Of a DNA stretch of 64,000 nt, positions 1 to 64,000 are shown piece by piece (within the stretch, counting starts at the first letter, position 1; each line of letters opens with the position of its first letter). The stretch comes from Balamuthia mandrillaris. Lineage: Eukaryota. The translations under genes and the position numbers were made by a program. The notes under the pieces are model-generated. The model searched no databases and had not been told where the DNA came from. It was given only the letters and a program-made list of their open reading frames with translations. Where the stretch lies: assembly GCA_031835245.2 (NCBI GenBank), contig JAVKOQ020000021.1, forward strand, positions 248,001 through 312,000, read 5' to 3'.

Positions 1-150
1 AGGGATGCTGCGGCCATAAAGCACGACGGCCAGGCAAAGATGTTCCTCATCCCCGTGAACCAATGGCTGTTCGGCTCCGTCAAGGTCCCTGGTGCAAAGC
101 TGCGGCTGACCGGACCTAATGTTGCGGTTTATCGGCGTTTTACTTATTTT
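1..150 (+). CDS. Possible exon fragment of a gene entering from the left edge (unknown product)
   Basis: Frame 1 is open (RDAAAIKHDGQAKMFLIPVNQWLFGSVKVPG...) with C/G-ending codons. No recognisable motif. Confidence 0.25.
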
Positions 151-320
151 GGTGAGCTCCTTAGCATTCGACGTATAACGAGAGATAGGGAGAGGTGCTG
201 GTGAGATAATAGCGGGGAGTTATGCGTTGAGCGTTGAGGAATGAATGAGGAAGATGAGGACAAAGAGGAACGGGAAGAGAAGGAGATGATGGAGCGATAC
301 GCAAACAAGAAATTGGTTTC

Positions 321-3068
321 TTATTCAGAAGAAGAAGAACAAGAAGAAGAAGAAAGAGAGAGAAGCAGTTGTTCGCATTGTTGAGCGAATGGCCGATGCC
401 CCATTCGTTGGAAGGCTTCCATCGCGGCAGTTGCGCGTCGCACTCGTTTGGCGTTGTCATCGGAAGAGGGAAGAGGAAAACGAGCTTTGGCGAGACGAAC
501 CAGCGCTCTCTCAACTGGAAGAAAGTTTGGCGCGCTTTTATACAGTTTCCTTGTTTGGTTCCAACAAAGGTGTGCCTTTATAAAAAGAGCTATTAAACCC
601 TTGATTGGAGACAGGCAGGGAAGAGAGAAGCAGAGAAAGGAGAAGAGGAGGAGAGACAAACCTTTTCAATCATTCCAGAAAGAGCAAAGAACATGCCTTG
701 GGCGTACCATGCTGCACATCTTCCCAGTTTAAATATGGCACTCATCTTCCAAAATACATCCAACACAAACTCACACTTTCTCATACAATCCTCCAATTTA
801 TCCTCTGCTCCTTCCTTCTCTTTCTGAGCGATTTCATACTCCCACAACGCGGTGCTCTCCTCGAAAGCGAGCTGAATAGGAACCATTATCCTTATTTGTT
901 GCAGGAAGGTATCTTCCCAGAGAGAAAGAGCGCGGTCAAAGTTCTCTCGAACGGCGTCCATTTGTCCGTTGGCCAAATGCCAATAAGCCACGCGAAGCAA
1001 GTAAGCGAAATGGATGGAAGGGCTTATCGTGTGCAGTTTCTTTTCCACCATTTCTGTGTTGTAACGCTCCACTGATTGCCAGTCGCCCAGTCTTTCGGTG
1101 TTTTAAAGAGTTAGTCAAGAAAGAGTGAGAGAATGAGAGGAATGCACAAACCTAATGAGCAGCATCGTTTTCATACGAATAGCCGCTTCCTCATGAGTCT
1201 GATGCTTTCGCAGCTTGACATCTTCCAACAGCTCATCCGCCACGCGAATACCTCTCTCCAACTCTCCTTGCAAGTACAAGAAGTTGAGCAAGAAAGTTTT
1301 CGTGCTGTCACTCTCCAAGTGTTCACCCACTTCCGCCAAATCTTTTGCCATTTGTTCCAAACGTTCGATTGTATCTACGAGAGGGTTACCAGGAATGCCA
1401 GCAAAGAGGAATTGCATTCTCATCTCCAACATTGATTTCACCAAAAGCTTTTCTTTTCTCGATCGCATGATTTGGTGTTGTGCTTCCCCTTCACTTTCTT
1501 TATCGTTCTCTTTCTCTTCGAGGAGAGAGGTTGTGATATGTTGAACGAGAGAGTTGGATTTGCGTTGAAAAAGTTGCCTGAGCCAATTCCAATGATAACC
1601 AGCAAACTTTCCCCAGTTGTTGTAGAAACGGTTGACGTTGATGAGAACGAAAGAATAGGCTAAAGCTCGTTCCATAAGAATGTCGCATTGCTCAGCCAAA
1701 CATGAGAGTTGCAATGTTATTACGGTGAATATTTTGTTGTCCCACGATAGCAAGAATCCTGATCTATAGTAAAAAGGTGAGCCAAGGAAAAAAAAGAACA
1801 AAACACGAACGAAAAAATAAACAGCCGCAAGAACATACACCAAAAGTCGTTTGTAGGCTTCTAATAATTCCTTGGTGTGTGGATTGTCTTTAAATCTTCC
1901 GACAAACCGAGAGGGATACATGTGGTACAACAATACTTTCTTCAACAATTGATGAATCTCTGGAAGAATCAAGAGCGAGGAGAGGAAGAGCATTTTTAAT
2001 ACGCGGCAAAAGAGAAGAGAAAGCAAGAAAGAAAAGCAAACCATGATCCATAGCTTCGTCCGATTCAGGCATTGGCATTCCCAATATTTGAATCGCTTTT
2101 TTCGTGTAGTTAACGCTCTCCAAAAGATTGCCGACCTGTCCTTTTGCCAAGCCAATCATCCGATACCATCTGCCCAATCTCAAATTTGGATCTTTCTCCA
2201 TCACATACGTTTCAGTTCCGTTTCGACGTTCATCTTCCTCTACTTTTTCTTTGATCTTTTCTTCTTTATCTTTCCTGCTTGACTCCAATATCTGAAGAAC
2301 GCGTTCGTGAAGTTTGATAGCTTGCAGCCAACTAGAGGCAGCCTCTCTTCCAGCATAATTATTGAAAGCAAACTCTCCAGCGAGGTCGTAGTAACGAATG
2401 GCTTTCCAGTAGACCTGGGCTCTGCGCCAGTGGTAGGCTAGCAGCGGAAAGTGAGGCCCGCTGTCGGCAGAGAAACGTCGCTCGTACCAATCGGCTATGA
2501 TGGCGTGGTATTTGTATCGCTCTGAGAAGGGCAACATTCCATAAATTGTTTCTAGGTTTTTGTGTGCGAGTTAAAAATGAATAAGAACGTGCGCAGAAGA
2601 TAAAAGAGCAGAATGAAGATAGTGGAAATGAAGGAGAAGAACATTACTTTGAGCGAACGGGTTCTCGAAGAAATAAAGCAAGTCATCCCGATCCAAGGCT
2701 ACAGACAAGATGCTCATCTGTCTTAACGTCTGTAGCTCCTTCAAGAACTGTTCCTGTCCAAGATCGTCTTTTCCTGCCTTTGCCAGAATATTTTGCAACT
2801 GAGCAGCAGTAAAACGAGAGCCAATAACCGATGCCACTTTCAATATGGTTTGTTGATTGACGGAAAGCTTGTCTACTGTGCTGGTTATCACACTCTCGAT
2901 AGAGTTAGGCAGTTGACGAATAGTGGAGGGATCCACGAAACAGGTGTCACCAATGCACACCAGTTTAATTTTTGGCAGTGTCAATGCTTTTGTTTGGTAT
3001 GGTTGTTATTTGTTTTTGGACTACAAAGAAAAAGGAGAATACGGAAGGAGAGCTGAGAAACAGAAAGA

Positions 3069-3137
<69 letters not shown>

Positions 3138-3437
3138 AAAAGAAATACCTAAAGAAATGGCTATCATAGGATTGCCTTGCGACTTGGAGAAAAGGATTCC
3201 CTCCTCCGTCTCATTTAGTTCTGTTCTGTTCATCACAGTTTTGGCCAGTTCTGCAATTTGTTCGTTGCTCATTCGGTCCAACTCTATGGTCACAGTGATC
3301 TCTGGATGAGCTTCTTCCAGAAACTTGATGTTTGCAGCCAGTGTCTCCGCTTCTTCTTTGACTTCTTCCAAAGTATTTACATCCGCTTCTTCATTCTGCT
3401 TATTTTCAGCAATTTCGTAAATAAGGGAAGGAAGAAA

Positions 3438-3473
<36 letters not shown>

Positions 3474-4370
3474 CGGTTTTGTTTCCTTCGTCAAAGAAGT
3501 TTTGTCTTGAGGAGGTCTCGCCGTAAGCACCAAGAAAACGCCCTGGGCATTAGCTTTGTCAATCATTTGAGTGACGACGTTCCAACTGGCGCTGTCCAAC
3601 CAGTGACAGTTCTCCAGAACTAAGACGATGGGTCGGTCACCATTGGCACGACGAAACTCGTTGAGAGTCCATGCGAGGATCTCGTGAAGCTTGGCTCTTC
3701 GTTCCTTTGCTTCCAGTTTTTTTGATTCTGTTTTCGGTCCATTGTACAAAGCGAAAAAGAAATGAGCAAGATAAAAATAGAGAACGGCAAATTGAAACGA
3801 TGTAAGAGGATGAGAACGAACACAATGAACGAAAATGGAATGGATAACTAGATGCAAAAGAAAGAAACAAACCTTCCGTTTCGGGAAACTGAGTCACGAG
3901 CAACGGATTCAACAACGCAAGATACTTCTCAAACTCTGGATTTCTTTTAAAAAAGCTTCGGAAATGCTGATGACATGTAGCACATCTTCCATTCATGACC
4001 GGAATGGCAAATGCACTGCTTAGTATTTCCTGCCAAATGAAGTAGGGCGTGTTCTTCTCGATCTCGGGAGCCTGGCCGTCTATGTGCAGCACTCCACCCT
4101 CGTTCCAGTTTAGCAACTCTCTCACCATTGCCGTCTTTCCCATTCCTGCTTGTCCTTTGATGAAGGCCACTTTGAAGCTGCGTCCGTCTTGCATGAAGGT
4201 GTCAAAGGCGTTACGAAGAGCGTTCAATTCCTTCGTCCGGCCTATCATTTTTCTGGAGGTGTTGACGGCCTCTCGAAGAGATTTTCTGCGTCCTTCGACT
4301 GGTGTGTAGATTGGTATCGGCTGCTCTTTTCCCTATATTATTTGCAAAGTCGTATTAAAAAGTAGAGGAG

Positions 4371-4409
<39 letters not shown>

Positions 4410-4578
4410 CAACGCACCTTAACGAGGATAGGTTCTAGGGGTTGCAATAAAAAGCGACCTTCGGACTCTGTGACGATGCGATAGGTTTGTTCGTCAACGT
4501 AAATCGCGCCAGAAGTCTTTCCTCCATTCGATGCTCTGCAACATGGGCAATTTTTAGACTGGTTTTGTTCTATTATGC

Positions 4579-4622
<44 letters not shown>

Positions 4623-5007
4623 GAAGAGAGAGAAGAGAACGGAGAAGGGGACAAACAAACTTGGCAGAAGCAACCATGAGTCTGGCACTGAGATTGACCG
4701 AATCTCCAACCACACAATACTCGCACCTCTTGGCGCTGCCCACGTTGCCACAAAAAGTTCTTCCAGTGGTGATACCAATCGAGTTAGCCAAATTCAGTTC
4801 ATGCAATCGTGAGTTAATGACGAGGGCGGCATTTATAGCGCGAACGGCATCATCCTCCAACGTCATGTGAGGCAAGCCAAAGACGGCGATGAGAACCGCG
4901 CCTTTATCATCAACGATGAATTGTCGTAAAGCTCCTTTGTAATGCAATAGTACTTCCTTTTTTGTTTAACAAAACAAAAAGCCGATAGACAGAAATTACT
5001 TGTTAGT

Positions 5008-5041
<34 letters not shown>

Positions 5042-6787
5042 GAAAGAGAGAAATAGAGAAAAAGAGAGAAAGAGAAACAAACTTGAGCACTGGACAATGC
5101 ATTCTGCAATGGTTCAAAACAATCCATAGTCGTAGTGTCGACTTTATAAAACAAAAATCATTTGTAATTGTTAGTTAGATACAAAAAAAGAAAGGGCATA
5201 AATAACATACGTCCGCTTAATCCAATAAACAATACGGTGGTTTGCCGAATGTCAGCCAAATGGTGGAGACTATAACCTTCCTCTAGCCATTTTCGCAGCG
5301 GTTCAGGCACATAACCTTGCATCCAATTGGCGCCTTGTTTCAAAGTTGAGAGGGAACGTTTGATGCGGACTCGTTCTTTGTGTATTCGCAGGGATAAGGA
5401 TGACATAGACGCATCACCCACGATGGCGTTAGAGCGAAACTTTCTCTTTGGAAGCAGTTGATCGTCATGTTCTTCTTCTTTTTCTTCTTTGTCTTTTGCT
5501 TCTCTTTCCACTCTTTGCTTTGGTGTGAGTGATCTGTGTTCTTCTCCGTTATGTTGTTGTTTGCTCCGTATGAGAAAGTTGCCAGAAGGAAATCGTTTGG
5601 CAATGTAGTCTTTGCTTTCTTCTTCTTGCTCGTGTTGTGCCGCTTTCTCTGTTTCTTCTTTTTGTTGTTCATTGTTTGACTTTAGCATCGACCAAACATC
5701 GGAGGTAACGACGACAGTGGATACAGCAGCATCGTGCTCCGTTGCGGCTATTTCCAAAAGTGGCTTTCCAGCCAAAAGATATTCCCATCTTTCATTCACT
5801 CCTCCCAATTGCATCGCCACTACCTCTCCTATAATAAAGCCATATTAATAAAAAGAAGAAAGCAGAGCTGGACAAGAGCAGAAAGAATAAAGGAAAAGAA
5901 CAGCGACAGAATGGAGTAACCTGCACTGACTCCAACTTTCACCCGCAAAGTAACATTTTGCAAAACAGAGAGAATGGCTTTATCAGCGGCTAAGTCCTTG
6001 ATGAGACTGTCCTCTGCCTCCAAATTCACTTTCCACTCAAACTTGGAAGCAACCACAGCAAAGCGAGCGGCCAAGCGAACAGTTGCTTCCAGCGCTTCTC
6101 TCCCGTTATTGTACGCGTCTCCTTCTGCTGAGGTGGGGGAGTCATCGTTGCACTTCGCTGCTTCTTCTTCTTCTTCTTCTTCTTCTTCGTGTTGAGAACT
6201 CCAAACTATAAGCAAAGCATCACCCGCAAACTGGAAATAGAAGTCTCAAGCATTAGAATAGAAGCACAAGCACAGACAAGAAGCAGGAAGCAAGAACCTT
6301 TATAACATCGCCCCCATATTGTTCCACCAGGTTGAGCAGCTCCGTGAAAAACCGTTTCAACACCAAGTGCATTATCTCCCCTCCTTTCTGCAACAACAAT
6401 AACAACAAAACATATAAATAAAAACACACACAAGAAAAAAGACGAAAGAGAGGAAAAAAACAACGGTACCGCAGCACTGGAGCGACAAAGCGCCTCCGTC
6501 AAAGGGGTGAAGCCGCTAATGTCCACAAAGACAACCGCCCCTGGGAAGGAGAAGCACCGCGGACCCTCCCCCTCCGCTTTCTTCCTTCTTTCGTTCTCGT
6601 GCTTTTTCTCCATCAGCCGGTGAGGGAGGCACCGCTTCACCATCCAGGGCACGTAGGGCGAGAGCATCTCCTCGGGGGTCTTCTTGTTGCCATCGAAGGA
6701 GCCCCGACCTATGTTCTTGTGCAACGTCTCCCGTTCCTGCGTCTTCACCTTCTCCTCCCGTTTGTTCTTCATCAACATTTGCTCCAT
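321..6787 (-). CDS. Soluble adenylyl-cyclase-like (ADCY10/SgcA-type) class III nucleotidyl cyclase with tandem cyclase domains, P-loop NTPase and helical/TPR-like C-terminus; multi-exon
   Basis: C1 motifs VVFVDISGFTPLTE and GGDVIK|FAGDA. C2 motifs LRQFIVDDKGAVLIAVFGLP and GITTGRTFCGNVGSAKRCEYCVVGDSVNLSARLM. Also IGRTKEL, Walker A GQAGMGKT, LVLENCHWLDSASW, SQGNPM, LKVASVIG and LAYHW. The start may lie in a further upstream exon. Confidence 0.9.
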
Positions 6788-7148
6788 ACCTTGGTTTTTT
6801 TTTTTTTTTGTTGAGGAAATGGTGCACCAAGATAAAGATAGAAGCACAAGGGGGAAAAAAAATATTGAAGGGACGTTAACAATAAGGAGTAGAGTAGTAG
6901 TACTACTACAGCAGCACACAACTCCTCTTTGTGTAATAAAACAAGTCTCGGTACAACCTGCACACAAAGAAAAATTATCTATGGGTGCCTCTCCACTTCT
7001 TTCTTTCTTTCTAGTTTTTTTGTCGTTTTTTCAAAGTTAATAAATATCCCTATTGGTTAAAAATTCTCCGGAATTGCCCCGAAATCAATCGTATTGGTTG
7101 AAAATGGAGATCAAATAAGATCTTTAAGTGTCCCACGGAACGCTGCGA

Positions 7149-7550
7149 TTAGCTGGCAGAAGAGGAAGTGGCATCCAATTTGTACAGCGTCTGCTCGATT
7201 TCGGTCTTTTGCTTGGCGGGCAGTCGGCTGTGCACAAAGGTCATCCACTTGGAGTCGATGTTGGTGACGTCGGAGACCAAATAGACGATCACGTCGTCCG
7301 CGCCGTTGGTCAGGTCCTTGGTCTTCCACCAATCGCTCAACGCCCCACCCACGCCCAACCCAACAGAAGGAGAGGAAGAGGAAGAGGAAGACGACGAAGA
7401 AAGAGCATGTTGGATGTTGTCGAGCAGTTGAGCAAAGGCTTCCCCTCCTTGTTGCGTCCTGTTGGCGCGTATATACTCGGCAACGTTAGGATGCATCCCA
7501 CACACTTTGTGCGTATACTCTGGTTTGTCCAGCAGTTGCCGGTAACTCAT
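7149..7550 (-). CDS. Hypothetical 133-aa protein
   Basis: Intronless ATG ORF with coding-like GC content, flanked by AT-rich spacers. No motif recognised. Confidence 0.6.
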   Translation of the reverse strand: MSYRQLLDKPEYTHKVCGMHPNVAEYIRANRTQQGGEAFAQLLDNIQHALSSSSSSSSSSPSVGLGVGGALSDWWKTKDLTNGADDVIVYLVSDVTNIDSKWMTFVHSRLPAKQKTEIEQTLYKLDATSSSAS

Positions 7551-7740
7551 TCTTCCTCTTTTTTCTTTTTTGCTGTTTTTTATTTATCTTTTTTTTTTTT
7601 TGCGTTACGCGTTGCATTCTTGGCATACTTTACATACTTTTCTTTGTTTAGGCATCAAAAATTTGAAAAATGTTAAATATGTAAATGTTAATTAAATAAG
7701 TGCTAAAGTGGAAGGAACCAGGGCAAGTGGCGTCCAAACT

Positions 7741-9168
7741 TCAGTTGGCCTTTTCCTGCGATGGCCCGCTCTCACGGGTGGCAAAGGGGACCTGGATCTG
7801 GTCACAGTTGATGCCGACCATGGCCTCTCCCAAGTCCTCCGACACCTCCGCCAAGATTGCTGGGTTCTTGTAGTGAGTGACCGCTTGCACGATGGCCTTT
7901 GCTCTCTTCTCTGGATTTGCACTCTTGAAAATCCCTGTTGCGTTTTATGTTTAGGAAGAGAAGCATAGAAGCAAGAGGAAGGAGGAAGCGGATTAAAAAA
8001 ACCAACCAGAACCAACAAAGACGCCATCCATGCCGAGTTGCATCATCATGGCGGCGTCCGCGGGAGTGGCGATGCCACCGGCAGCAAAGTTGACGACGGG
8101 GAGGCGGCCGAGCTCTGCTGTCTCCTTGATGAGCTCGTAGGGCGCACCGATCTCCTTGGCGTAGGAGTAGAGCTCAGAGGGGTCCAGTGAGGCCAACCCT
8201 TTGATCTCTCTGTTGATGGTTCTCGCATGTTCTTTGTTTGGTGAAAAGAAACATGAAGAATGAGGATGTTTGAAAGGTAGACTATAGGAGAGAATGGTAA
8301 CAGAAAAGAGAGAGGTGATGCAAAAGATGCAAGGAGAGATACATACTGACAGCATGAACGACGTCACCAGTGCCAGCCTCGCCTTTGGTGCGAATCATGG
8401 CTGCGCCCTCGCTGATTCGCCGGAGAGCCTCACCGAGGTTGCGAGCGCCACAGACAAAGGGAATATTAAAGTCATGCTTGTGGATGTGGTGGCGGTCATC
8501 GGCGGGAGTGAGCACCTCCGACTCGTCGATGTAGTCCACCTCCAGCGCCTCCAGGATTTGAGCCTCCACAAAGTGTCCGATACGTACTTTGGCCATCACT
8601 TCATGTTGTTGCGGCAGAGGAGAGAAGCGATCAATGAAAGTGAAAATAAGCGATGAAAGAGGAACGATCCAAGTGGAAGCAAAGGTGAACAAAACACAAA
8701 CCTGGAATGGAGACAGCCTTCATGATGGATTTGATCATGGCGGGGTCGCTCATGCGGGCCACACCACCAGCCTTGCGAATGTCAGCGGGCACCCTCTCCA
8801 AAGCCATGACGGCCACAGCGCCTGCCTCCTCCGCAATCCTCGCTTGTTCCGGGTTTACCACATCCTTTTTTCATAAACAAACGCATGGAGGGGAGAGTGA
8901 GAAAGACGATGGACACAATGCGCGATGGAAAGAACAATCGCACGAACCATGATGACTCCACCTTTGAGCATCTGTGCCAGCCCCGCCTTGACTTTGAAGG
9001 TGGCTCGGGTGGCAGCTGATCAACACACAACAAGCAAGAAGGAAAAACCCAATCCATCGACGTTTGTTCAGTGGGAAAACAGCGCAAAAAGAAAAAAACA
9101 GAGCGACATGGGAGGCAATACGCACCATTTTGAGTGTGTCCGTTCGAAGCAGTAGTAGTGGAAGCCAT
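7741..9168 (-). CDS. PDX1: Pyridoxal 5'-phosphate synthase, synthase subunit (PDX1/SNZ); multi-exon
   Basis: Motifs [69 protein letters not shown] and [33 protein letters not shown]. Stop at 7741-7743. Confidence 0.97.
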
Positions 9169-9484
9169 GTTTGTTGAGCTTTCTGTCTTTCTTCACTCTC
9201 TAGGACAATGCAAACCCTGGTTTCTTTCTATGGTTTGTTTACCACCAAAAAAAAAAAAAAAAAAAGTAGCAGCGAAGACGCCAAACAAATAAAAAAAGAG
9301 CCGATGATGACGATGATGGTGTCTTCTTGTCAGCTTTCTCTCTCTCTCTCTCCCATTCTTTGCGCACGCTTTCGCTGCCTGTGGCGTCAGCCCGCCTTAC
9401 GCACGCTATCCTTAAAATTTAGGTGGAATGACATCATCATCGCTTCGTGCCTAGTGACGTAATGCTGCATTTTGACCTTCCCGC

Positions 9485-9562
9485 GTTCGACTCCCACTCT
9501 TTACAACATTATTTCAGTTTCGGTGATGACATCACCTCCCTTTTGACATCGGTTCGACTCCC
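9485..9562 (+). promoter_or_regulatory. Two B-box-like motifs (GTTCGACTCCC) in the divergent PDX1/RCHY1 promoter
   Basis: GTTCGACTCCC at 9485-9495 and GGTTCGACTCCC at 9551-9562. No tRNA cloverleaf around either. Confidence 0.45.
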
Positions 9563-9639
9563 GCTATGAACGATTTTCCACACAAGCATTAAAAAATAAA
9601 ATAAGAGAAAAAAAGAAAAGAAAAGGATCGCAAAGCAAA

Positions 9640-11830
<2,191 letters not shown>

Positions 11831-12172
11831 ATCAAAAACTCCAAAAAAAAAATCGGAATAATAATTTTATGATCGGATCAATACTTTGAATTTTGATTGG
11901 CCAGGTCGCACTCAATTTAAAAATGATATCCAAATATAGTCTCCATGCACCAAATATAGTGTGCACCTACTCGTATAACAAGATCAAGTCGCCAAAGGCT
12001 GGTAGACTCCCGTTTCTTTTTTTTATTTTACGAGGATCCTGTGTTTCTACGGTACCCTAGGGTGAACACCCGAGCCTGGGGCTAAACTTTTTTTTGCATA
12101 AAGCGCTCCTTCTTCTTCTTCTTCTCATTATCGTTCTTTCGCACACTAAACCTCACATACTATAACACAAGC

Positions 12173-13434
12173 ATGAAAGACGAGGCTTCTCCGGTGGAAG
12201 TAATGGCGCGAGCTCGGTGTCGTCTCAAGGCCCAAAAGAGCGCCTCTCACCTTCCCTCCAAGAAGGAAAAGGATCTCTGCTGGAAGGAAGTGACCGGATT
12301 CGACCCCAAAGAGGAGGATGAGGAACAGGACCAGTCCGGAGACCAAACGCTTCTTGTCCCGACCCTGGCGGGAGCTTCCTTCACCCCCAATGACATCAAG
12401 CTCCGGAGGCTCTTGGGAGAGGGCAGCGGAGGTTCCGTTTACCTTGGAATGAGCCGCCACATGAACCAACATATCAAACTCGCCATCAAAGTCGTGCGCA
12501 AAGCTTGTGCTTCCGACCAAAACGAAAACGAAAAATACTCTGCTCATGAAAATTCTTTCATTCCTCAACCAAAAGTCCTCGCGTTGCGAAGGGAACACGC
12601 TGCTTTGATGCTTCTACCTCCGCACCCACATATCATCCCGCTCTATTCGGGGCTGCTTGAGAGCGAGGACTGCATCTGCTACGTCATGAAATACGCGGCC
12701 AACGGGGATTTGTTTGAGTACATTCGGCGGCTGGGTCGGCTACCGGAGTCGGAGGCTTGGAGGATCTTCCGCCAAGTGCTGGCAGCGGTTTCGCACGTGC
12801 ATGCACATGGACTATGTCACAGAGACCTAAAACCTGAAAATGTACTTTTTTCATTTTTACTGTCTCTCGTTTTTCCGTTAGTTGGCTTTGCTGTGGCCCC
12901 TTCATTCTCCGAACGTTTGTGTTATCTGTCTTCTCACAACTTCGAAAACAGATCTTTTTGGACGAAAACATGAACGTTCTCTTGGCAGACTTTGGGCTTT
13001 GCGCGCGGTGGACATCCTACACGCCTGTGGCGGACTGCGTGGGTTCCCTGGACTATGCCGCTCCGGAGGTGCTCTCCGGGAGTAGCTTTGTCGGTCCCGA
13101 GGTGGATATGTGGTCCTTGGGTGCCCTGCTCTACATGATGCTGCGAGGAAGGACGCCGTTTCATGCCCTCTCTTCGGCGGATATCTATGAGAACATAATG
13201 CGAGGAGAGTACAACACGGCCGACCTCTCGGACAACGCTGCCAACCTGCTGTCCAGGTTGTTGTCGCCTGACTCACTGAGGAGGGCCACCATGTACGAGA
13301 CGCTGAACCATCCCTGGATCAAAGAGCAGCCCCATCGGACGCGGATCAGCTCTGCTCCCAGTTTGGGAAGTGACACTTCTGCATTGCTGTTGGGCGGAGC
13401 GGGCGAAGATGAGAAGAAGGCGATGACCCCTTGA
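12173..13434 (+). CDS. Ser/Thr protein kinase, CAMK group (SNF1/MARK-like)
   Basis: Motifs GEGSGGSV, AIKVV, GDLFEYI, HRDLKPEN, intron ~12842-12951, ADFG, GSLDYAAPE and VDMWSLG. Confidence 0.92.
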
Positions 13435-13693
13435 AGCAGAGAAAGGGGATGGTTTTTGTTTTTCACAAACATATTTATTTATTGTTTAACACAACAAAGG
13501 CAGTAAACTTAAAAATCCAGGAGAGCATTACATGTTATGTGGAAATGAGAAAAAGCATAAATTGTCCTGAAATTTTCTCTAATGAGACCCGCCGCATCTT
13601 TGCGACCCAAGCCGGACAAAAGAGTTAGACAAAACTAGCTCAACCTATTCCAAAAATTTAAGGTGCTTCCTTAAACAAATCCAAACTGCACAG

Positions 13694-14725
13694 ATGGAAG
13701 AAGCCGAAAGGGTGACCGTCCCCGCCGAGGCCTTGGTGGCCTCCTCCTCCTCTTCCTCCTCTTCCTCCTCTTCCTCCTCTTCCTCCCCCTCCGGAGCTTT
13801 AGCCTGGATCACGTTGATCGTCTTCCTCTGCTCTCTCGTGCCGGTGATTTTCCCGTTTACCATCCGATTACCGAACAACAAGAGCTTCTTTCGCTTTCTG
13901 CCCTCCTTTCTCACCTCCGGGAAGAAGCTCCTCACGGTGGACTTTGCGATCGGCCCGCTGCTCGCCGTGTTGCTCCTGTTGTGCTGCACTGCGCTCTCCC
14001 CGAAGGAGATCTACGAGGCGATCAAAGGCAAGGACAATGTGGAGCCCTATTCCATTGTGATCTTGTTCTTCTCTCTCTCTTACCTCAGCATCTCCATTGA
14101 TGGTTTGTTGCCTTCGTTCTTTCTTTCTCTTCTTCTCTCATTTTCTCATTCTATGCTTCTCTGCTTCTTTTGGTTGTTCTCTTCATCGTTCTCATGATCG
14201 TTCTCTTCGCTTCGCTTCTCTTCTCTTCTCTTCTCTTCTCTTCTCTTCTCTTCTCTTCTCTTCTCTTCTCTTCTCTTCTCTTCTCTTCTCTTCTCTTCTC
14301 TTCTCTTCTCTTCTCTTCTCTTCTCTTCTCTTCTCTTCTCTTCTCTTCTCTTCTCTTCTCTTCTCTTCTCTTCTCTTCTCTTCTCTTCTCTTCTCTTCTC
14401 TTCTCTTCTCTTCTCTTCTCTTCTCTTCTCTTCTCTTCTCTTCTCTTCTCTTCTCTTCTCTTCTCTTCTCTTCTCTTCTCTTCTCTTCTCTTCATCGATG
14501 CAGTGACGGGCATTTTGGCTTTCTTTGCCATGAGGAGCAGTCAATATGCGCAGGGCTCCGGACCAAAGCTCTTCTTTGTCTTTTTCGCCCTCAGCAGCTT
14601 TCTTACTGTTGTGACGAGCAACGACATTGTCATTCTCACCCTCACGCCTTTGGTCACCTATCTTTGTGCCTTTGTTGGGATTGACCCATTCCCTATTCTT
14701 CTCAGGTAAGATGGAAAGAGAGCGC

Positions 14726-14774
<49 letters not shown>

Positions 14775-14988
14775 AAGCATAGGGACACCGACAAAACAAC
14801 AGAGAGTAGTAGGACAATAATGTTGTATTAACGTTGCTTCTTCTTCGTTACAATAGCGAGTTTTTTGCCGCCAACATATGGTCTAGCATGCTCTACATTG
14901 GCAATCCTACCAACATTATCGTAGCGCAGGCCTTTGACATTTCTTTTATTGGCTTTTCTGCTTGGCTGACTCTACCATCTATCACCGC

Positions 14989-15043
<55 letters not shown>

Positions 15044-16493
15044 CCTCTCTCTCCTCTCTCCTTGTCTAAACCTCTCTTGTTTTCTGCCACTTGGCATTTA
15101 TTGTTTAGGATTGGTCTCGTTGTTGATGTTATGGCTCGTATTTCGCAAAAGCATTCCAACCTCCATATCTCATCTTCCCCCTCCTTCCTCGGACGTTCTC
15201 AAAGATCCTCTCGGAGCAGCATTCGGCATCATCCTTCTCTTCCTCTCTGTTCTCTGCATCATCTCCTTCTTTTGGCTCAACGTTGCCGTGTGGGTGGCCA
15301 CTCTTCCCTTCGCTCTCTTACTCTTGTTGAAGGATGTGTTGGTGGATTGCTCCACTCTTCGTTACTATCTGCTTACGGCCTTTCATACTGTGTTTTGTCG
15401 ATGTTGTAGAGAGCGATGTCCCACTCCTACTAAAGCGAAATCTACGTTGTTGCCTGATGTTGCCCCTCTTTCAACAGCTCCAACGAGCTCATTTACTCCT
15501 CTTTCTACTTCGACGTCTTCCCCACAAGAGAGCTCATCTCTTTCCTCTTCTTCAGACTCGTCTGTCTTTGTGGGCACTCCTTCTCAGGATCCACAAGTTA
15601 CTATCTACTTTTCTTCTCCTTCTGCTTTAGATGCTTCAGCAACAAACGAGCATTATTCTCCTTCTGTTCAGCTGGAAGTACCATCATTGCTTACTGATGA
15701 TGCTGCTTTGGAGCATGATGAAGAAAGCGTGTGTAATTCCTGTTCAAACCAGTTCCAAGGGGTTAAAAGGTTTTTTCGCTTCTCTCTCTCTCTCTTTATT
15801 GTTAGTTCGTTATCGTTCTTTTCTCTTCAACATTCTCTTCTCTTGTTATCCGTTTTTTCTTAGGAACTAACAATAAAAAAAAAACAGAGATATAGTAAGA
15901 AGATTTCCTACTGTTTGTCTATGTTTAGAACGGATGCCATGGAAGATTGCTCCCTTCATGTTGAGCATGTTCATTTTGGTGGACGGGCTGAACATTCATG
16001 GCTGGATTGGCGTGTTGGCGGATGGGCTCCACCCCCTGTTGAACGGCGCTGGATACGGAGTGTTTGCCATGGGCTTTATTTCTGCCATTTGTTGTAACAT
16101 CTTCAACAACCAGCCGATGTCTATTCTCTTCGTTAAGATCCTTCAACAATCTGGTTTGTATCTTCTTTTGCTTGTTTGTTGTTTTATTCTTCTCTTATGT
16201 CTATATTGTTTACCAACAAACAACACTTTCACAAACCAAAAAAAGATCTGTCAGAGAGCGCCCTTAGCGCATCAATCTATGCGCTGATCATGGGCAGCAA
16301 CTTTGGAGCGAACCTGACGCTAGTGGGTGCGCTGGCAGGCATCATGTGGTCCAGCATTCTCGGCCAAAAGGGCATCACTGTCTCCTACTTTCGGTTCCTC
16401 AAGTACGGGCTCATGATCATGCCTCCAGTCATCCTCTCCGCTTGCGCCGTGCTTGTTTTGGAAGTGTACATCGCCAAGTGGCAAGGCTGGTAA
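13694..16493 (+). CDS. ArsB/NhaD (ion transporter superfamily) multi-pass membrane transporter; multi-exon
   Basis: Many hydrophobic segments. Motifs VVTSNDIVILTLTP, AANIWSSMLYIGNPTNIIVAQAF, MPWKIAPFMLSMFILV, CNIFNNQPMSILF and GSNFGANLTLVGALAGIMW. Confidence 0.85.
14213..14493. repeat. (TTCTC)n microsatellite in a transporter intron
   Basis: Directly visible ~280-bp perfect pentamer tract. Confidence 0.97.
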
Positions 16494-16613
16494 ACAAAAC
16501 AAAACAATACACGCAACATATCGATAGTGCCCCATAAAGAAAAAAACGAGCACGCGAGAAAATTTTCTTTTCCATATATTGTTATGCCATATTTTATCTC
16601 GAAATCACACCGA

Positions 16614-16685
16614 AGCAGAGTGGCGCAGTGGAAGCGTGGTGGGCCCATAACCCACAGGTCGGAGGATCGAAACCTCCCTCTGCTA
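16614..16685 (+). tRNA. Initiator tRNA-Met (CAT)
   Basis: AGCAGAGTGGCGCAGTGGAAGCGTGGTGGGCCCATAACCCACAGGTCGGAGGATCGAAACCTCCCTCTGCTA. It has A1-U72, a GGG/CCC anticodon stem, a GATCGAAA T-loop typical of eukaryotic tRNAi, and an oligo-T Pol III terminator just downstream. Confidence 0.97.
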
Positions 16686-16764
16686 ACTTTTTTTTTCAAG
16701 CCATAAACTAATGTCGACAAAATTACTCATTGAGGAATTTTATTAAACCTTTTCTTAGTTTTCC

Positions 16765-17601
16765 TTACACCTGTTGCCATCGCCTCTCTTTTGCTCTTCT
16801 ATTCCGAAACCAAACCTGCAGACGCTCCAGAGAGATTCCTGCTTGTCCCGCCAATCGTAGCTTGCACTGCCTGCTCGGCATGTGGTCGCTGGCGAAGGCC
16901 TGCTCCAAGATTTCCAGCTGCTCAGGGTTCAGGTCGGATCGAGGTTTCCTAGGTCGTTTCGCGGCTCCTTGCTCGTCGAACGAAAATCCCCCGATGTGAA
17001 AACGAAGTGGGGAATGTGGGACCTTGCGTTTCTTTCGGTTGCTGATATGTTTTTGCCTCTCGGTTCTTGTTGAAACACGGAAGTTCCACCACCGGGACTG
17101 GTAATAAGCATCCTCTAACAGAATGTTCGTATGGTGGTTATATGTATCGTCTGTAACCTCTCTTGGAGTGGTTGCTTCCAGCCTTGGTTGTTCTTCAGAT
17201 CCGTTGTGATTCTCGGGGAATGCAATTACGCATGGTTCATCTGTTCTGGCCTCGGAACAGGTCTCGTTTTGTTCCTTTTTCCTTTGTTTTCTTTGTGCCT
17301 CAACGTCATGCAGGGCACCCAAAGAGTTTGAGCGAAACAGGTGGGAAGGGTGCTGAGACTTTTCTCCAAGATGGGGTGGATCGGATATGCCCTGCGTCGG
17401 TCCGTGGGCACGTACTGTTGACGGTGGTGGAGGAAGGCTACGCAGTGACAAGAGGGAGAGCGTGAGTTCAGGTTCAGCAGCAACCACAGGACGCATGCTT
17501 GACCAAGGAAGAGATATTGGTAACGATGATGGAGGTGAGATGCAAATATCCACTTCCAAAAGCTTTACCGGGAGGGACATGTGTGCCGTTCTCTCATCCA
17601 T
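16765..17601 (-). CDS. Homeobox transcription factor with a C-terminal homeodomain
   Basis: KRPRKPRSDLNPEQLEILEQAFASDHMPSRQCKLRLAGQAGISLERLQVWFRNRRAKERR. The 5' end is uncertain. Confidence 0.88.
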   Translation of the reverse strand: MDERTAHMSLPVKLLEVDICISPPSSLPISLPWSSMRPVVAAEPELTLSLLSLRSLPPPPSTVRAHGPTQGISDPPHLGEKSQHPSHLFRSNSLGALHDVEAQRKQRKKEQNETCSEARTDEPCVIAFPENHNGSEEQPRLEATTPREVTDDTYNHHTNILLEDAYYQSRWWNFRVSTRTERQKHISNRKKRKVPHSPLRFHIGGFSFDEQGAAKRPRKPRSDLNPEQLEILEQAFASDHMPSRQCKLRLAGQAGISLERLQVWFRNRRAKERRWQQV

Positions 17602-18041
17602 CTTCTTTGAAGACAACAAACCGTGGTAGCGAAGAGTGCGAACAAAGCATTTCTATATAAACACTTTTTCCCTGCCGTCTCTCTTTGTCTGTCATCTTGT
17701 GTTGTTGAGGAATGACCGACCCCCAGCCAACAAAAAAACTCAAGAGCTCCGCCGTCACGCTTAGCACGCTGGTCGCCAACCGCACGTGAGCAACAAGGTT
17801 TCAGAGAGACACAAAGAGACGCAAAGGGTAGTGGCGGGCCAATGGCGTTCCCCCGATCATTATGATGATCTGATCTTCTTTCATGACATCATCACACGTC
17901 ATAAATACCCGAAGTTTCCACAACAAATTAAGGTGACCTATGACGTCATCATTTCCTCCTTAAAAACGTGCAAAAAAGAAATAAAAAAGAAAGAAAAAAA
18001 ATGAAAGAAGGAAAGAAAAGAAAGACACAACCACCAACAAA

Positions 18042-19081
18042 ATGAACACAACCATGGAGACATCCCTCCCACCAAAGGTCATCCGCATTGGCGTGTTGGC
18101 ACTGCAAGGTTAAAAAAAAATGACCTCCAACAACACTCCTTTTCCTTCCGTTGGTCTCACAGCTTTTTTTTTTTTGATTTGATCAAACAAACGAATAGGA
18201 GCATTTGTGGAGCATGTGCAAGCGCTCCAACGATTAAAGCTCTCCCACCTCGAGGTCGTGCTCGTAAGAGAGCCTCACCAGCTTCACTCCTCGTCCTCTC
18301 CTCTGGACGGCCTCATCATCCCCGGTGGAGAGTCCACCAGCATGGTCCTCATCGCCGAGCGAACAAACATGATCGAGCCGCTGCGTGGTTTCGTGCGTGA
18401 CCCCAAGAAAGCCGTCTGGGGCACCTGTGCTGGGCTCATCCTGTTGAGCAACCACGTGGAGGGGCAGAAGGAGGGCGGCCAGGCCGTGCTTGGCGGCTTG
18501 GAGGTCAGCTGCTCCAGAAATTACTTTGGGCGTCAGGTGGGTTTCGGCTTCTCTTCTCTGCTTTCATTCCTTCTTGTCGCCACCTTCTTTCTTGTTGTCT
18601 CTTCCTTAGCGTTTCGTTCGTTCTTTCATTTGTCTTTTCATGTTGTTTCGTTCTTTTTCGTGTTCGGTGTTCTTCGCTTTTTTGTTAACTTTTTTTTTTC
18701 GTTTCTTTCTTCCATCGGATGGTCATTACCGTCACCGCCTTCTGCATACTGCTCTGTCTAACTTTTTTTTCAAAACCAAAGGTGAAAAGTTTTGTGACAA
18801 ACCTCAACGTTGATTGCTTTGGCAAAGACTCTGCCCCCCACGAGGCCGTCTTCATTCGGGCTCCCGCTGTCCTTCGCATTCTCGACGAAGCCAAAGTGGA
18901 ACGGTTGGCTGACATTCCTGATGCCAACGATGAGAAAAAGAGAGTGATCGTGGCAGTGCGTCAAGGGACGCGCCTGCTTGGCACAGCCTTCCACCCGGAG
19001 CTCACGGAGGATGACCGGTGGCATGCCCTCTTCGTGAAGATGGTGCAGCAGAACCTTGCTTCTTGTTCTCAAGCCAGCTGA
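18042..19081 (+). CDS. PDX2: Pyridoxal 5'-phosphate synthase glutaminase subunit (PDX2/SNO); 3 exons
   Basis: Motifs [50 protein letters not shown] and [11 protein letters not shown]. Confidence 0.96.
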
Positions 19082-19203
19082 GTTTTTTTTAAACGAACTC
19101 TCTGATCAAACAAGAACAAAGTGAAGATGAAGCAGACCAAAGAAAAAGAAGAGGAAGAAGAAGAACAAGAACAAGAAGAAACTGAGTTTTGTTGATTGGC
19201 CTT

Positions 19204-19860
19204 TCAACTCGAAGGCAACTCATTAAAGAACTCAACGCGATCCAAACGAATAGAGGCACGCGAGTTTCCAGTTGTGTACAAGAAGGCATACGGCCTTCGA
19301 GGCAGTGGTAGCCTCCCAAAATGAGTTCCATTCACCCAAAACGTTACTCTTCTGCCTTTCTCCTCTTTGTCGTTTTCTGCTTCTCCTTCTTTTCCAGGCA
19401 AACCCCCTGCAGCTATAGCAGACGAGCCAGTCTCCTCAATTAATAGAGTCATGCTGTACTCATCCTTTTTTAGAACTTCGTGAAGGTCATGCAAAGGCAA
19501 AGGCGTTATTGTGTCTCCTTTGGGAAAGGAGCGATGATAGAGAATGCTGCTGTGTAACGAGAGGAAAGAGCAGCTCGAACCAGTGTAACTCGAGGAGAAG
19601 CGGTCCCGAGGTTTGAGGATTTGCTGCATGTCGGGCTCGGTGAAGAGTCCAAACTCGCAGGTGACGCGCATGGTGAAGTGCAACTTTACGATGAAGCGGT
19701 CGAAAAGTGTGAAGAGGGTGTTGCTCATGATGGCTTTGGGATAGCATCCTCTGGTGTCAAATCTTCAGATGTACAAGTGAAACGAGAAAAGAAGTGAGAG
19801 AAGAGGAGAGAGAGAATAGAGAGCACGAGGAGAATGACGGAAACAGAATGAACGAGAACG

Positions 19861-19904
<44 letters not shown>

Positions 19905-20441
19905 AGAACGAGAAGAGAAACGGTGAAGCAGAACGCATGAGCAGACCTAGTGACTTGTTTGTTGTCATCACTGAATATCCACACGCCCTCTTCAGAAAGC
20001 TCTCTGTCCCATGTGGGAGAAAGGAAGGTTTCTTTGAACCGCCTCATCCAACCTTCTCCTGCATGACAAGGAAAAAACAATGGCTTTCAAAACAACAGAA
20101 AACAAAAAAAAAACAAGCAGAAGGGTCACAAAACAAAAGCCAAACCCTCCACTGCAACATTGGGAGTTCCAAAGTGAGAGAGGTAGACGGCCTTCCAAAC
20201 GGCGTCGGCGGAAGCCAGCCGACAAAAGTCTTTGCTGACCAAACAGCAACGAACCACCGAACCAACCCCACAGTTGGACAAGATCAAAGTCTGGTGGTTT
20301 TATATTTAGGAAAAAAGCAATTTTCATAAAAAAAGATAAGTGGTTTTTATCGCGAGAGAATGCAAAGGGATACATCCCCTCGGGTGCTCATACCCAAACT
20401 TCTGAGGGCACGTCCCGCCATGAAGCTCCTCCTTCCTCCAT
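19204..20441 (-). CDS. F-box protein with a probable SPRY/B30.2-like C-terminal beta domain; multi-exon
   Basis: Spliced N-terminus MEEGGASWRDVPSEVW|TLILSNCGVGSVVRCCLVSKDFCRLASADAVWKAVY fits an F-box. Later segments TWD..IFSDDNKQVTR and VTFWVNGTHFG resemble SPRY. Confidence 0.75.
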
Positions 20442-21023
20442 TGTTGTTTTCTTGCGTTACAGATTCTTGATGGGCGAACCTACGACGCTGTCCAAAATAA
20501 CTATTTTATCTGTAGACATGATTATTTATCAACGGTTCACAATTATTCGCATAAAAAAAAACACAACACGTCGACACGAAAATGTTAATCAGCATCCGAT
20601 TTTGATTGTTGACCAATCCTAAAACAAACAAGCCACCTTAATGATTCTGAATTTCTCTTTCACCTAAATCCCAATTCGTGTTCTTTTCCGTGTCGACATA
20701 TTTGACATCATTCCAGTCGTTTAATTATTTTTTTTTTTTTGGTTGTTGTGCCGTTTTATTGGCGGGGGGGGGTTGTGTTGTCTTTTTGTTCTCTCAACTT
20801 TTCACTCACACGCGCACACACTTCCCTCCTCTTTTTTGCTGACCGCGGCGTCGACTTACCTGCAACGACTCCGCACAAACAACAAAACACGAAGTCTTTG
20901 TGATTTGAAGTAGTAGTAGTAGTATTTTATTTTTTTTTTCGGTTGCCACTCGAACGAAGGCTTTTTTTTTTTGCTTTGCAAGATTTTGTACCCCTTTTAC
21001 CCTATTTTTATTTTTTTAACAAG

Positions 21024-21263
21024 ATGAACGACGAAAAGCAAGCTGCCAAGGCCGAGCAGAAGGCTGAGAAGAAGCTTTTGTCCAAGGAGGAAAAATTGGC
21101 GGAGAAGGAGAAGAAGTTGGACAAGAAGATCAAGAAGCAGGCCAAGCGCGAGGAGAAGACCAAGAAGAAGGCCGACAAGTTGGAGAAGCTCAAGACCAAG
21201 GTCGACACCAGGAAGAGCGAGCTCGGCAGCATGAAGACCACCTCCACCGGCACCGAGGAATAG
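21024..21263 (+). CDS. Small Lys/Glu-rich coiled-coil-like protein (79 aa)
   Basis: ATG ORF MNDEKQAAKAEQKAEKK... with strong AAG/GAG/GCC codon bias. Confidence 0.65.
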   Translation: MNDEKQAAKAEQKAEKKLLSKEEKLAEKEKKLDKKIKKQAKREEKTKKKADKLEKLKTKVDTRKSELGSMKTTSTGTEE

Positions 21264-21483
21264 ACTACACCAACTTGGACGATGCGCTCTTGAACAACAG
21301 CACAAACAAAATCCAACTCCAATCTAATTAAAAAAAAAACCTAAAAAAAAATCCAAAAAAACAAAAACGTTCCATTCTCTTTCTTGTTTCCCCACACTTT
21401 CAATAGGAGGGTTTGAAGGAGGAGGGAGATGGAGTGTGTTGTTCCTGTGTTTTACCAGTCACCGACAGTTTGCTCAGACTTTG

Positions 21484-21532
<49 letters not shown>

Positions 21533-21871
21533 ATCTCCATTGCTTTTGCAATGGAAAGAACAAGAGACAACCTCGTTTCATGTTTTTCATGGAACAACAC
21601 AGCTGCACAGGTGTATAACACAGTCAATAACAATATTCTGCTCCTCCATTTGGCCCTATTCGGCTGCCTTCCATGGTTCTTCTTCTTGGAAACTCAAGAA
21701 CAACTCAAGGAGAGACTTCCAATGCATGACAACCCACCACACCCAAATGAAGCACCGCGCCCATCCAACTATAAAACACCCACCGGCACTCATCCTCCAA
21801 CTGCCATAACAACAACAACAACCAGCACAAAAACAAGAAGAACAAACCTGCTGACAACAACAACAACAAGG

Positions 21872-22906
21872 ATGAAGCCTGCTCTGATGGTTTGCCTGTG
21901 GTTGGCCTTCTTGGCCGCCACCTCTTTGGCTGGCAGGGCTGATGTCAACTATGGTGGAGGCGATGTGCGCTATGATGGCGATGTCGTCACCTACGACGGC
22001 GGTGATGTCCGTTACGACGGCGGCAACGTGGTGACTTACGACGGTGGGGACATCCGCTATGACGGTGGCAACGTTCGCTACGACGGTGGTGATGTCCGCT
22101 ACGATGGAGGGGATATCCGTTACGATGGAGGGGATGTTCGTTACGATGGCGGCAGCGTGGTCTACGGTGGAGGAGATGTTCGCTACGATGGAGATGACAT
22201 TCGCTACGATGGAGGGGACATCCGTTACGATGGTAATGTGGTGACTTACGACGGTGGTGACATCCGCTACGACGGCTATGATGGAGGCAACGTCTACGAT
22301 GGTGGTGACGTTCGTTACGATGGCGGTGACATCCGCTACGACGGGTATGATGGAGGCTATGTGCGTTACGATGGTGGTGACGTTCGTTACGATGGTGGTG
22401 ACATCCGCTACGACGGATATGATGGAGGCGATGTGCGTTACGATGGCGGTGATGTTCGTTACGATGGCGGCAACGTGGTCTACGATGGTGGCGATGTTCG
22501 CTATGATGGCGGTGATGTTCGTTACGACGGAGGAGACATCCGCTATGATGGTAATGTGGTTACCTACGACGGAGGAGATATCAGTTACGATGGTGGAGAC
22601 ATCCGATACGATGGAGGTGACGTCCGTTATGATGGCGGCAACGTGGTCTATGATGGCGGTGACGTTCGTTACGATGGTGGTGACATCCGTTATGATGGTG
22701 GTGACATCCGTTACGATGGCGGCAACGTGGTCTACGATGGTGGGGACATTGACTACGATGGTTACGATGGGGGAAACGTTGGCTACGACGGCGGCAACGT
22801 GGGCTACGACGGCAACGCCTATGATGGCGATGTGGTGGCCTACAATTCCAACAGCGGCGATAAGGATGCCTCCTCTGCTGCTTCTCCAGCCGCGTTCTGG
22901 CTCTGA
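21872..22906 (+). CDS. Secreted Tyr/Asp/Gly heptapeptide-repeat protein (YDGGD[VI]R)n
   Basis: Signal peptide MKPALMVCLWLAFLAATSLA, then ~43 YDG units with extensive synonymous codon variation, then a short hydrophobic C-terminus. Confidence 0.85.
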   Translation: MKPALMVCLWLAFLAATSLAGRADVNYGGGDVRYDGDVVTYDGGDVRYDGGNVVTYDGGDIRYDGGNVRYDGGDVRYDGGDIRYDGGDVRYDGGSVVYGGGDVRYDGDDIRYDGGDIRYDGNVVTYDGGDIRYDGYDGGNVYDGGDVRYDGGDIRYDGYDGGYVRYDGGDVRYDGGDIRYDGYDGGDVRYDGGDVRYDGGNVVYDGGDVRYDGGDVRYDGGDIRYDGNVVTYDGGDISYDGGDIRYDGGDVRYDGGNVVYDGGDVRYDGGDIRYDGGDIRYDGGNVVYDGGDIDYDGYDGGNVGYDGGNVGYDGNAYDGDVVAYNSNSGDKDASSAASPAAFWL

Positions 22907-23407
22907 ACGAAGGCTGCTTATCGCATCGATCGGCTGCCAATGCTTTGGTTGAAAGTGGAGATTTTTTCTCTTGTGAGTTTTACCACCGGGTCGAATAAAA
23001 AAAAAAAACAAGCACAGGCTGTTTTTTCCTTTCCTTTTGATCTGGGCGTGAATGGCAGGTTGGCTAACCTTAACTCCCTCAACACCTCCTGCTTGCCCTC
23101 TGCTGGTTCGAGCTCGCTGGCGTTCCTCTCTCTCTCTTTTGCACATTTTTTTCCATAGGCCCGTTGCCTAGTGTTTGTTTTTTGGTAAACGAGGTGAAGC
23201 GGTATGATTTCTGGTTGGGCCAGAAATTTCCCAACCAATGAAATATCATAGATTGTAGACCAGAAAAAGGAAATCTGCCAGCCAACATTACCTTCAAAGG
23301 AAAAAATTGAAAATCTGTTTATTCGAAAGTTTGAAAAGCGAAATTCAATATTGGCCAAAAAAAAAAACAAAAATAAAAAATAAGAAAAAAAAGAAACGAA
23401 AACGGAA

Positions 23408-24069
23408 ATGGAGGAAACAACGACAAACCAAAGCGTGGCCTCTGCGACAGCAGCAGCGGCAGCAACCGGTGCTGCTTCGGTGGTGCACCAGGAAGACGGC
23501 GCCAAAAGGACCGCAAAAAGCAAGCATGAGGCGTTTATGTCCTATATCGATCGGATTATGTTATCCGATGATGTTGGTTCGTTTGTTTGTTCGTTCGTTT
23601 GTTTTTTTTTTTGTTCAACTGTAACAGTTTCTCCTTTGTTTATTCTTCTCTCCTCCTTCCTTCCTTTTTGCAGAGGCCATAGAGGCTTTTCTTCTGAGTT
23701 ACATGTCCTACATTCCCGAAGGCCAAAGTTTACCGGATCTATGGATTACCAAGTAACGTTCTTTTTTTTTTTTCAGTTTTTTTTTTTTGGACGTTAATCT
23801 TTTTCGTTTGGTGTGAACAAAAAGGTACAAAACCATTTGTGCCAAAGTGCAGCGTGGAGCTGATCAAACAACTATTGTAGAAACGTAACGAACCTATTTT
23901 TGTGTTTTTTTCCCGTCACTCTCTTCTTCGTTCTTCTCTCCTTGCTTCTTTCTTCTTTCTCTTTTTCTTCTGCTTTTTTTTAAAAAAATCGATTCTCGCT
24001 TCTCTTCATTTCTCTTCTCGCGTCTCGTTGCTCCTCTCGTTGCTCGCCTCTTTTTTCGTCCCGTCTCGT

Positions 24070-24111
<42 letters not shown>

Positions 24112-26912
24112 CTCCTCAACTCATTTGTTATTCACAAAAAAATACACGCATGCACAACAATACTCAGACGAATGTTAAACTTTCTGAAGCTTTGGGCCTC
24201 CTCCTATCCGGAAGACTTCAGCTCCAAGCACCACAGCGCCCTGCTGGCCATAATCTCCAAAGAGAACGCCGCCAACGTAGTCAACGAGTTCAAGCTCCTC
24301 TTCCTCAAGAAGAACCGCTCCAAGCTCTCCCTCAACACCTTCAAGAACTTGGCCAACTTTAAAATGGCAACCAAAGGCCTTAGCACCATCGGCGGAAGCA
24401 ATAGTGGAGCAAGTCACAACAATCCATTGCTCCACTTGAGTAAAGATGGAGCTTCGAATTTGAAGAAGAGTTCGACTTGTCCGAATCTCGCTGTCTCCAT
24501 TTCTGCAGCAACGGCAGCAGCGGCAGCTTCTTCTTCGTCTTCCTCTTCTCCTGCTACTTCTCCGCTCGCTTCTCCTTCATCATCCCCTGCTTCCCCCTCT
24601 TCGTCGTTGAGTGTGGAAAGCAAAAATGGCGAGAGTAAGAATACGTTGAGAAGCGTTTCGAGTGCTGACGCTTTGGGCGGAGGAGAAAGCCTACTGGAAG
24701 ACGTTGCAAGTAACAAAAAAGTGAAGAAAGGATCCAAGAAGAGGTTTTCGCGACGAATGAGGTTTCTTTCTTTCACTTTTCTATTCCTCTCTTCATCTCT
24801 TCTCTCCATTCTCTCATTCTTTTTCCTCTTTATCTCACACTATATGTTTTGTGCAGGAAAAACTTGAGCAGCTTTTCCGACTTAACAATAGCACGCGAGC
24901 TAACATGGATAGAGTCCGAGATCTTCAACTCCATCTCCAGACGCGAGTTCCTGGATCAAGGCTGGCAAAAGCTCAACAAGACCGCGGTCTCTCCGAACAT
25001 CACAAAGCTCATCACTCGCTTCAACGAGGTCGGCTTTTGGGTGGCCACCGAAATACTGACCAAGGAGGAGAAATACAAAGTGAAGTACATCAAGCGGTTC
25101 ATAAAGATCGGGCAGGCATGTCTCCACTTGGCTAACTTTAATACTATGATGGAAATCCTTTCTGGCCTCTCTACTTCGGCTGTTCAACGACTGAAAGTTA
25201 GTCTTTCTCTGCCTTTCTCTGTCTCTCTCTGTCTCTCTCTGTCTCTCCGTCTGTCTCTGTCTTTCTCTTTCTCTTCTCTTCTCTATTCGATTAACTCTTT
25301 TGTATATTCCCGTTTATCTCATTTCTGTTTTCTTTTTGTATGATCTTGTGTTCTGGTTCTCTTTGCTCCTTGCTCTCACTCTCCCCTACTCTCTGTGTTT
25401 CTCTTCTCCTTCGTCTCTCTCGCTTTGCTTTTTCTCTCTTTCAAACCTCATAAATGTCTGTCTGTCTGTTTATTTACCTTTGATGAAAAGACCACATGGC
25501 AAGCCATTCCAGCGCGATACATGACGATGTTCAACGAGATGCAATCGGTGATGAACCCGCTGCAAAACTTTGCCACCTACCGAGAGGCCCTCGACAAGCG
25601 ACGACGCAGCGGAGATCCGACGTTGCCGTACATGGGCCTCATCCTGCGCGATCTCACTTTCTACTCTGAAAATCCAATGTATCTTAGCGATGGCACCATC
25701 AATGCCGCTCTCCTGTTAGACTATTGGCACCAAATCAAGAAAGTACGGCAGTATCAGTCCAACCATTACAGCTTTCAACGGTTCGCTTCCTCTCTTTCGT
25801 GCTTTTTGTCTTTCTCTCAAGAAAGCAAAACTAAAAAACGCTTTTAAACGAATGCAGCGATCATGCAGCATATGAATATTTGAAGTCTTTGGCGTTTATG
25901 GACAACGAAGATGTGCTCTATGCGTTGTCGCTGTCCAGTCAACCCAGTCCACGCAGAGGCCAGGACCCTTTTCCTCTTCTCACCAAAGAACGATCCAACA
26001 CCCTTCCTGCTCAACCAAAGGTACCATTCATTCCTTCTGTTTCTCTGTTCGCTTTTCTCTTTTAGCTTCTGTCCTGCCCCCTCTGCTCCTCTCCTCTTTT
26101 GATTCTCTCCTCTTGGCTTACTCTTATAACAACTTGATAGGATTTGCCTTCGTTGAACTTGCGAGAGTACAATTCGATGGACGCGGAGGCGCTCTCCACG
26201 GAAACCGAAACAACCGAAACCGGAACAGAAACCAACACCGAGACCAATACGGAGACCGCCAACATGAGCGACAGCGACACAGAAGACGAGGATCTGGACT
26301 CTGTTGCTTCTTCTGGCGTTACTCGCCGAAGAAGCGCCTCTGCAAGCGCCATTACCGTAAATATTCTTCTCTCTGCTTCTCTGCTCTTCTCTGCTTCTCT
26401 TTATGGTTAAGGAGCGCTTTTCTTCCTTTGTTTCTTATTTGCTATAACGACAATACCAAAAGCAGAATCCGATAAACATGGAAGCGGTAAACGCAAAGCT
26501 GAGCGCTGATGGGAAAAAGTTTCTGCAGAAGAAACAACAACAAGAAGAGAAAAAGCGGAAAAAGAAAAAGAAGACCAAGTCCTCCAGCTCCCTGGAGAGC
26601 AATAACGAAGCAGAGGAAGAAGAAGCGGATTGTATAGTCACGAAAGATGTTCTCGACAGGCACATGAAAAAGTTCAACGAGCTGAGCGACGCGGTGCTTC
26701 GGCCGAAGCAAACACCGCAGGAGAAAGAAAAGGAAGAAAACGAGGAAACGGAGAGAAAAGAAAGCGAGGAAGAAGAAGAAGAGGAGGAGACAACCACGAC
26801 CACCACGACCACAAAAGAAGAAGAAGAGGAAGAGGAGGAGGACGAGGAAGGAGGAGAAACCACTTTTGACGAAGACACGGAGCCACTCCAAGAAGAACAA
26901 GAAGATCATTAA
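23408..26912 (+). CDS. Ras guanine-nucleotide exchange factor (REM + CDC25 domains); multi-exon
   Basis: Motifs AFLLSY, NFLKLW..YPEDF, IARELTWIESEIF, ITRFNEVGFWVATEIL, ANFNTMMEILSGL..AVQRLK, NFATYREAL and PTLPYMGLILRDLTF. Confidence 0.92.
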
Positions 26913-26968
26913 CAAACATATAAAACTGTTATTTTTTTTGAACTTTAAATCTTTTTCTTTTTTTTCTA

Positions 26969-27859
26969 TTATTTCTTACACTTTACAATCCAAAGAATAA
27001 TAGAGATGGCGATGAGCACGACGGCGATGGAGGGGACGATCACCACGATGAGGAAGAGGTCCAGCGGCAGCTTCCCCACGACCGGGTCGTTGTCCACGTC
27101 GCCCGTCCAGGGCGTCGGGTCCACGTCGCGCTCGTCCAGGCCCTCGTTGACGAGGAGGCCGCAGATGACCGCCCCCAGGAAGAAGATGAGGGAGATGAAG
27201 AACCAGATGACGCCCCAGCAGCGCGGCGTGCAGGGCGTCATCTGGGCGCACTGCGAGGCGTCGCTCTCGTTGACCCTCCGGCGGATGGTGTCGTCATAGA
27301 TGTCAAACGTGCTGAACATGCAGCTCATCACGCCGACGAAGCTGAGGTAGAGCCGCACGCCCAAAGCCCTCTCGTCCACCCCCGTGAAGCAGAGCGCCAG
27401 CAGGCCCAGGAGGATGCAGAGGAAGATGACGCTCACCGTCAGGGCCACCAGGTTCTTCTTGGCCCACCACATGCTGATCAGCACGGCCAGGATCAGGAAG
27501 AGCGAGGCCCACACGCTCAGCACCCTGGAGAAGGAGAGGATGATCATGATGGCGCCCCACACGGCCGACCCCAGGTAGCCCGCCGGCAGGGTGATGCTCC
27601 GTCGGCCGCCTTCCATGTGGGTCACGCCGCCCTCGTCGAGGTTGACCTCTATGCCCTTGATCTTGGCGCAGGTCAGCACGCCGGCCAGCGCGTGGCTGAG
27701 CTCGTGGAGGAGCACCGTGAAGAGCTTCCAGGGGAAGAGGAAGGGGCTGTTCCAGAGGAGCAGGATGATGACGAAGAACGAGCCCGTCATCCCGAGGAAG
27801 ATCCATTGCTCGGCGGTGAGCTCCCCTGAAACGATGCCATCCAACAAAACGGCTGTCAT
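26969..27859 (-). CDS. Peptidase M50B-like intramembrane zinc metalloprotease
   Basis: Motifs HELSH (HExxH), LPAGYLG and DIYDDTIRRRVNESDA, with multiple TM segments. Intronless. Confidence 0.88.
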   Translation of the reverse strand: MTAVLLDGIVSGELTAEQWIFLGMTGSFFVIILLLWNSPFLFPWKLFTVLLHELSHALAGVLTCAKIKGIEVNLDEGGVTHMEGGRRSITLPAGYLGSAVWGAIMIILSFSRVLSVWASLFLILAVLISMWWAKKNLVALTVSVIFLCILLGLLALCFTGVDERALGVRLYLSFVGVMSCMFSTFDIYDDTIRRRVNESDASQCAQMTPCTPRCWGVIWFFISLIFFLGAVICGLLVNEGLDERDVDPTPWTGDVDNDPVVGKLPLDLFLIVVIVPSIAVVLIAISIILWIVKCKK

Positions 27860-27871
27860 TCTTTTCTCTTC

Positions 27872-27918
<47 letters not shown>

Positions 27919-28114
27919 CTTGGCTCTTCTGTTATCCCCAAAAGAAAGAGAGAAGAAAGAAGAAAGAAGATGTAATAATGTATAATGGATGAATAACTCT
28001 TTATATTAATGAAGCGAATCGCGTTTCAACTTTTGTTACGCTCCTTAGGCGAACGGAACGGAAACAACCCACCTGAGAACCAAAAGCAAGCAACCAAGAA
28101 AGAAGCGTGGACGG

Positions 28115-28764
28115 GACGGGGCAGAGAAGAAAGAGGAAGAGGAGGAAAGCAAAGCCTGGCCCTCCCTTCTCCCATCCTGGGCACGCGCTGAGCTGCTTGG
28201 ACGCGTGGAGTGGCAGCTTCATCGTAAACGGATTGGAAGGGGTTGCTGATTGTTCAGCCAAACTGGGAGAAGCCCCACTCTCTCGATGAGAGCCACTCTC
28301 CAACGAAAAAAGGTGCTTGGACCACCGTTCACCGTCAATAGGTCTGTGGGTGGGCAAAAGCTTGTACCTCAGCAGTTGCGCGGCTGCCTGCCTGTTCCTC
28401 ACTGATGGTGCTCGCTTGGGTTTCACTCTTTTCTTCTTGTAGTAGGTGAGAGGGTGAGCTGGGCAAACCCGGAGGGCAAGGATGAAAGCTTGTTGTCAGA
28501 GGGGGGTGCTGCCGGAAGAAGTGAAGGCGAGACTGCAAAGATTGCAGAGAAGATGTGATGTTTGTGCACAGTTGTTTTTGGAGGCAGAGGCAGCAGCAGG
28601 AGGAGGGAGAGGAAGCAGCAGGAGGAGAAGAAGAAGGGCAAGCAAGGGAAGCGGTGAGGAGGCATTGGGACGAGGGAAGCAGGGTGTGGTGGGAGTTGTG
28701 GTGCTGCAGCCAGAGCTGCTTCCACCGGCCCCTCCCTGCTGCACGTTCCCTTGCACCCAAGTAG
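28115..28764 (+). pseudogene. Scrambled relic of the LRR gene family (5' remnant, internal inversion, intact 3' end)
   Basis: 28120-28185 resembles the LRR gene 5' end. About 28350-28497 is an inverted linker remnant plus one LRR unit. 28497-28764 is nearly identical to 30601-30871. Confidence 0.85.
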
Positions 28765-28984
28765 TTCCTTGTTGTTGTGTTGGGGAAAATTAAAAAAAAA
28801 AAGAAAAGCAAAAGGAGGAATAAAAAGAAAACAGAGGAAAAGGCAAACAACCATCAGCTTCTTGCTCCCGTCGTTGTCTCAAGCTGCTCACTGAGCAGGC
28901 AACCGACGATCCTCGGAGGACAGAGCGTGTAGCAGGGCAGTCATTATTGGCGGCGCAAGAAAGAGGTTTTAAAAGTAACAAAAA

Positions 28985-30871
28985 ATGGAAGCAGCGGCAG
29001 AGAAGAAAGAGGAAGGGGAGGAAAGCCAAGCCCTTCCCCCCCTTCTCCAACGCTTTGCGCACTCCACTGCCTGCGACCTCTCCAACAACAAGTTGAGCGC
29101 CTTGCCGAGGGAGTTTGGCCAGCTCACCTCGCTCACCCGCTGCAACCTCTCCGACAACAAGCTGAGGTCCTTGCCCAAGGAGTTTGGCCTGCTCACCGCT
29201 CTCACCTCCTGTGACCTTGACAAAAACAAGCTGACCACCTTGCCGAAGGAGCTTGCCCAGCTCCGCGCGCTTACCCACCTCGACTTCACCTACAACAAAC
29301 TTTCCTGTTTGCCGAGGGAGTTTGGTGAGCTCACCGCTCTCACCTGCTGTGACCTCTCCTGCAACAGGCTGAGCTCCTTGCCGCAGGAGTTTGGCCAGCT
29401 CTCCGCTCTCACCTCCTGCAACCTCTCCCACAACCAGCTGAGCTCCTTGCCAAGGGAATTTGGCCTGCTCTCCACTCTCACTAAGTGCTATCTCCAAGCC
29501 AACCAGCTGAGCTCCTTGCCGAGGGAGTTTGGCCAGCTCTCCGCTCTCACCTGCTGCAGTCTCTCCTGCAACTATCTGAGCTCCTTGCCGAGGGAGGTTG
29601 GCCAGCTCTCCTCTCTCACCCGCTGCGACCTGTCCTTCAACAAGCTTACGTCCTTGCCGAGGGAGCTTGGCCTGCTCACCTCTCTCACCTCCTGCTACCT
29701 TCACCACAACCAGCTGAGCTGCTTGCCGAGGGAGTTTGGCCAGCTCACTGCTCTCACTCGCTGCAACCTCTCCAAAAACCAGCTGAGCGCCATGCTGAGA
29801 GAGTTTGGTCAACTCACTGCTCTCACTGAGTGCGACCTCTCCCACAACAAGCTTTCATCCTTGCCCTCCGAGTTTGGCCAGCTCACCGCTCTCACTCGAT
29901 ACAAGCTCTCCGACAACAAGCTGAGCTGCTTGCCCAAGGAGTTTGGCCTGCTCACCGCTCTCACCCACTGCGACCTCTCCTACAACCTACTGACCGCCTT
30001 GCCGAGGGAGTTTGGCCTGCTCACCGCTCTCACTAGCTGTGACCTCTCCTGGAATAAGCTGAGGTGCTTGCCGAGGGAGTTTGGCCAGCTCACCGCTCTC
30101 ACCTCCTGCTACCTTCACCACAACCAGCTGAGCTGCTTGCCGAGGGAGTTTGGCCAGCTCTCCACCCTCAACTATTGCAGGTTGAGTGGCAACCCCTTGG
30201 CAGCACTGCCTTGTTCCATGGTTTGGCTTCTTCCCTCCTTGAAAACGTTCTTCCTTCAACCCTTTCAACGGCAAGAAGCACTTCTCCAACAAACAGAAGA
30301 ACGTGAAAAGGAAGAGCAAGAGGAGGAGAAGGAGAAGGGAAAAAAGGAAAGAGAGAAACCCAAGCAAGCACCAGCCACAAGGAACAAGCAGACAGCTGTG
30401 AAAAGCTTGTGGCACTTGAGCGGAGAGGCGGTGCTGAGGAACCAGCTTTTGCCACCTGGCTTGTTGACCGCTGTTCGAGACCCGCCGCCCTTCTCTTGGC
30501 TTTCTTCTTCTCCTCTGAAGGTGGAGAGGACCACAAATCAGCAGCAGCAAGGAACCAAAGAAGAAAGGCAAGAAGGAGAAGAAGGGAGCGAGGAGGTGGG
30601 CAGAGGGGGGGTGCTGCCGGAAGAAGTGAAGGAGAGACTGCAAAGATTGCAGAGAAGATGTGATGTTTGTGCACAGTTGTTTTTGGAGGCAGAGGCAGAG
30701 GCAGAGAAGGAGGGAGAGGAAGCAGCAGGAGGAGAAGAAGAAGGGCAAGCAAGGGAAGTGGTGAGGAGGCATTGGGACGAGGAAAGCGGGGTGTGGTGGG
30801 AGTTGTTGTGTTGCAGCCAGAGCTGCTTCCACCGGCCCCTCCCTGCTGCACGTTCCCTTGCACCCAAGTAG
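28985..30871 (+). CDS. Intronless LRR protein (17 x 23-aa repeats) with BC-box/cullin-box-like and Cys-rich C-terminus
   Basis: Repeat consensus LxxLTxCxLSxNxLxxLPREFGQ. C-terminal motifs SLWHLSGEAV, LPEEVKERL, CDVC and CCSQSC. Confidence 0.92.
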   Translation: MEAAAEKKEEGEESQALPPLLQRFAHSTACDLSNNKLSALPREFGQLTSLTRCNLSDNKLRSLPKEFGLLTALTSCDLDKNKLTTLPKELAQLRALTHLDFTYNKLSCLPREFGELTALTCCDLSCNRLSSLPQEFGQLSALTSCNLSHNQLSSLPREFGLLSTLTKCYLQANQLSSLPREFGQLSALTCCSLSCNYLSSLPREVGQLSSLTRCDLSFNKLTSLPRELGLLTSLTSCYLHHNQLSCLPREFGQLTALTRCNLSKNQLSAMLREFGQLTALTECDLSHNKLSSLPSEFGQLTALTRYKLSDNKLSCLPKEFGLLTALTHCDLSYNLLTALPREFGLLTALTSCDLSWNKLRCLPREFGQLTALTSCYLHHNQLSCLPREFGQLSTLNYCRLSGNPLAALPCSMVWLLPSLKTFFLQPFQRQEALLQQTEEREKEEQEEEKEKGKKEREKPKQAPATRNKQTAVKSLWHLSGEAVLRNQLLPPGLLTAVRDPPPFSWLSSSPLKVERTTNQQQQGTKEERQEGEEGSEEVGRGGVLPEEVKERLQRLQRRCDVCAQLFLEAEAEAEKEGEEAAGGEEEGQAREVVRRHWDEESGVWWELLCCSQSCFHRPLPAARSLAPK

Positions 30872-31526
30872 TTTCTTCTTCTTTTGTTTTTCTTTTTCTA
30901 TCTTTCATTTCTCAACAAATAAAGAAGACAAAAACAACCATTGCTGCCATCTCTGGCAAACGCCTCCGCCACCACTTTTTCTTCTTAAAATAGTAGGACA
31001 TGCAAAGGGCAATCCAGAACGCTGAAGATGCAGTCTTCCATGAACGAATAAAACACATGTGAATCCTCCACCGGACGACCCAGAAGGAAGAAGTTTCAAC
31101 TAGCATCCGTCTCCACTCATGACAACATTGCACTGACCAAGTCATGCTCTGGCACATAGCTACAGAAGCTCACGCAATCCTTCCAAGTGGAGTTGGATCA
31201 ACTGTTCCTCCTTCCACCTCTAGACATCCACGATGGCTTCAACAGGCGGAGGCACAACTCTCACCTCAGCTATGACCCCCCAACCGCTTGACTACTGGAC
31301 TGCTATCGCTCCGCACTGCACAGCACACTTTGCCTTCTCCCCTCATGAGAAGGCTCTGTTTGGCATGAAATCATCTATCGAGCAAGCGCACAACAACATT
31401 CTCCTTAGAAAATCTGCTGTGATACAAACAAGCTTTAAATACTACCAAACTCTCCCACCGTACTTCACTGTGCTCCCTGTTTCCACAGCGTGAACAAAGG
31501 AGAAGGCTATATATATAAAAAAAAAA

Positions 31527-33488
31527 ATGGAGGCAGCAGCAGCAGCGAGGAAAGAGGAGGGGGAGGACCGCACAGCCCTTCCTCCCCTTCTCCAAAGCTT
31601 TGCACACTCCACCCACTGCGACCTCTCCCGCAACGAGCTGACCGCCTTGCCGAGGGAGTTTGGTCGGCTCACCTCTCTCACTCACTGCAACCTCTCCCGC
31701 AACCAGCTGAGCTGCTTGCCGAGGGAGTTTGGCCAGCTCAGCTCTCTCACCCACTGCGACCTCTCCCACAACCAGCTGAGCGCCTTGCCGAGGGAGTTTG
31801 GCCAGCTAGCCTCTCTCACCCACTGCAGCCTCTCCTGCAACCAGCTGAGCTGCTTGCCGAGGGAGTTTGGCCTTCTCACCGCTCTCACTCACTGCGACCT
31901 CCACAATAGCCAGCTGAGCTGCTTGCCGAGGGAGTTTGGCCAGCTCACCTCTCTCACCCGCTGCGACCTCTCCTACGTTAAGCTGAGGTCCTTGCCCTCC
32001 GAGTTTGGCCTGCTCATCGCTCTCACTGACTGCAACCTCTCCTTCAACAAGCTGAGCTGCTTGCCGAGGGAGTTTGGCCAGCTCAGCTCTCTCACCCACT
32101 GCGACCTCTCAAGCTATTACCTGAGCTCCTTGCCAAAGGAGTTTGGTGAGCTCACCGCTCTCACTGACTGCAAGCTCTCCTTCAACAAGCTGACCGCCTT
32201 GCCGAGGGAGTTTGGCCAGCTCTCCGCTCTCACTCGCTGCGGCCTCTCCTGCAACCAGCTGAGCTGCTTGCCGAGGGAGTTTGGCCAGCTCTCCGCTCTC
32301 ACCCGCTGCGGCCTCTCCAGGAACCAGCTGAGCTGTTTGCCGAGGGAGTTTGGCCAGCTCTCCGCTCTCACCTTCTGCGACCTCTTCCACAACCAGCTGA
32401 GCTCCTTGCCGCAGGAGTTTGGCCAGCTCCGCGCTCTCACCCACTGCGACCTCTCCCACAACAAGCTGAGCTGCTTGCCAAAGGAGTTTGGACAGCTCAC
32501 CGCTCTCACTGAGTGCGACTTCTCCTTAAACAAGCTGGGCTGCTTGCCAAGGGAGTTTGGACAGCTCACCGCCCTCACTAGCTGCGACCTCTCCGACAAC
32601 AAGCTTTCATCCTTGCCCTCCGGGTTTGGCCAGCTCACCGCTCTCACTGACTGCAACCTCTCCTTCAATAAGCTCAGCTCCTTGTCGAGGGAGTTTGGCC
32701 AGCTCTCCGCTCTCACCCGCTGCGACCTCTGCAACAACCAACTGAGCTGCTTGCCGAGGGAGTTTGGCCAGCTCACTGCTCTCACTGACTGCGACCTCTC
32801 CAACAACAAGCTGAGCTGCTTGCCGAGGGAGTTTGGCCAGCTGACCACCCTCAACAATTGCAGGTTGAGCGGTAACCCCTTGGCAGCACTGCCTTGTTCC
32901 ATGGTTTGGCTTCTTCCCTCCTTGAAAACGTTCTTGAAGGAGGAGAAGCAGAAGGGAAGGATGGAAAGATTGAAACCCAAGCAAGCACCAGCCACAAGGA
33001 ACAAGCAGGCAGCCGTGAAAAGCTTGTGGCACTTGAGTGGAGAGGCGGTGCTGAGGAACCAGCTTTTGCCACCTGGCTTGTTGCCCGCTGTTCGAGACCC
33101 GCCGCCCTTCTCTTGGCTTTCTTCTTCTCTTCTGAAGGTGGAGAGGACCACAAACCAGCAGCAGCAAGGAACCAAAGAAGAAAGGAAAGAAGAAGAAGGG
33201 AGAGGGGAGGTGGGGGTGGGGGTCCTGCCAGAAGAAGTGAAGGCGAGACTGCAAAGATTGCAAAGGAGATGTGATGTTTGTGCACAGTTGTTTTTGGAGA
33301 CAGAAGCAGAGGTGGAGGAGGAGGGGGAGGAAGAAGCAGCAGGAGAAGAAGAAGGGCAAGCAAGGGAAGCGGTGAGGAGGCATTGGGACAAGGGAAGAAG
33401 GGTGTGGTGGGAGTTGTTGTGTTGCAGCCAGAGCTGCTTCCACCGGCCCCTTCCACATTCCTATTTGCCTCTTCTAACAAATAAATGA
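31527..33488 (+). CDS. Tandem paralogous intronless LRR protein (19 x 23-aa repeats)
   Basis: Same architecture as 28985-30871, with near-identical N- and C-termini. Confidence 0.92.
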   Translation: MEAAAAARKEEGEDRTALPPLLQSFAHSTHCDLSRNELTALPREFGRLTSLTHCNLSRNQLSCLPREFGQLSSLTHCDLSHNQLSALPREFGQLASLTHCSLSCNQLSCLPREFGLLTALTHCDLHNSQLSCLPREFGQLTSLTRCDLSYVKLRSLPSEFGLLIALTDCNLSFNKLSCLPREFGQLSSLTHCDLSSYYLSSLPKEFGELTALTDCKLSFNKLTALPREFGQLSALTRCGLSCNQLSCLPREFGQLSALTRCGLSRNQLSCLPREFGQLSALTFCDLFHNQLSSLPQEFGQLRALTHCDLSHNKLSCLPKEFGQLTALTECDFSLNKLGCLPREFGQLTALTSCDLSDNKLSSLPSGFGQLTALTDCNLSFNKLSSLSREFGQLSALTRCDLCNNQLSCLPREFGQLTALTDCDLSNNKLSCLPREFGQLTTLNNCRLSGNPLAALPCSMVWLLPSLKTFLKEEKQKGRMERLKPKQAPATRNKQAAVKSLWHLSGEAVLRNQLLPPGLLPAVRDPPPFSWLSSSLLKVERTTNQQQQGTKEERKEEEGRGEVGVGVLPEEVKARLQRLQRRCDVCAQLFLETEAEVEEEGEEEAAGEEEGQAREAVRRHWDKGRRVWWELLCCSQSCFHRPLPHSYLPLLTNK

Positions 33489-33522
33489 CAGAAATAATAA
33501 CCAGAAAGAAAGAAAGAAACGT

Positions 33523-36500
33523 TTATAAATGATGGTGAGAAACGACAGAAGCAACGCGGCACTCGGAGTGAGTGACGAGAACATAAAGGCGTTGAGGTAA
33601 TGAGAAAGATAAAGGAGACGGAACCATCGATCGAAGGATGTATTCTTTGGCCTGTGGTGCTCTTTGTTGTCTCTCTTCTCGACCTTTTTTTTTGTTGTTT
33701 AAACATACGTTAAAGAAAAGAAGATGACAGAAAAAGAAGAGAAAAGAGACAAAGGGAAGGAACGCAAAGAGAGACAGAAATTGAAGAAGAAAAGACAGAG
33801 TACCAAATGAATGAGCGTTGGTATGATAGAGGAAAAGACTTTTGGCTTGGGTCAAAGCATCTCCTCTGCTCAATACGACTTCATCAGCAGCTGCATTGTT
33901 GATATTTATCATATTTGCCATCAACCGACCCACCACTTCATTTTGATTAGGTAACTATCCAGAAAAAGAAAAAGAGTTAGAAGAAAGAAAGAACGGTAAA
34001 GCAAAGAGAGAACCGTGCAAGAGAGAGGTGGCAGTGGCACATAACTGTTCTGTCTGCGTAATAATTTGAAGCAACTGTGTTTGAACAGTTGTTCTGTTTG
34101 TTTGTTTGTTTGTTTGTTTGTTTGTTTGTTTGTTTGTTTGTTTGTTTGTTTGTTTGTTTGTTTGTTTGTTTGTTTGTTTGTTTGTTTGTTTGTTTGTTTG
34201 TTTGTTTGTTTGTTTTGTTTGTTTGTTTGTTTGTTTGTTTGTTTGTTTGTTTGTTTGTTTGTTTGTTTGTTTGTTTGTTTGTTTGTTTGTTTGTTTGTTT
34301 GTTTGTTTGTTTGTTTTTGTTAAGAAATGAAAAGAAGATCAACAACAATAAGAGAAGGAAGAAGGACATAGCAGGAAAAGTTACGTGATGGTGGACGTAT
34401 CAATGGAGCGTAAAAGTTGACGGAGGGACTCCAATGCCTCTTTCACTGGTGCTATGTGAACAGCACACGGCAGCCTACACAATGAACTGTATGCACAAGA
34501 TAAACCCACTCCCATCATTCTTATGTATCGTGCAAGAAAACATCGTTAGAGGAAGAAAAAAAACGAAACAAGAAGAAAGAAGAAAGAAGAAAGAAGAAGA
34601 ATGAAGCAAAGACAGAAGACAGGAAAAATAAGAGCCTTGAAAAGGAGATAAAAGGTATGTACTGTTGCATGAAGGAAAAGGGAGAGAGCGTTTCCAAGTA
34701 ATGAAGAGCCTTTTCAGCCTCTTTGTTGTGGTCGAACAACAACTTCTGGGAGGTGATGGGCACTGCTCGTGCTTCTTGCCACGTTTGCAACCACAGATTG
34801 TTCGCCATCTGCATTCGGGTGCTCAAATATCCAACCATTGTTTTTCCGTTCTCTTCAAACTCGAAATAATTTGGTAACTTTAGCTCTTCTTCTTTTTCTA
34901 GTTGACCCTCTTTCTCCTCTAATGCATTTTCGTTTTCTTCTTGTTTATCTTCTGTTCTTTTTGCGTCTTCTTCTTCCTTGCGTTGTTTGCGTTCTTGTTT
35001 CTTTCGTGCATAGTCAGCGAGCATCTGCTCTTTGCTCTCTACTATCCAATCGCTGGGAGAGTACCATCGCACGAAATCCTCTAAAATGCAACCCGGGTTT
35101 GCTGCTTTGAACGCTTCCATGTCTGTTTTCATTTGTTTCTTATTAACCACAAAAAGAGGAGAGAAGTGACGAAAGAAAGAAGAAGAACAAACCAGAGAGT
35201 AATGATGCGCTTTGCATCTTTGCTCGAATCTGTTGAGCTTCAATCGAACTTCCCAGTTCCTCAAATATCTTCTCTTGTTCCTCCAACATGTCTTCTGTCA
35301 TCCATCCGTGGGGTTGTGTAAATGGCACCCACATTTCTTCTCCACTCGCTAACAATCTTTCTGTTCTATTCTTCTTGCTTTCTGGTTTCTTTTCATTCGC
35401 TTCTCGTTCTTCGGAAGGATCAGAAGAGATAATGAAGAGTTCTTTTGCCCCTTTGCGTCCTTGTTGTGAATTGTTTGTTGCTTCATTGCTGTTGCCATTG
35501 CTTGTATCAGTCTCTTCTTGTGATGAAGGGTCATCTGGTAACTAAAGAGGATACAGGTGTCACTTGTGCTGTCGTTGAACTCTAAGAAAATTGAAGACAA
35601 CAAAAGGAATGAAAGAATACCTCGATTTCAGCATCATCCCAACCGCTGGTTTCCGCTGCTTCATCATCCTCTAAACCAATGTCCCATCCTTTATCTCCTC
35701 CTCCTTCTTCTTCTTCTTCTTCTTCTTCAACTAGTTCATCCTCAGTGAACGCAAATCTACTGGTTATCACGTTTTGCTCTTGTTGTGAATTGTCTTCTGA
35801 TTGCTGGAGGTCTTCATTGCAACGTACTGCTGCCTTGAGTTTTTGCTCTATTTCTGCATTTGACTTTTCTCCTAATGCTAACTTGCGTTCGATGCAGTAA
35901 TTTATCTAATAGTTGTTTTCAGTATTTGCCTCATAAGCAGAAGATAACATGAAGAAGATGAAGATGAAGAAGCAGAAGAGAAGCAGAAGCAGAAGCAGAA
36001 GTAGGAAAAGAGGAAGAAGAGGAAGGAGATTAAGATAAAGCGAGAAAAAAACCAGTTGAAGCTTTTGATAAAGAAGACAGGTGCTATAGTTCATTCTTTG
36101 TCGTTCAATCCGTGGAATAAACTTGAGGTTGTCCCAATGCCATCTGCATTCTTTCACAAACTCGTTCCACACAACTGCTATCGCTGTAAGAATTCCATGA
36201 GAATACAATACAAATACATACACAAAAACAAGGAACGGGCAGAAGAAAACAGAACCAAAACAAGTGATTGAATAGAGACTTACCGTTAAGACCCTCGAGA
36301 CTCAACAAACAAGAAGATAAAGAAGACAACAAAGAACCAGGTGGCGCTGACTTTAGCGATCGTTGAAGCTCCACGATCGGTTGAGAATAGATGGGAAAGT
36401 AACTCTCCTCATTTGTTTGTTTCGTGGATGTTACCTTTGAAAACTCTTTTTCAGGATCGAATAAATATTGAAGCATGCTATCTATTTCTTGTGCTGTTGG

Positions 36501-37635
36501 AAAGTGAGCTGCTGATTGCAAGGAAGCGGCTAACGAACGGCCAATTGATTCCATCGCGTATAACACTCTAGCTTCGCCTTCCATCTCATTCGTGGGTCGT
36601 CCCTTCGGCACTGGTGTACGTAAAGAGGGGTTAGCGGGAAAGAAAATAAAACGCAAAACAAAAAGGATGAGAACCAGATAACAAAAGATTGTGCATAGAA
36701 ATCCATTTCTTTGACTCGACGTAAGCAGACAAAAAGCACTTGAGCGACTCTGATAAAAAGTAGACATTACTGGTGCGTTGAAGAAGAAGAATAAAATCAA
36801 TGAGTATTCACAAATCGCTTTTCTCTTCTCTGTTGAACGTACTTTTTTTTGTATATACACCGCAAAGACCACTTCGGCTCTGTTTTCACAACAACGCCCT
36901 CCACAGAAGAAGCACCTGGTGTTAAAATTTTTTTGTTGTGAAGAGATTCCCGTTGAGACAGTACTTGAAAAATGGGTGCACTTTCCCATGTGACCGCCAA
37001 ATGCATCGCTTGCCAATGCTCCAAGTTAGTTCAGGAAGAAAAATAGAAAGAGTAGAATTGTACCATCTATTGGATCTTTGGTAGTACCCCAAAGCAACTC
37101 TGATTCCCAGAATCCCTCCAATGGCTTCGTTTTGTTTGCTTTGTTGTTGTTTGCTGGAGTGGTTATAAGTGGAAAGGGCTAGATAGAAAGGTAGAGAGAA
37201 AAGCGAGAAAAGAAAGAGCGGAGATACAGACCTTGGCGATATACTTTGCGATTTCTGTTTCTCATGCGTTCCATAAGATCTTTTCGCCAGGCGTTATGTT
37301 CCCAATCTCCTCTCATATAAGTATGTCGCGCAGCAAAACAGATATCCTCTTCCATCTTTCTTCTTTCTCTCTGTGTATTCGAGAGCTCTTCTTCAAGGAA
37401 GCCATTGTCCTCTCGAGCGAATGCCGATTCCGGTTGAAACTGTTGTGCAAAGCGTTTAAGGATGGGAGAAGCTGTTTGCCACTGAGAAGGAGTGGTATGT
37501 CTCATGTTGCATTCCCAACGCACACTCGTGTTGGAGGGAGGATGGGCCATATACCCAACATATATTCCTTTCCATCGTTCATCCTTGGGAACAAAAATAG
37601 GAATAGGACTTTTTGTGGGAGCAGAGAAAGAGGAT

Positions 37636-37670
<35 letters not shown>

Positions 37671-38835
37671 GGAGGGAGGGAAAGAAAGAAAGAAGCAATG
37701 ATAGAGAAGTGAATGAGGTCCACGAAAAAGAGCCATGAGCAGAAAGGAGAATGAAACAGTTCAGTATTTTTTGCTCTAACAATTTGAAGAAGATAAAATG
37801 AAAGTGGTGCTGGAGGTATATGTACATACCATTGCGTTTCTTGGATGGCAATAGCGATGGCACTTAGTAAGTGGTTGGCCTGGTTGTTGGTGGCTCCCAT
37901 CTCTGATATCGGTGCCAATATCAAGAAGTCCTTCACTCCAAACCTTCATGACAACATGTTAATACTACATAGGAGAGAACGATGAAGAGAACGACGAAGA
38001 GAAGAGAAGAATATACTGGCACAGCTGAAATCAGAAGAAAAGAGAACGGATGAGAAGGCGATAGAAGATAGAGCATAAAAGAGACAGAAAGAAAAGTAAA
38101 CCATCGTTGAAGGTGATGAGCACGAGAAGGAAAGTCCTTGCCACCATCTAATATAGCTTGTAATGCCTCTGGCAAAGCGTGCTCACTTCTGTCTCCGTCT
38201 GCACTGCCCTTCGTCTCTCTCTCCTTTGGAGAGAGTGAGGACAGCTCTCCTTCCCTCTTTGCTTGTTCTGTCTCTGCGAACTGGTACATAAGCTGATAGT
38301 TGATAGAGTCGTATTGAAAGACTTCTCTGACGGTCAGCATGGTCTCTCCTGGAGTGGAGGCATTGGCACCTTGGGTAGGACGTTCCTGTTGGGTGAGTTT
38401 TTTCAAAAAAGATTGAGATACGAAGAGAGATGGACCAAAAGAAGAAGGAAAGGAGAGAAGCAGAGAAGGGCATACTCCATTGGAATAAGCGTGGAGGGAG
38501 AGCTTCCATTTGACCAACGTGTTCTCGATACGAGCTACAAATCTTAAGAGACAATGAATGTGCTGTGAGATTTATAGAACAGAGAGAGAGAGAGAGAGAG
38601 AGAGACAGCGAAGGGAAACACACTTTTCAAAGGGAGAGGCGAGAGTGTAATCCACAATTTCAAAGGGCTCCTCTTCCCCATGGTCCTCTTCTGCCTCTTC
38701 CTCTTCCACTTCCATCTGTGCTGTGGCCAAAAGTGCATCCCTCAAGTCCGCCGCGTCATCGTCGTCAAGCCTCCCCCCTGAGAACAACCGCTTTTCCTCC
38801 TCCTCCTCCCCCATCCCTTCTTCTCTTCTCTCCAT
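33523..38835 (-). CDS. RAB3GAP1: Rab3 GTPase-activating protein catalytic subunit; multi-exon
   Basis: Motifs EPFEIVDYTLASPFE, DFPSRAHHLQRW, WNEFVKECRWHWD, CLLYQKLQL, VPFTQ..MTEDMLEE, DMEAFKAANPGCILEDFVRWYSPSDW and EYILR..PQRLY. Confidence 0.92.
34095..34315. repeat. (TTTG)n microsatellite in a RAB3GAP1 intron
   Basis: Directly visible tandem repeat. Confidence 0.97.
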
Positions 38836-39052
38836 CTCTTTCTTTCTTCTTTTTTTTTTGGGGCTTCACTACACACTACTTGCACAAAACCTGCTCAACA
38901 TGACTTCACCGTTTTTGATGTTCGATTTTTTATTGGTTTTATTTTGTGACGACGTCCAGGCGATCGAATTATAGATCCGGGTTGATATGATTTACGATTG
39001 GTGAATCTTTAATTAATTAATCAAAAAATAAAAGAAAGGAAGAAAGGCGAGG

Positions 39053-39526
39053 ATGGATGGTGCAGAGCGGCAGCGCTCTCCCTTGCAAAAGGTATGGGAC
39101 TACCTTCAACAAAAAGAGGCCGAGGTCAACAACAACCTCTCCTCCACCACTCGCGTCTTGCAGTGCCCCTGTGGCCTCTGCTTGGAGGATGACTCCGCCC
39201 ACATTCTCTCCAATGCGCTCATCGTTGCTGCCGGCTACTCCGAGCTGGACGCTGGCCCAGGAGAGAGCATGCGGAAGGACGGGCGCTTCGACTTTGTGGT
39301 CTGCAGCCAAGGCAGGCCGATCAAAGCGGACGACCTTCAGAGCTGGCTGAAACGGAGGGGAACCCAGCTGACAGAAAGGCCCGTCGACAAAAATTCCCCT
39401 CTGTACCTCAACTACCAGGAGCCGATTCGAGGCAAGTCTCACGTGGTGCTCCGGAGGGGAGAGGTTGCTGCCCCTCCCTGTGGAGCTTTTGACATGTGGC
39501 CTGTGCAGCAGTATTTTGTTCTTTGA
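39053..39526 (+). CDS. Hypothetical 157-aa protein
   Basis: Intronless GC-rich ATG ORF divergent from RAB3GAP1. Contains CPCGLC. No family recognised. Confidence 0.6.
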   Translation: MDGAERQRSPLQKVWDYLQQKEAEVNNNLSSTTRVLQCPCGLCLEDDSAHILSNALIVAAGYSELDAGPGESMRKDGRFDFVVCSQGRPIKADDLQSWLKRRGTQLTERPVDKNSPLYLNYQEPIRGKSHVVLRRGEVAAPPCGAFDMWPVQQYFVL

Positions 39527-40010
39527 GGAGCAACCCACTTGTTACAACAACACAAAACCTATTCTCTCGCTCGGTCTCTCTCGCTTCTCTTTCTCTCTCA
39601 TAACGCATGCGTTACCAACGTTCCTACTATTTCAAGAATGCTCAAGCTGATGAACGTATGCATCGGTGGCTGCCTTCCTTTGACAGCAACAAAACCTGCA
39701 CAGCTGCACACATCCCACTGCAAGAGCCAATCCAACCACCTATTATAAATATTTTTTAAGGACAAAAAAAAAACTTAGTGTACAAGAAAGGAGAGGCTTT
39801 TGCTTCATGTTCTTTGATGGTGCTGTCCTCTATGTCGAACTGTTCCATTGTTGCTTTTTTTTCGCCTTTGTTTGGCTTCTTTGCACCAAGCAAAAAAAAA
39901 AGAATATTAAAGCATCAACTCGAGCCATCGCTTCCTTATCCTTAACAACGTGCAAAAGGAACAAGCAAAAAAAAAACTTAAAACATACATAATATATTTA
40001 CCGTCTATGC

Positions 40011-41328
<1,318 letters not shown>

Positions 41329-41533
41329 CTCTCCTTCGTTTTGCTTGACGTCGAATGGTGCACAAAAGCTCCTTGATTTCTGCAGCACTTGACATCGGCG
41401 GTGAACAAAAATGGAAAGAAAGTCGACATTAAATAGATTGGATCGAAATTTCATTGACTCGTCGACTATAATTCGTGTCGTCATGAAATTCATTGAAGAA
41501 AAGACCACCACGGAAAAAATTTGAAGAGAAGAG

Positions 41534-42922
41534 ATGTTTGCCCTCAAGAAGACGTTGCGCAAGATAGGGTTTGGACGGCCAGAGCTGCACAAGAACCTTC
41601 TCAACGAGTCCTACTTTGCTTTGCGCTCAGTACGTTTTTGTTGTGTTTTGCAAAACACTGAATCCATTCCATTTCCATCACATGGAAGGAAATTCGAATT
41701 TATTGTTTTCTTTTTAAAAAAAAAAAAAAACAACCACAGACGTTTGTTCATGGTGTCCCTGAGAAAGCTTGTGCTCTTGCCTACGACCCAGTCCTTCAAA
41801 TCCTGGCCGTTGGCTCTTCCTTTGGCACCATAAAGATGTACATATGTTTCTTTTTCTTTATTTCTTTATCTTTATTTCTTTATTTTTATTTTTTATTTTT
41901 TATTTTTTATTTATCATTTTTATTTTTATTTTCTATTTATTTATTTTTATACATTTTATAAAAAAAACGAAAAAAAAAAACAGCTTTGGCAAATCAGGCA
42001 TAGAGCTGTTTCTCCAAAGCGCCAAAGTGGCACCCATTCGACACATTGCATTTCTCACGAACCATGTACCGTCAGGCTAGACCCTTTCAAGCTCGCTTGC
42101 TTGCTCGCTTGCCTCTTTCATTCTTTCGTTCTTTTTCTGCTGTTTTTCATTCATTCATTTTTTGACTTACTCTTTTTTCTTTTCTGCTTTTTTCTTTTTT
42201 TCTTTTTTCTTTTTTTTTAAAATGTATTCTTATCTTTTTTTCCTTTCTTTTCTTTGTGCTTTTTTTTTTCTGTTTTTCTCTTTCTTTTTCTTTCTTTCTT
42301 TTTTCTTTTTATTTTTTTTTTCTTTTGTTTGCTTTTTGTTGTTATTTTGTTGCAGAATGCGTTGTTGTGCTTTTTTGACCATTTGGTGGAAGAATGGGAC
42401 TTGGTCACAGGCGCCATCAAGTGCCATAAAACTTTCGATACCAGGTTCTCCTTCTTCATTTTCTTATCTTCTCTCTTCTCTATTTCTCTTCTTTTCCTTG
42501 CTCCTTCTTCCTTCTTTATGCTGCTTTCGTTATGAAATTAAACCCAAAAACAAAAAATAACAGCAAAATAACAACAGTAGAAGTTGTTCCAGCGGGCTCT
42601 CAACACTTTATCTTCGTGGGACAAGCCAATGGACGCATCAGCATGCTCAAAGCGGAACATGCAACAAAACCTCTCGTCCTCTCCTCCTATGCTATAGAAC
42701 CACAGCTAAGAGATGCAGGCAAGCCTTCAGCCTCTCCTAACAACCATCAAGAAACGAACAGCGGCGGTGGTGAAAGCGTAATTTGTTTGGCGATCAGCCC
42801 CGTTAGCAATAACGACCTGTTGATAGCACATGCCGATGGCCTTATAGTGCTTTGGAACCTGAAGCTGAAGAAAGCAACGAGAAAGTATTATGCTGCTAAC
42901 GTATGTCTTCTTTTCTTCTCTT

Positions 42923-42960
<38 letters not shown>

Positions 42961-43169
42961 CTGTCTCTCGTTTTTATGCTGTCCAATCCTCTAATTTTCA
43001 TTGTTTTTTTCTATATTCGTAAAGCAGGCTTTGACAGCAATTGCTTGGCATCCTGAAGGCAAGCGTTTCATAAGTGGACATGGTGATGGACAGCTCTTCT
43101 CTTGGAAAGTTAAAACAAGCAAACCTTATCGTGCCTTTCACAGTTTGTTCCCAGTCCTTTTTGTTACTC

Positions 43170-43202
<33 letters not shown>

Positions 43203-46200
43203 TGTGTCTGGTGTCTCGTGATGTGCTCATTGTTTGTACATTTAAAGCTACTGCAACGGATGAGAAATATTTCCCAGTCTCTCGTTTAGAATGGACCAGA
43301 GTCAAAGAGTAATTTCCGTTGCTTACACTATTTCACCTTTCATATGTTAATTTTCTTTTGGACCATTCAAAAGGGAGGGAATGCTCTTCATACAAGGAGG
43401 TGGCCCACTAGCGGAGCCTTATGGCATTTCAGTGTTGCAGGTTCGCTCCCTCCCTCCCTCTCTCTCACAGCACTCACCCTCACTCATTTTCTCTTCCATG
43501 TTTTTTATAAACAAATTCTACTGTATAGGGGAAGTGGCCGCACCAAAGAAGTTCTATTCCTTGTCCTAACGGCCTAAAACAATTCGCCCTTTGCCATACG
43601 TCTCCTTGGCCTGGAGGTACCTTTCTTTTCTCTACTCTCCTATTCGTTTCTCTTACTCTTTCTCTGTCTTTGTCTGTCTGTCTCTCCCCACGCTCACTTT
43701 AGCTTTTTTGTTTTGTAGGTTGTGACCCGACATCATTGTTTCTTTTGACCACTGGTGGCGAATTGTGCGGTTACATAATCACCAAGTCGTTAGGCTTCAA
43801 ACCAATTGCGCATCCTCCCTCGTTGCTGTTCCAAGATTCACAAATCATTCACATGAAGCTCATTTCCAACTGTGACAAACAACTGTTCTCCGACTTTATT
43901 GCAGCTGGCGACGTTCGCTACAATCCTACGGTACCACTTAACATTTTCTCTTTCTCTTTCTCTTTCTTGATCTCTTCTTATTCTTCTGTTTCCGTTAGTA
44001 TTGGCTGAAAGGCGGGCAGTTTTCACAGAAATTACATTTGGGACAAGATTTACTTATCACTTGGTACTGTTCCTGTACTTACTTGCATCTATTCGTTCTT
44101 TTGTATTTTCTCATGCTCTTTTTTTCATTGCTGAAGTCATGATAATGGAAAGATTCGGTTTTGGGATGGAACCTCCGTTGCTCTTCGTTTGGTGCTCTCT
44201 CTGCGAATCGGTGCAGAAAACTCAGTTCCAGCTCACAAAACAGCAACCAAGAACAAGAAGCACAAGAATGGCTCCATGGCTGTTGACAAGCCAGCATCAT
44301 CACAACAGCATTTCGTGACCACGTTGTGCTTCTGCCCACAATCTCGAACATTGGCTGTAGGGTGTGCCAGTGGAAGCGTTTTTGTTTACACATTTTGGTT
44401 CTCTCTCTCTCCCCTCTCTCTCTCTCTCTCTCCTCACTCTCTTTCTCTCTTCTCCTTTCTCTTTCTTCTCTTCTTTCTTGCAATCTCGAAGGATGACACC
44501 GTTTTTTAGGCTGGCGGAATCAGAGGGTGCTAAACCACCAACAAAAAATGTGTATAAGGAGCAAACAAGAGCAGCTTCAACGACGACCTCCACTTCATCA
44601 GACACTCGTTCTTCATCTGGAGATGTTCCTCCAACTACCGGTGCAAGTGATACGCAAGAATCGAATCCAGACACCACTTTGACAGAAACCGTAACTGAAG
44701 GCGACAGGCAACAAAACGAAGAGAAACAAAAAGAAGGCGAAACGCAACACCCATCAATAACGAAAGAAGAAACAATTTCAACCGAAAAGGGAGAGGAGAA
44801 AGGAAAAGGAAAAGAAAAAGAAGGAGATGGAGAATCCAACAACCAAAGTAGCAATGATCAAGATTCTCAAACGCCTTCATCAGTAGAGAACAAAAAACTT
44901 TTCTCTGGGTTCACCTTAATTCAGGAGTGCACTCTCAACACTGTCATTCAGACTCTCGAGCTGAAGCAGATTTCTTCCACCGAAACTTTGTACCCATATT
45001 TTCCTTTGCCTCTGTTCTTTCTCTTGATTTCACTCTCCCTCTCTCTCTCTCTCTGAGTTGTTGTTCAGTTTTCTCTTAGCGTGCTTTTCTGCTGATATCT
45101 CCAATTTCTTCTCTTTAACAATTATTATTTTTGCAGGTTGGCAATAGGAGACAAGTTAGGCAGAGTCACAATCCTCAACGTTCAGACAGGCGAGCTCCTC
45201 ACGCCCACCATTCAGGTCGGAACAATGGGTGGGGATGCCGTTACTGCTGTCCACTTTGCCAAAACGATTACATCTGAGGAGGAATACGAACGCCTTCAAC
45301 AACTTCGTCATGGTTACAATGGTCAAACAAACAAACCTATCCAACGAGACGCATTGGTGTATATAGGAACGCAGTCAGGTCATTGCGCTTCATTTAATCT
45401 TCAAAGTCGAAAGTTTTGTCGACATCTTCGAACAACGACGTCTTCTCCTTCGTCTTCTTCTTCTTCATCATCTTCCTCGTCATCATCTGCTTCTTCGGTA
45501 TTACTTATTCGAGTATTAGATTCGAAAGGAAGATCGTTGGAAGGATTTTCCTTCTCCCAAGCAACTCCAACATCAAATGAAGAACACAACAAAACGGAAG
45601 AGAGGGAACAGTTTTTAATGATTGTTGCCGAGGACTCTATTTGCGTGTACAGCATTCCATTATTCGAGCAACTGTCACGAACAGAATGCAAAACTCCTCT
45701 CGTTGCTGTTCGCATGTTTTCTTGTGAAGGTTTATTTTTATTTTATTTTCGTTCTACTTCTTTCGTATGTTTAATCGCATTTGCTTTATTTTTGAAGGTG
45801 AACATTGTGTTGCAACGATAGATGCGAGGGGAGTGCTCAGTGTTTACGGTTTGATGGACGTTCGACTTCTATGGCAAAGCGATTTTCGTCAGTTCAAGGC
45901 TTTGGAGCTTACGTATGTTTTTAAAAGAGTGGATAGAAAAGAGAAAAAAGAAGAGTGAAAGAGAGGAGGAGAGGAAGGAAGACGAGGCAGGAAGAGCGAG
46001 AAGCAGTGAGAGTAACTTTTGCATTTGTTCTCTTTTTTGTGATTTAGGCAAACATTATTATCACGGATTGCATTTGCGGACTCCGGGCGATTCGTACTTT
46101 GTTCTGACAAGCCCGCTCTTCACCATTTCTCCATCTCAAGAACTGAAAATAGGTTTTGCTCTTCCTTCACTCATCCTTTTACTGTTAGTGTGTCTATTAA

Positions 46201-46816
46201 CTTATGTTTGATAAATATAGTATGGGGCTTCCAGAAGTGCTTCCCACAGTTTGTGTGGCTGCCACCAACAAAGAACAGCTGCCAAAACCGCCAAAAGGTT
46301 TCGCCAAAACGTTTTTGGATGCAAGAGATGAATCTGCTGAACAATTATGTACGTTTATCCTCTTTTTTTAAAACACGGTTTGTTCTCATTCTAACAAAAC
46401 TAAATTGTACAAACACCTAGTCGAAAAGATAAGTTCGTCATCAGGAAACGTTTCCACTTCTTCCGCTTCTTCCTCGGAGGCACACACGAGAGGAGGAACT
46501 TATCCTAGAGCAAAGGCATCATCTGACAGGCCAGAAGATCCTGCCACAAGAGATCGTAGAGACAGGATTGCTCAAGTTCATAATACTATGCAACAAAACG
46601 TTCAGGTAAAACTAAACTTTTCTTTCTTCAGCTTTTCTTTTGCTCGTTTAACTTTGTCTTGTTTTCCATTTAAATAAGGCATTGCATGAAAGAGGGGAGC
46701 GATTGAGAGATCTGCAAGAGGAGACTGCAAAACTGGAGAATAACTCCCAAGAATACCTGGCCGCTATTCGCGCCTACACTCAAGCCCAAAAGAACAAAAA
46801 GTGGTACCAATTGTAA
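41534..46816 (+). CDS. Tomosyn/Lgl/Sro7 family WD40 protein with a C-terminal R-SNARE-like helix; multi-exon
   Basis: Motifs LAYDPVLQILAVG, WD40 segments (IVLWNLK, AWHPEGKRFISGHGDG, GHDNGKIRFWD), and C-terminus ALHERGERLRDLQEETAKLENNS...KKWYQL. Confidence 0.88.
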
Positions 46817-47149
46817 GTTCTCATCCGCTCCACAACAAAACAGAGCACAGTGGTTTTGTTCTTTTTGCGCATTACAAGTGAGTCAACCGGTAAAACGCTA
46901 ATTAGGTAAATCAGGCTAAATATTGTTTATTTGATGAAGAACCCTCGAAATAAAATATCCTAAGAAAGAGATTCAAACGCGAACCCACGAGTGGGACGGG
47001 TAAAACATTTTCTTCCAACCAATCGGCAAATTTCCGGAATCTTATTAGCCTAATAGCTCTTTAAAAGGGTTCCGTCGATATATGTGTGGCTTGATTTGGG
47101 TCCATGTGCCTTTTCGTTCGTTTTCTTGGTAAACAACTAGAATTACAAG

Positions 47150-48205
47150 ATGAGGTTCGCGGTAGTATGTGTGCTCATGTGCTCTTTGGTCGCCCTTGCT
47201 GCAGGTGAGCCTAAAACCGTCGATCATCTCAAAAACATTGGTCTTACATGTTCAACAAAGGGCTCAGCAGAGAATATGACAAATGCATTCAGCTTCCAAA
47301 CAGTGCAAATGTTGACTACAGGCTCTACTATAGCATCGAAGGCGGTAGCATCGCTTTCGCTTTGTCGGGCAACTTTAGCGGTTGGATGGCCGTCGGCATC
47401 TCCACTGATGGCAGCATGACGAGCAGCGGCGATGGTTCTGATGTCATGCTTGGCTACGTGGACGACGACGAATGCTCTGAAGTAATACCTTTTGCCATTT
47501 GTTTCACTCTGAATTGTTTTTTTCTTATCGGGTCTCTCCTTTTATATTTGCTGAAAGGGTTGTTTGAATGACTATTGGGTGACGACTAAAATTGGAAGCC
47601 CTCCAGTAAAGCTCGACACAAGCGAGGAAGGTACCTCGGACGTCACGCTCGTGGGGGGCGGTGAGAATGACGGCGTTACCACCATCGAGTGGTCGCGTTT
47701 GTTGGACACCGGCGATAACGTTACCGACCGTGTCATTGATCCCAACTCCGAAATTTCACGCACGTTTTCCACCCATTTTCGTTCGTTTGGAGAAATGTAA
47801 GCGTTACGTTTTTGTCCATTATCTTATATTCTGTTTTGTTGCCTGCTCTTTCGCTTTTCGCTGCTTGCAGTCATCTATGCATGCAACATTGGCACTGTTC
47901 CTTCAAGCCCTTCCAGTTTCGTGAAGCATTCCGACGGCACCAACCACGGTTACCCAATCACCCTTTCCACCCAGACCTGTATGTTTTTTTGTTATCCTTC
48001 AATGTGTTTCCTCCGCATACTTACTCTTTCCTCCTGCCTAAAAGCCACATGTACCGCCCCGCCAGAAGACGGTGATGATGGAGATGACGGCGATGACGGT
48101 GACGACGGTGATGACAGTGATGATGGCGTTGATGGTGATGACGGCAAAGAGGACGGTGGAGACGCCACAATCATATCTTCCTTCCTTTCTTTGTTTTTGT
48201 TCTGA
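47150..48205 (+). CDS. Secreted DOMON-domain protein 1; multi-exon
   Basis: Signal peptide, then GWMAVGISTDGSMTSSGDGSDVMLGYVD, DYW and IEWSRLLDTGD..DRVI, then an acidic (DGD)n linker and a short hydrophobic tail. Confidence 0.85.
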
Positions 48206-48417
48206 AGAAGAGTAACACCCGCACAACGGCCATAAATGATCGGAGTCACGGCCCCTTCACAATAAACGGATAATGATCATATTAGGCGAATAACTGTTAT
48301 TAATATTAAAAATAAAATGAAACGGAATGAGCCACTTGCGGCCAATAGCCTTTGTTCTGTTTTTTGACCAACGACGGGTTCGTAAACAACAAACTCGCAA
48401 CAGAAACAACAACCAAC

Positions 48418-49595
48418 ATGTTGAACGTCTTTCTTCAGGGCTGCGCCCTCTTTTTGTTCTCTTTCGTCCTGCTTTCTTCTGGTTTGTGGCCTTTCTTTTT
48501 TTTTAAACACAAAAAAGAAAACTTAAAAAAATAAAAATAAAAAAAGGACTGAGCAGAGAATATGACCACTGTGTACAGCTGAGGACACCGACCACCGGCT
48601 CCAAGCTGGACTACCGCCTGCACTGGACTCTGGAGGAGGACGAGGTGACCATCGCCTTTGCCTTGGAGGCCAACGTGCCCGGTTGGATCGCCATCGGCAT
48701 CTCTGCCGACGGCAGCATGACGAGCAGCGGCGATGGCTCTGACATCATGCTTGGCTACGTGGACGACGGAGACTGTTCTGAGGTTTGTGTTCGTTTTTTA
48801 ATCGTTTTTTCTCCATTTTGCATTCTTTTGTTCACTCCTCTCTCCTTTCATCATTCTTCATTGTCTTTCTTCTAAACACACCAAAAACAAAGGGCTGCGT
48901 CAACGACTATTGGGTGGTCACCAAAACCGGAAGCCCTCCCGTCAAGCTGGACGACCGTGTTGGCGGCAACCAGTCCTTGACCTTTGTGGCCGGCAGCGAG
49001 GTCGACGGCGTCACTGCCATCGAGTTCACTCGTTTGTTGGACACCGGAGATGACGTTACCGACCGCATCATTGATCCTTCCTCTGCTACGCACAGTTAGT
49101 AACACCTCTCTTCTTTGTTTTTTCCTCTTTCTGTTTGTAAAATACTAACCATAAGTCCTCTCCTGTTTCTTTCTTCTCTGCTGTTCTATTTTCTTTTTTT
49201 TTGTTAACTTTCTCCACTCTTCGTTCTTGCTGTGCTCCTACCTTCCTCCACTGTCTCTCTCAACAGTTATCTTTGCTGCTCACACGCAGCTGGACCCTAC
49301 AAGCCCCAGCGAATTCTTGCAACACATTGCTGGAACGAATGATGTCCGGACCATTACCTTTGACTCTGAAGAATGTAAGTTTATTTTTTTCTTTTCAGCT
49401 ATGCATTTACAACGAGCAGTACTAACAACAAACAAACATTAACCAGCCGACTGTGCCTCCACCCCCATTGAAGGAGGAGATGGTGATGAAGATGGAACCG
49501 AGGATGGATCAGCGGATGGATCGGAGGATGGTGATGGAACCGAGGATGGCGGCGATGGAAGCGGCTCTTCTACCTTGTATTCCTTCCTGTTCTGA
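48418..49595 (+). CDS. Secreted DOMON-domain protein 2 (tandem paralogue); multi-exon
   Basis: Motifs YRLHWTL, GWIAIGISADGSMTSSGDGSDIMLGYVD, IEFTRLLDTGDDVTDRII and VIFAAH..QH. Intron positions appear to match paralogue 1. Confidence 0.85.
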
Positions 49596-49713
49596 AAACA
49601 CAACAAGTATGCTCTCCTCTCTCTCTCTCTCTCTCTCTATCCTGCTTGTAACGCGTTTCTTTCTTTCGCAAAGAAAGAATCTTTTCTAAAAGAGTTAAAA
49701 TATTTCTCTTCGT

Positions 49714-49833
49714 GGACATGAGATTAGGCGAGAGAGAGGACATGAGATTAGACATGAGTAACGAAGAAAAGATAGGAGAGAGGATAAGAGATTAGTCAAG
49801 AGAAAGGATATGAGATTAGACACGAGATATGTC
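49714..49833. repeat. Dispersed ATGAGATTAG-type repeats upstream of the TSPOON-like gene
   Basis: Five to six imperfect copies of (G/A)ACATGAGATTAG in ~120 bp. Confidence 0.7.
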
Positions 49834-49943
49834 GTAAAAAGGCAACAAAAATGTCCTTTGCGAAAAGAAAGAAAATAAAAAAGAGAGGAAGAAAGAACAA
49901 AAAAAAAAAACAGACAAGACTGCACCTCTCGTTCATTTAGGGA

Positions 49944-52254
49944 ATGTTGGAGCATTTGCTGGTTATCAGCCACGAAGGCGACATTGTGCTTTCAGAACAG
50001 TTCGTGATGATTAGCGCAGCAACTGTGCCTGTAGCCACGAAAGAAGCGGAGCGCTACGAATGGGAGCATAACATCTACATCCTCAGCAGAGAGATGTGGT
50101 CTTACGTCATCGAGAGCAAAGAACGGGAGGTCATCGTAACTGGGTGAGTGATTTCTTTTATGTTTCGAAAAGAGAGCTGGACATGATGGCTAACAGGTTG
50201 ATTCATGGTAAGCGATAAAAACATCTTATTTACGGCGGAAGGAGACTTTTTGGTTTTTGTAACTGGTTCAGGAGACTACGATTGTCTCGCACGTAAGTTC
50301 GCCCAAAAGTTAAATCCTCTTCGTGCCTTTTTGTGTTAACTATTTTTATCACAAGTGAATGAGATAATGGATTCTTTGTTGGAAGTATTTCAGTTGATCT
50401 GCAGAACCGCCTCTAAGAGACTGTGCTGTGAGACACTTGTCCACGAGTACATGCGCCTCAAAATGGCTCTTGACTTCATGTTCAGTGCCAAAGTAATGTC
50501 GTCCTCTCTTTTCTCCGTCTTTACTTTTGCCCTCTTTCTTCTGACTATATCAACAGGGAGAAGTAGAGTTCTTAGTGGCGGAACAATCAATCGCCACAAC
50601 CTCTCTCGAGATGAAAGAGCTACTCGCCTACGCTAAGAAACGCAAGTTGACATCCATGAAGAGTCCTCGTAGCGGTGGCTCCGGCAGACCCTCGTCGTCC
50701 CCTGCCTCTCCTGCTCCTTCTTCCTCCTCCTCTTCCGTTGCTGTTTCCTCCTCGACAACGAAACCAACTTTAGTTCCAGGAATGCTCTCCGCTGCTCCTC
50801 CAGCTCCTCATATCATGAACCTTCGCAGTCCGCGCCGAGAAGGAGGGTCGACAAGCCCGATCTCCACTTCCGCCACCTTGCTGGTTTCTCCTACCACCTC
50901 TATGGAAATGCTGGGGTCGAAGAGTCCTCGCATGGCGGTCAGTTCGAAGGAGGTTCCCTCGAGGGGAGGCACTTTACGCTCCAAGAGCCAGAGAAAGAGC
51001 GTCAGCTTTGAAGTCTATCCCTTGAATCTCGAAACCGTGATGATGGATCCCTCCATGCAAGAGTTGCATGAGACAACACCAGGAGAAAAGACCGCAGCTG
51101 CGACAGAGACACCGCCATTAACATCAAGCAACAAAGAGGTCAAAACTTCAAAGAGCAACAACAAAGGTATTGCCAGAACATCAGAGTGGGTGGCTTCTTC
51201 ATCGGATGGCTCTCATCATCATTACTCCTCATCTGAGGAAGGAGCTCAAGAGGAAGGAAAGAAACAAGAGATCGGACGTCAGAGAAAAGACTCGGCGAAG
51301 CATGCTGAAGATGAGGCATTAGCAGCTCTAGTGAATGCTGAGGTAGAGAGGAGCGTCAAAGAAGGGGATCAAAGTCAACAACAAACAACAAACATCGGCC
51401 GCAACATCGATGATACACCATTCCTAGAAGAAGAGGAAGAACAAGAAGAAAGAGATAAAAAAGAGACGGGTCTTGGAGTTGACTCAGGGGATTCTCAACA
51501 ACAACTTCTGGTTGACTATGGAGAGGCCCACGGTGAAGGTGCAGAGCCGAAACAAGAACACGAACAACGGTTGGAGCTTGTAGTGGAAGAGAGGCAACAA
51601 CTGTTCCTGAAGGTGGAGAGAAAGAGCCAAAAGTTTGACGGCAAGAAACTGGCTGCTCTAACCAATGAAGACAGCCTCATCTTTCGCGGCAAACACGGCG
51701 ATGAGGAGCTGTCTTCCTCCTCTACAACGATAACCCGCAGTCGCTCCACAACTCCTTCGGCCTTTCAGCAGGATGACGAAGACTCACGAGGGCGAAGAAA
51801 CTCAAAGAGCAAAGAATCCGAGAGCAGCAGACACAAACTCAAAGACGACGATCGTTCTTCCTCGCAAAGCCGAGAGAGGAGGGATAGCAAGAGAGAGCAC
51901 AGGGACAAAGATAGAGATAGAGAAAGAGGCGGGACGTATCGGGATAGCAAACACCGCAAAGGCAGTCGTGCTCATGACAAAGACTTGGAAAGCACTACAA
52001 AGGCTCACAACAAACGAGATAGAGGAGAGGGGCAAGAACAAAAGGAACGTTCAGCTTCCATTGAGCCCGAGAGAGAAAAGGACAGAGCGACCCCCAAAGA
52101 AAAAGACGGAAGAGGGGATAAGGACCGAGCGGAGGGCAGAGAAAGAAAGCCCAGTCGCCATGGCACTCTTCGAGAGACTAACCCCAAGACCGATCAAGGA
52201 GCATCCAGAAGACACTCTCGGGGTATGGAAGGTGAAATGCAGCAACAACCGTAA
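49944..52254 (+). CDS. Longin/sigma-adaptin-like protein (TSET TSPOON/LOLITA-like) with a long low-complexity C-terminal extension; multi-exon
   Basis: LLVISHEGDIVLSEQF, ERYEW, GDFLVFVTGSGDYDCLAL|NEIM and YMRLKMALD resemble the TSET small-subunit pattern as recalled. They are followed by ~550 aa of Ser/charged sequence. Confidence 0.65.
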
Positions 52255-52310
52255 ACAAACCGTGTATTTTTCTTCCTTAGAACATCGCTCTCTTCCTCTT
52301 TTGGTCCTCT

Positions 52311-53661
52311 TCACAAAAGTTTCTCCTTTTCCTCTTCGCCCTCCTCATCCCAGTCACGTTCTCCTAAGATCCTCTTCCCTAGCCAACTGAGCTTTGGAGG
52401 GTGATGCTCTTCGCTTTCTGGATGGTGTTCGTAGTCACCAACTTCACCGCCTGTAGAGTACCATCGCGGCCGCTCGCCATTTCTCATGCAACGTCTTACC
52501 TCCTCTCTGTACTGCGGGTGAAGCTTGGAAGAGACGAAACGGACAAAACATTGAACTCGCCAGTTGGCCGATCGGTTGGGACAGTTGGAATGAGGTAGAC
52601 GTGAGTTCCAAACGATAAAGTCTCCTATCTCCATTGGAATCTCTGTGGCTTGTGCTCGTATGAGTTGTTGGTCCAGGAAGTAGACGAATGTACCTTCCGG
52701 AGGAGGATAGACGACGGTGGAACAAGCAGAAGAAGAACAAGAAGAAGACAAGTCAAATGCGCCGCGTTCGTAGTTGTGTCGATAGTCTCGTATGCGATCC
52801 AGCTTGTGGAAGCCTGGAATGCAACGAAAGCCTCCTCCGCCTATAGGGCAGTCACTGAGCGCTAAACCTCCCTGATACCTTCATAACCGTTTCGTCAGCG
52901 TTGCAAGAAGAGAGGAGGGGAGGGAGAGGTTACTTGGTTTCTTGAAGCTGCCACAAGTTCATGTCATTATGTATCAAGAAGTCGTAGGGCTCAGGCATGT
53001 CTATTCTCCTCTCTGTCTTCGTCTCCCTCCCATCCGGCTGCGTTTCCACCACTTCCTTCACAACGTAAGCGGGAGGCTTCAGCGAGGCCCTATCCAAACT
53101 GACCGTCAGGTCGTGTTCGTTCAGCAGCTGGGCAAATACCGAATAGAGAACGGGATGTTGTCTTATGCTGTAGTAAGCAGGGTTGTGCCAGCTGACGTCC
53201 AGAAAGCCGGTCCCCAACAAGGGAGTCCACGTTTCAAACTTTCCGGCCTCCACCCCACAAAACTTGTCTGCTCTCTCAAACAGCTCTGCTTTCATCCGTT
53301 CGCAAAGCTCCTTCTCGACAACCCCTTTCAGCACGACATAGCCGTCTTCCTCCAGGCTTTGTTTCTGCTCTTCCGAGAGAAGGTAACATGTGGCGTGCCC
53401 TTTGCTCCTCCTCGCAAGCGAGTTCAGTTCCTCCTTCGATAGATGAACCCTGTCCTCTCTTTCTTCGTTCGCTTCCACAAGCTGGGCGTTGCTGAAAGAG
53501 GGTCTTTCGGCGTTCTGTTCTCGTTGGTGCGGCTCGCGAAGGTCGTGGCCGAGCCTTTCCGCCCTCTTGTAATGCCGGATGGCAGCGGGCATGTCCCCGA
53601 GAGCTTCATGGCGTTTAGCCAAGGCGTACTCCCTATCCGCTTCTTCCGATATGGAGTTCAT
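52311..53661 (-). CDS. Phytanoyl-CoA dioxygenase-like (PhyH) Fe(II)/2-oxoglutarate oxygenase
   Basis: Motifs LEEDGYVVLKGV, SLDRASLKPP, HxD (IHNDMN), YQG and GDFIVWNSRLPHSN...R. One short intron near 52880-52930. Confidence 0.85.
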
Positions 53662-54149
53662 CGTTCGAAACCTACAGCCTCTCTTTCTCTGTCTGTTCTC
53701 TTTGCAGTGTTCCACCGAAGAAGGCAACGTGCAGGAAGCAGCGAAGAGCCAAGCGGGTGCCCTTGTTTTGTTTTGGTTTTATTAAAAAGAAGCGAGATGG
53801 AGGAAGAACAAGGGCAACGCGAGAAGCAGCGCACGTCCTGCAAGAAGCGAACCAAGCGGGTACCCGCTTGTCTTTATCTTTGTTTTTGTGTTTCGCGAAA
53901 CCTCGGTTCCGTTTGTTTTCTCTCTGCACGTTTGGACGTCATTTACGGCAGTATCATTGGAGAAGACAGGAAGCAGCTTTGTCGGGTTTCTGCTGTTTGT
54001 TGCGGTAGACATTTGTCGTGTATTTGCTCAAGACAACAGAAACAGCAGTCTCAAACACTTCATCCACATGCCGGCAAGGCTTTATTTTTTTTCCTTCTTT
54101 TCTGCACTTTTCTCGGCATCTTATGAGTTATTTGTTTTTTCTTCACGTG

Positions 54150-57100
54150 CTATGTGTTACATTGTCCGGTTGAAGTGTGAGAAAGATAACCGGAGAGCCG
54201 TTGGCAAAGGTCCTTTTGATGGCGCAAGTCGATACCGAATGGGATGGTGGATGCCTTGTACACGAAAAAGTATCGGGTGGTCACCAAATGTTCGTTCTGT
54301 ACAACGTAATGAGGATTCGGTTGTCCTTCTAAACTTGGATGTTTCACAACTGTTTTTGTTTCGTTATTAATGAAAGGAGAAGAAAGAACGAAAGGAAGGT
54401 GAAGAAGAAAAATCTTACTTTCACAAAGGGCAATCGCGTGAAAGCTGCCATTGCCGAGAATGGTCTGAGGCCAGGGCACCGCCGAGCATGGACAGTAGAG
54501 ACGAGATGTGTTGATGGATGGAGAGAGATAAATGCCGGCACCAAACACAGCACCTTTCGACATCAACGCAGTGTTTGTCATGTTTTGTAATCCCACACGA
54601 AGGATTGCATGCCTTTCATTTGTTTTGGTCGCAATTGAAAATAAGAAGAATAGGATAAGTTGTTAAGTGGAAAGTAGAGGAGAACAAAAGTAAGCACTAA
54701 CCAATTCTCAAGAGCAGAGCCGTGGAAAGCCCAAACGGAGCCATATTTCTTCTTGAGAGCTTGGAACTTCGCTTCCTTCTCTGGAGTCTTACATAGCAAC
54801 ACAAATTGATGTGGCGTTTGCATCTGGTCTATAAACTGCATTTAATGCGTCAGAGAACAGAGCGAGAGAAAGAGAGAGAGAAAGAGAAGCAGAAACAGTA
54901 CCCCATTTTCTGGAATTTTTCTCAGATGAGATCGGTTCGTGCTGAGTATCCACCGTAACAAGCGATAGAGAAGCGGATGCTTCTCTTGCTCTAACTTTTG
55001 TCGGAGTCCTTGTTCTCCATTTTGTGTCGCCATATCTCTCATTTCTTCTACCGATGGCGTCAGTTGAAGCACTTTTCTCAGTGCCTCTATATCCTTTCCT
55101 CGTTTAGGGTCTTCCTCCTTGTCTTTAATAGCTGTTTCGTTCTCTTCTTTTGTGGTTGGAAGAAGAAAGTCCGTTGGGAAGGGAGCAAGGAGATAAGGCC
55201 AACGTTCGGATTGAGCAGCAGCAGAGGCGATGCTTATCATCAGATCAACGTAATGTAAATCATGGTTGAGTTGAGAGGAAATGGAGGAACTGCCCAGCCC
55301 CAATTCCGTGAGTCGGAACAGACATTCTTCGCGAGCACAGGTAACCGGTTTTAGTCCACTTTGTTGGAACAATGAAAGAGGAAGAAAGACCGAAGACAGA
55401 CAAAAGATAGAGAGAAAGAAGACACAAAGAACACGAAGCAGAACACGAAGAATGTCAGTTTTTACGGTGATACAAACAAACAGAAAAGAGAGTATAACAA
55501 ACCTGAAAGGAAGTTTTCTGTCACAAACAACACAGTGGTCCATGCAATTGCGCAATCGAAGAATGACATAACACATAAGAGTGGCTAAAAGATTGGCAGA
55601 TGCTCGTTCGTTATTTGAACAAAACTTGTTCAAGAGATGCTGCACCGAAGCGTCCTGCAGTTCGTTTTTCCTCGTTTCTTCTTTTTCTGCGTCTTGGAGC
55701 GCGGGAGTTGATGAAGGTGAATTTGTAGCAGATTCCATTCTCGCTTTGGCTTTCCACGGATTGTTCTCCTCTTTATCCAAAGCATAAGCGCTGTTGAGCT
55801 GATCGTATCCGTTATCCAAAAGAAACCGTATGCCTCTCGTTTTCTTCAACAAACTCTTTTGCTCTTTTTCTTTCTCCAAAAACGAAGACCCAAAACGATT
55901 TTCTTCTTCCTTGCCGTTGTTCTTTGCTGAAGATTCCATATTGGAGAAGAAGAAAGCAGGCCATGCTTTGTTAAGGAACCGCCGAATGATTTGTTGCAAT
56001 TGTGTCTTCATTCCAAACTCTTTCTTCAAAGATGTGGTCTGACTTACTTCAATGAGTGGAGGAGGCGGAGGCGTTGATGCCTTACTATCATCTTGTTGAG
56101 AGAAATAATAACCGATGAAAGAGAGAGTGATGGCGATGGGCTGATTTTGACAGATGCCTAAAGCATCCGCAGTTGCTGCATTCATCCAACTTACATCCAG
56201 AAACAGAACAACTTCGTTGGATTCTCTCAAATACGTTATCGAACTGTTTTAGCACAAAAAGTTAATAAAAGAAGAGAGGGAGAGGAAGAGAGAGAGAGAG
56301 AGAGAAAGAAAGAAGAGAAAAGAGAAAAGAGAAAAGAGAGAAGAGAGAAGAGAGAACTGACTTGTAACCGAATATCTGCTGAACCTGATAAACATGTTGC
56401 TCCAACAAATCATCTTCATCTCTTACTATGAACAAGGAATAAGATCCGTCGTCTTCGTCCTCCTCTTCCGCTTCCTCATCCTCATCTGCTCCTTTCGAGC
56501 GAGCCGGTGAAAAGAGAACAGACGATTTTGGAGACCAGAGTTTGCTCCGCTGAATCAAAATGCACTCTTCCTCTTCATCATCGTCCTCATCTTCTTCATC
56601 TTTTCTTTCTTCTTTATCTTTTCGTGATAATGGAGTACCTAAACTGGAAGCCCACAAGTTGGCCATCGTCATGAACATAAGGCTTCCTTTTGCTAGCCTT
56701 CGTCGCCGCTCCTCGGAAGAACTGTTCGACGTTACAAACGAAGAACTTAACATGTTGTTATTGTTGCAACGTTTGTCATAGTCTGTTTTTTAATATGTTG
56801 GGTTACAGAAAAATAACAAAGAAAACGAGAATAAGAACGTACTTATGATGAAGAAGTGAACGATGTCAAGCAAAGCAATGAAGCGTTGAGAAGCATAGCG
56901 ATTGCCATGACGCAGAAATTCCTGTCCTAAAGCTGCTGCTCTCCTCGAAGAGGAGCCAGAAGAAGAGGAAGGAACGAGAGTAACGCTTGGTCGTTCTCGT
57001 GGATAACGATCTGGCACGTGAATCGCAAAGCAAAAACGAGGCTTCGTTTGAGCTGGTTCGTTGGTGGTCGATGTCCCTAAACTTAGTAATAGGGTTCTTT

Positions 57101-58354
57101 GCTCACGGTTCCATTCCAAAGCTTCAACACAAGTGTTGGCGTTCTCGTCGTCGTCGTCCATCGCGAATATTTGTTGCAGGTTCTTGATCTCTTTTTCCAA
57201 ACGAATGTTTCTCTCTTTGTTGATTCGTTCTAACAAAGCTCTTTCTTCATCTTGTTTCTCCTCTATTTCTTTCTTTTCTTCTTCGCATGCCTTGTGTTCC
57301 CTTTTGTGCTGTTCTGTTGAGGAAGTGGTGTTGAAACGTTCTGTTTGTTTCTTCTGTTCTGCTCCTTGTTCGGGTTCAGCTTTCTGTTCGTTGCAGTGCA
57401 AGTTACTATGCGTAAGGGCGATTCCACCTCTCGTAAGATGAGTGAAGAGTTTTGCTGTTCCCGACAAAATATCATTTTCATAGCGAGTGTTGGTTTGTTC
57501 CTCCGTCATTTGTTCCTTGGATGCTCTTTCCTCCTCTTCTTCGCCTCCTTTTCGCTCGGTTGATGGTGAAACTAAGTTCTTATCTTGGTGGAGAACAGCT
57601 GTTGCTGAAGGCGTAGATTTGGTTTTGGTTGTGACGAGACTGCCTCTGATGCGTATCTGTCCGGTGACTTTGCTGCGAGAGGAGCGTTTGAGGAGGGTGT
57701 GCCATTCGTCTTTGCAGTCGTGCCCATAAAAGTAACTCATCGGTAACGAGAGTTGACCCAAGAAGTTGTTCCTATAAGTCACATATGAGAACGAAAGAGA
57801 AGAGAGCAGCATAAGAGAGAGGAGAAGCAGAGAGGCAGAGAAGTCAGGAGAAAAAGAAGAGAGCAGAGAGGTGAAATGACTTGGAGAGATGGCGGTATTG
57901 TTTGACGACTATGTGAAGATATTCGTCCATGCTTTTGGGTGAGCTGGTGAGGGACCCAAAAGAAAGAGAGAGAGAGAAAGAAAAGAATTCAGTTAGGAGC
58001 CAAAAAAAACTGGAAGCACCAAAATAACCTACAAAAAATAACGGTCCTCCCAGCGAATGCCCTTTTCTTGCTCTTCTTTGCGAACTTGCATCATGTCCCT
58101 CGTTCTGGCCTTTTGTTTTCCTCCCAGAGAAAACGAACAGTACACATAGCATGAGCCTGTAAAGCATGTATTATTTATTTTTGTTTTTGTGGGTAAAAAA
58201 AATTGGAACAAAAAGAGCAGGAAAGTGGGTGACCTGAGCTTAAGGCATGTTCTCTACGTGACCATCGTAAACAAATGTCTTTGAGTTCGATAGAACTCAC
58301 ACACAAGATGCTGGCTGGTGGTAATGCTCCACTCAACGTTCTTCTCCTCTCCAT
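54150..58354 (-). CDS. PARP6/8/16-like mono-ADP-ribosyltransferase with N-terminal C2 and RWD/UBC-like regions; multi-exon
   Basis: ART motifs AFHGSALENW|HAILRVGL, GAVFGAGIYLS, IALCE and YVVQNEHLVTTRYFFV. Cys cluster CMDHCVVCD..CAREEC. C2-like LGQLSLP..EWHTL..KVTGQIRI. RWD/UBC-like VPDRYPRERP. Confidence 0.82.
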
Positions 58355-58411
58355 TTTCTTTTTTTTTTTTTTTTTGTGTGTCAAAAAAAAAAAGATATTT
58401 GCTTGGCCGCC

Positions 58412-58496
58412 GGTTCGACTCTCGTTGGCGGATTGTTCATTTTTGAAGACATATTACCTCAAAAATTAAGTTGAGGTCGTCGGGAATCGAACCCGA
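58412..58496. promoter_or_regulatory. Convergent pair of B-box-like motifs in the divergent ART/MoeA promoter
   Basis: GGTTCGACTC at 58412-58421 (+) and GGGTTCGATTCCC at 58482-58494 (-). Confidence 0.45.
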
Positions 58497-58582
58497 GGAA
58501 AGGATTGTTGTCATTCCTGGTATTCCTTGCATGCTTGACATTTTTTCAAACGAAAGAAGAGAGAAGCAAGCTTGGTCGAGAG

Positions 58583-60169
58583 ATGGAGAGCACCCACCAG
58601 GCGCCATCCCGTGGTCCGGTTCGAAGGCAGTCGCCTTACGCCATGGTTCCTGTTGACGAAGTAAGCAAAAAGAGAGAATATTTTTTTTTTCGTGTTGAAT
58701 GAAAACACGGAAGCTAATTATCGCTCAAAATTAATATTTAAAAGGGATTGGAAGTAGTGCTCAGCCATGCTGCCACACTCCCTGCGGTCGCTGTGGGGTT
58801 GGAGGCTGCTGTGGGTTTGATACTGGCCGAGGATGTGGTTGCCCCGTCGCCATTGCCCCCTTTTCGAGCGTCCATGATGGATGGCTATGCCGTGCGGGCT
58901 GAGGTGAGCGAAATCATTTTTTGATTTTGCGTTGTTTTGTTTGGGGGTTTAAAATGACGCAACAAAGGATCTGCCAGGTGACTACCCGGTCATAGCGGAG
59001 ATGATGGCAGGCATGGCTCCGGATGCCGTTAGGGTGGAACCCAGAACGGTGGTACGGATTACCACTGGAGCACCTGTACCAACCAACGCAGATGCTGTTG
59101 TGAAGGTAAACGTGGTCTTTTTCTTCTTCTTCTTGTTCTTCTTCTTCCTCTTGTTCTTCTTCTTCCTCTTGTTCTTCTTCTTCTTCTTCTTCTTCTTCTT
59201 CTTTTTGTTCTTCTCCCTTCCCCTCCTCTTGTCCTTTCGTTGTTCTCGCTCTTTTCTGGTCTTTTTAGCTATGATGAAAGGTAAAAGGTTTGAGCGGTTC
59301 GCAACCGAACGGGACAAAAATCGGAGTTGACGAGGAGAGGACTTAACGCTAAGGGAGATCATTCCAAGCATACAACAGAAGAAGAATGGCAAGTGTGACG
59401 AGAGAGATGTAATCAATACATCAAAACACGCGCCTCGAATGTGATGTTGGAAACGGCATCACATGGTCGGGCTGTTGTTGTTGAACACTGGACAGAGCAA
59501 TGCCTGTCCCGATAAAGGCCGAGGCGTAGATAGAGACGGTGCTTTAATTTTCCATCTTGCACCCTCGTAATGGCGCATTGCAAGACTCATGAAGCACATA
59601 CACATACCCCACCTCTCCTCACGCACATGCCTTCCTTTTTTCTTTGCTGGTAGATCAAGCTTTGTGGCTCCCTCTTCGTCAATTTCGGGTTCCCGGCAAC
59701 TCGCATTGATAACCATTGGCGAAAGCCTGAGCATCTCACTTTCTTTTCACATCTGTTCTCTTTCTTCTTGCTTCTCCCTTTTTGAATTGTAACATGTTTT
59801 TGTAATGCTCAGGTAGAAGATACATTGTTGCTTCCCGAGAAGGATGCAGAAGGAAGGCAAGTCGTTCGCTTCTCTCAAACTATAACAAAAGGCAAAGCCA
59901 TCCGACCCATTGGCTGTGATCTAGAGAAAGGACAGCTCGTACTAAGGTAACCGAGTCCTCGTTTTGTATGTTGTTTTTCCGGTCTTTTTTTTCAAGGCCC
60001 GAGTTGTTTTGATTGGTTAGCGCAGGAACGTTGCTGCAAGCTGCTGAAATAGGATTGTTGGCTACAGTAGGGCTTCACCAAGTAAATGTACGACGGCCAC
60101 CTCGCGTCGCTCTGCTCTCTACGGGAGGTACTTCTATACATAAGTTGAATGAGAGCAAGAAAGAGAGCG

Positions 60170-60206
<37 letters not shown>

Positions 60207-61117
60207 GAGAGCGAGCGAAAAGGAAAGCGCACACTTACTGTTCATTTTTATAAAAGATGAGGTTGTTTCGGTTGGAGAGACACTAGGACCAGGACAGATA
60301 TACGATAGTAATAGACCAATGCTAATGGCGGCAATCGCTCAGGTATTTGTTAATAATACTCCAATATTTTTTACTTTACTTTCTTATAATATACCATATC
60401 ACATAAAGTACTCGAGTAACACTTGGGAATGCATTGACTTGGGCGTCGCTTCTGATGAGCCCTCTCTCTTGGAGCAAAAAGTTCAGGAAGGCTTAAACAA
60501 AGCAGACGTGCTTATAACCTCTGGTGGTGTCTCCATGGGCGAACTGGACTTACTGCAACCTCTATTAGAACGCCTTGGTATGTCCTTCTAGAAACAAACT
60601 CAATTTTACTTAAATAAATAAATAAATAATAATATTATTATTTATTTATTTATTTTGCTCCTAAACTGTTTTCTTTTTAACAGGCAACGTACACTTTGGC
60701 AGAGTATTGATGAAGCCAGGCAAGCCATTGACCTTTGCTACAGTGGAAGTGACAGACAACGATAGCAGCAGAACTGTTTTGGTATTTGGTCTCCCTGGAA
60801 ATCCTGTCAGCAGCATGGTGACATGGCAGCTATTCGCCTTGCCTGTGTTGCGTAAGCTCTCCGGTTGGGAAGAGCCTCGCCTTGCTCGAGTATCTGCCAA
60901 GCTGGCCATGTCCCTTCCTCTGGATCCAGAACGGCCGGAATACCATCGTGCCTCGTTGAAATGGAGTGAGGAGGAACATTGCTACGTGGCCAATAGCACG
61001 GGAGAGCAAAGGAGCAGTAGATTGCTGAGCATGAGGAGCGCCAACGCTTTGCTATGTTTGCCTCAGCGAGAAGGTGTTTTGCCTGTTGGTACTATTGTCC
61101 CAGCTCTTCTTGTATGA
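58583..61117 (+). CDS. Molybdopterin molybdenumtransferase (MoeA / gephyrin-Cnx1 E domain), apparently without a G domain; multi-exon
   Basis: Motifs RQSPYAMV, ILAEDVVAPSPLPPFRASMMDGYAVRA, RITTGAPVPTNADAVVK|VEDT, IRPIGCD, LSTG|DE, QIYDSNR, TSGGVSMGELD, KPGKPLTF, GLPGNPVS, RPEYHRA and QRSSRLLSM. Confidence 0.94.
59271..59730 (+). ncRNA. Candidate structured intronic RNA bounded by box C (ATGATGA) and box D (CTGA)
   Basis: Non-microsatellite 460-nt block inside a 707-nt intron, with at least seven mutually compatible helices found by eye. Not matched to any known family. Confidence 0.55.
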
Positions 61118-61158
61118 ACACTGTTTTTTTTTTGTTTATTACAGTCTTTATTTGCTCT

Positions 61159-63243
61159 TCAAATGTTCTTTTGTTCAGTTCGTGGAAGACATCGATCTCT
61201 TTCTACTTCTTCCTCTCTTTCATGCAGACGGTGGTGCAACGACATCTCTTCTTTTGCCGAGAAGAATATCTTCATCGGGTTCAAGATATTGTTCGGATCC
61301 AACGCCGACTTTATGGCTTTCTCCGCTTTGACGCATCCCTCTCCTAACTCATCTATTAGTTGTTGCCTCTTGCCGATGCCGATGCCGTGCTCCGCAGTGC
61401 AGGTACCATCCATCTCCTGCGCCAACTTCATTAACTTCCTGTTGTACTCTTTGGCCGTTCTGACCTCTTGCTTGTTATTCATGTCCACCAGCACGAACGT
61501 GTGGAAGTTGCCGGAGCCCACGTGCCCTATGATTGGCAAACGGTCCAATCCTAACTCACTGGCCAGGCGCCTCGCTCCTTCGATGCAGTCGGCGAGGCGG
61601 CTGATAGGCACAGCCACATCGGTGGCGAAGGCCTCGGCCTCAGGACGAAGGGCAGGCACGGCGTACCAGGCATCGTAACGAGCCTTCCATAGGTTCTCAA
61701 TGTCTTCGCTGTCCTCTGCTTGATGTACATGAACGGCGTTGAACTGGTGGCGAGCTATCTCTTCCACTTGCTTGGCTTGGCGGTAGATGTAGTCGCGATC
61801 GGAGCTGTGCAGCTCCACGAAGAGGGTTGGCTTCTCGTCATAGCTTTGGCCTTGGCTCGTGTTCACCGCTTTGAGACACCACTCATCCAACAGCTCGCAG
61901 CGCATCACACTTCCTACAATTCCAGTGGACTTACATGTAAGTACTCTTTTTTTTTCTTTGTTCTTTAGTTCTAGCAACAAGAATAACGACGTACGAATGT
62001 CATCATAGATGAGCTTAGACACCGTCTTGGCTGCCTGCTCCACGGAGTGAAACACGCATCGCATGGCCAAAATATGTTTCGGCACTCTCTCCAAACGAAG
62101 GGTCAGCTCCGTAATAACACCGAGGGTGCCCTCCGACCCTACGAACAGTGCTGCCATGTTATAGCCGGCCCGGCTCTTTCTGGCCCTTTTGCCCGTGGTA
62201 ATCACCTCGCCCGAGGCCAACACCACCGTCAGGCTCAGCACCATGTCCTTCATCATGCCGTAGCGCATGGCGGTAGGTCCGCTGGCCCCGGTGGCGGCCA
62301 TCCCTCCCAACGTGGCGTCCGCGCCGGGGTCGCAGCAGAAGAACAGCCCCTCCGGTTTGATGTGCTGGTTGAGCTGGCCGCGGGTGACGCCGGCCTGCAC
62401 CGTCACGTCCATGTCCTCCGGGTGGAAGGCCAGGACCTTGTTCATGCGGCGCATGTCGAAGGAGAGGCCGCCCATCGGGGCCGAGATGTGGCCCTCCAGC
62501 GAGGACCCCTTGCCAAAAGGGATGACCGGCACGCCCAGGCGGTTGCACAGCTGCAAGATGCGGCTGATCTCCTCGGTGGATTCGGGGAAGACCACCACGT
62601 CGGGAGGGGTGCAAGGGTGCCAGGTCAGGTCGCTGCCGTGACGGCGCAGCACGCTCTCCTCGGTGCTGACGCGTTGGGGAGGGAGGAGCTTGTGCAGCTC
62701 CTTTTGCAGGCTGTCCAGCTTGGCGAGGTGGCCAGAGTCGCGGTGGGGCATGTCCTCCGCAGCGCTCAGCTTCATCACCCGTTCCTCCAGCTTGCGTTCA
62801 GGGGCTGGGTCGATGGCGATGCCTGTTATCACGTCTTCTCGTTCCATGTGGTCCGCGTGTTGTTTGACGAAGTCTGCTTCTTGCTGAGTTCCCAAGGTTT
62901 TTTTGTTTGCTAAATTGTATATTGGTTTCACGTGCGGTGAACTTGACAGATTTTCTCCGATACTATGCCTGTTTTCAGTCGATTTGCGGTCAATTCCATA
63001 CCACCTTTCCTGTCGTTTTTCGTTCTGTTTGGCCCTTTTTTGGTTTCGTTCAGGAAAAGGACGTGAAATTTCACGGATATGGGCAACTCCCGAACGGATT
63101 ATTTCCATATTTTCTCCGTGCTTCACCCAAAACGCGATTTCTATTGGCGGCGCACATGTCTTTAGTTTGCCTGGTTTGGCTTCGTTCGGTTTTGTTTTGC
63201 TTTTTATGCGAGTTTTATGATTTATTTTTTTCTGTTGTTCCAC
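61159..63243 (-). CDS. FAD-linked D-lactate dehydrogenase (LDHD/DLD1-like) with an N-terminal extension
   Basis: Motifs PDVVVFP, PFGKGSSLEGH, DPGADATLGGMAATGASG, GSEGTLGVIT, TDVAVPIS, GHVGSGNFH, GTCTAEHGIGIGK and LDPNNILNP. Probable in-frame intron ~61925-61992. Start uncertain. Confidence 0.9.
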   Translation of the reverse strand: MEQQKKINHKTRIKSKTKPNEAKPGKLKTCAPPIEIAFWVKHGENMEIIRSGVAHIREISRPFPERNQKRAKQNEKRQERWYGIDRKSTENRHSIGENLSSSPHVKPIYNLANKKTLGTQQEADFVKQHADHMEREDVITGIAIDPAPERKLEERVMKLSAAEDMPHRDSGHLAKLDSLQKELHKLLPPQRVSTEESVLRRHGSDLTWHPCTPPDVVVFPESTEEISRILQLCNRLGVPVIPFGKGSSLEGHISAPMGGLSFDMRRMNKVLAFHPEDMDVTVQAGVTRGQLNQHIKPEGLFFCCDPGADATLGGMAATGASGPTAMRYGMMKDMVLSLTVVLASGEVITTGKRARKSRAGYNMAALFVGSEGTLGVITELTLRLERVPKHILAMRCVFHSVEQAAKTVSKLIYDDIRTSLFLLLELKNKEKKRVLTCKSTGIVGSVMRCELLDEWCLKAVNTSQGQSYDEKPTLFVELHSSDRDYIYRQAKQVEEIARHQFNAVHVHQAEDSEDIENLWKARYDAWYAVPALRPEAEAFATDVAVPISRLADCIEGARRLASELGLDRLPIIGHVGSGNFHTFVLVDMNNKQEVRTAKEYNRKLMKLAQEMDGTCTAEHGIGIGKRQQLIDELGEGCVKAEKAIKSALDPNNILNPMKIFFSAKEEMSLHHRLHEREEEVERDRCLPRTEQKNI

Positions 63244-63344
63244 TCTAAGGCCATAAACAAGAACTATTTCAGTTTAGAAAGCCAAGGAGGAGCAAAGCGT
63301 AAAAGCAAGAAGCAAAAGAGCGGAACAGAAAGGATAAGAGCAAC

Positions 63345-63797
63345 ATGGACAGTCGACTGGAAGCTTTGGCGGCGATGCTGCCGGAGAGCGCCTTATTGCC
63401 GCTCAAAGAAGAGTTTCAGGACCTGCTGCGCACCTCGGAGGCCTGCAAGCAGGAGCTCCTGCAGCAGCAGGCGGAAGTGCAGGAGCTCTGGCAGTGCACC
63501 CTGGAGCTGAGAGCGGCCTTCCACAGGCAACGCTTGGAGATGATGCAGTTTCAGCACTCCCTGGACCTCGCCGCCAAGCAGCCGCGGAGGGGAAGCCTGG
63601 AGGACCCACACCCACGCAAAGAACCCGTCCTCGCCAAAAAGGGTGACGAGGAGCCCATTCTGCCCCCGCTGTCCTCTTTGTTTCTTGCCCCTCCCCCTGC
63701 AGAGGGGTTCGACTGTTTTCGCCCACCAAAGAGCTGCGACGAGAGAGTTTGCTTTCCGGCCTTGACACCATCCACACCCGCAACCTTTGCACGGTAA
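63345..63797 (+). CDS. Hypothetical coiled-coil protein; may continue by splicing beyond the window
   Basis: GC-rich ATG ORF with a heptad-like Q/E/L-rich segment and a possible GT donor at its end. Confidence 0.55.
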   Translation: MDSRLEALAAMLPESALLPLKEEFQDLLRTSEACKQELLQQQAEVQELWQCTLELRAAFHRQRLEMMQFQHSLDLAAKQPRRGSLEDPHPRKEPVLAKKGDEEPILPPLSSLFLAPPPAEGFDCFRPPKSCDERVCFPALTPSTPATFAR

Positions 63798-64000
63798 AGG
63801 AAGCGTTTCAAAAAGAAAGAAAACGCCAAAATGTACACACTGTAAAGAAGAATAAACCAAACCAACGCAAACGAAACTTGTTCTCTCCCTCTCCTTCTCC
63901 TTCGCTCAGACTCTCTCGGCCGTTTGGGAGCTCCCCTTGGGGAAAAAAAAGGTTTGGTGTAAAAAGATGAACAAACCCTTACACATTCTTTGCATTATTG

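Follow-up and report, generated by a model that had tools for sequence, protein, structure and literature searches.

LRRC58 is a CRL2/CRL5 substrate receptor for CDO1, its one known, co-evolving substrate, and its nine LRRs are followed by a BC-box, a CUL2-box, a zinc loop, and a two-stranded sheet (PMC13156300). Two tandem genes of Balamuthia mandrillaris resemble LRRC58 in their N-terminal LRRs followed by BC-box-like and CUL2-box-like motifs and cysteines, with a similar spacing between the cullin box and the first cysteine. Unlike LRRC58, they form part of a multigene family whose members carry up to 19 homogenised repeats and acidic inserts and are probably under positive selection, and HMMER detects no homology to LRRC58. 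As homology of the tail went undetected, the genes are not assigned to the LRRC58 family on sequence grounds, and CDO1-type substrate binding with cysteine regulation is unlikely for a diversifying family. For LRRC28 and LRRC69, the likeness is confined to Atlas feature matches.

The Caenorhabditis F-box expansions, proposed to be innate-immune SCF adaptors, share tandem birth and death, a conserved cullin-recruiting part, and a positively selected substrate-binding part (PMC8665587). They differ in relying on an F-box, Skp1, and Cul1 instead of a BC-box and Elongin, in lacking homogenised tandem repeats, and in having a multicellular host. Among mammalian PRAME proteins, PRAMEF12 has a BC-box and a CUL2-box, but this region is N-terminal (residues 9-45). 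The PRAME family combines LRRs with tandem expansion and positive selection, its LRRs being of a different class and its role lying in the germ line. The F-box/BTB effectors of Parachlamydiaceae are expanded ubiquitination adaptors of bacteria; they differ in being bacterial, secreted, and on the opposite side of the conflict, and they lack the Balamuthia tail.

Repeat shuffling with selection on concave residues has been described for the LRR-ROCO and LRR-kinase genes of Ectocarpus, likewise neither an animal nor a plant (PMC3341825). In these genes each exon encodes a single repeat and the effector is a GTPase or a kinase, whereas each Balamuthia gene is a single uninterrupted ORF with a predicted ligase-recruiting tail. 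Near-identical repeats, concerted evolution, and shuffling within and between genes are also features of fungal NLRs (PMC10197012). There, the repeats sit on a nucleotide-binding domain, which is absent from the Balamuthia genes. Fungal NLR repeats with high internal conservation are of the WD40, TPR, and ANK types.

A preliminary description of this DNA had likened the genes to lamprey VLRs and plant NLRs. This analogy proved superficial, there being no anchor or cassette system and no NB-ARC, NACHT, or ROC-COR domain in the two genes by Pfam scan. The best reading of these comparisons is that the family resembles the nematode F-box expansions, not VLRs or NLRs. No prior description of the family was found in the literature searched, including the main texts of two Balamuthia genome and transcriptome papers.

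Locus and gene structure

The window (the whole stretch of 64,000 nucleotides analysed, to which all positions refer) contains two genes and a disrupted third copy, with the following features:

28120..28781, mixed strands: disrupted third copy, whole, with no LRR array left
28120-28172, + strand: 5' piece of the third copy
about 28353-28504, - strand: inverted cap/tail pieces of the third copy
28497-28781, + strand: tail end of the third copy, 94% identity with gene 1
28985..30871, + strand: gene 1, 628 aa, with a short acidic N-terminus, 17 LRR units, and a conserved tail
29057..30229, + strand: gene 1 LRR array, 17 x 69 bp, with codons 5 and 10 of each unit hypervariable
30404..30433, + strand: gene 1 BC-box-like motif SLWHLSGEAV, residues 474-483 (consensus from PMC13342108)
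30449..30475, + strand: gene 1 first Cul2-box-like match LPPGLLTAV, residues 489-497
30614..30670, + strand: gene 1 second Cul2-box-like match LPEEVKERL (544-552), followed by CDVC (559-562)
30758..30826, + strand: gene 1 predicted beta-hairpin (592-610, low confidence), ending in LLCCSQSC with the second cysteine pair
31527..33488, + strand: gene 2, 653 aa, with 19 LRR units and a tail as in gene 1 minus 22 aa
31602..32912, + strand: gene 2 LRR array, 19 x 69 bp, with the core Asn lost in units 5, 6, and 8
33021..33050, + strand: gene 2 BC-box-like motif
33225..33281, + strand: gene 2 Cul2-box-like motif LPEEVKARL with CDVC
33414..33437, + strand: gene 2 LLCCSQSC

Both genes are intronless ORFs, each open over 1.9 kb. 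The 17 and 19 repeats of 69 bp reported earlier were borne out as in-register units of 23 aa, counts that include the first and last cap units, and the earlier list of residues preceding Asn in gene 1 is exact. Its statement that the gene termini are almost identical went too far, since the N-terminus agrees at 120/141 nt and the tail at 588/638 aligned nt, gene 2 lacking 22 residues there. The third copy and the conserved tail motifs were absent from that account. Contigs from short reads agree with long stretches of the locus without a single difference, indicating that it is not an assembly artefact.

For the two genes, Pfam returned LRR families only (e.g. LRR_8). AF2 modelled the arrays with a pLDDT of mostly 80-98 and a SHOC2-like fold, and Foldseek searches with both models returned LRR folds only, which is uninformative on the low-confidence tail. 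In line with the earlier statement that no signal peptide or membrane segment is visible, a hydropathy scan found no strongly hydrophobic segment in either protein (Kyte-Doolittle 19-mer maxima of 1.39 and 1.45, with no value beyond 0.19 among the first 38 aa), and a cytosolic location is supported.

The closest proteins are at least 12 B. mandrillaris paralogues. LRR proteins of Neochlamydia are also among the repeat matches. Several annotated relatives lack the LRRs or the tail end, and these truncations, together with the three gene 2 units without the core Asn, are consistent with some decay.

Variation, probable selection, and likely exchange among the repeats

Codon statistics were obtained from the 32 internal units of the two genes. 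The scaffold had been described as conserved even at synonymous sites, which holds for its homogeneous codons (TTG in 31/32, TTT in 29/32, and GAG in 30/32 units) but only partially overall, as pS among units is 0.23. Unit position 4 is invariant. Wide variation at all exposed positions of the LRR strand motif had likewise been noted; it is found at codon 5 (8 amino acids, pN 0.61) and codon 10 (12 amino acids, pN 0.62), while pN at the concave positions 7 and 9 is 0.35, no more than at exposed sites in the rest of the unit (0.20-0.39). Mapping onto a structural model, suggested as a check, places position 5 where the beta-strand begins in the AF2 model.

By maximum likelihood (ML), omega lies at 0.13-0.21 in the core and at 0.8-1.5 across other exposed sites, and rises to 3-6 at site 5 and 4-10 at site 10. 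The dN/dS ratio above 1 anticipated for the exposed sites is thus seen at codons 5 and 10, positions 7 and 9 being near neutral, and the ML test is inflated by conversion: both site scores were matched in 7/166 neutral conversion runs, and a class omega of at least 1.55 was reached in 19/166. When the full tree is used, the concave class does not significantly exceed the remaining exposed sites (p 0.07-0.11). Neutral runs that included conversion and codon bias (798 kept of 1100) never reached 12 amino acids at one site, and 7/798 had two sites whose pN was 0.61 or higher. In star-model neutral simulations, the corresponding counts were 5/400 and 0/400. Adding gamma rate heterogeneity to neutrality reproduced the pattern in 0-4% of runs (56/9754, 340/8593, 0/1450, and 2/1478).

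These results bear on a mostly neutral birth-and-death history, in which unequal crossing-over would alter repeat number while free positions drift and some mutate faster. Such a history would accommodate the omega near 1 at other exposed sites, the disrupted third copy, the truncated relatives, and the low RNA signal, and it draws on the up to 4% of rate-heterogeneous runs giving the pattern and on the 4-5% false positives of the ML test under conversion. It is nevertheless improbable: codons 5 and 10 keep C as their third base in 28/32 and 26/32 units while their first two bases are scrambled, both hypervariable sites fall within the four concave positions out of 11 free ones, positions 5 and 10 are again the most variable in four other paralogues (21 repeats), and both reading frames remain open with a purified core. 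Positive selection at codons 5 and 10 is thus very probable under the models applied, and the data support diversifying selection on predicted binding-face residues that is limited to these two sites.

The units differ by 14.7 per 69 nt between the genes, compared with 16.4 and 12.8 within them; nearest-neighbour units are non-collinear, gene 1 units 10 and 16 differ by 1 nt, and a PHI-like test gave p 0.014-0.051. A contig from run X6 is identical to the gene 1 tail over 268 nt, yet shows 13 differences across 82 nt in the final internal repeat. On this modelling, paralogues likely exchange repeat segments, both internally and with one another. The strain comparison proposed earlier for repeat-level polymorphism yielded the X6 case, while the array pieces of other strains mostly show few or no differences. 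In X3, for example, 1/246 and 0/164 nt differ in the array, compared with 7 substitutions and 1 gap over 831 nt of mostly intergenic sequence. This identity between strains gives no sign of somatic hypermutation.

A dedicated diversifier rewriting the variable codons, either DGR-like or by VLR-like somatic assembly, might be suspected from their mostly NNC form. Codons ending in C are, however, the norm across the array (54% C3, 83% GC3), the full array is present in the genome, long pieces of it are matched by contigs of four samples, and no reverse transcriptase was found among the 18 window ORFs scanned. The first positions are not dominated by adenine (T13, C8, A7, and G4 at codon 10), and a DGR mechanism was rejected because the variation is not adenine-specific. 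Such a diversifier has a very remote probability.

Transcription, raised in the preliminary description as a further check, is indicated by RNA reads from one study mapping to the tail (12, 10, and 4), with none on 30881-31600; most fit only partly (8/12, 10/10, and 4/4) and may derive from paralogues. Expression is low and is attributed to the family level.

The conserved tail and its predicted function

The BC-box consensus [TSP]Lxxx[CAS]xxx-hydrophobic (PMC13342108) is matched by 12/13 family proteins. At least one match to the Cul2-box consensus occurs in 11/13, directly before the CxxC in 8/13, and both cysteine pairs are present in 9/13. Gene 1 has two candidate Cul2-box-like matches, the second separated from the BC-box by a 55-aa insert, and a hairpin is predicted near the second cysteine pair in tail models with pLDDT below 50. 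Between the two genes, the tail has a pN of 0.073 and a pS of 0.148. Each motif alone turns up in about 10-11% of shuffled tails (BC-box 522/5000; the other 566/5000). The combined pattern, defined after inspection of the family, was found in 0/5000 shuffles and 0/117 other LRR proteins.

A HMMER search with the tail profile against 1.84 billion proteins (E up to 0.001) gave 11 matches, comprising nine Balamuthia family members, P0133, and P0134, with no member of the LRRC58/LRRC28/LRRC69 family among them. In the environmental homologue P0133 (E 6e-7, C-terminal half only), the corresponding place holds a canonical BC-box with its Cys. P0134 is an unrelated repeat protein and was set aside. 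Neither the PDB sequence search (chance matches only) nor Pfam returned a BC/SOCS-box match for the tail, and the blank Pfam result is weak evidence because InterPro lacks a BC-CUL2-box model. Atlas feature matches to gene 1 residues 405-628 include LRRC28, LRRC69, and LRRC58 clusters at 0.84-0.89, scores that, being below 0.9, amount to no more than a lead and may reflect the last LRR; a search with P0003 residues 290-469 gave no usable match. None of the 525 and 12 pattern matches to related loci in metagenome and viral contigs, respectively, was confirmed.

From the motif order and the likeness to LRRC58, the tail fairly probably functions as a BC-box and cullin-box. The same selected, repeat-shuffling binders could instead carry a zinc-like tail for signalling, oligomerisation, or scaffolding, and the selection evidence would be unaffected by this, being independent of how the tail is read. 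The shortness of the motifs and the missing sequence link to LRRC58 or SOCS-box proteins favour a tail of this kind, whereas the LRRC58-like motif order and spacing, the canonical BC-box retained in P0133, and the Atlas clusters speak against it and make it rather unlikely. A ligase-adaptor effector step, as the tail suggests, was not considered in the preliminary description. Against ligase recruitment, Cul2/5-Elongin complexes have been argued to be animal-specific in a paper whose main text does not mention Amoebozoa (PMC2785787), and Dictyostelium cullins are classed as CUL1-, 3-, and 4-like.

Proposed role and implications

At a probability of roughly 0.5, we propose that the two genes are tandem members of an expanded Balamuthia family combining varied LRR binders with a predicted Elongin BC-cullin-recruiting tail, which would direct probably foreign cytosolic targets to the proteasome. 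Repeats would be shuffled within and between paralogues, and positive selection at two binding-face positions would let each member bind a different, probably foreign, cytosolic protein. The conserved tail, according to its motifs, would bring in an Elongin BC-cullin ubiquitin ligase, by which the bound protein would be tagged with ubiquitin and passed to the proteasome. The diversified intracellular repertoire previously suggested for this protist thus retains its cytosolic location, its protist host, and selection at two sites, and loses the other exposed concave sites.

Elongin-cullin adaptors could also diversify against internal targets, such as selfish elements, fast-evolving host families, or stage-specific proteins. 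The tail motifs would apply equally to such adaptors, the LRRC58 substrate is endogenous, and Caenorhabditis F-box paralogues show stage-specific expression (PMC8665587). For the Balamuthia family, internal targets have a low probability. Strong selection at binding-face sites together with gene birth and death is the usual mark of host-parasite conflict. If the rest of the proposed ligase-adaptor explanation holds, proteins of intracellular bacteria or viruses are, by analogy, the somewhat favoured targets. A more specific version, in which an LRRC58-like adaptor gave rise to an amoeba immune repertoire of dozens of paralogues, with a common pool of 69-bp repeats swapped between genes and strains and two positions selected to recognise and destroy bacterial or giant-virus proteins, is tentative and on balance doubtful.

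If this more specific version is true, Elongin BC-cullin adaptors would also exist in Amoebozoa. The family would unite two strategies known separately, namely homogenised, shuffled repeats, as in fungal NLRs and brown-algal ROCOs, and expanded ligase adaptors, as in nematode F-box genes. Little is known of how free-living amoebae detect and clear intracellular bacteria and viruses, and this family provides candidate receptors with a built-in degradation step.

The gene pair and its family

The two uninterrupted ORFs carry 17 and 19 in-register LRR units of 69 bp (23 aa), as counted in the preliminary description, and re-reading the units confirmed its list of residues preceding Asn in gene 1. 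The termini, initially considered almost identical, are 85% (N-terminus) and 92% (tail, the conserved part after the array) identical between the genes. The pair is flanked by unrelated eukaryotic genes. The features are as follows.

28985-30871 (+): gene 1, 628 aa, 17 LRR units
31527-33488 (+): gene 2, 653 aa, 19 LRR units
28120-28781: third copy of the family gene, disrupted; it contains an inversion and lacks an LRR array
26969-27859 (-): Peptidase M50B-like gene immediately upstream of the cluster, in divergent orientation
54842-56185 and 56790-57812 (-): adjacent ORFs with an ARTD15 N-terminal (PARP16-like) domain and an RWD domain
21551-22906 (+): ORF in which about 40 YDGGD(V/I)R-type heptad repeats follow a signal-peptide-like stretch; likely start near ORF residue 109; the product is probably a repeat protein that is secreted or surface-located

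Contigs from four public runs match long pieces of the locus without differences, including 788 nt spanning the intergenic region into gene 2 (among the matches listed, 32 of 3346 pieces), showing that the locus is real. The best full-length matches are proteins that NCBI names Balamuthia mandrillaris, as are all three matches to residues 400-628 of gene 1. A tail profile search added eight further family proteins and an exhaustive search the twelfth; since matches were merged at 90% identity in the first two protein searches and at 50% in the third, the family has at least 12 members. Several annotated members are shortened or have no LRRs. Two DNA runs each contain nine contigs that pass from the tail end into other sequence (among the matches listed).

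Variation and selection within the repeats

Among the 32 internal units, codon 5 (before the strand Cys) encodes 8 and codon 10 (before Asn) 12 amino acids, with pN of 0.61-0.62 at both against an overall pS of 0.23. The hypervariability previously proposed for all x positions of the motif thus holds for these two codons; codons 7 and 9 (pN 0.35) resemble other exposed positions (0.20-0.39), and codon 4 is unchanging. Positions 5 and 10 are also the most variable in 21 repeats from four other paralogues, which share ancestry and are not fully independent confirmation. In the AF2 model, positions 5-7 lie on the beta-strand; position 10 is in the loop after it. LRR positions of this kind face the ligand. 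The same is stated for Ectocarpus ROCO LRRs (excerpt of PMC3341825). Units 5, 6, and 8 of gene 2 (31878-32153) have S, V, and Y instead of the ladder Asn, a loss that could bend the solenoid or make it weaker.

Per-codon dN/dS, suggested in the preliminary description, was computed on the units of both genes and gave site omegas of 3-6 (codon 5) and 4-10 (codon 10); omega was 1.55-3.1 for the class of positions 4, 5, 7, 9, and 10, 0.8-1.5 for other exposed sites, and 0.13-0.21 for the core. However, the codon-model test is unsafe under conversion, because 7/166 neutral conversion runs reached both observed site scores and 19/166 the class omega (star runs: 0/83 and 1/83, respectively). Tree-free statistics are firmer for judging selection. 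Of 1100 neutral simulations, 798 were kept (pS 0.15-0.32); none had 12 amino acids at one site, and seven had two sites at pN >=0.61. Strong per-base rate heterogeneity reproduced the full pattern in 0-4%. In codons 5 and 10 the third base remains C and the first shows no dominance of A, evidence against a local mutational hot spot or a DGR. We put the probability of positive selection at roughly 85%.

Repeat exchange and expression

Units from different genes resemble each other as closely as units of one gene do, and the order of nearest neighbours is not collinear; in gene 1, units 10 and 16 differ by a single base. Compatibility is higher for nearby than for distant sites (p 0.014-0.051, three settings). 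The strain comparison rests on the 32 of 3346 pieces listed. Among these, several long pieces of public run X6 match the window exactly. One X6 contig is identical to 268 nt of the gene 1 tail, but its adjoining 82 nt (30080-30161, last internal repeat) carry 13 differences, a candidate repeat swap between nearly identical strains or a very recent paralogue. In the more distant sample X3, two array pieces differ at 1/246 and 0/164 nt, fewer than mostly intergenic DNA (8/831), which counts against fast turnover; a third piece (19 differences in 206 nt) may be a paralogue. On the pieces listed, this pattern agrees with ordinary germ-line unequal crossing-over and conversion and makes a somatic diversifier improbable.

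In three RNA runs of a single study, sampled at 3-5% each, 12, 10, and 4 reads were recovered, all of them inside 30161-30880, while 30881-31600 had none. The majority of the reads fit the locus in part only and may derive from paralogues. Low-level transcription can be assigned to the family as a whole but not to genes 1 and 2 individually.

The tail as a putative ligase adaptor

After the last LRR, the tail comprises SLWHLSGEAV, LPPGLLTAV, an insert, LPEEVKERL, CDVC, an acidic insert, a predicted hairpin, and CCSQSC. Of these, SLWHLSGEAV fits the BC-box (Elongin C docking) consensus, and LPPGLLTAV and LPEEVKERL fit the Cul2-box (cullin docking) consensus, in the available part of PMC13342108. 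A BC-box match occurs in 12/13 family proteins, a Cul2-like motif directly before CxxC in 8/13, both cysteine pairs in 9/13, and the whole pattern in 7/13. This pattern, composed after the family was seen, occurs in 0/117 other LRR matches and 0/5000 shuffles, and single motifs turn up in 10-11% of shuffled tails. LRRC58 has its parts in the same order (excerpts of PMC13156300, bioRxiv 2025.09.23.678073, and PMC12589099), and the family protein P0126, which lacks the insert, approaches its compactness. The environmental protein P0133 (621-bp ENA contig; aligned over the C-terminal half only, E 6e-7) carries a canonical BC-box of the Cys type in the corresponding position and both cysteine pairs, and no LRR in the called protein; as a sequence match, it shows the putative module beyond the annotated Balamuthia set.

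Atlas, a feature-likeness search, placed gene 1 residues 405-628 with LRRC28, LRRC69, and LRRC58 clusters (0.84-0.89) and listed nothing for the tail of P0003, another family protein; HMMER found no link between the tail and LRRC58 or SOCS-box proteins, and predicted tail models are unreliable. A cullin phylogeny describes Cul2/5-Elongin complexes as animal-specific (excerpt of PMC2785787), and for Dictyostelium the available part of a review names CUL1-, 3-, and 4-like cullins, with elongin unmentioned there (PMC9108976). On motif content and order, the tail is probably a ligase adaptor; the likeness to LRRC58 concerns the predicted way of working, and the family is not classified as an LRRC58 member.

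Arrays would be built from a shared repeat pool by duplication and repeat exchange, selection would diversify two binding positions, and the fixed tail would likely pass bound proteins on to an Elongin-cullin ligase. Analogy with F-box genes of Caenorhabditis (PMC8665587), fungal NLR repeats (PMC10197012), and Ectocarpus ROCOs (PMC3341825; all excerpts) leads us to infer that the targets may be foreign proteins. That an amoeba needs to recognise microbes is described in Acanthamoeba (excerpt of PMC4053784), and chlamydial ubiquitination effectors are known (PMC4209131). Protist hypervariable LRR arrays and diversifying ligase adaptors are each already known separately; no description of the two combined in an amoebozoan BC-box family turned up in the literature searched, including the main texts of PMC10471605 and PMC8569187.

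What the first reader, a model, noticed from the sequence alone, without database searches (positions are those of the whole stretch)
30404..30830. LRR proteins end in a BC-box/cullin-box-like plus Cys4 module: variable E3 ligase substrate receptors?
Seen in both genes: SLWHLSGEAV fits the BC-box pattern (S/T/P)LxxxC/A/SxxxV/I/L. LPEEVKERL/LPEEVKARL fits a cullin-box-like LPxxhxxxL. CDVC...CCSQSC could bind zinc. Established knowledge: LRR + BC-box + C-terminal Cys cluster is the layout of LRRC58-like Elongin BC-cullin adaptors. Inference: hypervariable LRRs coupled to ubiquitylation would make a recognise-and-degrade defence system. The BC and cullin boxes are separated by an atypically long charged insert.
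Basis: inference. Interest (0 to 1): 0.7.

Follow-up and report, generated by a model that had tools for sequence, protein, structure and literature searches.

The report
Shuffled-repeat ubiquitin-ligase adaptor family in amoeba
An amoeba carries many copies of a leucine-rich-repeat gene whose binding surface varies rapidly while its tail stays fixed; the tail likely plugs into the cell's protein-destruction machinery, which would make these genes a variable recognise-and-destroy repertoire, though binding is untested.

Summary
The motifs are there, in two intact single-exon LRR genes (28985-30871, 31527-33488) and a rearranged third copy. All named relatives are Balamuthia mandrillaris proteins; sequencing-run contigs point to tens of variants. 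The BC-box decamer is 94% identical among paralogs, its flanking linkers 29-35%. One paralog lacks the long insert, giving a 37-residue BC-to-helix unit like LRRC58's 36-residue Elongin-binding region; a distant relative has a canonical BC box. Concave LRR positions show dN/dS about 2 (1.5-2.7) and repeats are shuffled between the genes. ESM features point to LRRC28/58/69. Against: no sequence or structure match to LRRC58/LRR1 tails, cullin-box spacing outside the 8-23 rule, tail models unconfident, Elongin C in this genome unverified, and Dictyostelium lacks clear Cul2/Cul5. Complex folding was unavailable. Verdict: probably (about 0.6) a lineage-expanded, diversifying family of LRRC58/LRR1-type Elongin C-cullin substrate receptors; a defence role is plausible (about 0.3) but unshown. 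New variant of a known kind.

The parts
28985..30871 (+). Gene 1: intact single-exon ORF, 628 aa, about 17 LRRs of 23 aa plus tail; no signal or membrane segment
29066..30199 (+). LRR array of gene 1; framework fixed, concave-face positions variable
30404..30433 (+). BC-box-pattern decamer SLWHLSGEAV (gene 1)
   Evidence: consensus from PMC3355856
30449..30475 (+). First Cul2-pattern match LPPGLLTAV, five residues after the BC motif (alternative cullin box)
30484..30609 (+). Variable insert 1 (Ser/Gln/Glu-rich); absent in paralog P0008
30614..30640 (+). Second Cul2-pattern match LPEEVKERL, a fixed 7 residues before the first Cys
30659..30670 (+). CDVC, first predicted zinc-ligand pair
30686..30754 (+). 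Variable acidic insert 2
30761..30826 (+). Predicted beta-hairpin (VRRHWD / VWWELL) ending in CCSQSC, second predicted zinc-ligand pair
   Evidence: (low confidence)
31527..33488 (+). Gene 2: intact single-exon ORF, 653 aa, about 19 LRRs plus the same tail (motifs at 33021-33050, 33066-33092, 33225-33251, 33270-33281, 33372-33437)
28120..28781 (.). Broken third copy: 5' piece (28120-28199, +, 77% to gene 1), an inverted LRR/linker piece (about 28352-28500, -), and a frameshifted tail with its 3' flank (28497-28781, +, 94% to gene 1)

Best explanation
These are members of an expanded Balamuthia family of LRR proteins with a variable concave surface and a conserved tail that likely works as an LRRC58/LRR1-type handle (BC box, cullin-box helix, zinc-bound hairpin) for an Elongin C-cullin ubiquitin ligase. 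Shown: intact genes, many paralogs and fragments, fixed motif blocks with indel-rich linkers, excess amino-acid change on the concave face, non-collinear repeats, low-level family transcripts. Inferred: the BC decamer binds Elongin C; LPEEVKERL (or the nearer LPPGLLTAV) completes the cullin contact with the charged inserts looping out; four Cys bind one Zn that, with the hairpin, orients the LRR arm; each paralog's LRR face picks a different protein for ubiquitylation; repeat shuffling and gene birth-and-death renew the repertoire. The cullin is probably a CUL1-like or CUL3-like amoebal one rather than a true CUL2/CUL5. The likeliest driver is conflict with intracellular bacteria or viruses, the least supported step.
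For: Order and spacing match the LRRC58 layout described in PMC13156300 (LRRs, BC box, CUL2 box, Zn loop, two-stranded sheet). P0008 has 18 residues between BC motif and helix and 37 from BC start to helix end, against 8-23 in the consensus (PMC3355856) and 36 for LRRC58's ELOB-binding region 256-291 (PMC12589099). P0011, 38% identical, has the canonical BC form SLVWQCASKL and keeps LP, all four Cys and the Trp residues. Mean pairwise identity among Balamuthia copies: BC core 0.94, last strand plus Cys 0.94, linkers 0.29-0.35. 6 of the 10 listed ESM feature rows are named LRRC28, LRRC58 or LRRC69, scores 0.85-0.90. dN/dS at the five x positions of LxxLxLxxN is 1.98 (bootstrap 1.47-2.71) against 0.57 for the other 18 positions, over 32 units. 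139 RNA reads of the family in one run, none in intergenic bins in three runs. ElonginC was reported in all 17 genomes surveyed, a set that includes Dictyostelium (PMC1257465), and a BC-box receptor with a family-specific insertion uses CUL3 (ZSWIM8, PMC13083262).
Against: A tail profile found 9 proteins among 1.84 billion representatives, 8 Balamuthia plus P0011, and no LRRC58, LRRC28 or LRR1. No match to such chains in the PDB by sequence at E up to 10. ESM features of a tail without its last LRR gave no usable hit, so the signal may lean on the LRR cap, and the tool was not calibrated for parts. In genes 1 and 2 neither Cul2-pattern match lies 8-23 residues after the BC motif (5 and 58-60); P0008, which has the right spacing, has lost the Pro. 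The BC motif has the rarer Ser-Gly in place of Cys-Ala. Dictyostelium cullins are CUL1-, CUL3- and CUL4-like (PMC9108976). The dN/dS estimate uses non-independent units and strongly biased codons, so dS may be depressed. Only 4, 4 and 2 reads were 99% or more alike to gene 1's region, so expression of these two genes is not established.
Confidence: 0.6

Rival explanations
1. The tail descends from an LRRC58/LRR1-type receptor but no longer assembles an active ligase: it binds Elongin C as a decoy or serves only as a zinc-stabilised cap, and the LRRs act by binding and sequestering targets.
For: Cullin-box spacing is broken by a 36-41 residue insert in most copies and the LP motif is lost in P0008; several annotated members stop after the BC block or lack the CxxC (P0010, P0012, P0013); no clear CUL2/CUL5 in Dictyostelium.
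Against: The LP helix and its 7-residue distance to the first Cys are kept in 8 of 8 complete tails, P0011 included; 6 of 8 listed DNA variants in that block are synonymous (only 40 of 177 variant rows were visible).
Confidence: 0.2
2. The box matches are coincidental; the tail is an unrelated Cys4 treble-clef (TRASH/MYM-like) interaction domain and the LRR sensors signal by another route.
For: Each pattern alone arises in 9-14% of shuffles; no sequence link to known BC-box proteins; Atlas structure rows for the tail include MYM-type, YHS/TRASH and L28 clusters, all under the tool's naming bar.
Against: The BC decamer is the best-conserved block and becomes canonical in the distant relative; the ordered layout is rare by chance; a treble-clef-like Zn hairpin is itself compatible with the element described for LRRC58; Pfam lists only LRR families for LRRC58/28/69 clusters, so a Pfam miss says little.
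Confidence: 0.12
3. The family is a mostly neutral, recombination-prone repeat family; variation reflects unequal crossing-over and codon bias, not selection for new targets.
For: Many fragments and a rearranged copy in this window; very low read counts; framework codons nearly fixed.
Against: Amino-acid change concentrates on concave-face positions while the framework and tail motifs are constrained; both long ORFs are intact across 17-19 repeats.
Confidence: 0.05
4. The LP helix is a C-terminal F-box-like motif that binds Skp1-Cul1.
For: It starts with LPxE; three Dictyostelium cullins are CUL1-like.
Against: No F-box family matched any of 6 tails at E up to 10; the helix is followed directly by CxxC rather than by further F-box helices (sequence; F-box layout recalled).
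Confidence: 0.03

Closest known systems
Human LRRC58, CRL2/CRL5 substrate receptor for CDO1 (PDB 9T7V; PMC13156300, PMC12589099, bioRxiv 10.1101/2025.09.23.678073)
   Same: N-terminal LRRs, then BC box, Cul2-type helix, Zn-binding Cys cluster and a two-stranded sheet at the C-terminus; similar length of the BC-to-cullin-box unit in the compact paralog P0008.
   Different: LRRC58 is a conserved gene with nine LRRs and one metabolic substrate; here tens of copies with about 5-19 near-identical, shuffled repeats, two long charged inserts and a charged linker. No sequence match was detectable.
LRR1 (PPIL5), LRRC28 and LRRC69
   Same: LRR1 is an LRR protein with a VHL box that binds Cul2 (PMC3355856); LRRC28/69 clusters are the top ESM feature hits. 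That LRRC28/69 and LRR1 share the LRRC58-type Cys tail is recalled, and noted in earlier AI findings, not shown by a call here.
   Different: Low-copy housekeeping genes; LRR1 (7plo_O) matched the model only over the LRRs (Z 20.2, model range 2-189).
Rapidly evolving F-box and MATH-BTB adaptor families of nematodes and plants (PMC8665587, passages; Thomas 2006 seen only as cited there)
   Same: Conserved cullin-docking part, positively selected substrate-binding part, birth-and-death evolution, proposed to target foreign proteins.
   Different: Skp1/Cul1 or Cul3 adaptors, not Elongin C; diversity here arises inside a near-identical tandem repeat array.
Fungal NLR repeat domains with high internal conservation (PMC4986451, passages)
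   Same: Concerted evolution, repeat shuffling within and between genes, a few hypervariable positions per repeat on the binding face.
   Different: WD, ANK or TPR repeats coupled to a NOD domain and a cell-death effector; here LRRs coupled to a putative ligase handle, with no NOD domain.
ZSWIM8-ELOB/C-CUL3 (PMC13083262, passages)
   Same: A BC-box receptor whose family-specific insertion between BC box and cullin box changes cullin choice.
   Different: Its whole BC-cullin box spans about 40 residues and is structured; the inserts here are longer, low-complexity and dispensable in one paralog.

Membership tests
VHL-box (BC box + Cul2 box) CRL2 receptors | BC box (S,T,P)Lxxx(C,S,A)xxx-hydrophobic | tested here: met
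   One match in each of genes 1 and 2, and in 9 of the 12 family proteins scanned at the homologous site; P0003 starts with Asn, P0009 lacks the region, P0011 has the canonical Cys-Ala form and is counted separately
VHL-box (BC box + Cul2 box) CRL2 receptors | Cul2-box pattern hydrophobic-P-xx-hydrophobic-xxx-hydrophobic | tested here: met
   Two matches downstream of the BC motif in each gene; the pattern is loose (9-14% of shuffles)
VHL-box (BC box + Cul2 box) CRL2 receptors | Cul2 box 8-23 residues after the BC box | tested here: not met
   5 and 58-60 residues in genes 1 and 2; 18 in P0008, which lacks the Pro; 11 for the first match in P0011
VHL-box (BC box + Cul2 box) CRL2 receptors | Binds Elongin B/C and a cullin | not tested
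   The complex predictor was not available; no experiment
VHL-box (BC box + Cul2 box) CRL2 receptors | Host encodes Elongin C and a compatible cullin | not testable with these tools
   No whole genome held; none in the window; literature on Dictyostelium only
SOCS-box (Cul5) receptors | LP-hydrophobic-P Cul5 box | tested here: not met
   0 of 12 proteins; no SOCS_box match among 6 tails at E up to 10
LRRC58/LRR1-type receptors | LRRs followed by BC box, cullin box, Cys cluster and two-stranded sheet, in that order | tested here: met
   Sequence order; hairpin only in a low-confidence model
LRRC58/LRR1-type receptors | Detectable homology of the tail | tested here: inconclusive
   ESM features favour it but not without the LRR cap; HMMER and PDB searches gave no link; no LRRC58/LRR1 tail sequence could be fetched for a profile-profile test
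LRRC58/LRR1-type receptors | Same fold of the tail, with one Zn bound by four Cys | tested here: inconclusive
   Four Cys invariant in the six tails of A5; tail pLDDT 30-51, fold searches covered only the LRRs
LRRC58 orthologs | CDO1 as substrate, cysteine-sensing C-terminal motif | tested here: not met
   No terminal VLLG-like motif (bioRxiv section 11); the variable, multi-copy LRR face does not fit one conserved substrate
F-box proteins | F-box profile match | tested here: not met
   No F-box family among 6 tails at E up to 10 or in the full proteins at E up to 1

The most novel reading that the evidence does not exclude
Balamuthia runs an intracellular, antibody-like surveillance system: dozens of LRR receptors whose concave faces are rebuilt by repeat shuffling and positive selection, each wired through a BC box to an Elongin C ligase built on a cullin other than CUL2/CUL5, to destroy proteins of invading bacteria or giant viruses.
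Probability: 0.3. Interest if true: 0.75.

Novelty: new variant of a known kind. Interest (0 to 1): 0.5.

Why it matters
How amoebae recognise the bacteria and giant viruses that live in them is poorly known. A family that joins fungal-NLR-style repeat shuffling to an Elongin C ligase handle would be a concrete, testable candidate for cell-autonomous immunity in Amoebozoa and a test of the long-standing idea that fast-evolving cullin adaptors target foreign proteins. It would also show Elongin C receptors working in a lineage whose best-studied member has no clear CUL2 or CUL5. I found no paper describing this family (searches; passages and supplements of two Balamuthia papers); subscription journals are mostly not held.

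Tried and rejected
Complex prediction with a stand-in Elongin C (alignment A6, 26 environmental sequences, identified by PDB match at 4e-34) was not available: no verdict. Single-sequence AlphaFold of P0005 was uninformative (mean pLDDT 47); the 12-row model of P0008 resolved only the LRRs. Foldseek against PDB and BFVD and VIA-align returned only LRR matches; LRRC58 was not among the listed rows, and the PDB library ends on 8 April 2026. Pfam and NCBIfam had no meaningful match to the tail. Scans for tail relatives found none in viral contigs, JGI metagenome contigs or prokaryotic genomes; these scans need near-exact peptide words. A third protein search gave no new relatives. No RNA holder was listed in the index. 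The LRRC58 sequence was not in the searched supplement; bioRxiv supplements are closed, and one supplement of PMC12589099 could not be read; alignments there might bear on the motif comparison. Thomas 2006 and Mahrour 2008 were not held. Rejected: bacterial or viral origin of the whole gene (no evidence found); F-box; SOCS/Cul5 box; membrane or secreted receptor (no hydrophobic segment above 1.45 in genes 1 and 2).

Full report
What is there. The window is intron-rich eukaryotic DNA; the finding lies between a peptidase M50B gene and a Rab3GAP catalytic-subunit gene. Two uninterrupted ORFs on the + strand, 28985-30871 (628 aa) and 31527-33488 (653 aa), encode about 17 and 19 LRRs of exactly 23 residues followed by a tail of about 200 residues. 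A third copy just upstream is broken: a 5' piece, an inverted LRR/linker piece and a frameshifted tail 94% identical to gene 1. Neither intact protein has a signal or membrane segment.

Relatives. The tail's closest relatives are Balamuthia mandrillaris proteins. A tail profile scored against 1.84 billion representatives gave 9 hits at E up to 0.001: 8 Balamuthia proteins and one unnamed 143-aa protein from a 621-base ENA contig, P0011. With P0004, 9 annotated Balamuthia proteins carry the module: 4 with several LRRs and a complete tail, 1 with an LRR cap and tail, 4 partial. Laying run contigs on 521 bases of the tail at 80% likeness recruited 300, 149 and 166 contigs in three runs, about 43-48% of them under 90% alike; at diagnostic positions 13-29 distinct contigs carry the other base, and summed depth peaks on three blocks (30398-30483, 30610-30685, 30755-30845) and falls in the inserts. 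The tool warns that depth is not copy number and alleles are included; I read it as tens of variants. RNA: 12, 10 and 4 of 12.9 million reads per run at 95% likeness, none in the intergenic bins; 139 reads at 80%, 102 of them under 90% alike. The family is transcribed at low level; these two genes themselves are not shown to be.

The tail. The consensus BC box is (S,T,P)Lxxx(C,S,A)xxx-hydrophobic and the Cul2 box, hydrophobic-P-xx-hydrophobic-xxx-hydrophobic, lies 8-23 residues downstream (PMC3355856, passages). SLWHLSGEAV fits; two Cul2-pattern matches follow at 5 and 58-60 residues, so the spacing rule is not met. Alone these patterns are weak (9-14% of shuffles); in order 0.4-0.9%. The family strengthens the case. 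Among Balamuthia copies the BC core is 0.94 identical, the last strand and Cys pair 0.94, the linkers 0.29-0.35 with large length changes. P0008 lacks insert 1 altogether, leaving 18 residues between BC motif and helix and 37 from BC start to helix end, close to the 36-residue region whose deletion abolishes ELOB/C and CUL5 binding in LRRC58 (PMC12589099, passages); P0008 has, however, lost the Pro of that helix. P0011, only 38% identical, shows the canonical Cys-Ala BC form and keeps LP, four Cys and three Trp. The first Cys sits 7 residues after the helix in 8 of 8 complete tails. In LRRC58 the cullin-binding region is flanked by a Zn-bound loop and a long two-stranded sheet (PMC13156300, section 11); the AlphaFold model of P0008 puts helices on the BC motif and LP motif and a hairpin on the two Trp-rich strands, but at pLDDT 30-51, which is a hint only. 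ESM features of gene 2's last LRR plus tail list LRRC28, LRRC69 or LRRC58 in 6 of 10 rows at 0.85-0.90; a tail without the LRR gave no usable hit. Direct homology was not obtained: no HMMER, Pfam or PDB link, fold searches covered only the LRRs, and the complex predictor was unavailable.

The LRRs. In 32 full units the framework is nearly fixed down to the codon, while positions 10, 12, 14 and 15 of the unit, the x positions of LxxLxLxxN that line the concave face, carry 1.4-3.3 bits of variation. Using all five x positions chosen beforehand, pairwise dN/dS is 1.98 (bootstrap over units 1.47-2.71), 1.86 in gene 1 and 2.04 in gene 2, against 0.57 elsewhere. Across six proteins 52 of 58 parsed repeats have distinct four-residue codes (the parser missed some units). 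Best-matching units of genes 1 and 2 are not collinear although their tails are 92% identical, which points to shuffling. Caveats: units are not independent and codon bias may lower dS. This pattern is like that described for fungal NLR repeats (PMC4986451, passages) and, in logic, for nematode F-box adaptors (PMC8665587, passages).

Is the machinery there? No genome was held. ElonginC was found in all 17 genomes of an older survey that included Dictyostelium (PMC1257465, passages and section 7). Dictyostelium's five cullins are closest to CUL1, CUL3 and CUL4 (PMC9108976, passages), and one paper calls Cul2 and Cul5 animal-specific (PMC12816148, passages). A BC-box receptor can use CUL3 through a family-specific insertion (PMC13083262, passages). 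So Elongin C is likely present and the cullin partner is open.

Mechanism and verdict. Most likely (0.6) each protein is a substrate receptor: the BC helix binds Elongin C, the LP helix and Zn-hairpin set the geometry, the charged inserts loop out, and the variable LRR face selects a target for ubiquitylation. Shown are anatomy, conservation pattern, expansion and diversification; inferred are Zn binding, Elongin C and cullin binding, ubiquitylation and foreign targets. It works like LRRC58/LRR1; it cannot be filed as a canonical VHL-box protein (spacing not met) or as an LRRC58 ortholog. Earlier AI notes report LRRC58/LRR1-like tails in fungi, microsporidia and a giant virus, so the module alone is not rare; what stands out here is the expansion with shuffled, positively selected repeats. 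I found no description of this family in print (search listings; PMC10471605 passages and supplement, PMC8569187 supplement). Also seen: bioRxiv 10.1101/2025.09.23.678073 (passages and section 11) and bioRxiv 10.1101/2020.06.15.152298 (passages, nothing relevant). Interest 0.5.

Noticed in passing
L001:136-636 (+), IMG/VR GVMAG contig: A giant-virus genome bin carries an intact, intronless Elongin C ORF, 60% identical to an environmental protist-type Elongin C; could be a captured host gene or binned host DNA.
   Followed up: partly
window 29066-30199 and 31611-32882: Cys replaces the second Leu of the LxxLxLxxN motif in 30 of 32 repeats, giving a buried cysteine ladder; Cys is also common at unit position 20.
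   Followed up: no
window about 21870-22906 (+): ORF with a signal-peptide-like start followed by some forty 7-residue Tyr-Asp-Gly-Gly repeats; possibly a secreted wall or cyst protein.
   Followed up: no
window 7996-8719 (-) and 18183-19078 (+): Both vitamin B6 synthase subunits (SOR_SNZ and SNO families) lie within about 10 kb.
   Followed up: no
window 3024-4965 (-): Exons with AAA_16 ATPase and adenylate/guanylate cyclase matches, probably one multi-domain signalling gene.
   Followed up: no
window 54153-57812 (-): Exons with RWD, ARTD15_N and PARP catalytic matches, a PARP16-like gene.
   Followed up: no
window 40196-40978 (-) and 60013-61114 (+): Two molybdopterin-biosynthesis (MoCF_biosynth, MoeA_C) genes in one window.
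   Followed up: no
window 10875-11827 (+), 12086-13431 (+), 16768-17652 (-), 24714-25844 (+), 47215-48872 (+), 61159-63243 (-): RING plus zinc-ribbon gene, protein kinase, homeodomain, RasGEF, two DOMON repeats and an FAD-linked oxidase.
   Followed up: no
window about 34090-34320: Long TTTG microsatellite downstream of gene 2.
   Followed up: no

What the first reader, a model, noticed from the sequence alone, without database searches (positions are those of the whole stretch)
59271..59730. Large structured RNA with C/D boxes hidden in an intron of the Moco-insertase (MoeA) gene
Seen in the sequence: intron 59106-59812 (707 nt) is far longer than typical introns here and its core is complex sequence, not microsatellite. 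Nested helices are 59322-59337/59672-59687 (16 bp, 3 G-U), 59388-59404/59613-59631 (interrupted), 59406-59411/59417-59422, 59431-59437/59520-59526, 59439-59449/59454-59464 (11 bp, GAAA tetraloop), 59490-59495/59504-59509, 59539-59545/59591-59597 and 59555-59561/59579-59585. Together they form a long rod ending in a multibranch domain. Alternative pairings also exist (59332-59340/59612-59620; 59310-59316/59505-59511). ATGATGA (59271) and CTGA (59727) bracket the block. Established knowledge: C/D motifs define intronic sno/scaRNAs, Moco-associated RNA motifs regulate bacterial Moco genes, and eukaryotic TPP riboswitches act from introns. Inference: this is an unusually long C/D-class RNA or a cis-regulatory switch, possibly Moco/molybdate-responsive. 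I could not match it to U3, SRP, RNase P/MRP, TPP or the bacterial Moco motif by eye.
Basis: partly seen in the sequence, partly recalled or inferred. Interest (0 to 1): 0.85.

Follow-up and report, generated by a model that had tools for sequence, protein, structure and literature searches.

The report
Abundant rod-shaped RNA from amoeba intron
The middle of an unusually long intron in a molybdenum-cofactor gene of a Balamuthia-like amoeba piles up in RNA-seq as a folded RNA of about 400 bases that matches no known RNA family; it is likely trimmed out of the spliced intron, and its job is unknown.

Summary
Intron 59106-59812 splits a MoeA gene (Pfam MoeA_N 70-104 | 106-143; spliced in an RNA contig).

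New here:
- Three RNA-seq runs cover 59292-59704 at 290-527x, against 0-7x on exons and outer intron.
- RNA contigs from two other studies hold only the core, at 59273-59651 and 59376-59697.
- DNA contigs show about one copy per haplotype, so it is not a high-copy MITE.
- A second allele in the same intron differs by 24 substitutions and 4 indels yet folds as well; 0 of 250 random placements do.
- Transition mismatches between the rod arms are G.U on the + strand 6:0.

No Rfam family matches at E<=10.

Verdict: a real, stable, sense-strand, intron-derived structured RNA of an undescribed family. The C/D reading is weak: no terminal stem, and CUGA lies past the coverage drop. The riboswitch reading has no support. 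No homologue outside this species was found, the strand and ends are inferred, and the function is unknown.

The parts
58970..59105 (+). MoeA exon upstream of the intron
   Evidence: Pfam MoeA_N profile 70-104, E 4.4e-07. RNA contig piece 58966-59103 (table 8).
59106..59812 (+). Host intron, 707 nt, GT..AG
   Evidence: Sequence. The X11 RNA contig joins 59103 to 59811 (table 8). Pfam profile positions are contiguous across it.
59109..59238 (+). TTC-rich microsatellite filling the 5' part of the intron; not part of the stable RNA as far as can be seen
   Evidence: Direct-repeat families D1-D6. Read laying skipped it as a repeat, so its RNA level is unknown.
59271..59277 (+). Box-C-like AUGAUGA, 2 nt before the first base of the X11 RNA contig
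   Evidence: The only RUGAUGA in 59230-59770 on either strand. The X11 contig starts at 59273.
59290..59705 (+). Stable RNA core; ends are approximate (5' end at or before 59273-59292, 3' end about 59697-59705)
   Evidence: RNA-seq depth is 26-527x summed over both read directions across 59292-59704, against 1-3x in the neighbouring bins. RNA contigs cover 59273-59651 (X11) and 59376-59697 (X15). Fold z -5.67 on + and -2.18 on -.
59310..59404 (+). 5' arm of the long terminal rod
   Evidence: MFE pairs. Arm-against-arm alignment gives 73 Watson-Crick, 6 G.U, 0 A.C.
59405..59612 (+). Apical multibranch domain: hairpins 59406-59422, 59430-59527 (branched) and 59539-59597
   Evidence: MFE. Highest RNA depth. 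6 substitutions and no indel in 59431-59602 between the alleles.
59439..59464 (+). 11-bp hairpin with a GAAA tetraloop and two U.G pairs
   Evidence: Sequence and MFE. Snap-back 'opposite strands' read joints are centred on its loop: 59428/59476, 59430/59474, 59438/59466 (table 5).
59613..59696 (+). 3' arm of the rod; holds a T6 run at 59636-59641
   Evidence: MFE. T-run. The X15 RNA contig reads through it to 59697.
59727..59730 (+). CUGA (box-D-like), probably outside the stable RNA
   Evidence: Depth in bin 59705-59763 is only 1-3x.
59813..59947 (+). MoeA exon downstream of the intron
   Evidence: Pfam MoeA_N profile 106-143, E 0.0023, below the gathering score on its own. RNA contig piece 59811-59944.

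Best explanation
The core of this intron (about 59273/59290 to about 59700) accumulates as a stable, highly folded non-coding RNA of some 410-430 nt, which is likely made from the sense strand by splicing of the MoeA pre-mRNA and exonuclease trimming down to the foot of its long terminal helix, and would then persist as a free structured RNA or RNP of a family not yet described.

Shown directly: the RNA accumulates, it is low-copy, it folds, the fold is kept in a second allele, and it has no intact reading frame across alleles.

Inferred: the sense strand (from G.U asymmetry and folding energies), release by splicing and trimming (from the position and the exon-level depth of the outer intron), and protection by structure or bound protein. 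What it does in trans is unknown. My best guess is a protein scaffold, since structure rather than sequence seems to be what is kept.
For: 1. Accumulation. Three RNA-seq runs (478, 750 and 432 reads laid out of 12.9 million records sampled each) give 290-527x at 59469-59527, summed over both read directions. MoeA exon bins give 0-7x and the outer intron bins 59233-59291 and 59705-59763 give 1-3x.

2. Independent studies. X11 has a separate 373-nt contig covering 59273-59651 beside the spliced mRNA contig. A root metatranscriptome (X15) has a 317-nt contig covering 59376-59697 and nothing else of the stretch laid, 58970-59950.

3. Low copy.
- There is no second copy in the 64-kb window.
- DNA contigs of X3 show a two-allele bubble (depths 48.8 and 40.6) with flanks at 52-54.
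- X12 carries a copy about 93% identical in the same intron, next to an identical exon.

4. Fold. z -4.76 over 460 nt and -5.67 over the 416-nt core on the + strand.

5. Fold kept between alleles.
- The second allele, rebuilt from the differences, folds at -152.6 against -149.0 for the window.
- The same 24 substitutions and 4 indels placed at random give -128.9 +/- 7.1, and 0 of 250 reach the natural value.
- Substitutions alone: 1 of 300. Indels alone: 13 of 300.

6. Strand.
- + strand z -4.8 to -5.7 against -2.0 to -2.2 on the - strand.
- In an energy-blind alignment of the rod arms, all 6 transition mismatches are G.U on + and none is A.C (p 0.031).
- The GAAA hairpin adds two more U.G pairs.

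7. Not coding. The only long ORF (91 aa, - strand) is cut to 47 aa at most in the second allele.

8. Not Pol III on the + strand. A T6 run at 59636-59641 lies inside RNA contig X15.

9. No back-joined (circular) reads are listed (table 5).
Against: - The libraries are unstranded (first mate on + roughly equals first mate on -), so the strand is inferred, not seen.
- The ends are not mapped. Coverage tapers, and the second allele's reads are clipped by the 95% likeness rule, so a shorter or longer mature form is possible.
- No homologue beyond this species complex was found. The metagenome scan gave 7 chance loci and the viral scan gave none.
- Between alleles, the 14 variant sites that fall in MFE pairs split 7 pair-keeping to 7 pair-breaking, with no double compensatory change.
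- Sequence divergence of the apical domain (3.5%) is not significantly below the rest of the intron (Fisher p 0.30 for substitutions, 0.13 with indels).
- Against genomic background the fold is only -2.0 sd.
- A very stable hairpin could accumulate as a by-product with no function.
Confidence: 0.55

Rival explanations
1. A cis-acting 'zipper'. The rod pairs sequences downstream of the 5' splice site with sequences upstream of the branch point. That would loop out about 410 nt, so a 707-nt intron behaves like a short one in an organism whose introns average about 113 nt. The abundant RNA would be a by-product of a nuclease-resistant hairpin.
For: - The rod closes at about 59294/59703, leaving about 190 nt plus about 110 nt outside it.
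- The fold is kept between alleles, while sequence is not clearly kept.
- Introns here are short: 64-129 nt for the other four, and an average of 113 nt in passages of preprint 10.1101/2025.02.25.640156.
- The principle is known in yeast RPS17B (PMC2536676; search listing and abstract only).
Against: - A zipper needs only the basal stem. Here a 200-nt multibranch apical domain is also retained and is the least changed part.
- Simple deletion would serve the same end.
- By-product introns are normally degraded; 50-100 fold excess over exons in three runs plus two other studies suggests active protection.
Confidence: 0.2
2. An unusually long box C/D RNP. AUGAUGA (59271) and CUGA (59727) would form a kink-turn that recruits Snu13/Nop56/Nop58/fibrillarin and defines both ends, with the rod as a giant insert (a sno-capped long RNA).
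For: - There is a single perfect RUGAUGA, about 0.07 expected by my arithmetic. It lies 2 nt before the start of RNA contig X11.
- The 5' stretch 59239-59299 is unchanged in the second allele. The 3' stretch 59701-59732 is also unchanged, but 59700, 59733 and 59737-59738 differ.
- Depth in the two terminal bins is low on both sides alike, so ends at about 59267 and 59735 are not excluded.
Against: - There is no terminal stem: U.G, then C/C and G/A.
- CUGA is expected about twice by chance and its C is paired in a predicted mini-hairpin.
- Depth in 59705-59763 is 1-3x.
- RNA contig X15 ends at 59697.
- There are no internal C'/D' boxes.
- No Rfam C/D model comes near its threshold.
- At about 465 nt it would exceed the C/D RNAs I recall.
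Confidence: 0.1
3. A hairpin precursor of small RNAs (a miRNA-like or hpRNA locus), in which the long imperfect rod would be diced and the long reads are precursor or loop remnants.
For: The rod has arms of about 90 nt and lies in an intron. Depth is highest over the apical domain and lower over the arms.
Against: - The arms are heavily interrupted: 30 gap columns and 10 transversion mismatches against 73 Watson-Crick pairs.
- The lower arm depth is largely explained by clipping of the divergent second allele (loose ends at 59602 and allele fractions).
- No small-RNA library was available.
Confidence: 0.07
4. An independently transcribed gene inside the intron, antisense or driven by Pol III, rather than a splicing product.
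For: - The libraries are unstranded.
- On the - strand a T5 run (59320-59316) lies where one run shows fragment ends piling up at 59315 (6 molecules, table 6).
- A B-box-like GGTTCGCAACC sits at 59296-59306 on the + strand (the consensus is recalled).
Against: - G.U asymmetry is 6:0 for the + strand, and the - strand fold is far weaker.
- RNA contig X11 runs on to 59273, past the T5 run.
- A T6 run lies inside the RNA on + and a T4 run in its middle on -.
- The B-box-like motif carries two changes (59300 and 59306, C>T) in the second allele, which is also expressed.
Confidence: 0.05
5. A metabolite-sensing switch (Moco, molybdate or TPP-like) regulating splicing of the MoeA gene.
For: Only the host gene's role in molybdenum-cofactor synthesis.
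Against: - No riboswitch family matches at E<=10 on either strand.
- The RNA accumulates as a free species far above its host, which is not how the intronic riboswitches I know of behave.
- Its size and rod shape are unlike those aptamers.
Confidence: 0.01

Closest known systems
Stable intronic sequence RNAs (sisRNAs) of Xenopus, Drosophila and Epstein-Barr virus (PMC7137253, PMC4621838, PMC3751371; search listing and abstracts only)
   Same: Both are a defined part of an intron that outlives splicing and accumulates well above the host pre-mRNA. From my recollection, not checked here, one EBV sisRNA contains a very long conserved hairpin.
   Different: sisRNA is an operational label, not a family. 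No sequence or structure homology was shown. The organism here is an amoebozoan. It was not tested whether this RNA is linear, a lariat or polyadenylated.
Intron-encoded box C/D snoRNAs and sno-capped long RNAs
   Same: It is released from an intron and, by inference, trimmed by exonucleases to a protected core. One perfect box C motif lies near the 5' limit.
   Different: There is no terminal stem, box D is doubtful, there are no C'/D' boxes, and no Rfam match. At about 410-465 nt it is far larger than typical C/D RNAs.
Intron 'zipper' stems of yeast, e.g. RPS17B (PMC2536676; abstract only)
   Same: Long-range pairing inside a long intron brings the 5' splice site and the branch point closer together.
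   Different: From recollection, the yeast stems are short pairings and are not reported to give abundant free RNAs. Here the looped-out part is itself a complex, stable RNA.
Rod-plus-branches RNAs such as SRP RNA, RNase P/MRP RNA and 7SK
   Same: The overall shape is a long terminal helix joining both ends, with an apical multibranch domain carrying GNRA/GNAR-type loops. There is also a GAUC/GAUC pairing in the rod (59357-59360 with 59654-59657).
   Different: None of these Rfam families matches at E<=10. The recalled CR-I/CR-V motifs and Sm site are absent. An internal T6 run argues against Pol III.

Membership tests
Box C/D snoRNA / scaRNA | Box C (RUGAUGA) near the 5' end | tested here: met
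   One AUGAUGA at 59271-59277, the only one on either strand in 59230-59770. RNA contig X11 starts at 59273.
Box C/D snoRNA / scaRNA | Box D (CUGA) near the 3' end of the mature RNA | tested here: inconclusive
   CUGA at 59727-59730. However, depth in 59705-59763 is 1-3x, contig X15 ends at 59697, and about 2 CUGA are expected by chance (my arithmetic).
Box C/D snoRNA / scaRNA | Terminal stem of 4 bp or more flanking boxes C and D (kink-turn stem I) | tested here: not met
   59267-59270 AGCU against 59731-59734 GCAU gives U.G and then mismatches. The only 3-4 bp register uses the A of CUGA itself.
Box C/D snoRNA / scaRNA | Similarity to a curated C/D model | tested here: not met
   The best matches are sR12 at 16.6 bits (gathering 38) and SNOR75 at 15.4 bits (gathering 50).
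Box C/D snoRNA / scaRNA | Guide complementarity to rRNA or snRNA upstream of D/D', and binding by fibrillarin/Snu13 | not testable with these tools
   No rRNA of this organism and no whole genome is held.
Moco or TPP riboswitch | Match to the aptamer covariance model | tested here: not met
   No riboswitch family at E<=10 in 59240-59760 on either strand.
Stable intronic sequence RNA (operational class) | Lies wholly within an intron and accumulates above the host's exons and the rest of the intron | tested here: met
   290-527x against 0-7x on exons and 1-3x on the outer intron in three runs. Core-only RNA contigs come from two other studies.
Stable intronic sequence RNA (operational class) | Same strand as the host gene | tested here: inconclusive
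   The libraries are unstranded. Indirect support for the + strand: z -5.67 against -2.18 and G.U asymmetry 6:0.
MITE / foldback transposon | Many dispersed copies | tested here: not met
   No second copy in the 64-kb window. DNA contig depths fit one copy per haplotype: 48.8 + 40.6 against flanks of 52-54. The whole genome was not available.
MITE / foldback transposon | Near-perfect terminal inverted repeats with a target-site duplication | tested here: inconclusive
   Arms: 73 matches, 16 mismatches and 30 gap columns. The only flank repeat seen by eye is TTGA (59290 and 59707), which is too short to count.
SRP RNA, RNase P/MRP RNA, U3, 7SK, telomerase RNA | Match to the family model or its hallmark motifs | tested here: not met
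   None of these Rfam families matches at E<=10. The recalled CR-I/CR-V patterns and Sm site are absent. No 7-mer of the CCCTAA template is present, given TTAGGG telomeres in passages of 10.1101/2025.02.25.640156.
miRNA-like / hairpin small-RNA locus | 20-25-nt RNAs mapping to the arms | not testable with these tools
   No small-RNA library was among the runs laid.

The most novel reading that the evidence does not exclude
This is the founding member of an undescribed class of abundant, intron-processed, rod-shaped RNP RNAs in Amoebozoa. It would be either a kink-turn-capped long RNA, a protist counterpart of sno-capped lncRNAs, or a structure-protected scaffold with a trans-acting role of its own, kept in both diverged haplotypes of the genome.
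Probability: 0.2. Interest if true: 0.75.

Novelty: new variant of a known kind. Interest (0 to 1): 0.55.

Why it matters
Non-coding RNAs of free-living and pathogenic amoebae are known almost only through Rfam-based annotation, and this RNA escapes that. Here a tool-free reading of raw sequence led to an RNA that public RNA-seq shows to be real and 50-100 times more abundant than its host message.

If it proves to be a functional RNP, it adds a lineage-specific RNA class. It would also give a clean case for studying how a large structure is carved out of an intron. If it is mainly a splicing aid, it extends the yeast 'zipper' principle to Amoebozoa. Either way it should be annotated, so that its reads are not taken for MoeA expression or intron retention.

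Tried and rejected
- Rfam at E<=1 on 57000-62000, at E<=10 on 59240-59760, and at gathering score on the whole window. Nothing in the intron except sub-threshold C/D and miRNA noise; the whole-window scan found only a tRNA.
- Whole-genome search. No genome is held for this window.
- Earlier-findings look-ups by place, by sequence and by words: empty.
- Metagenome scan with a degenerate 25-nt pattern from 59511-59535. It returned 7 loci, all sharing only the pattern itself with the core (best BLAST 27-28 bits).
- Viral-contig scan with a 36-nt pattern over the GAAA hairpin: 0 hits.
- Run X14 ('organism B') held only an exon piece, 58970-59104, so it gave no relative for covariation.
- Covariation among alleles. 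26 variant sites: 14 fall in MFE pairs (7 keep the pair, 7 break it) and 12 are unpaired. No double change was seen, so the comparison is too shallow to be informative.
- Protein-coding reading: rejected.
- Recalled motif patterns for RNase P/MRP, the Sm site and the telomerase template: none found.
- Literature. No paper holding 'Balamuthia' with 'snoRNA' bears on this (1 hit, unrelated), and 10 hits for 'Balamuthia mandrillaris' with 'non-coding RNA' include none on this RNA. A broader five-term search surfaced no Balamuthia paper among the 12 listed.
- The supplements of the bioRxiv genome preprint are closed. Its ncRNA annotation files, which might list this locus, could not be seen.

Full report
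**Where we are.** The window is eukaryotic. A neighbouring ORF (61159-63243, - strand) is 95% identical to an NCBI protein named 2-hydroxy-acid oxidase [Balamuthia mandrillaris]; the next hits are about 50%. So the DNA is from Balamuthia, an amoebozoan, or a very close relative. [quoted passage not shown]

**The gene and the intron.** Open frames on the + strand match Pfam families in this order:
- MoeA_N, profile 7-60: window 58742-58921
- MoeA_N, profile 70-104: 58953-59105
- MoeA_N, profile 106-143: 59813-59947
- MoCF_biosynth and MoeA_C: further downstream

The intron 59106-59812 starts GT, ends AG, and splits the profile between positions 104 and 106. An RNA contig of run X11 joins 59103 to 59811 (table 8). 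The four other introns seen in reads skip 84, 64, 74 and 129 nt (table 5). This 707-nt intron is therefore exceptional. Its first 130 nt are a TTC-rich microsatellite.

**The observation.**
- a long interrupted rod, about 59310-59404 paired with 59613-59696
- the small hairpin 59406-59422
- a branched domain at 59430-59527, containing the 11-bp GAAA hairpin 59439-59464 and the 59490-59509 hairpin
- the hairpin 59539-59597

On the + strand the MFE is -157.1, z -4.76, and 0 of 100 dinucleotide shuffles fold as well. On the - strand z is -2.03, with 3 of 100. For the 416-nt core 59290-59705 the values are -5.67 and -2.18 (60 shuffles).

A harder control used real sequence. I folded 416-nt windows every 160 nt across starts 1-61121 on both strands and regressed MFE on GC. 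The core is 33.9 kcal below expectation (-2.0 sd) and among the best 6 of 768 values. A repeat-rich region near 14721 is far ahead. The fold is real and unusual, but on its own it would not prove function.

**The new fact: it is an abundant RNA.**
- Three RNA-seq runs of the same species label (raw reads, about 3-5% of each run sampled) put 478, 750 and 432 reads on 58584-60330, mostly on the intron core.
- Depth, summed over both read directions, rises from 26-52x (59292-59350) to 290-527x (59469-59527) and falls to 17-31x (59646-59704).
- MoeA exon bins stand at 0-7x. The outer intron bins 59233-59291 and 59705-59763 stand at 1-3x.
- Run X11, from another study, holds a 373-nt contig covering 59273-59651, separate from the spliced mRNA contig.
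- A root metatranscriptome, X15, holds a 317-nt contig covering 59376-59697 and nothing else of the stretch.
- Snap-back read joints are centred on the GAAA loop: 59428/59476, 59430/59474 and 59438/59466. They show that this hairpin forms in the library molecules.
- No back-joined reads are listed, so there is no sign of a circle.

The libraries are unstranded. The taper of depth towards both ends is partly a mapping effect: reads of a second allele are clipped at clusters of differences (loose ends at 59602; allele fractions falling towards the 5' side).

**Copy number and alleles.**
- The core has no second copy in the window.
- DNA contigs of X3 split into two alleles over 59270-59437 (depths 48.8 and 40.6), with flanks at 52-54 and shared core contigs at 65-76.
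- One further X3 contig leaves the window sequence after 59737.
- X12 carries a copy about 93% identical (32 substitutions, 15 gap letters over 59239-59949) in the same intron, next to an identical exon.

This fits one copy per diverged haplotype. It does not fit a MITE or SINE. Both allele types are present in the RNA: for example 59483 G>C is seen in about 70% of reads.

**Is the structure kept?** At the level of single pairs the alleles are uninformative. Of 26 variant sites, 14 fall in MFE pairs (7 keep the pair through G.U, 7 break it), 12 are unpaired, and there are no double changes. Sequence divergence is 3.5% in the apical domain, against 8.5% and 5.8% in the arms and 4.7% in the 3' intron flank. 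That difference is not significant (Fisher p 0.30; 0.13 with indels).

The second allele as a whole, however, folds as well as the first.

| Comparison | Natural second allele (MFE) | Same changes placed at random | Random sets as good |
|---|---|---|---|
| 24 substitutions + 4 indels | -152.6 (window allele -149.0) | -128.9 +/- 7.1 | 0 of 250 |
| Substitutions only | -152.4 | -134.1 +/- 7.0 | 1 of 300 |
| Indels only | -149.6 | -141.2 +/- 5.3 | 13 of 300 |

The caveat is that the test starts from an already extreme sequence. What it shows is that both lineages stayed extreme.

**Which strand?** There are three indirect lines for the + strand:
- the z-scores above
- an energy-blind alignment of the 5' arm against the reverse complement of the 3' arm, which gives 73 Watson-Crick columns, 10 transversion mismatches, 30 gap columns and 6 transition mismatches. 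All 6 are G.U on the + strand and none is A.C (binomial p 0.031)
- the two U.G pairs of the GAAA hairpin

A T6 run inside the RNA (59636-59641, read through by contig X15) argues against Pol III on the + strand. The - strand has T4 and T5 runs inside the covered region. The sense strand, and hence the origin from the host pre-mRNA, is thus likely but not seen directly.

**What it is not.**
- No Rfam family matches at E<=10. That covers SRP, RNase P/MRP, U3, snRNAs, 7SK, known ribozymes and the Moco and TPP riboswitches.
- Recalled hallmark patterns (P/MRP CR-I and CR-V, Sm site, any 7-mer of a CCCTAA template) are absent on both strands.
- It is not coding. The only long ORF (91 aa, - strand) is broken in the second allele.
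- The C/D reading rests on one perfect AUGAUGA at 59271, which lies near the 5' limit of the RNA. But the flanks of the two boxes cannot pair. CUGA at 59727 is expected by chance, lies beyond the fall in depth and beyond the end of contig X15, and is half buried in a predicted GGC-GAAA-GCC hairpin. There are no C'/D' boxes. I keep this reading as a 10% rival because depth is equally low in the first and last 25-30 nt, so ends at about 59267 and 59735 are not excluded.

**How it most likely works.**
- Shown: the RNA accumulates, it is low-copy, it folds, and the fold is maintained.
- Inferred: it is transcribed as part of the MoeA pre-mRNA and freed by splicing and debranching. It is then trimmed from both sides until the nucleases meet the long terminal helix, and whatever binds it. 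This would leave a species of about 410-430 nt that outlives the message 50-100 fold.

Its role is open. Structure appears to be kept more than sequence, which suggests a protein scaffold or decoy. The same pairing would also shorten the effective intron, as yeast 'zipper' stems do (PMC2536676, abstract only). I rate that as the main rival (20%), and the two readings are not exclusive.

**Comparison and novelty.** Operationally it is a stable intronic sequence RNA (PMC7137253, PMC4621838, PMC3751371; listing and abstracts only), and it meets that class's two testable criteria. It belongs to no described family. My searches found no paper on such an RNA in Balamuthia. I could not fetch any homologue from another species and no whole genome was held. 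A claim of a conserved new family therefore remains untested. I rate it a new variant of a known kind.

Noticed in passing
window 14146-14817 (windows starting 14401 and 14721): This is the strongest folding region of the whole window on both strands (-163.0 kcal on the - strand, -3.6 sd; -150.3 on the + strand). It overlaps a tandem array of period about 15 nt around 14216-14385, seen as serial BLAST hits.
   Followed up: no
window 59737 onward, in DNA run X3: One X3 contig follows the window up to 59737 and then continues with unrelated, TTC-rich sequence. This is either a third version of the intron's 3' part or a second locus whose likeness ends just past the CUGA.
   Followed up: partly
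window 59296-59306: GGTTCGCAACC on the + strand resembles a tRNA-type B box (consensus recalled). Two of its bases (59300 and 59306, C>T) differ in the second allele, which is also expressed, so it is probably chance.
   Followed up: partly
window 59357-59360 and 59654-59657: Two GAUC tetramers face each other in the rod, reminiscent of the GAUC/GAUC pairing in the 7SK 5' hairpin (recalled). No 7SK model matches.
   Followed up: partly
window 59459-59734 (- strand): A 91-aa ATG ORF runs antisense through the RNA core. It is cut to 47 aa at most in the second allele, so it is probably not a gene.
   Followed up: yes
window 16614-16685: A tRNA-Met (CAT) gene, the only Rfam hit of the window at gathering score.
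   Followed up: no
window 61159-63243 (- strand): FAD-linked 2-hydroxy-acid oxidase / D-lactate dehydrogenase ORF. Apart from the Balamuthia protein (95%), the named proteins among the 120 best listed are all bacterial, at 46-51% identity.
   Followed up: no
window 28985-30871 and 31527-33488 (+ strand): Two neighbouring long ORFs made of leucine-rich repeats (LRR_8, E 1e-40).
   Followed up: no
window 60126-60254: The 129-nt MoeA intron is filled with a GA/GAGC microsatellite. Like the TTC tract of the large intron, it fits the heavy load of low-complexity DNA in this genome.
   Followed up: no
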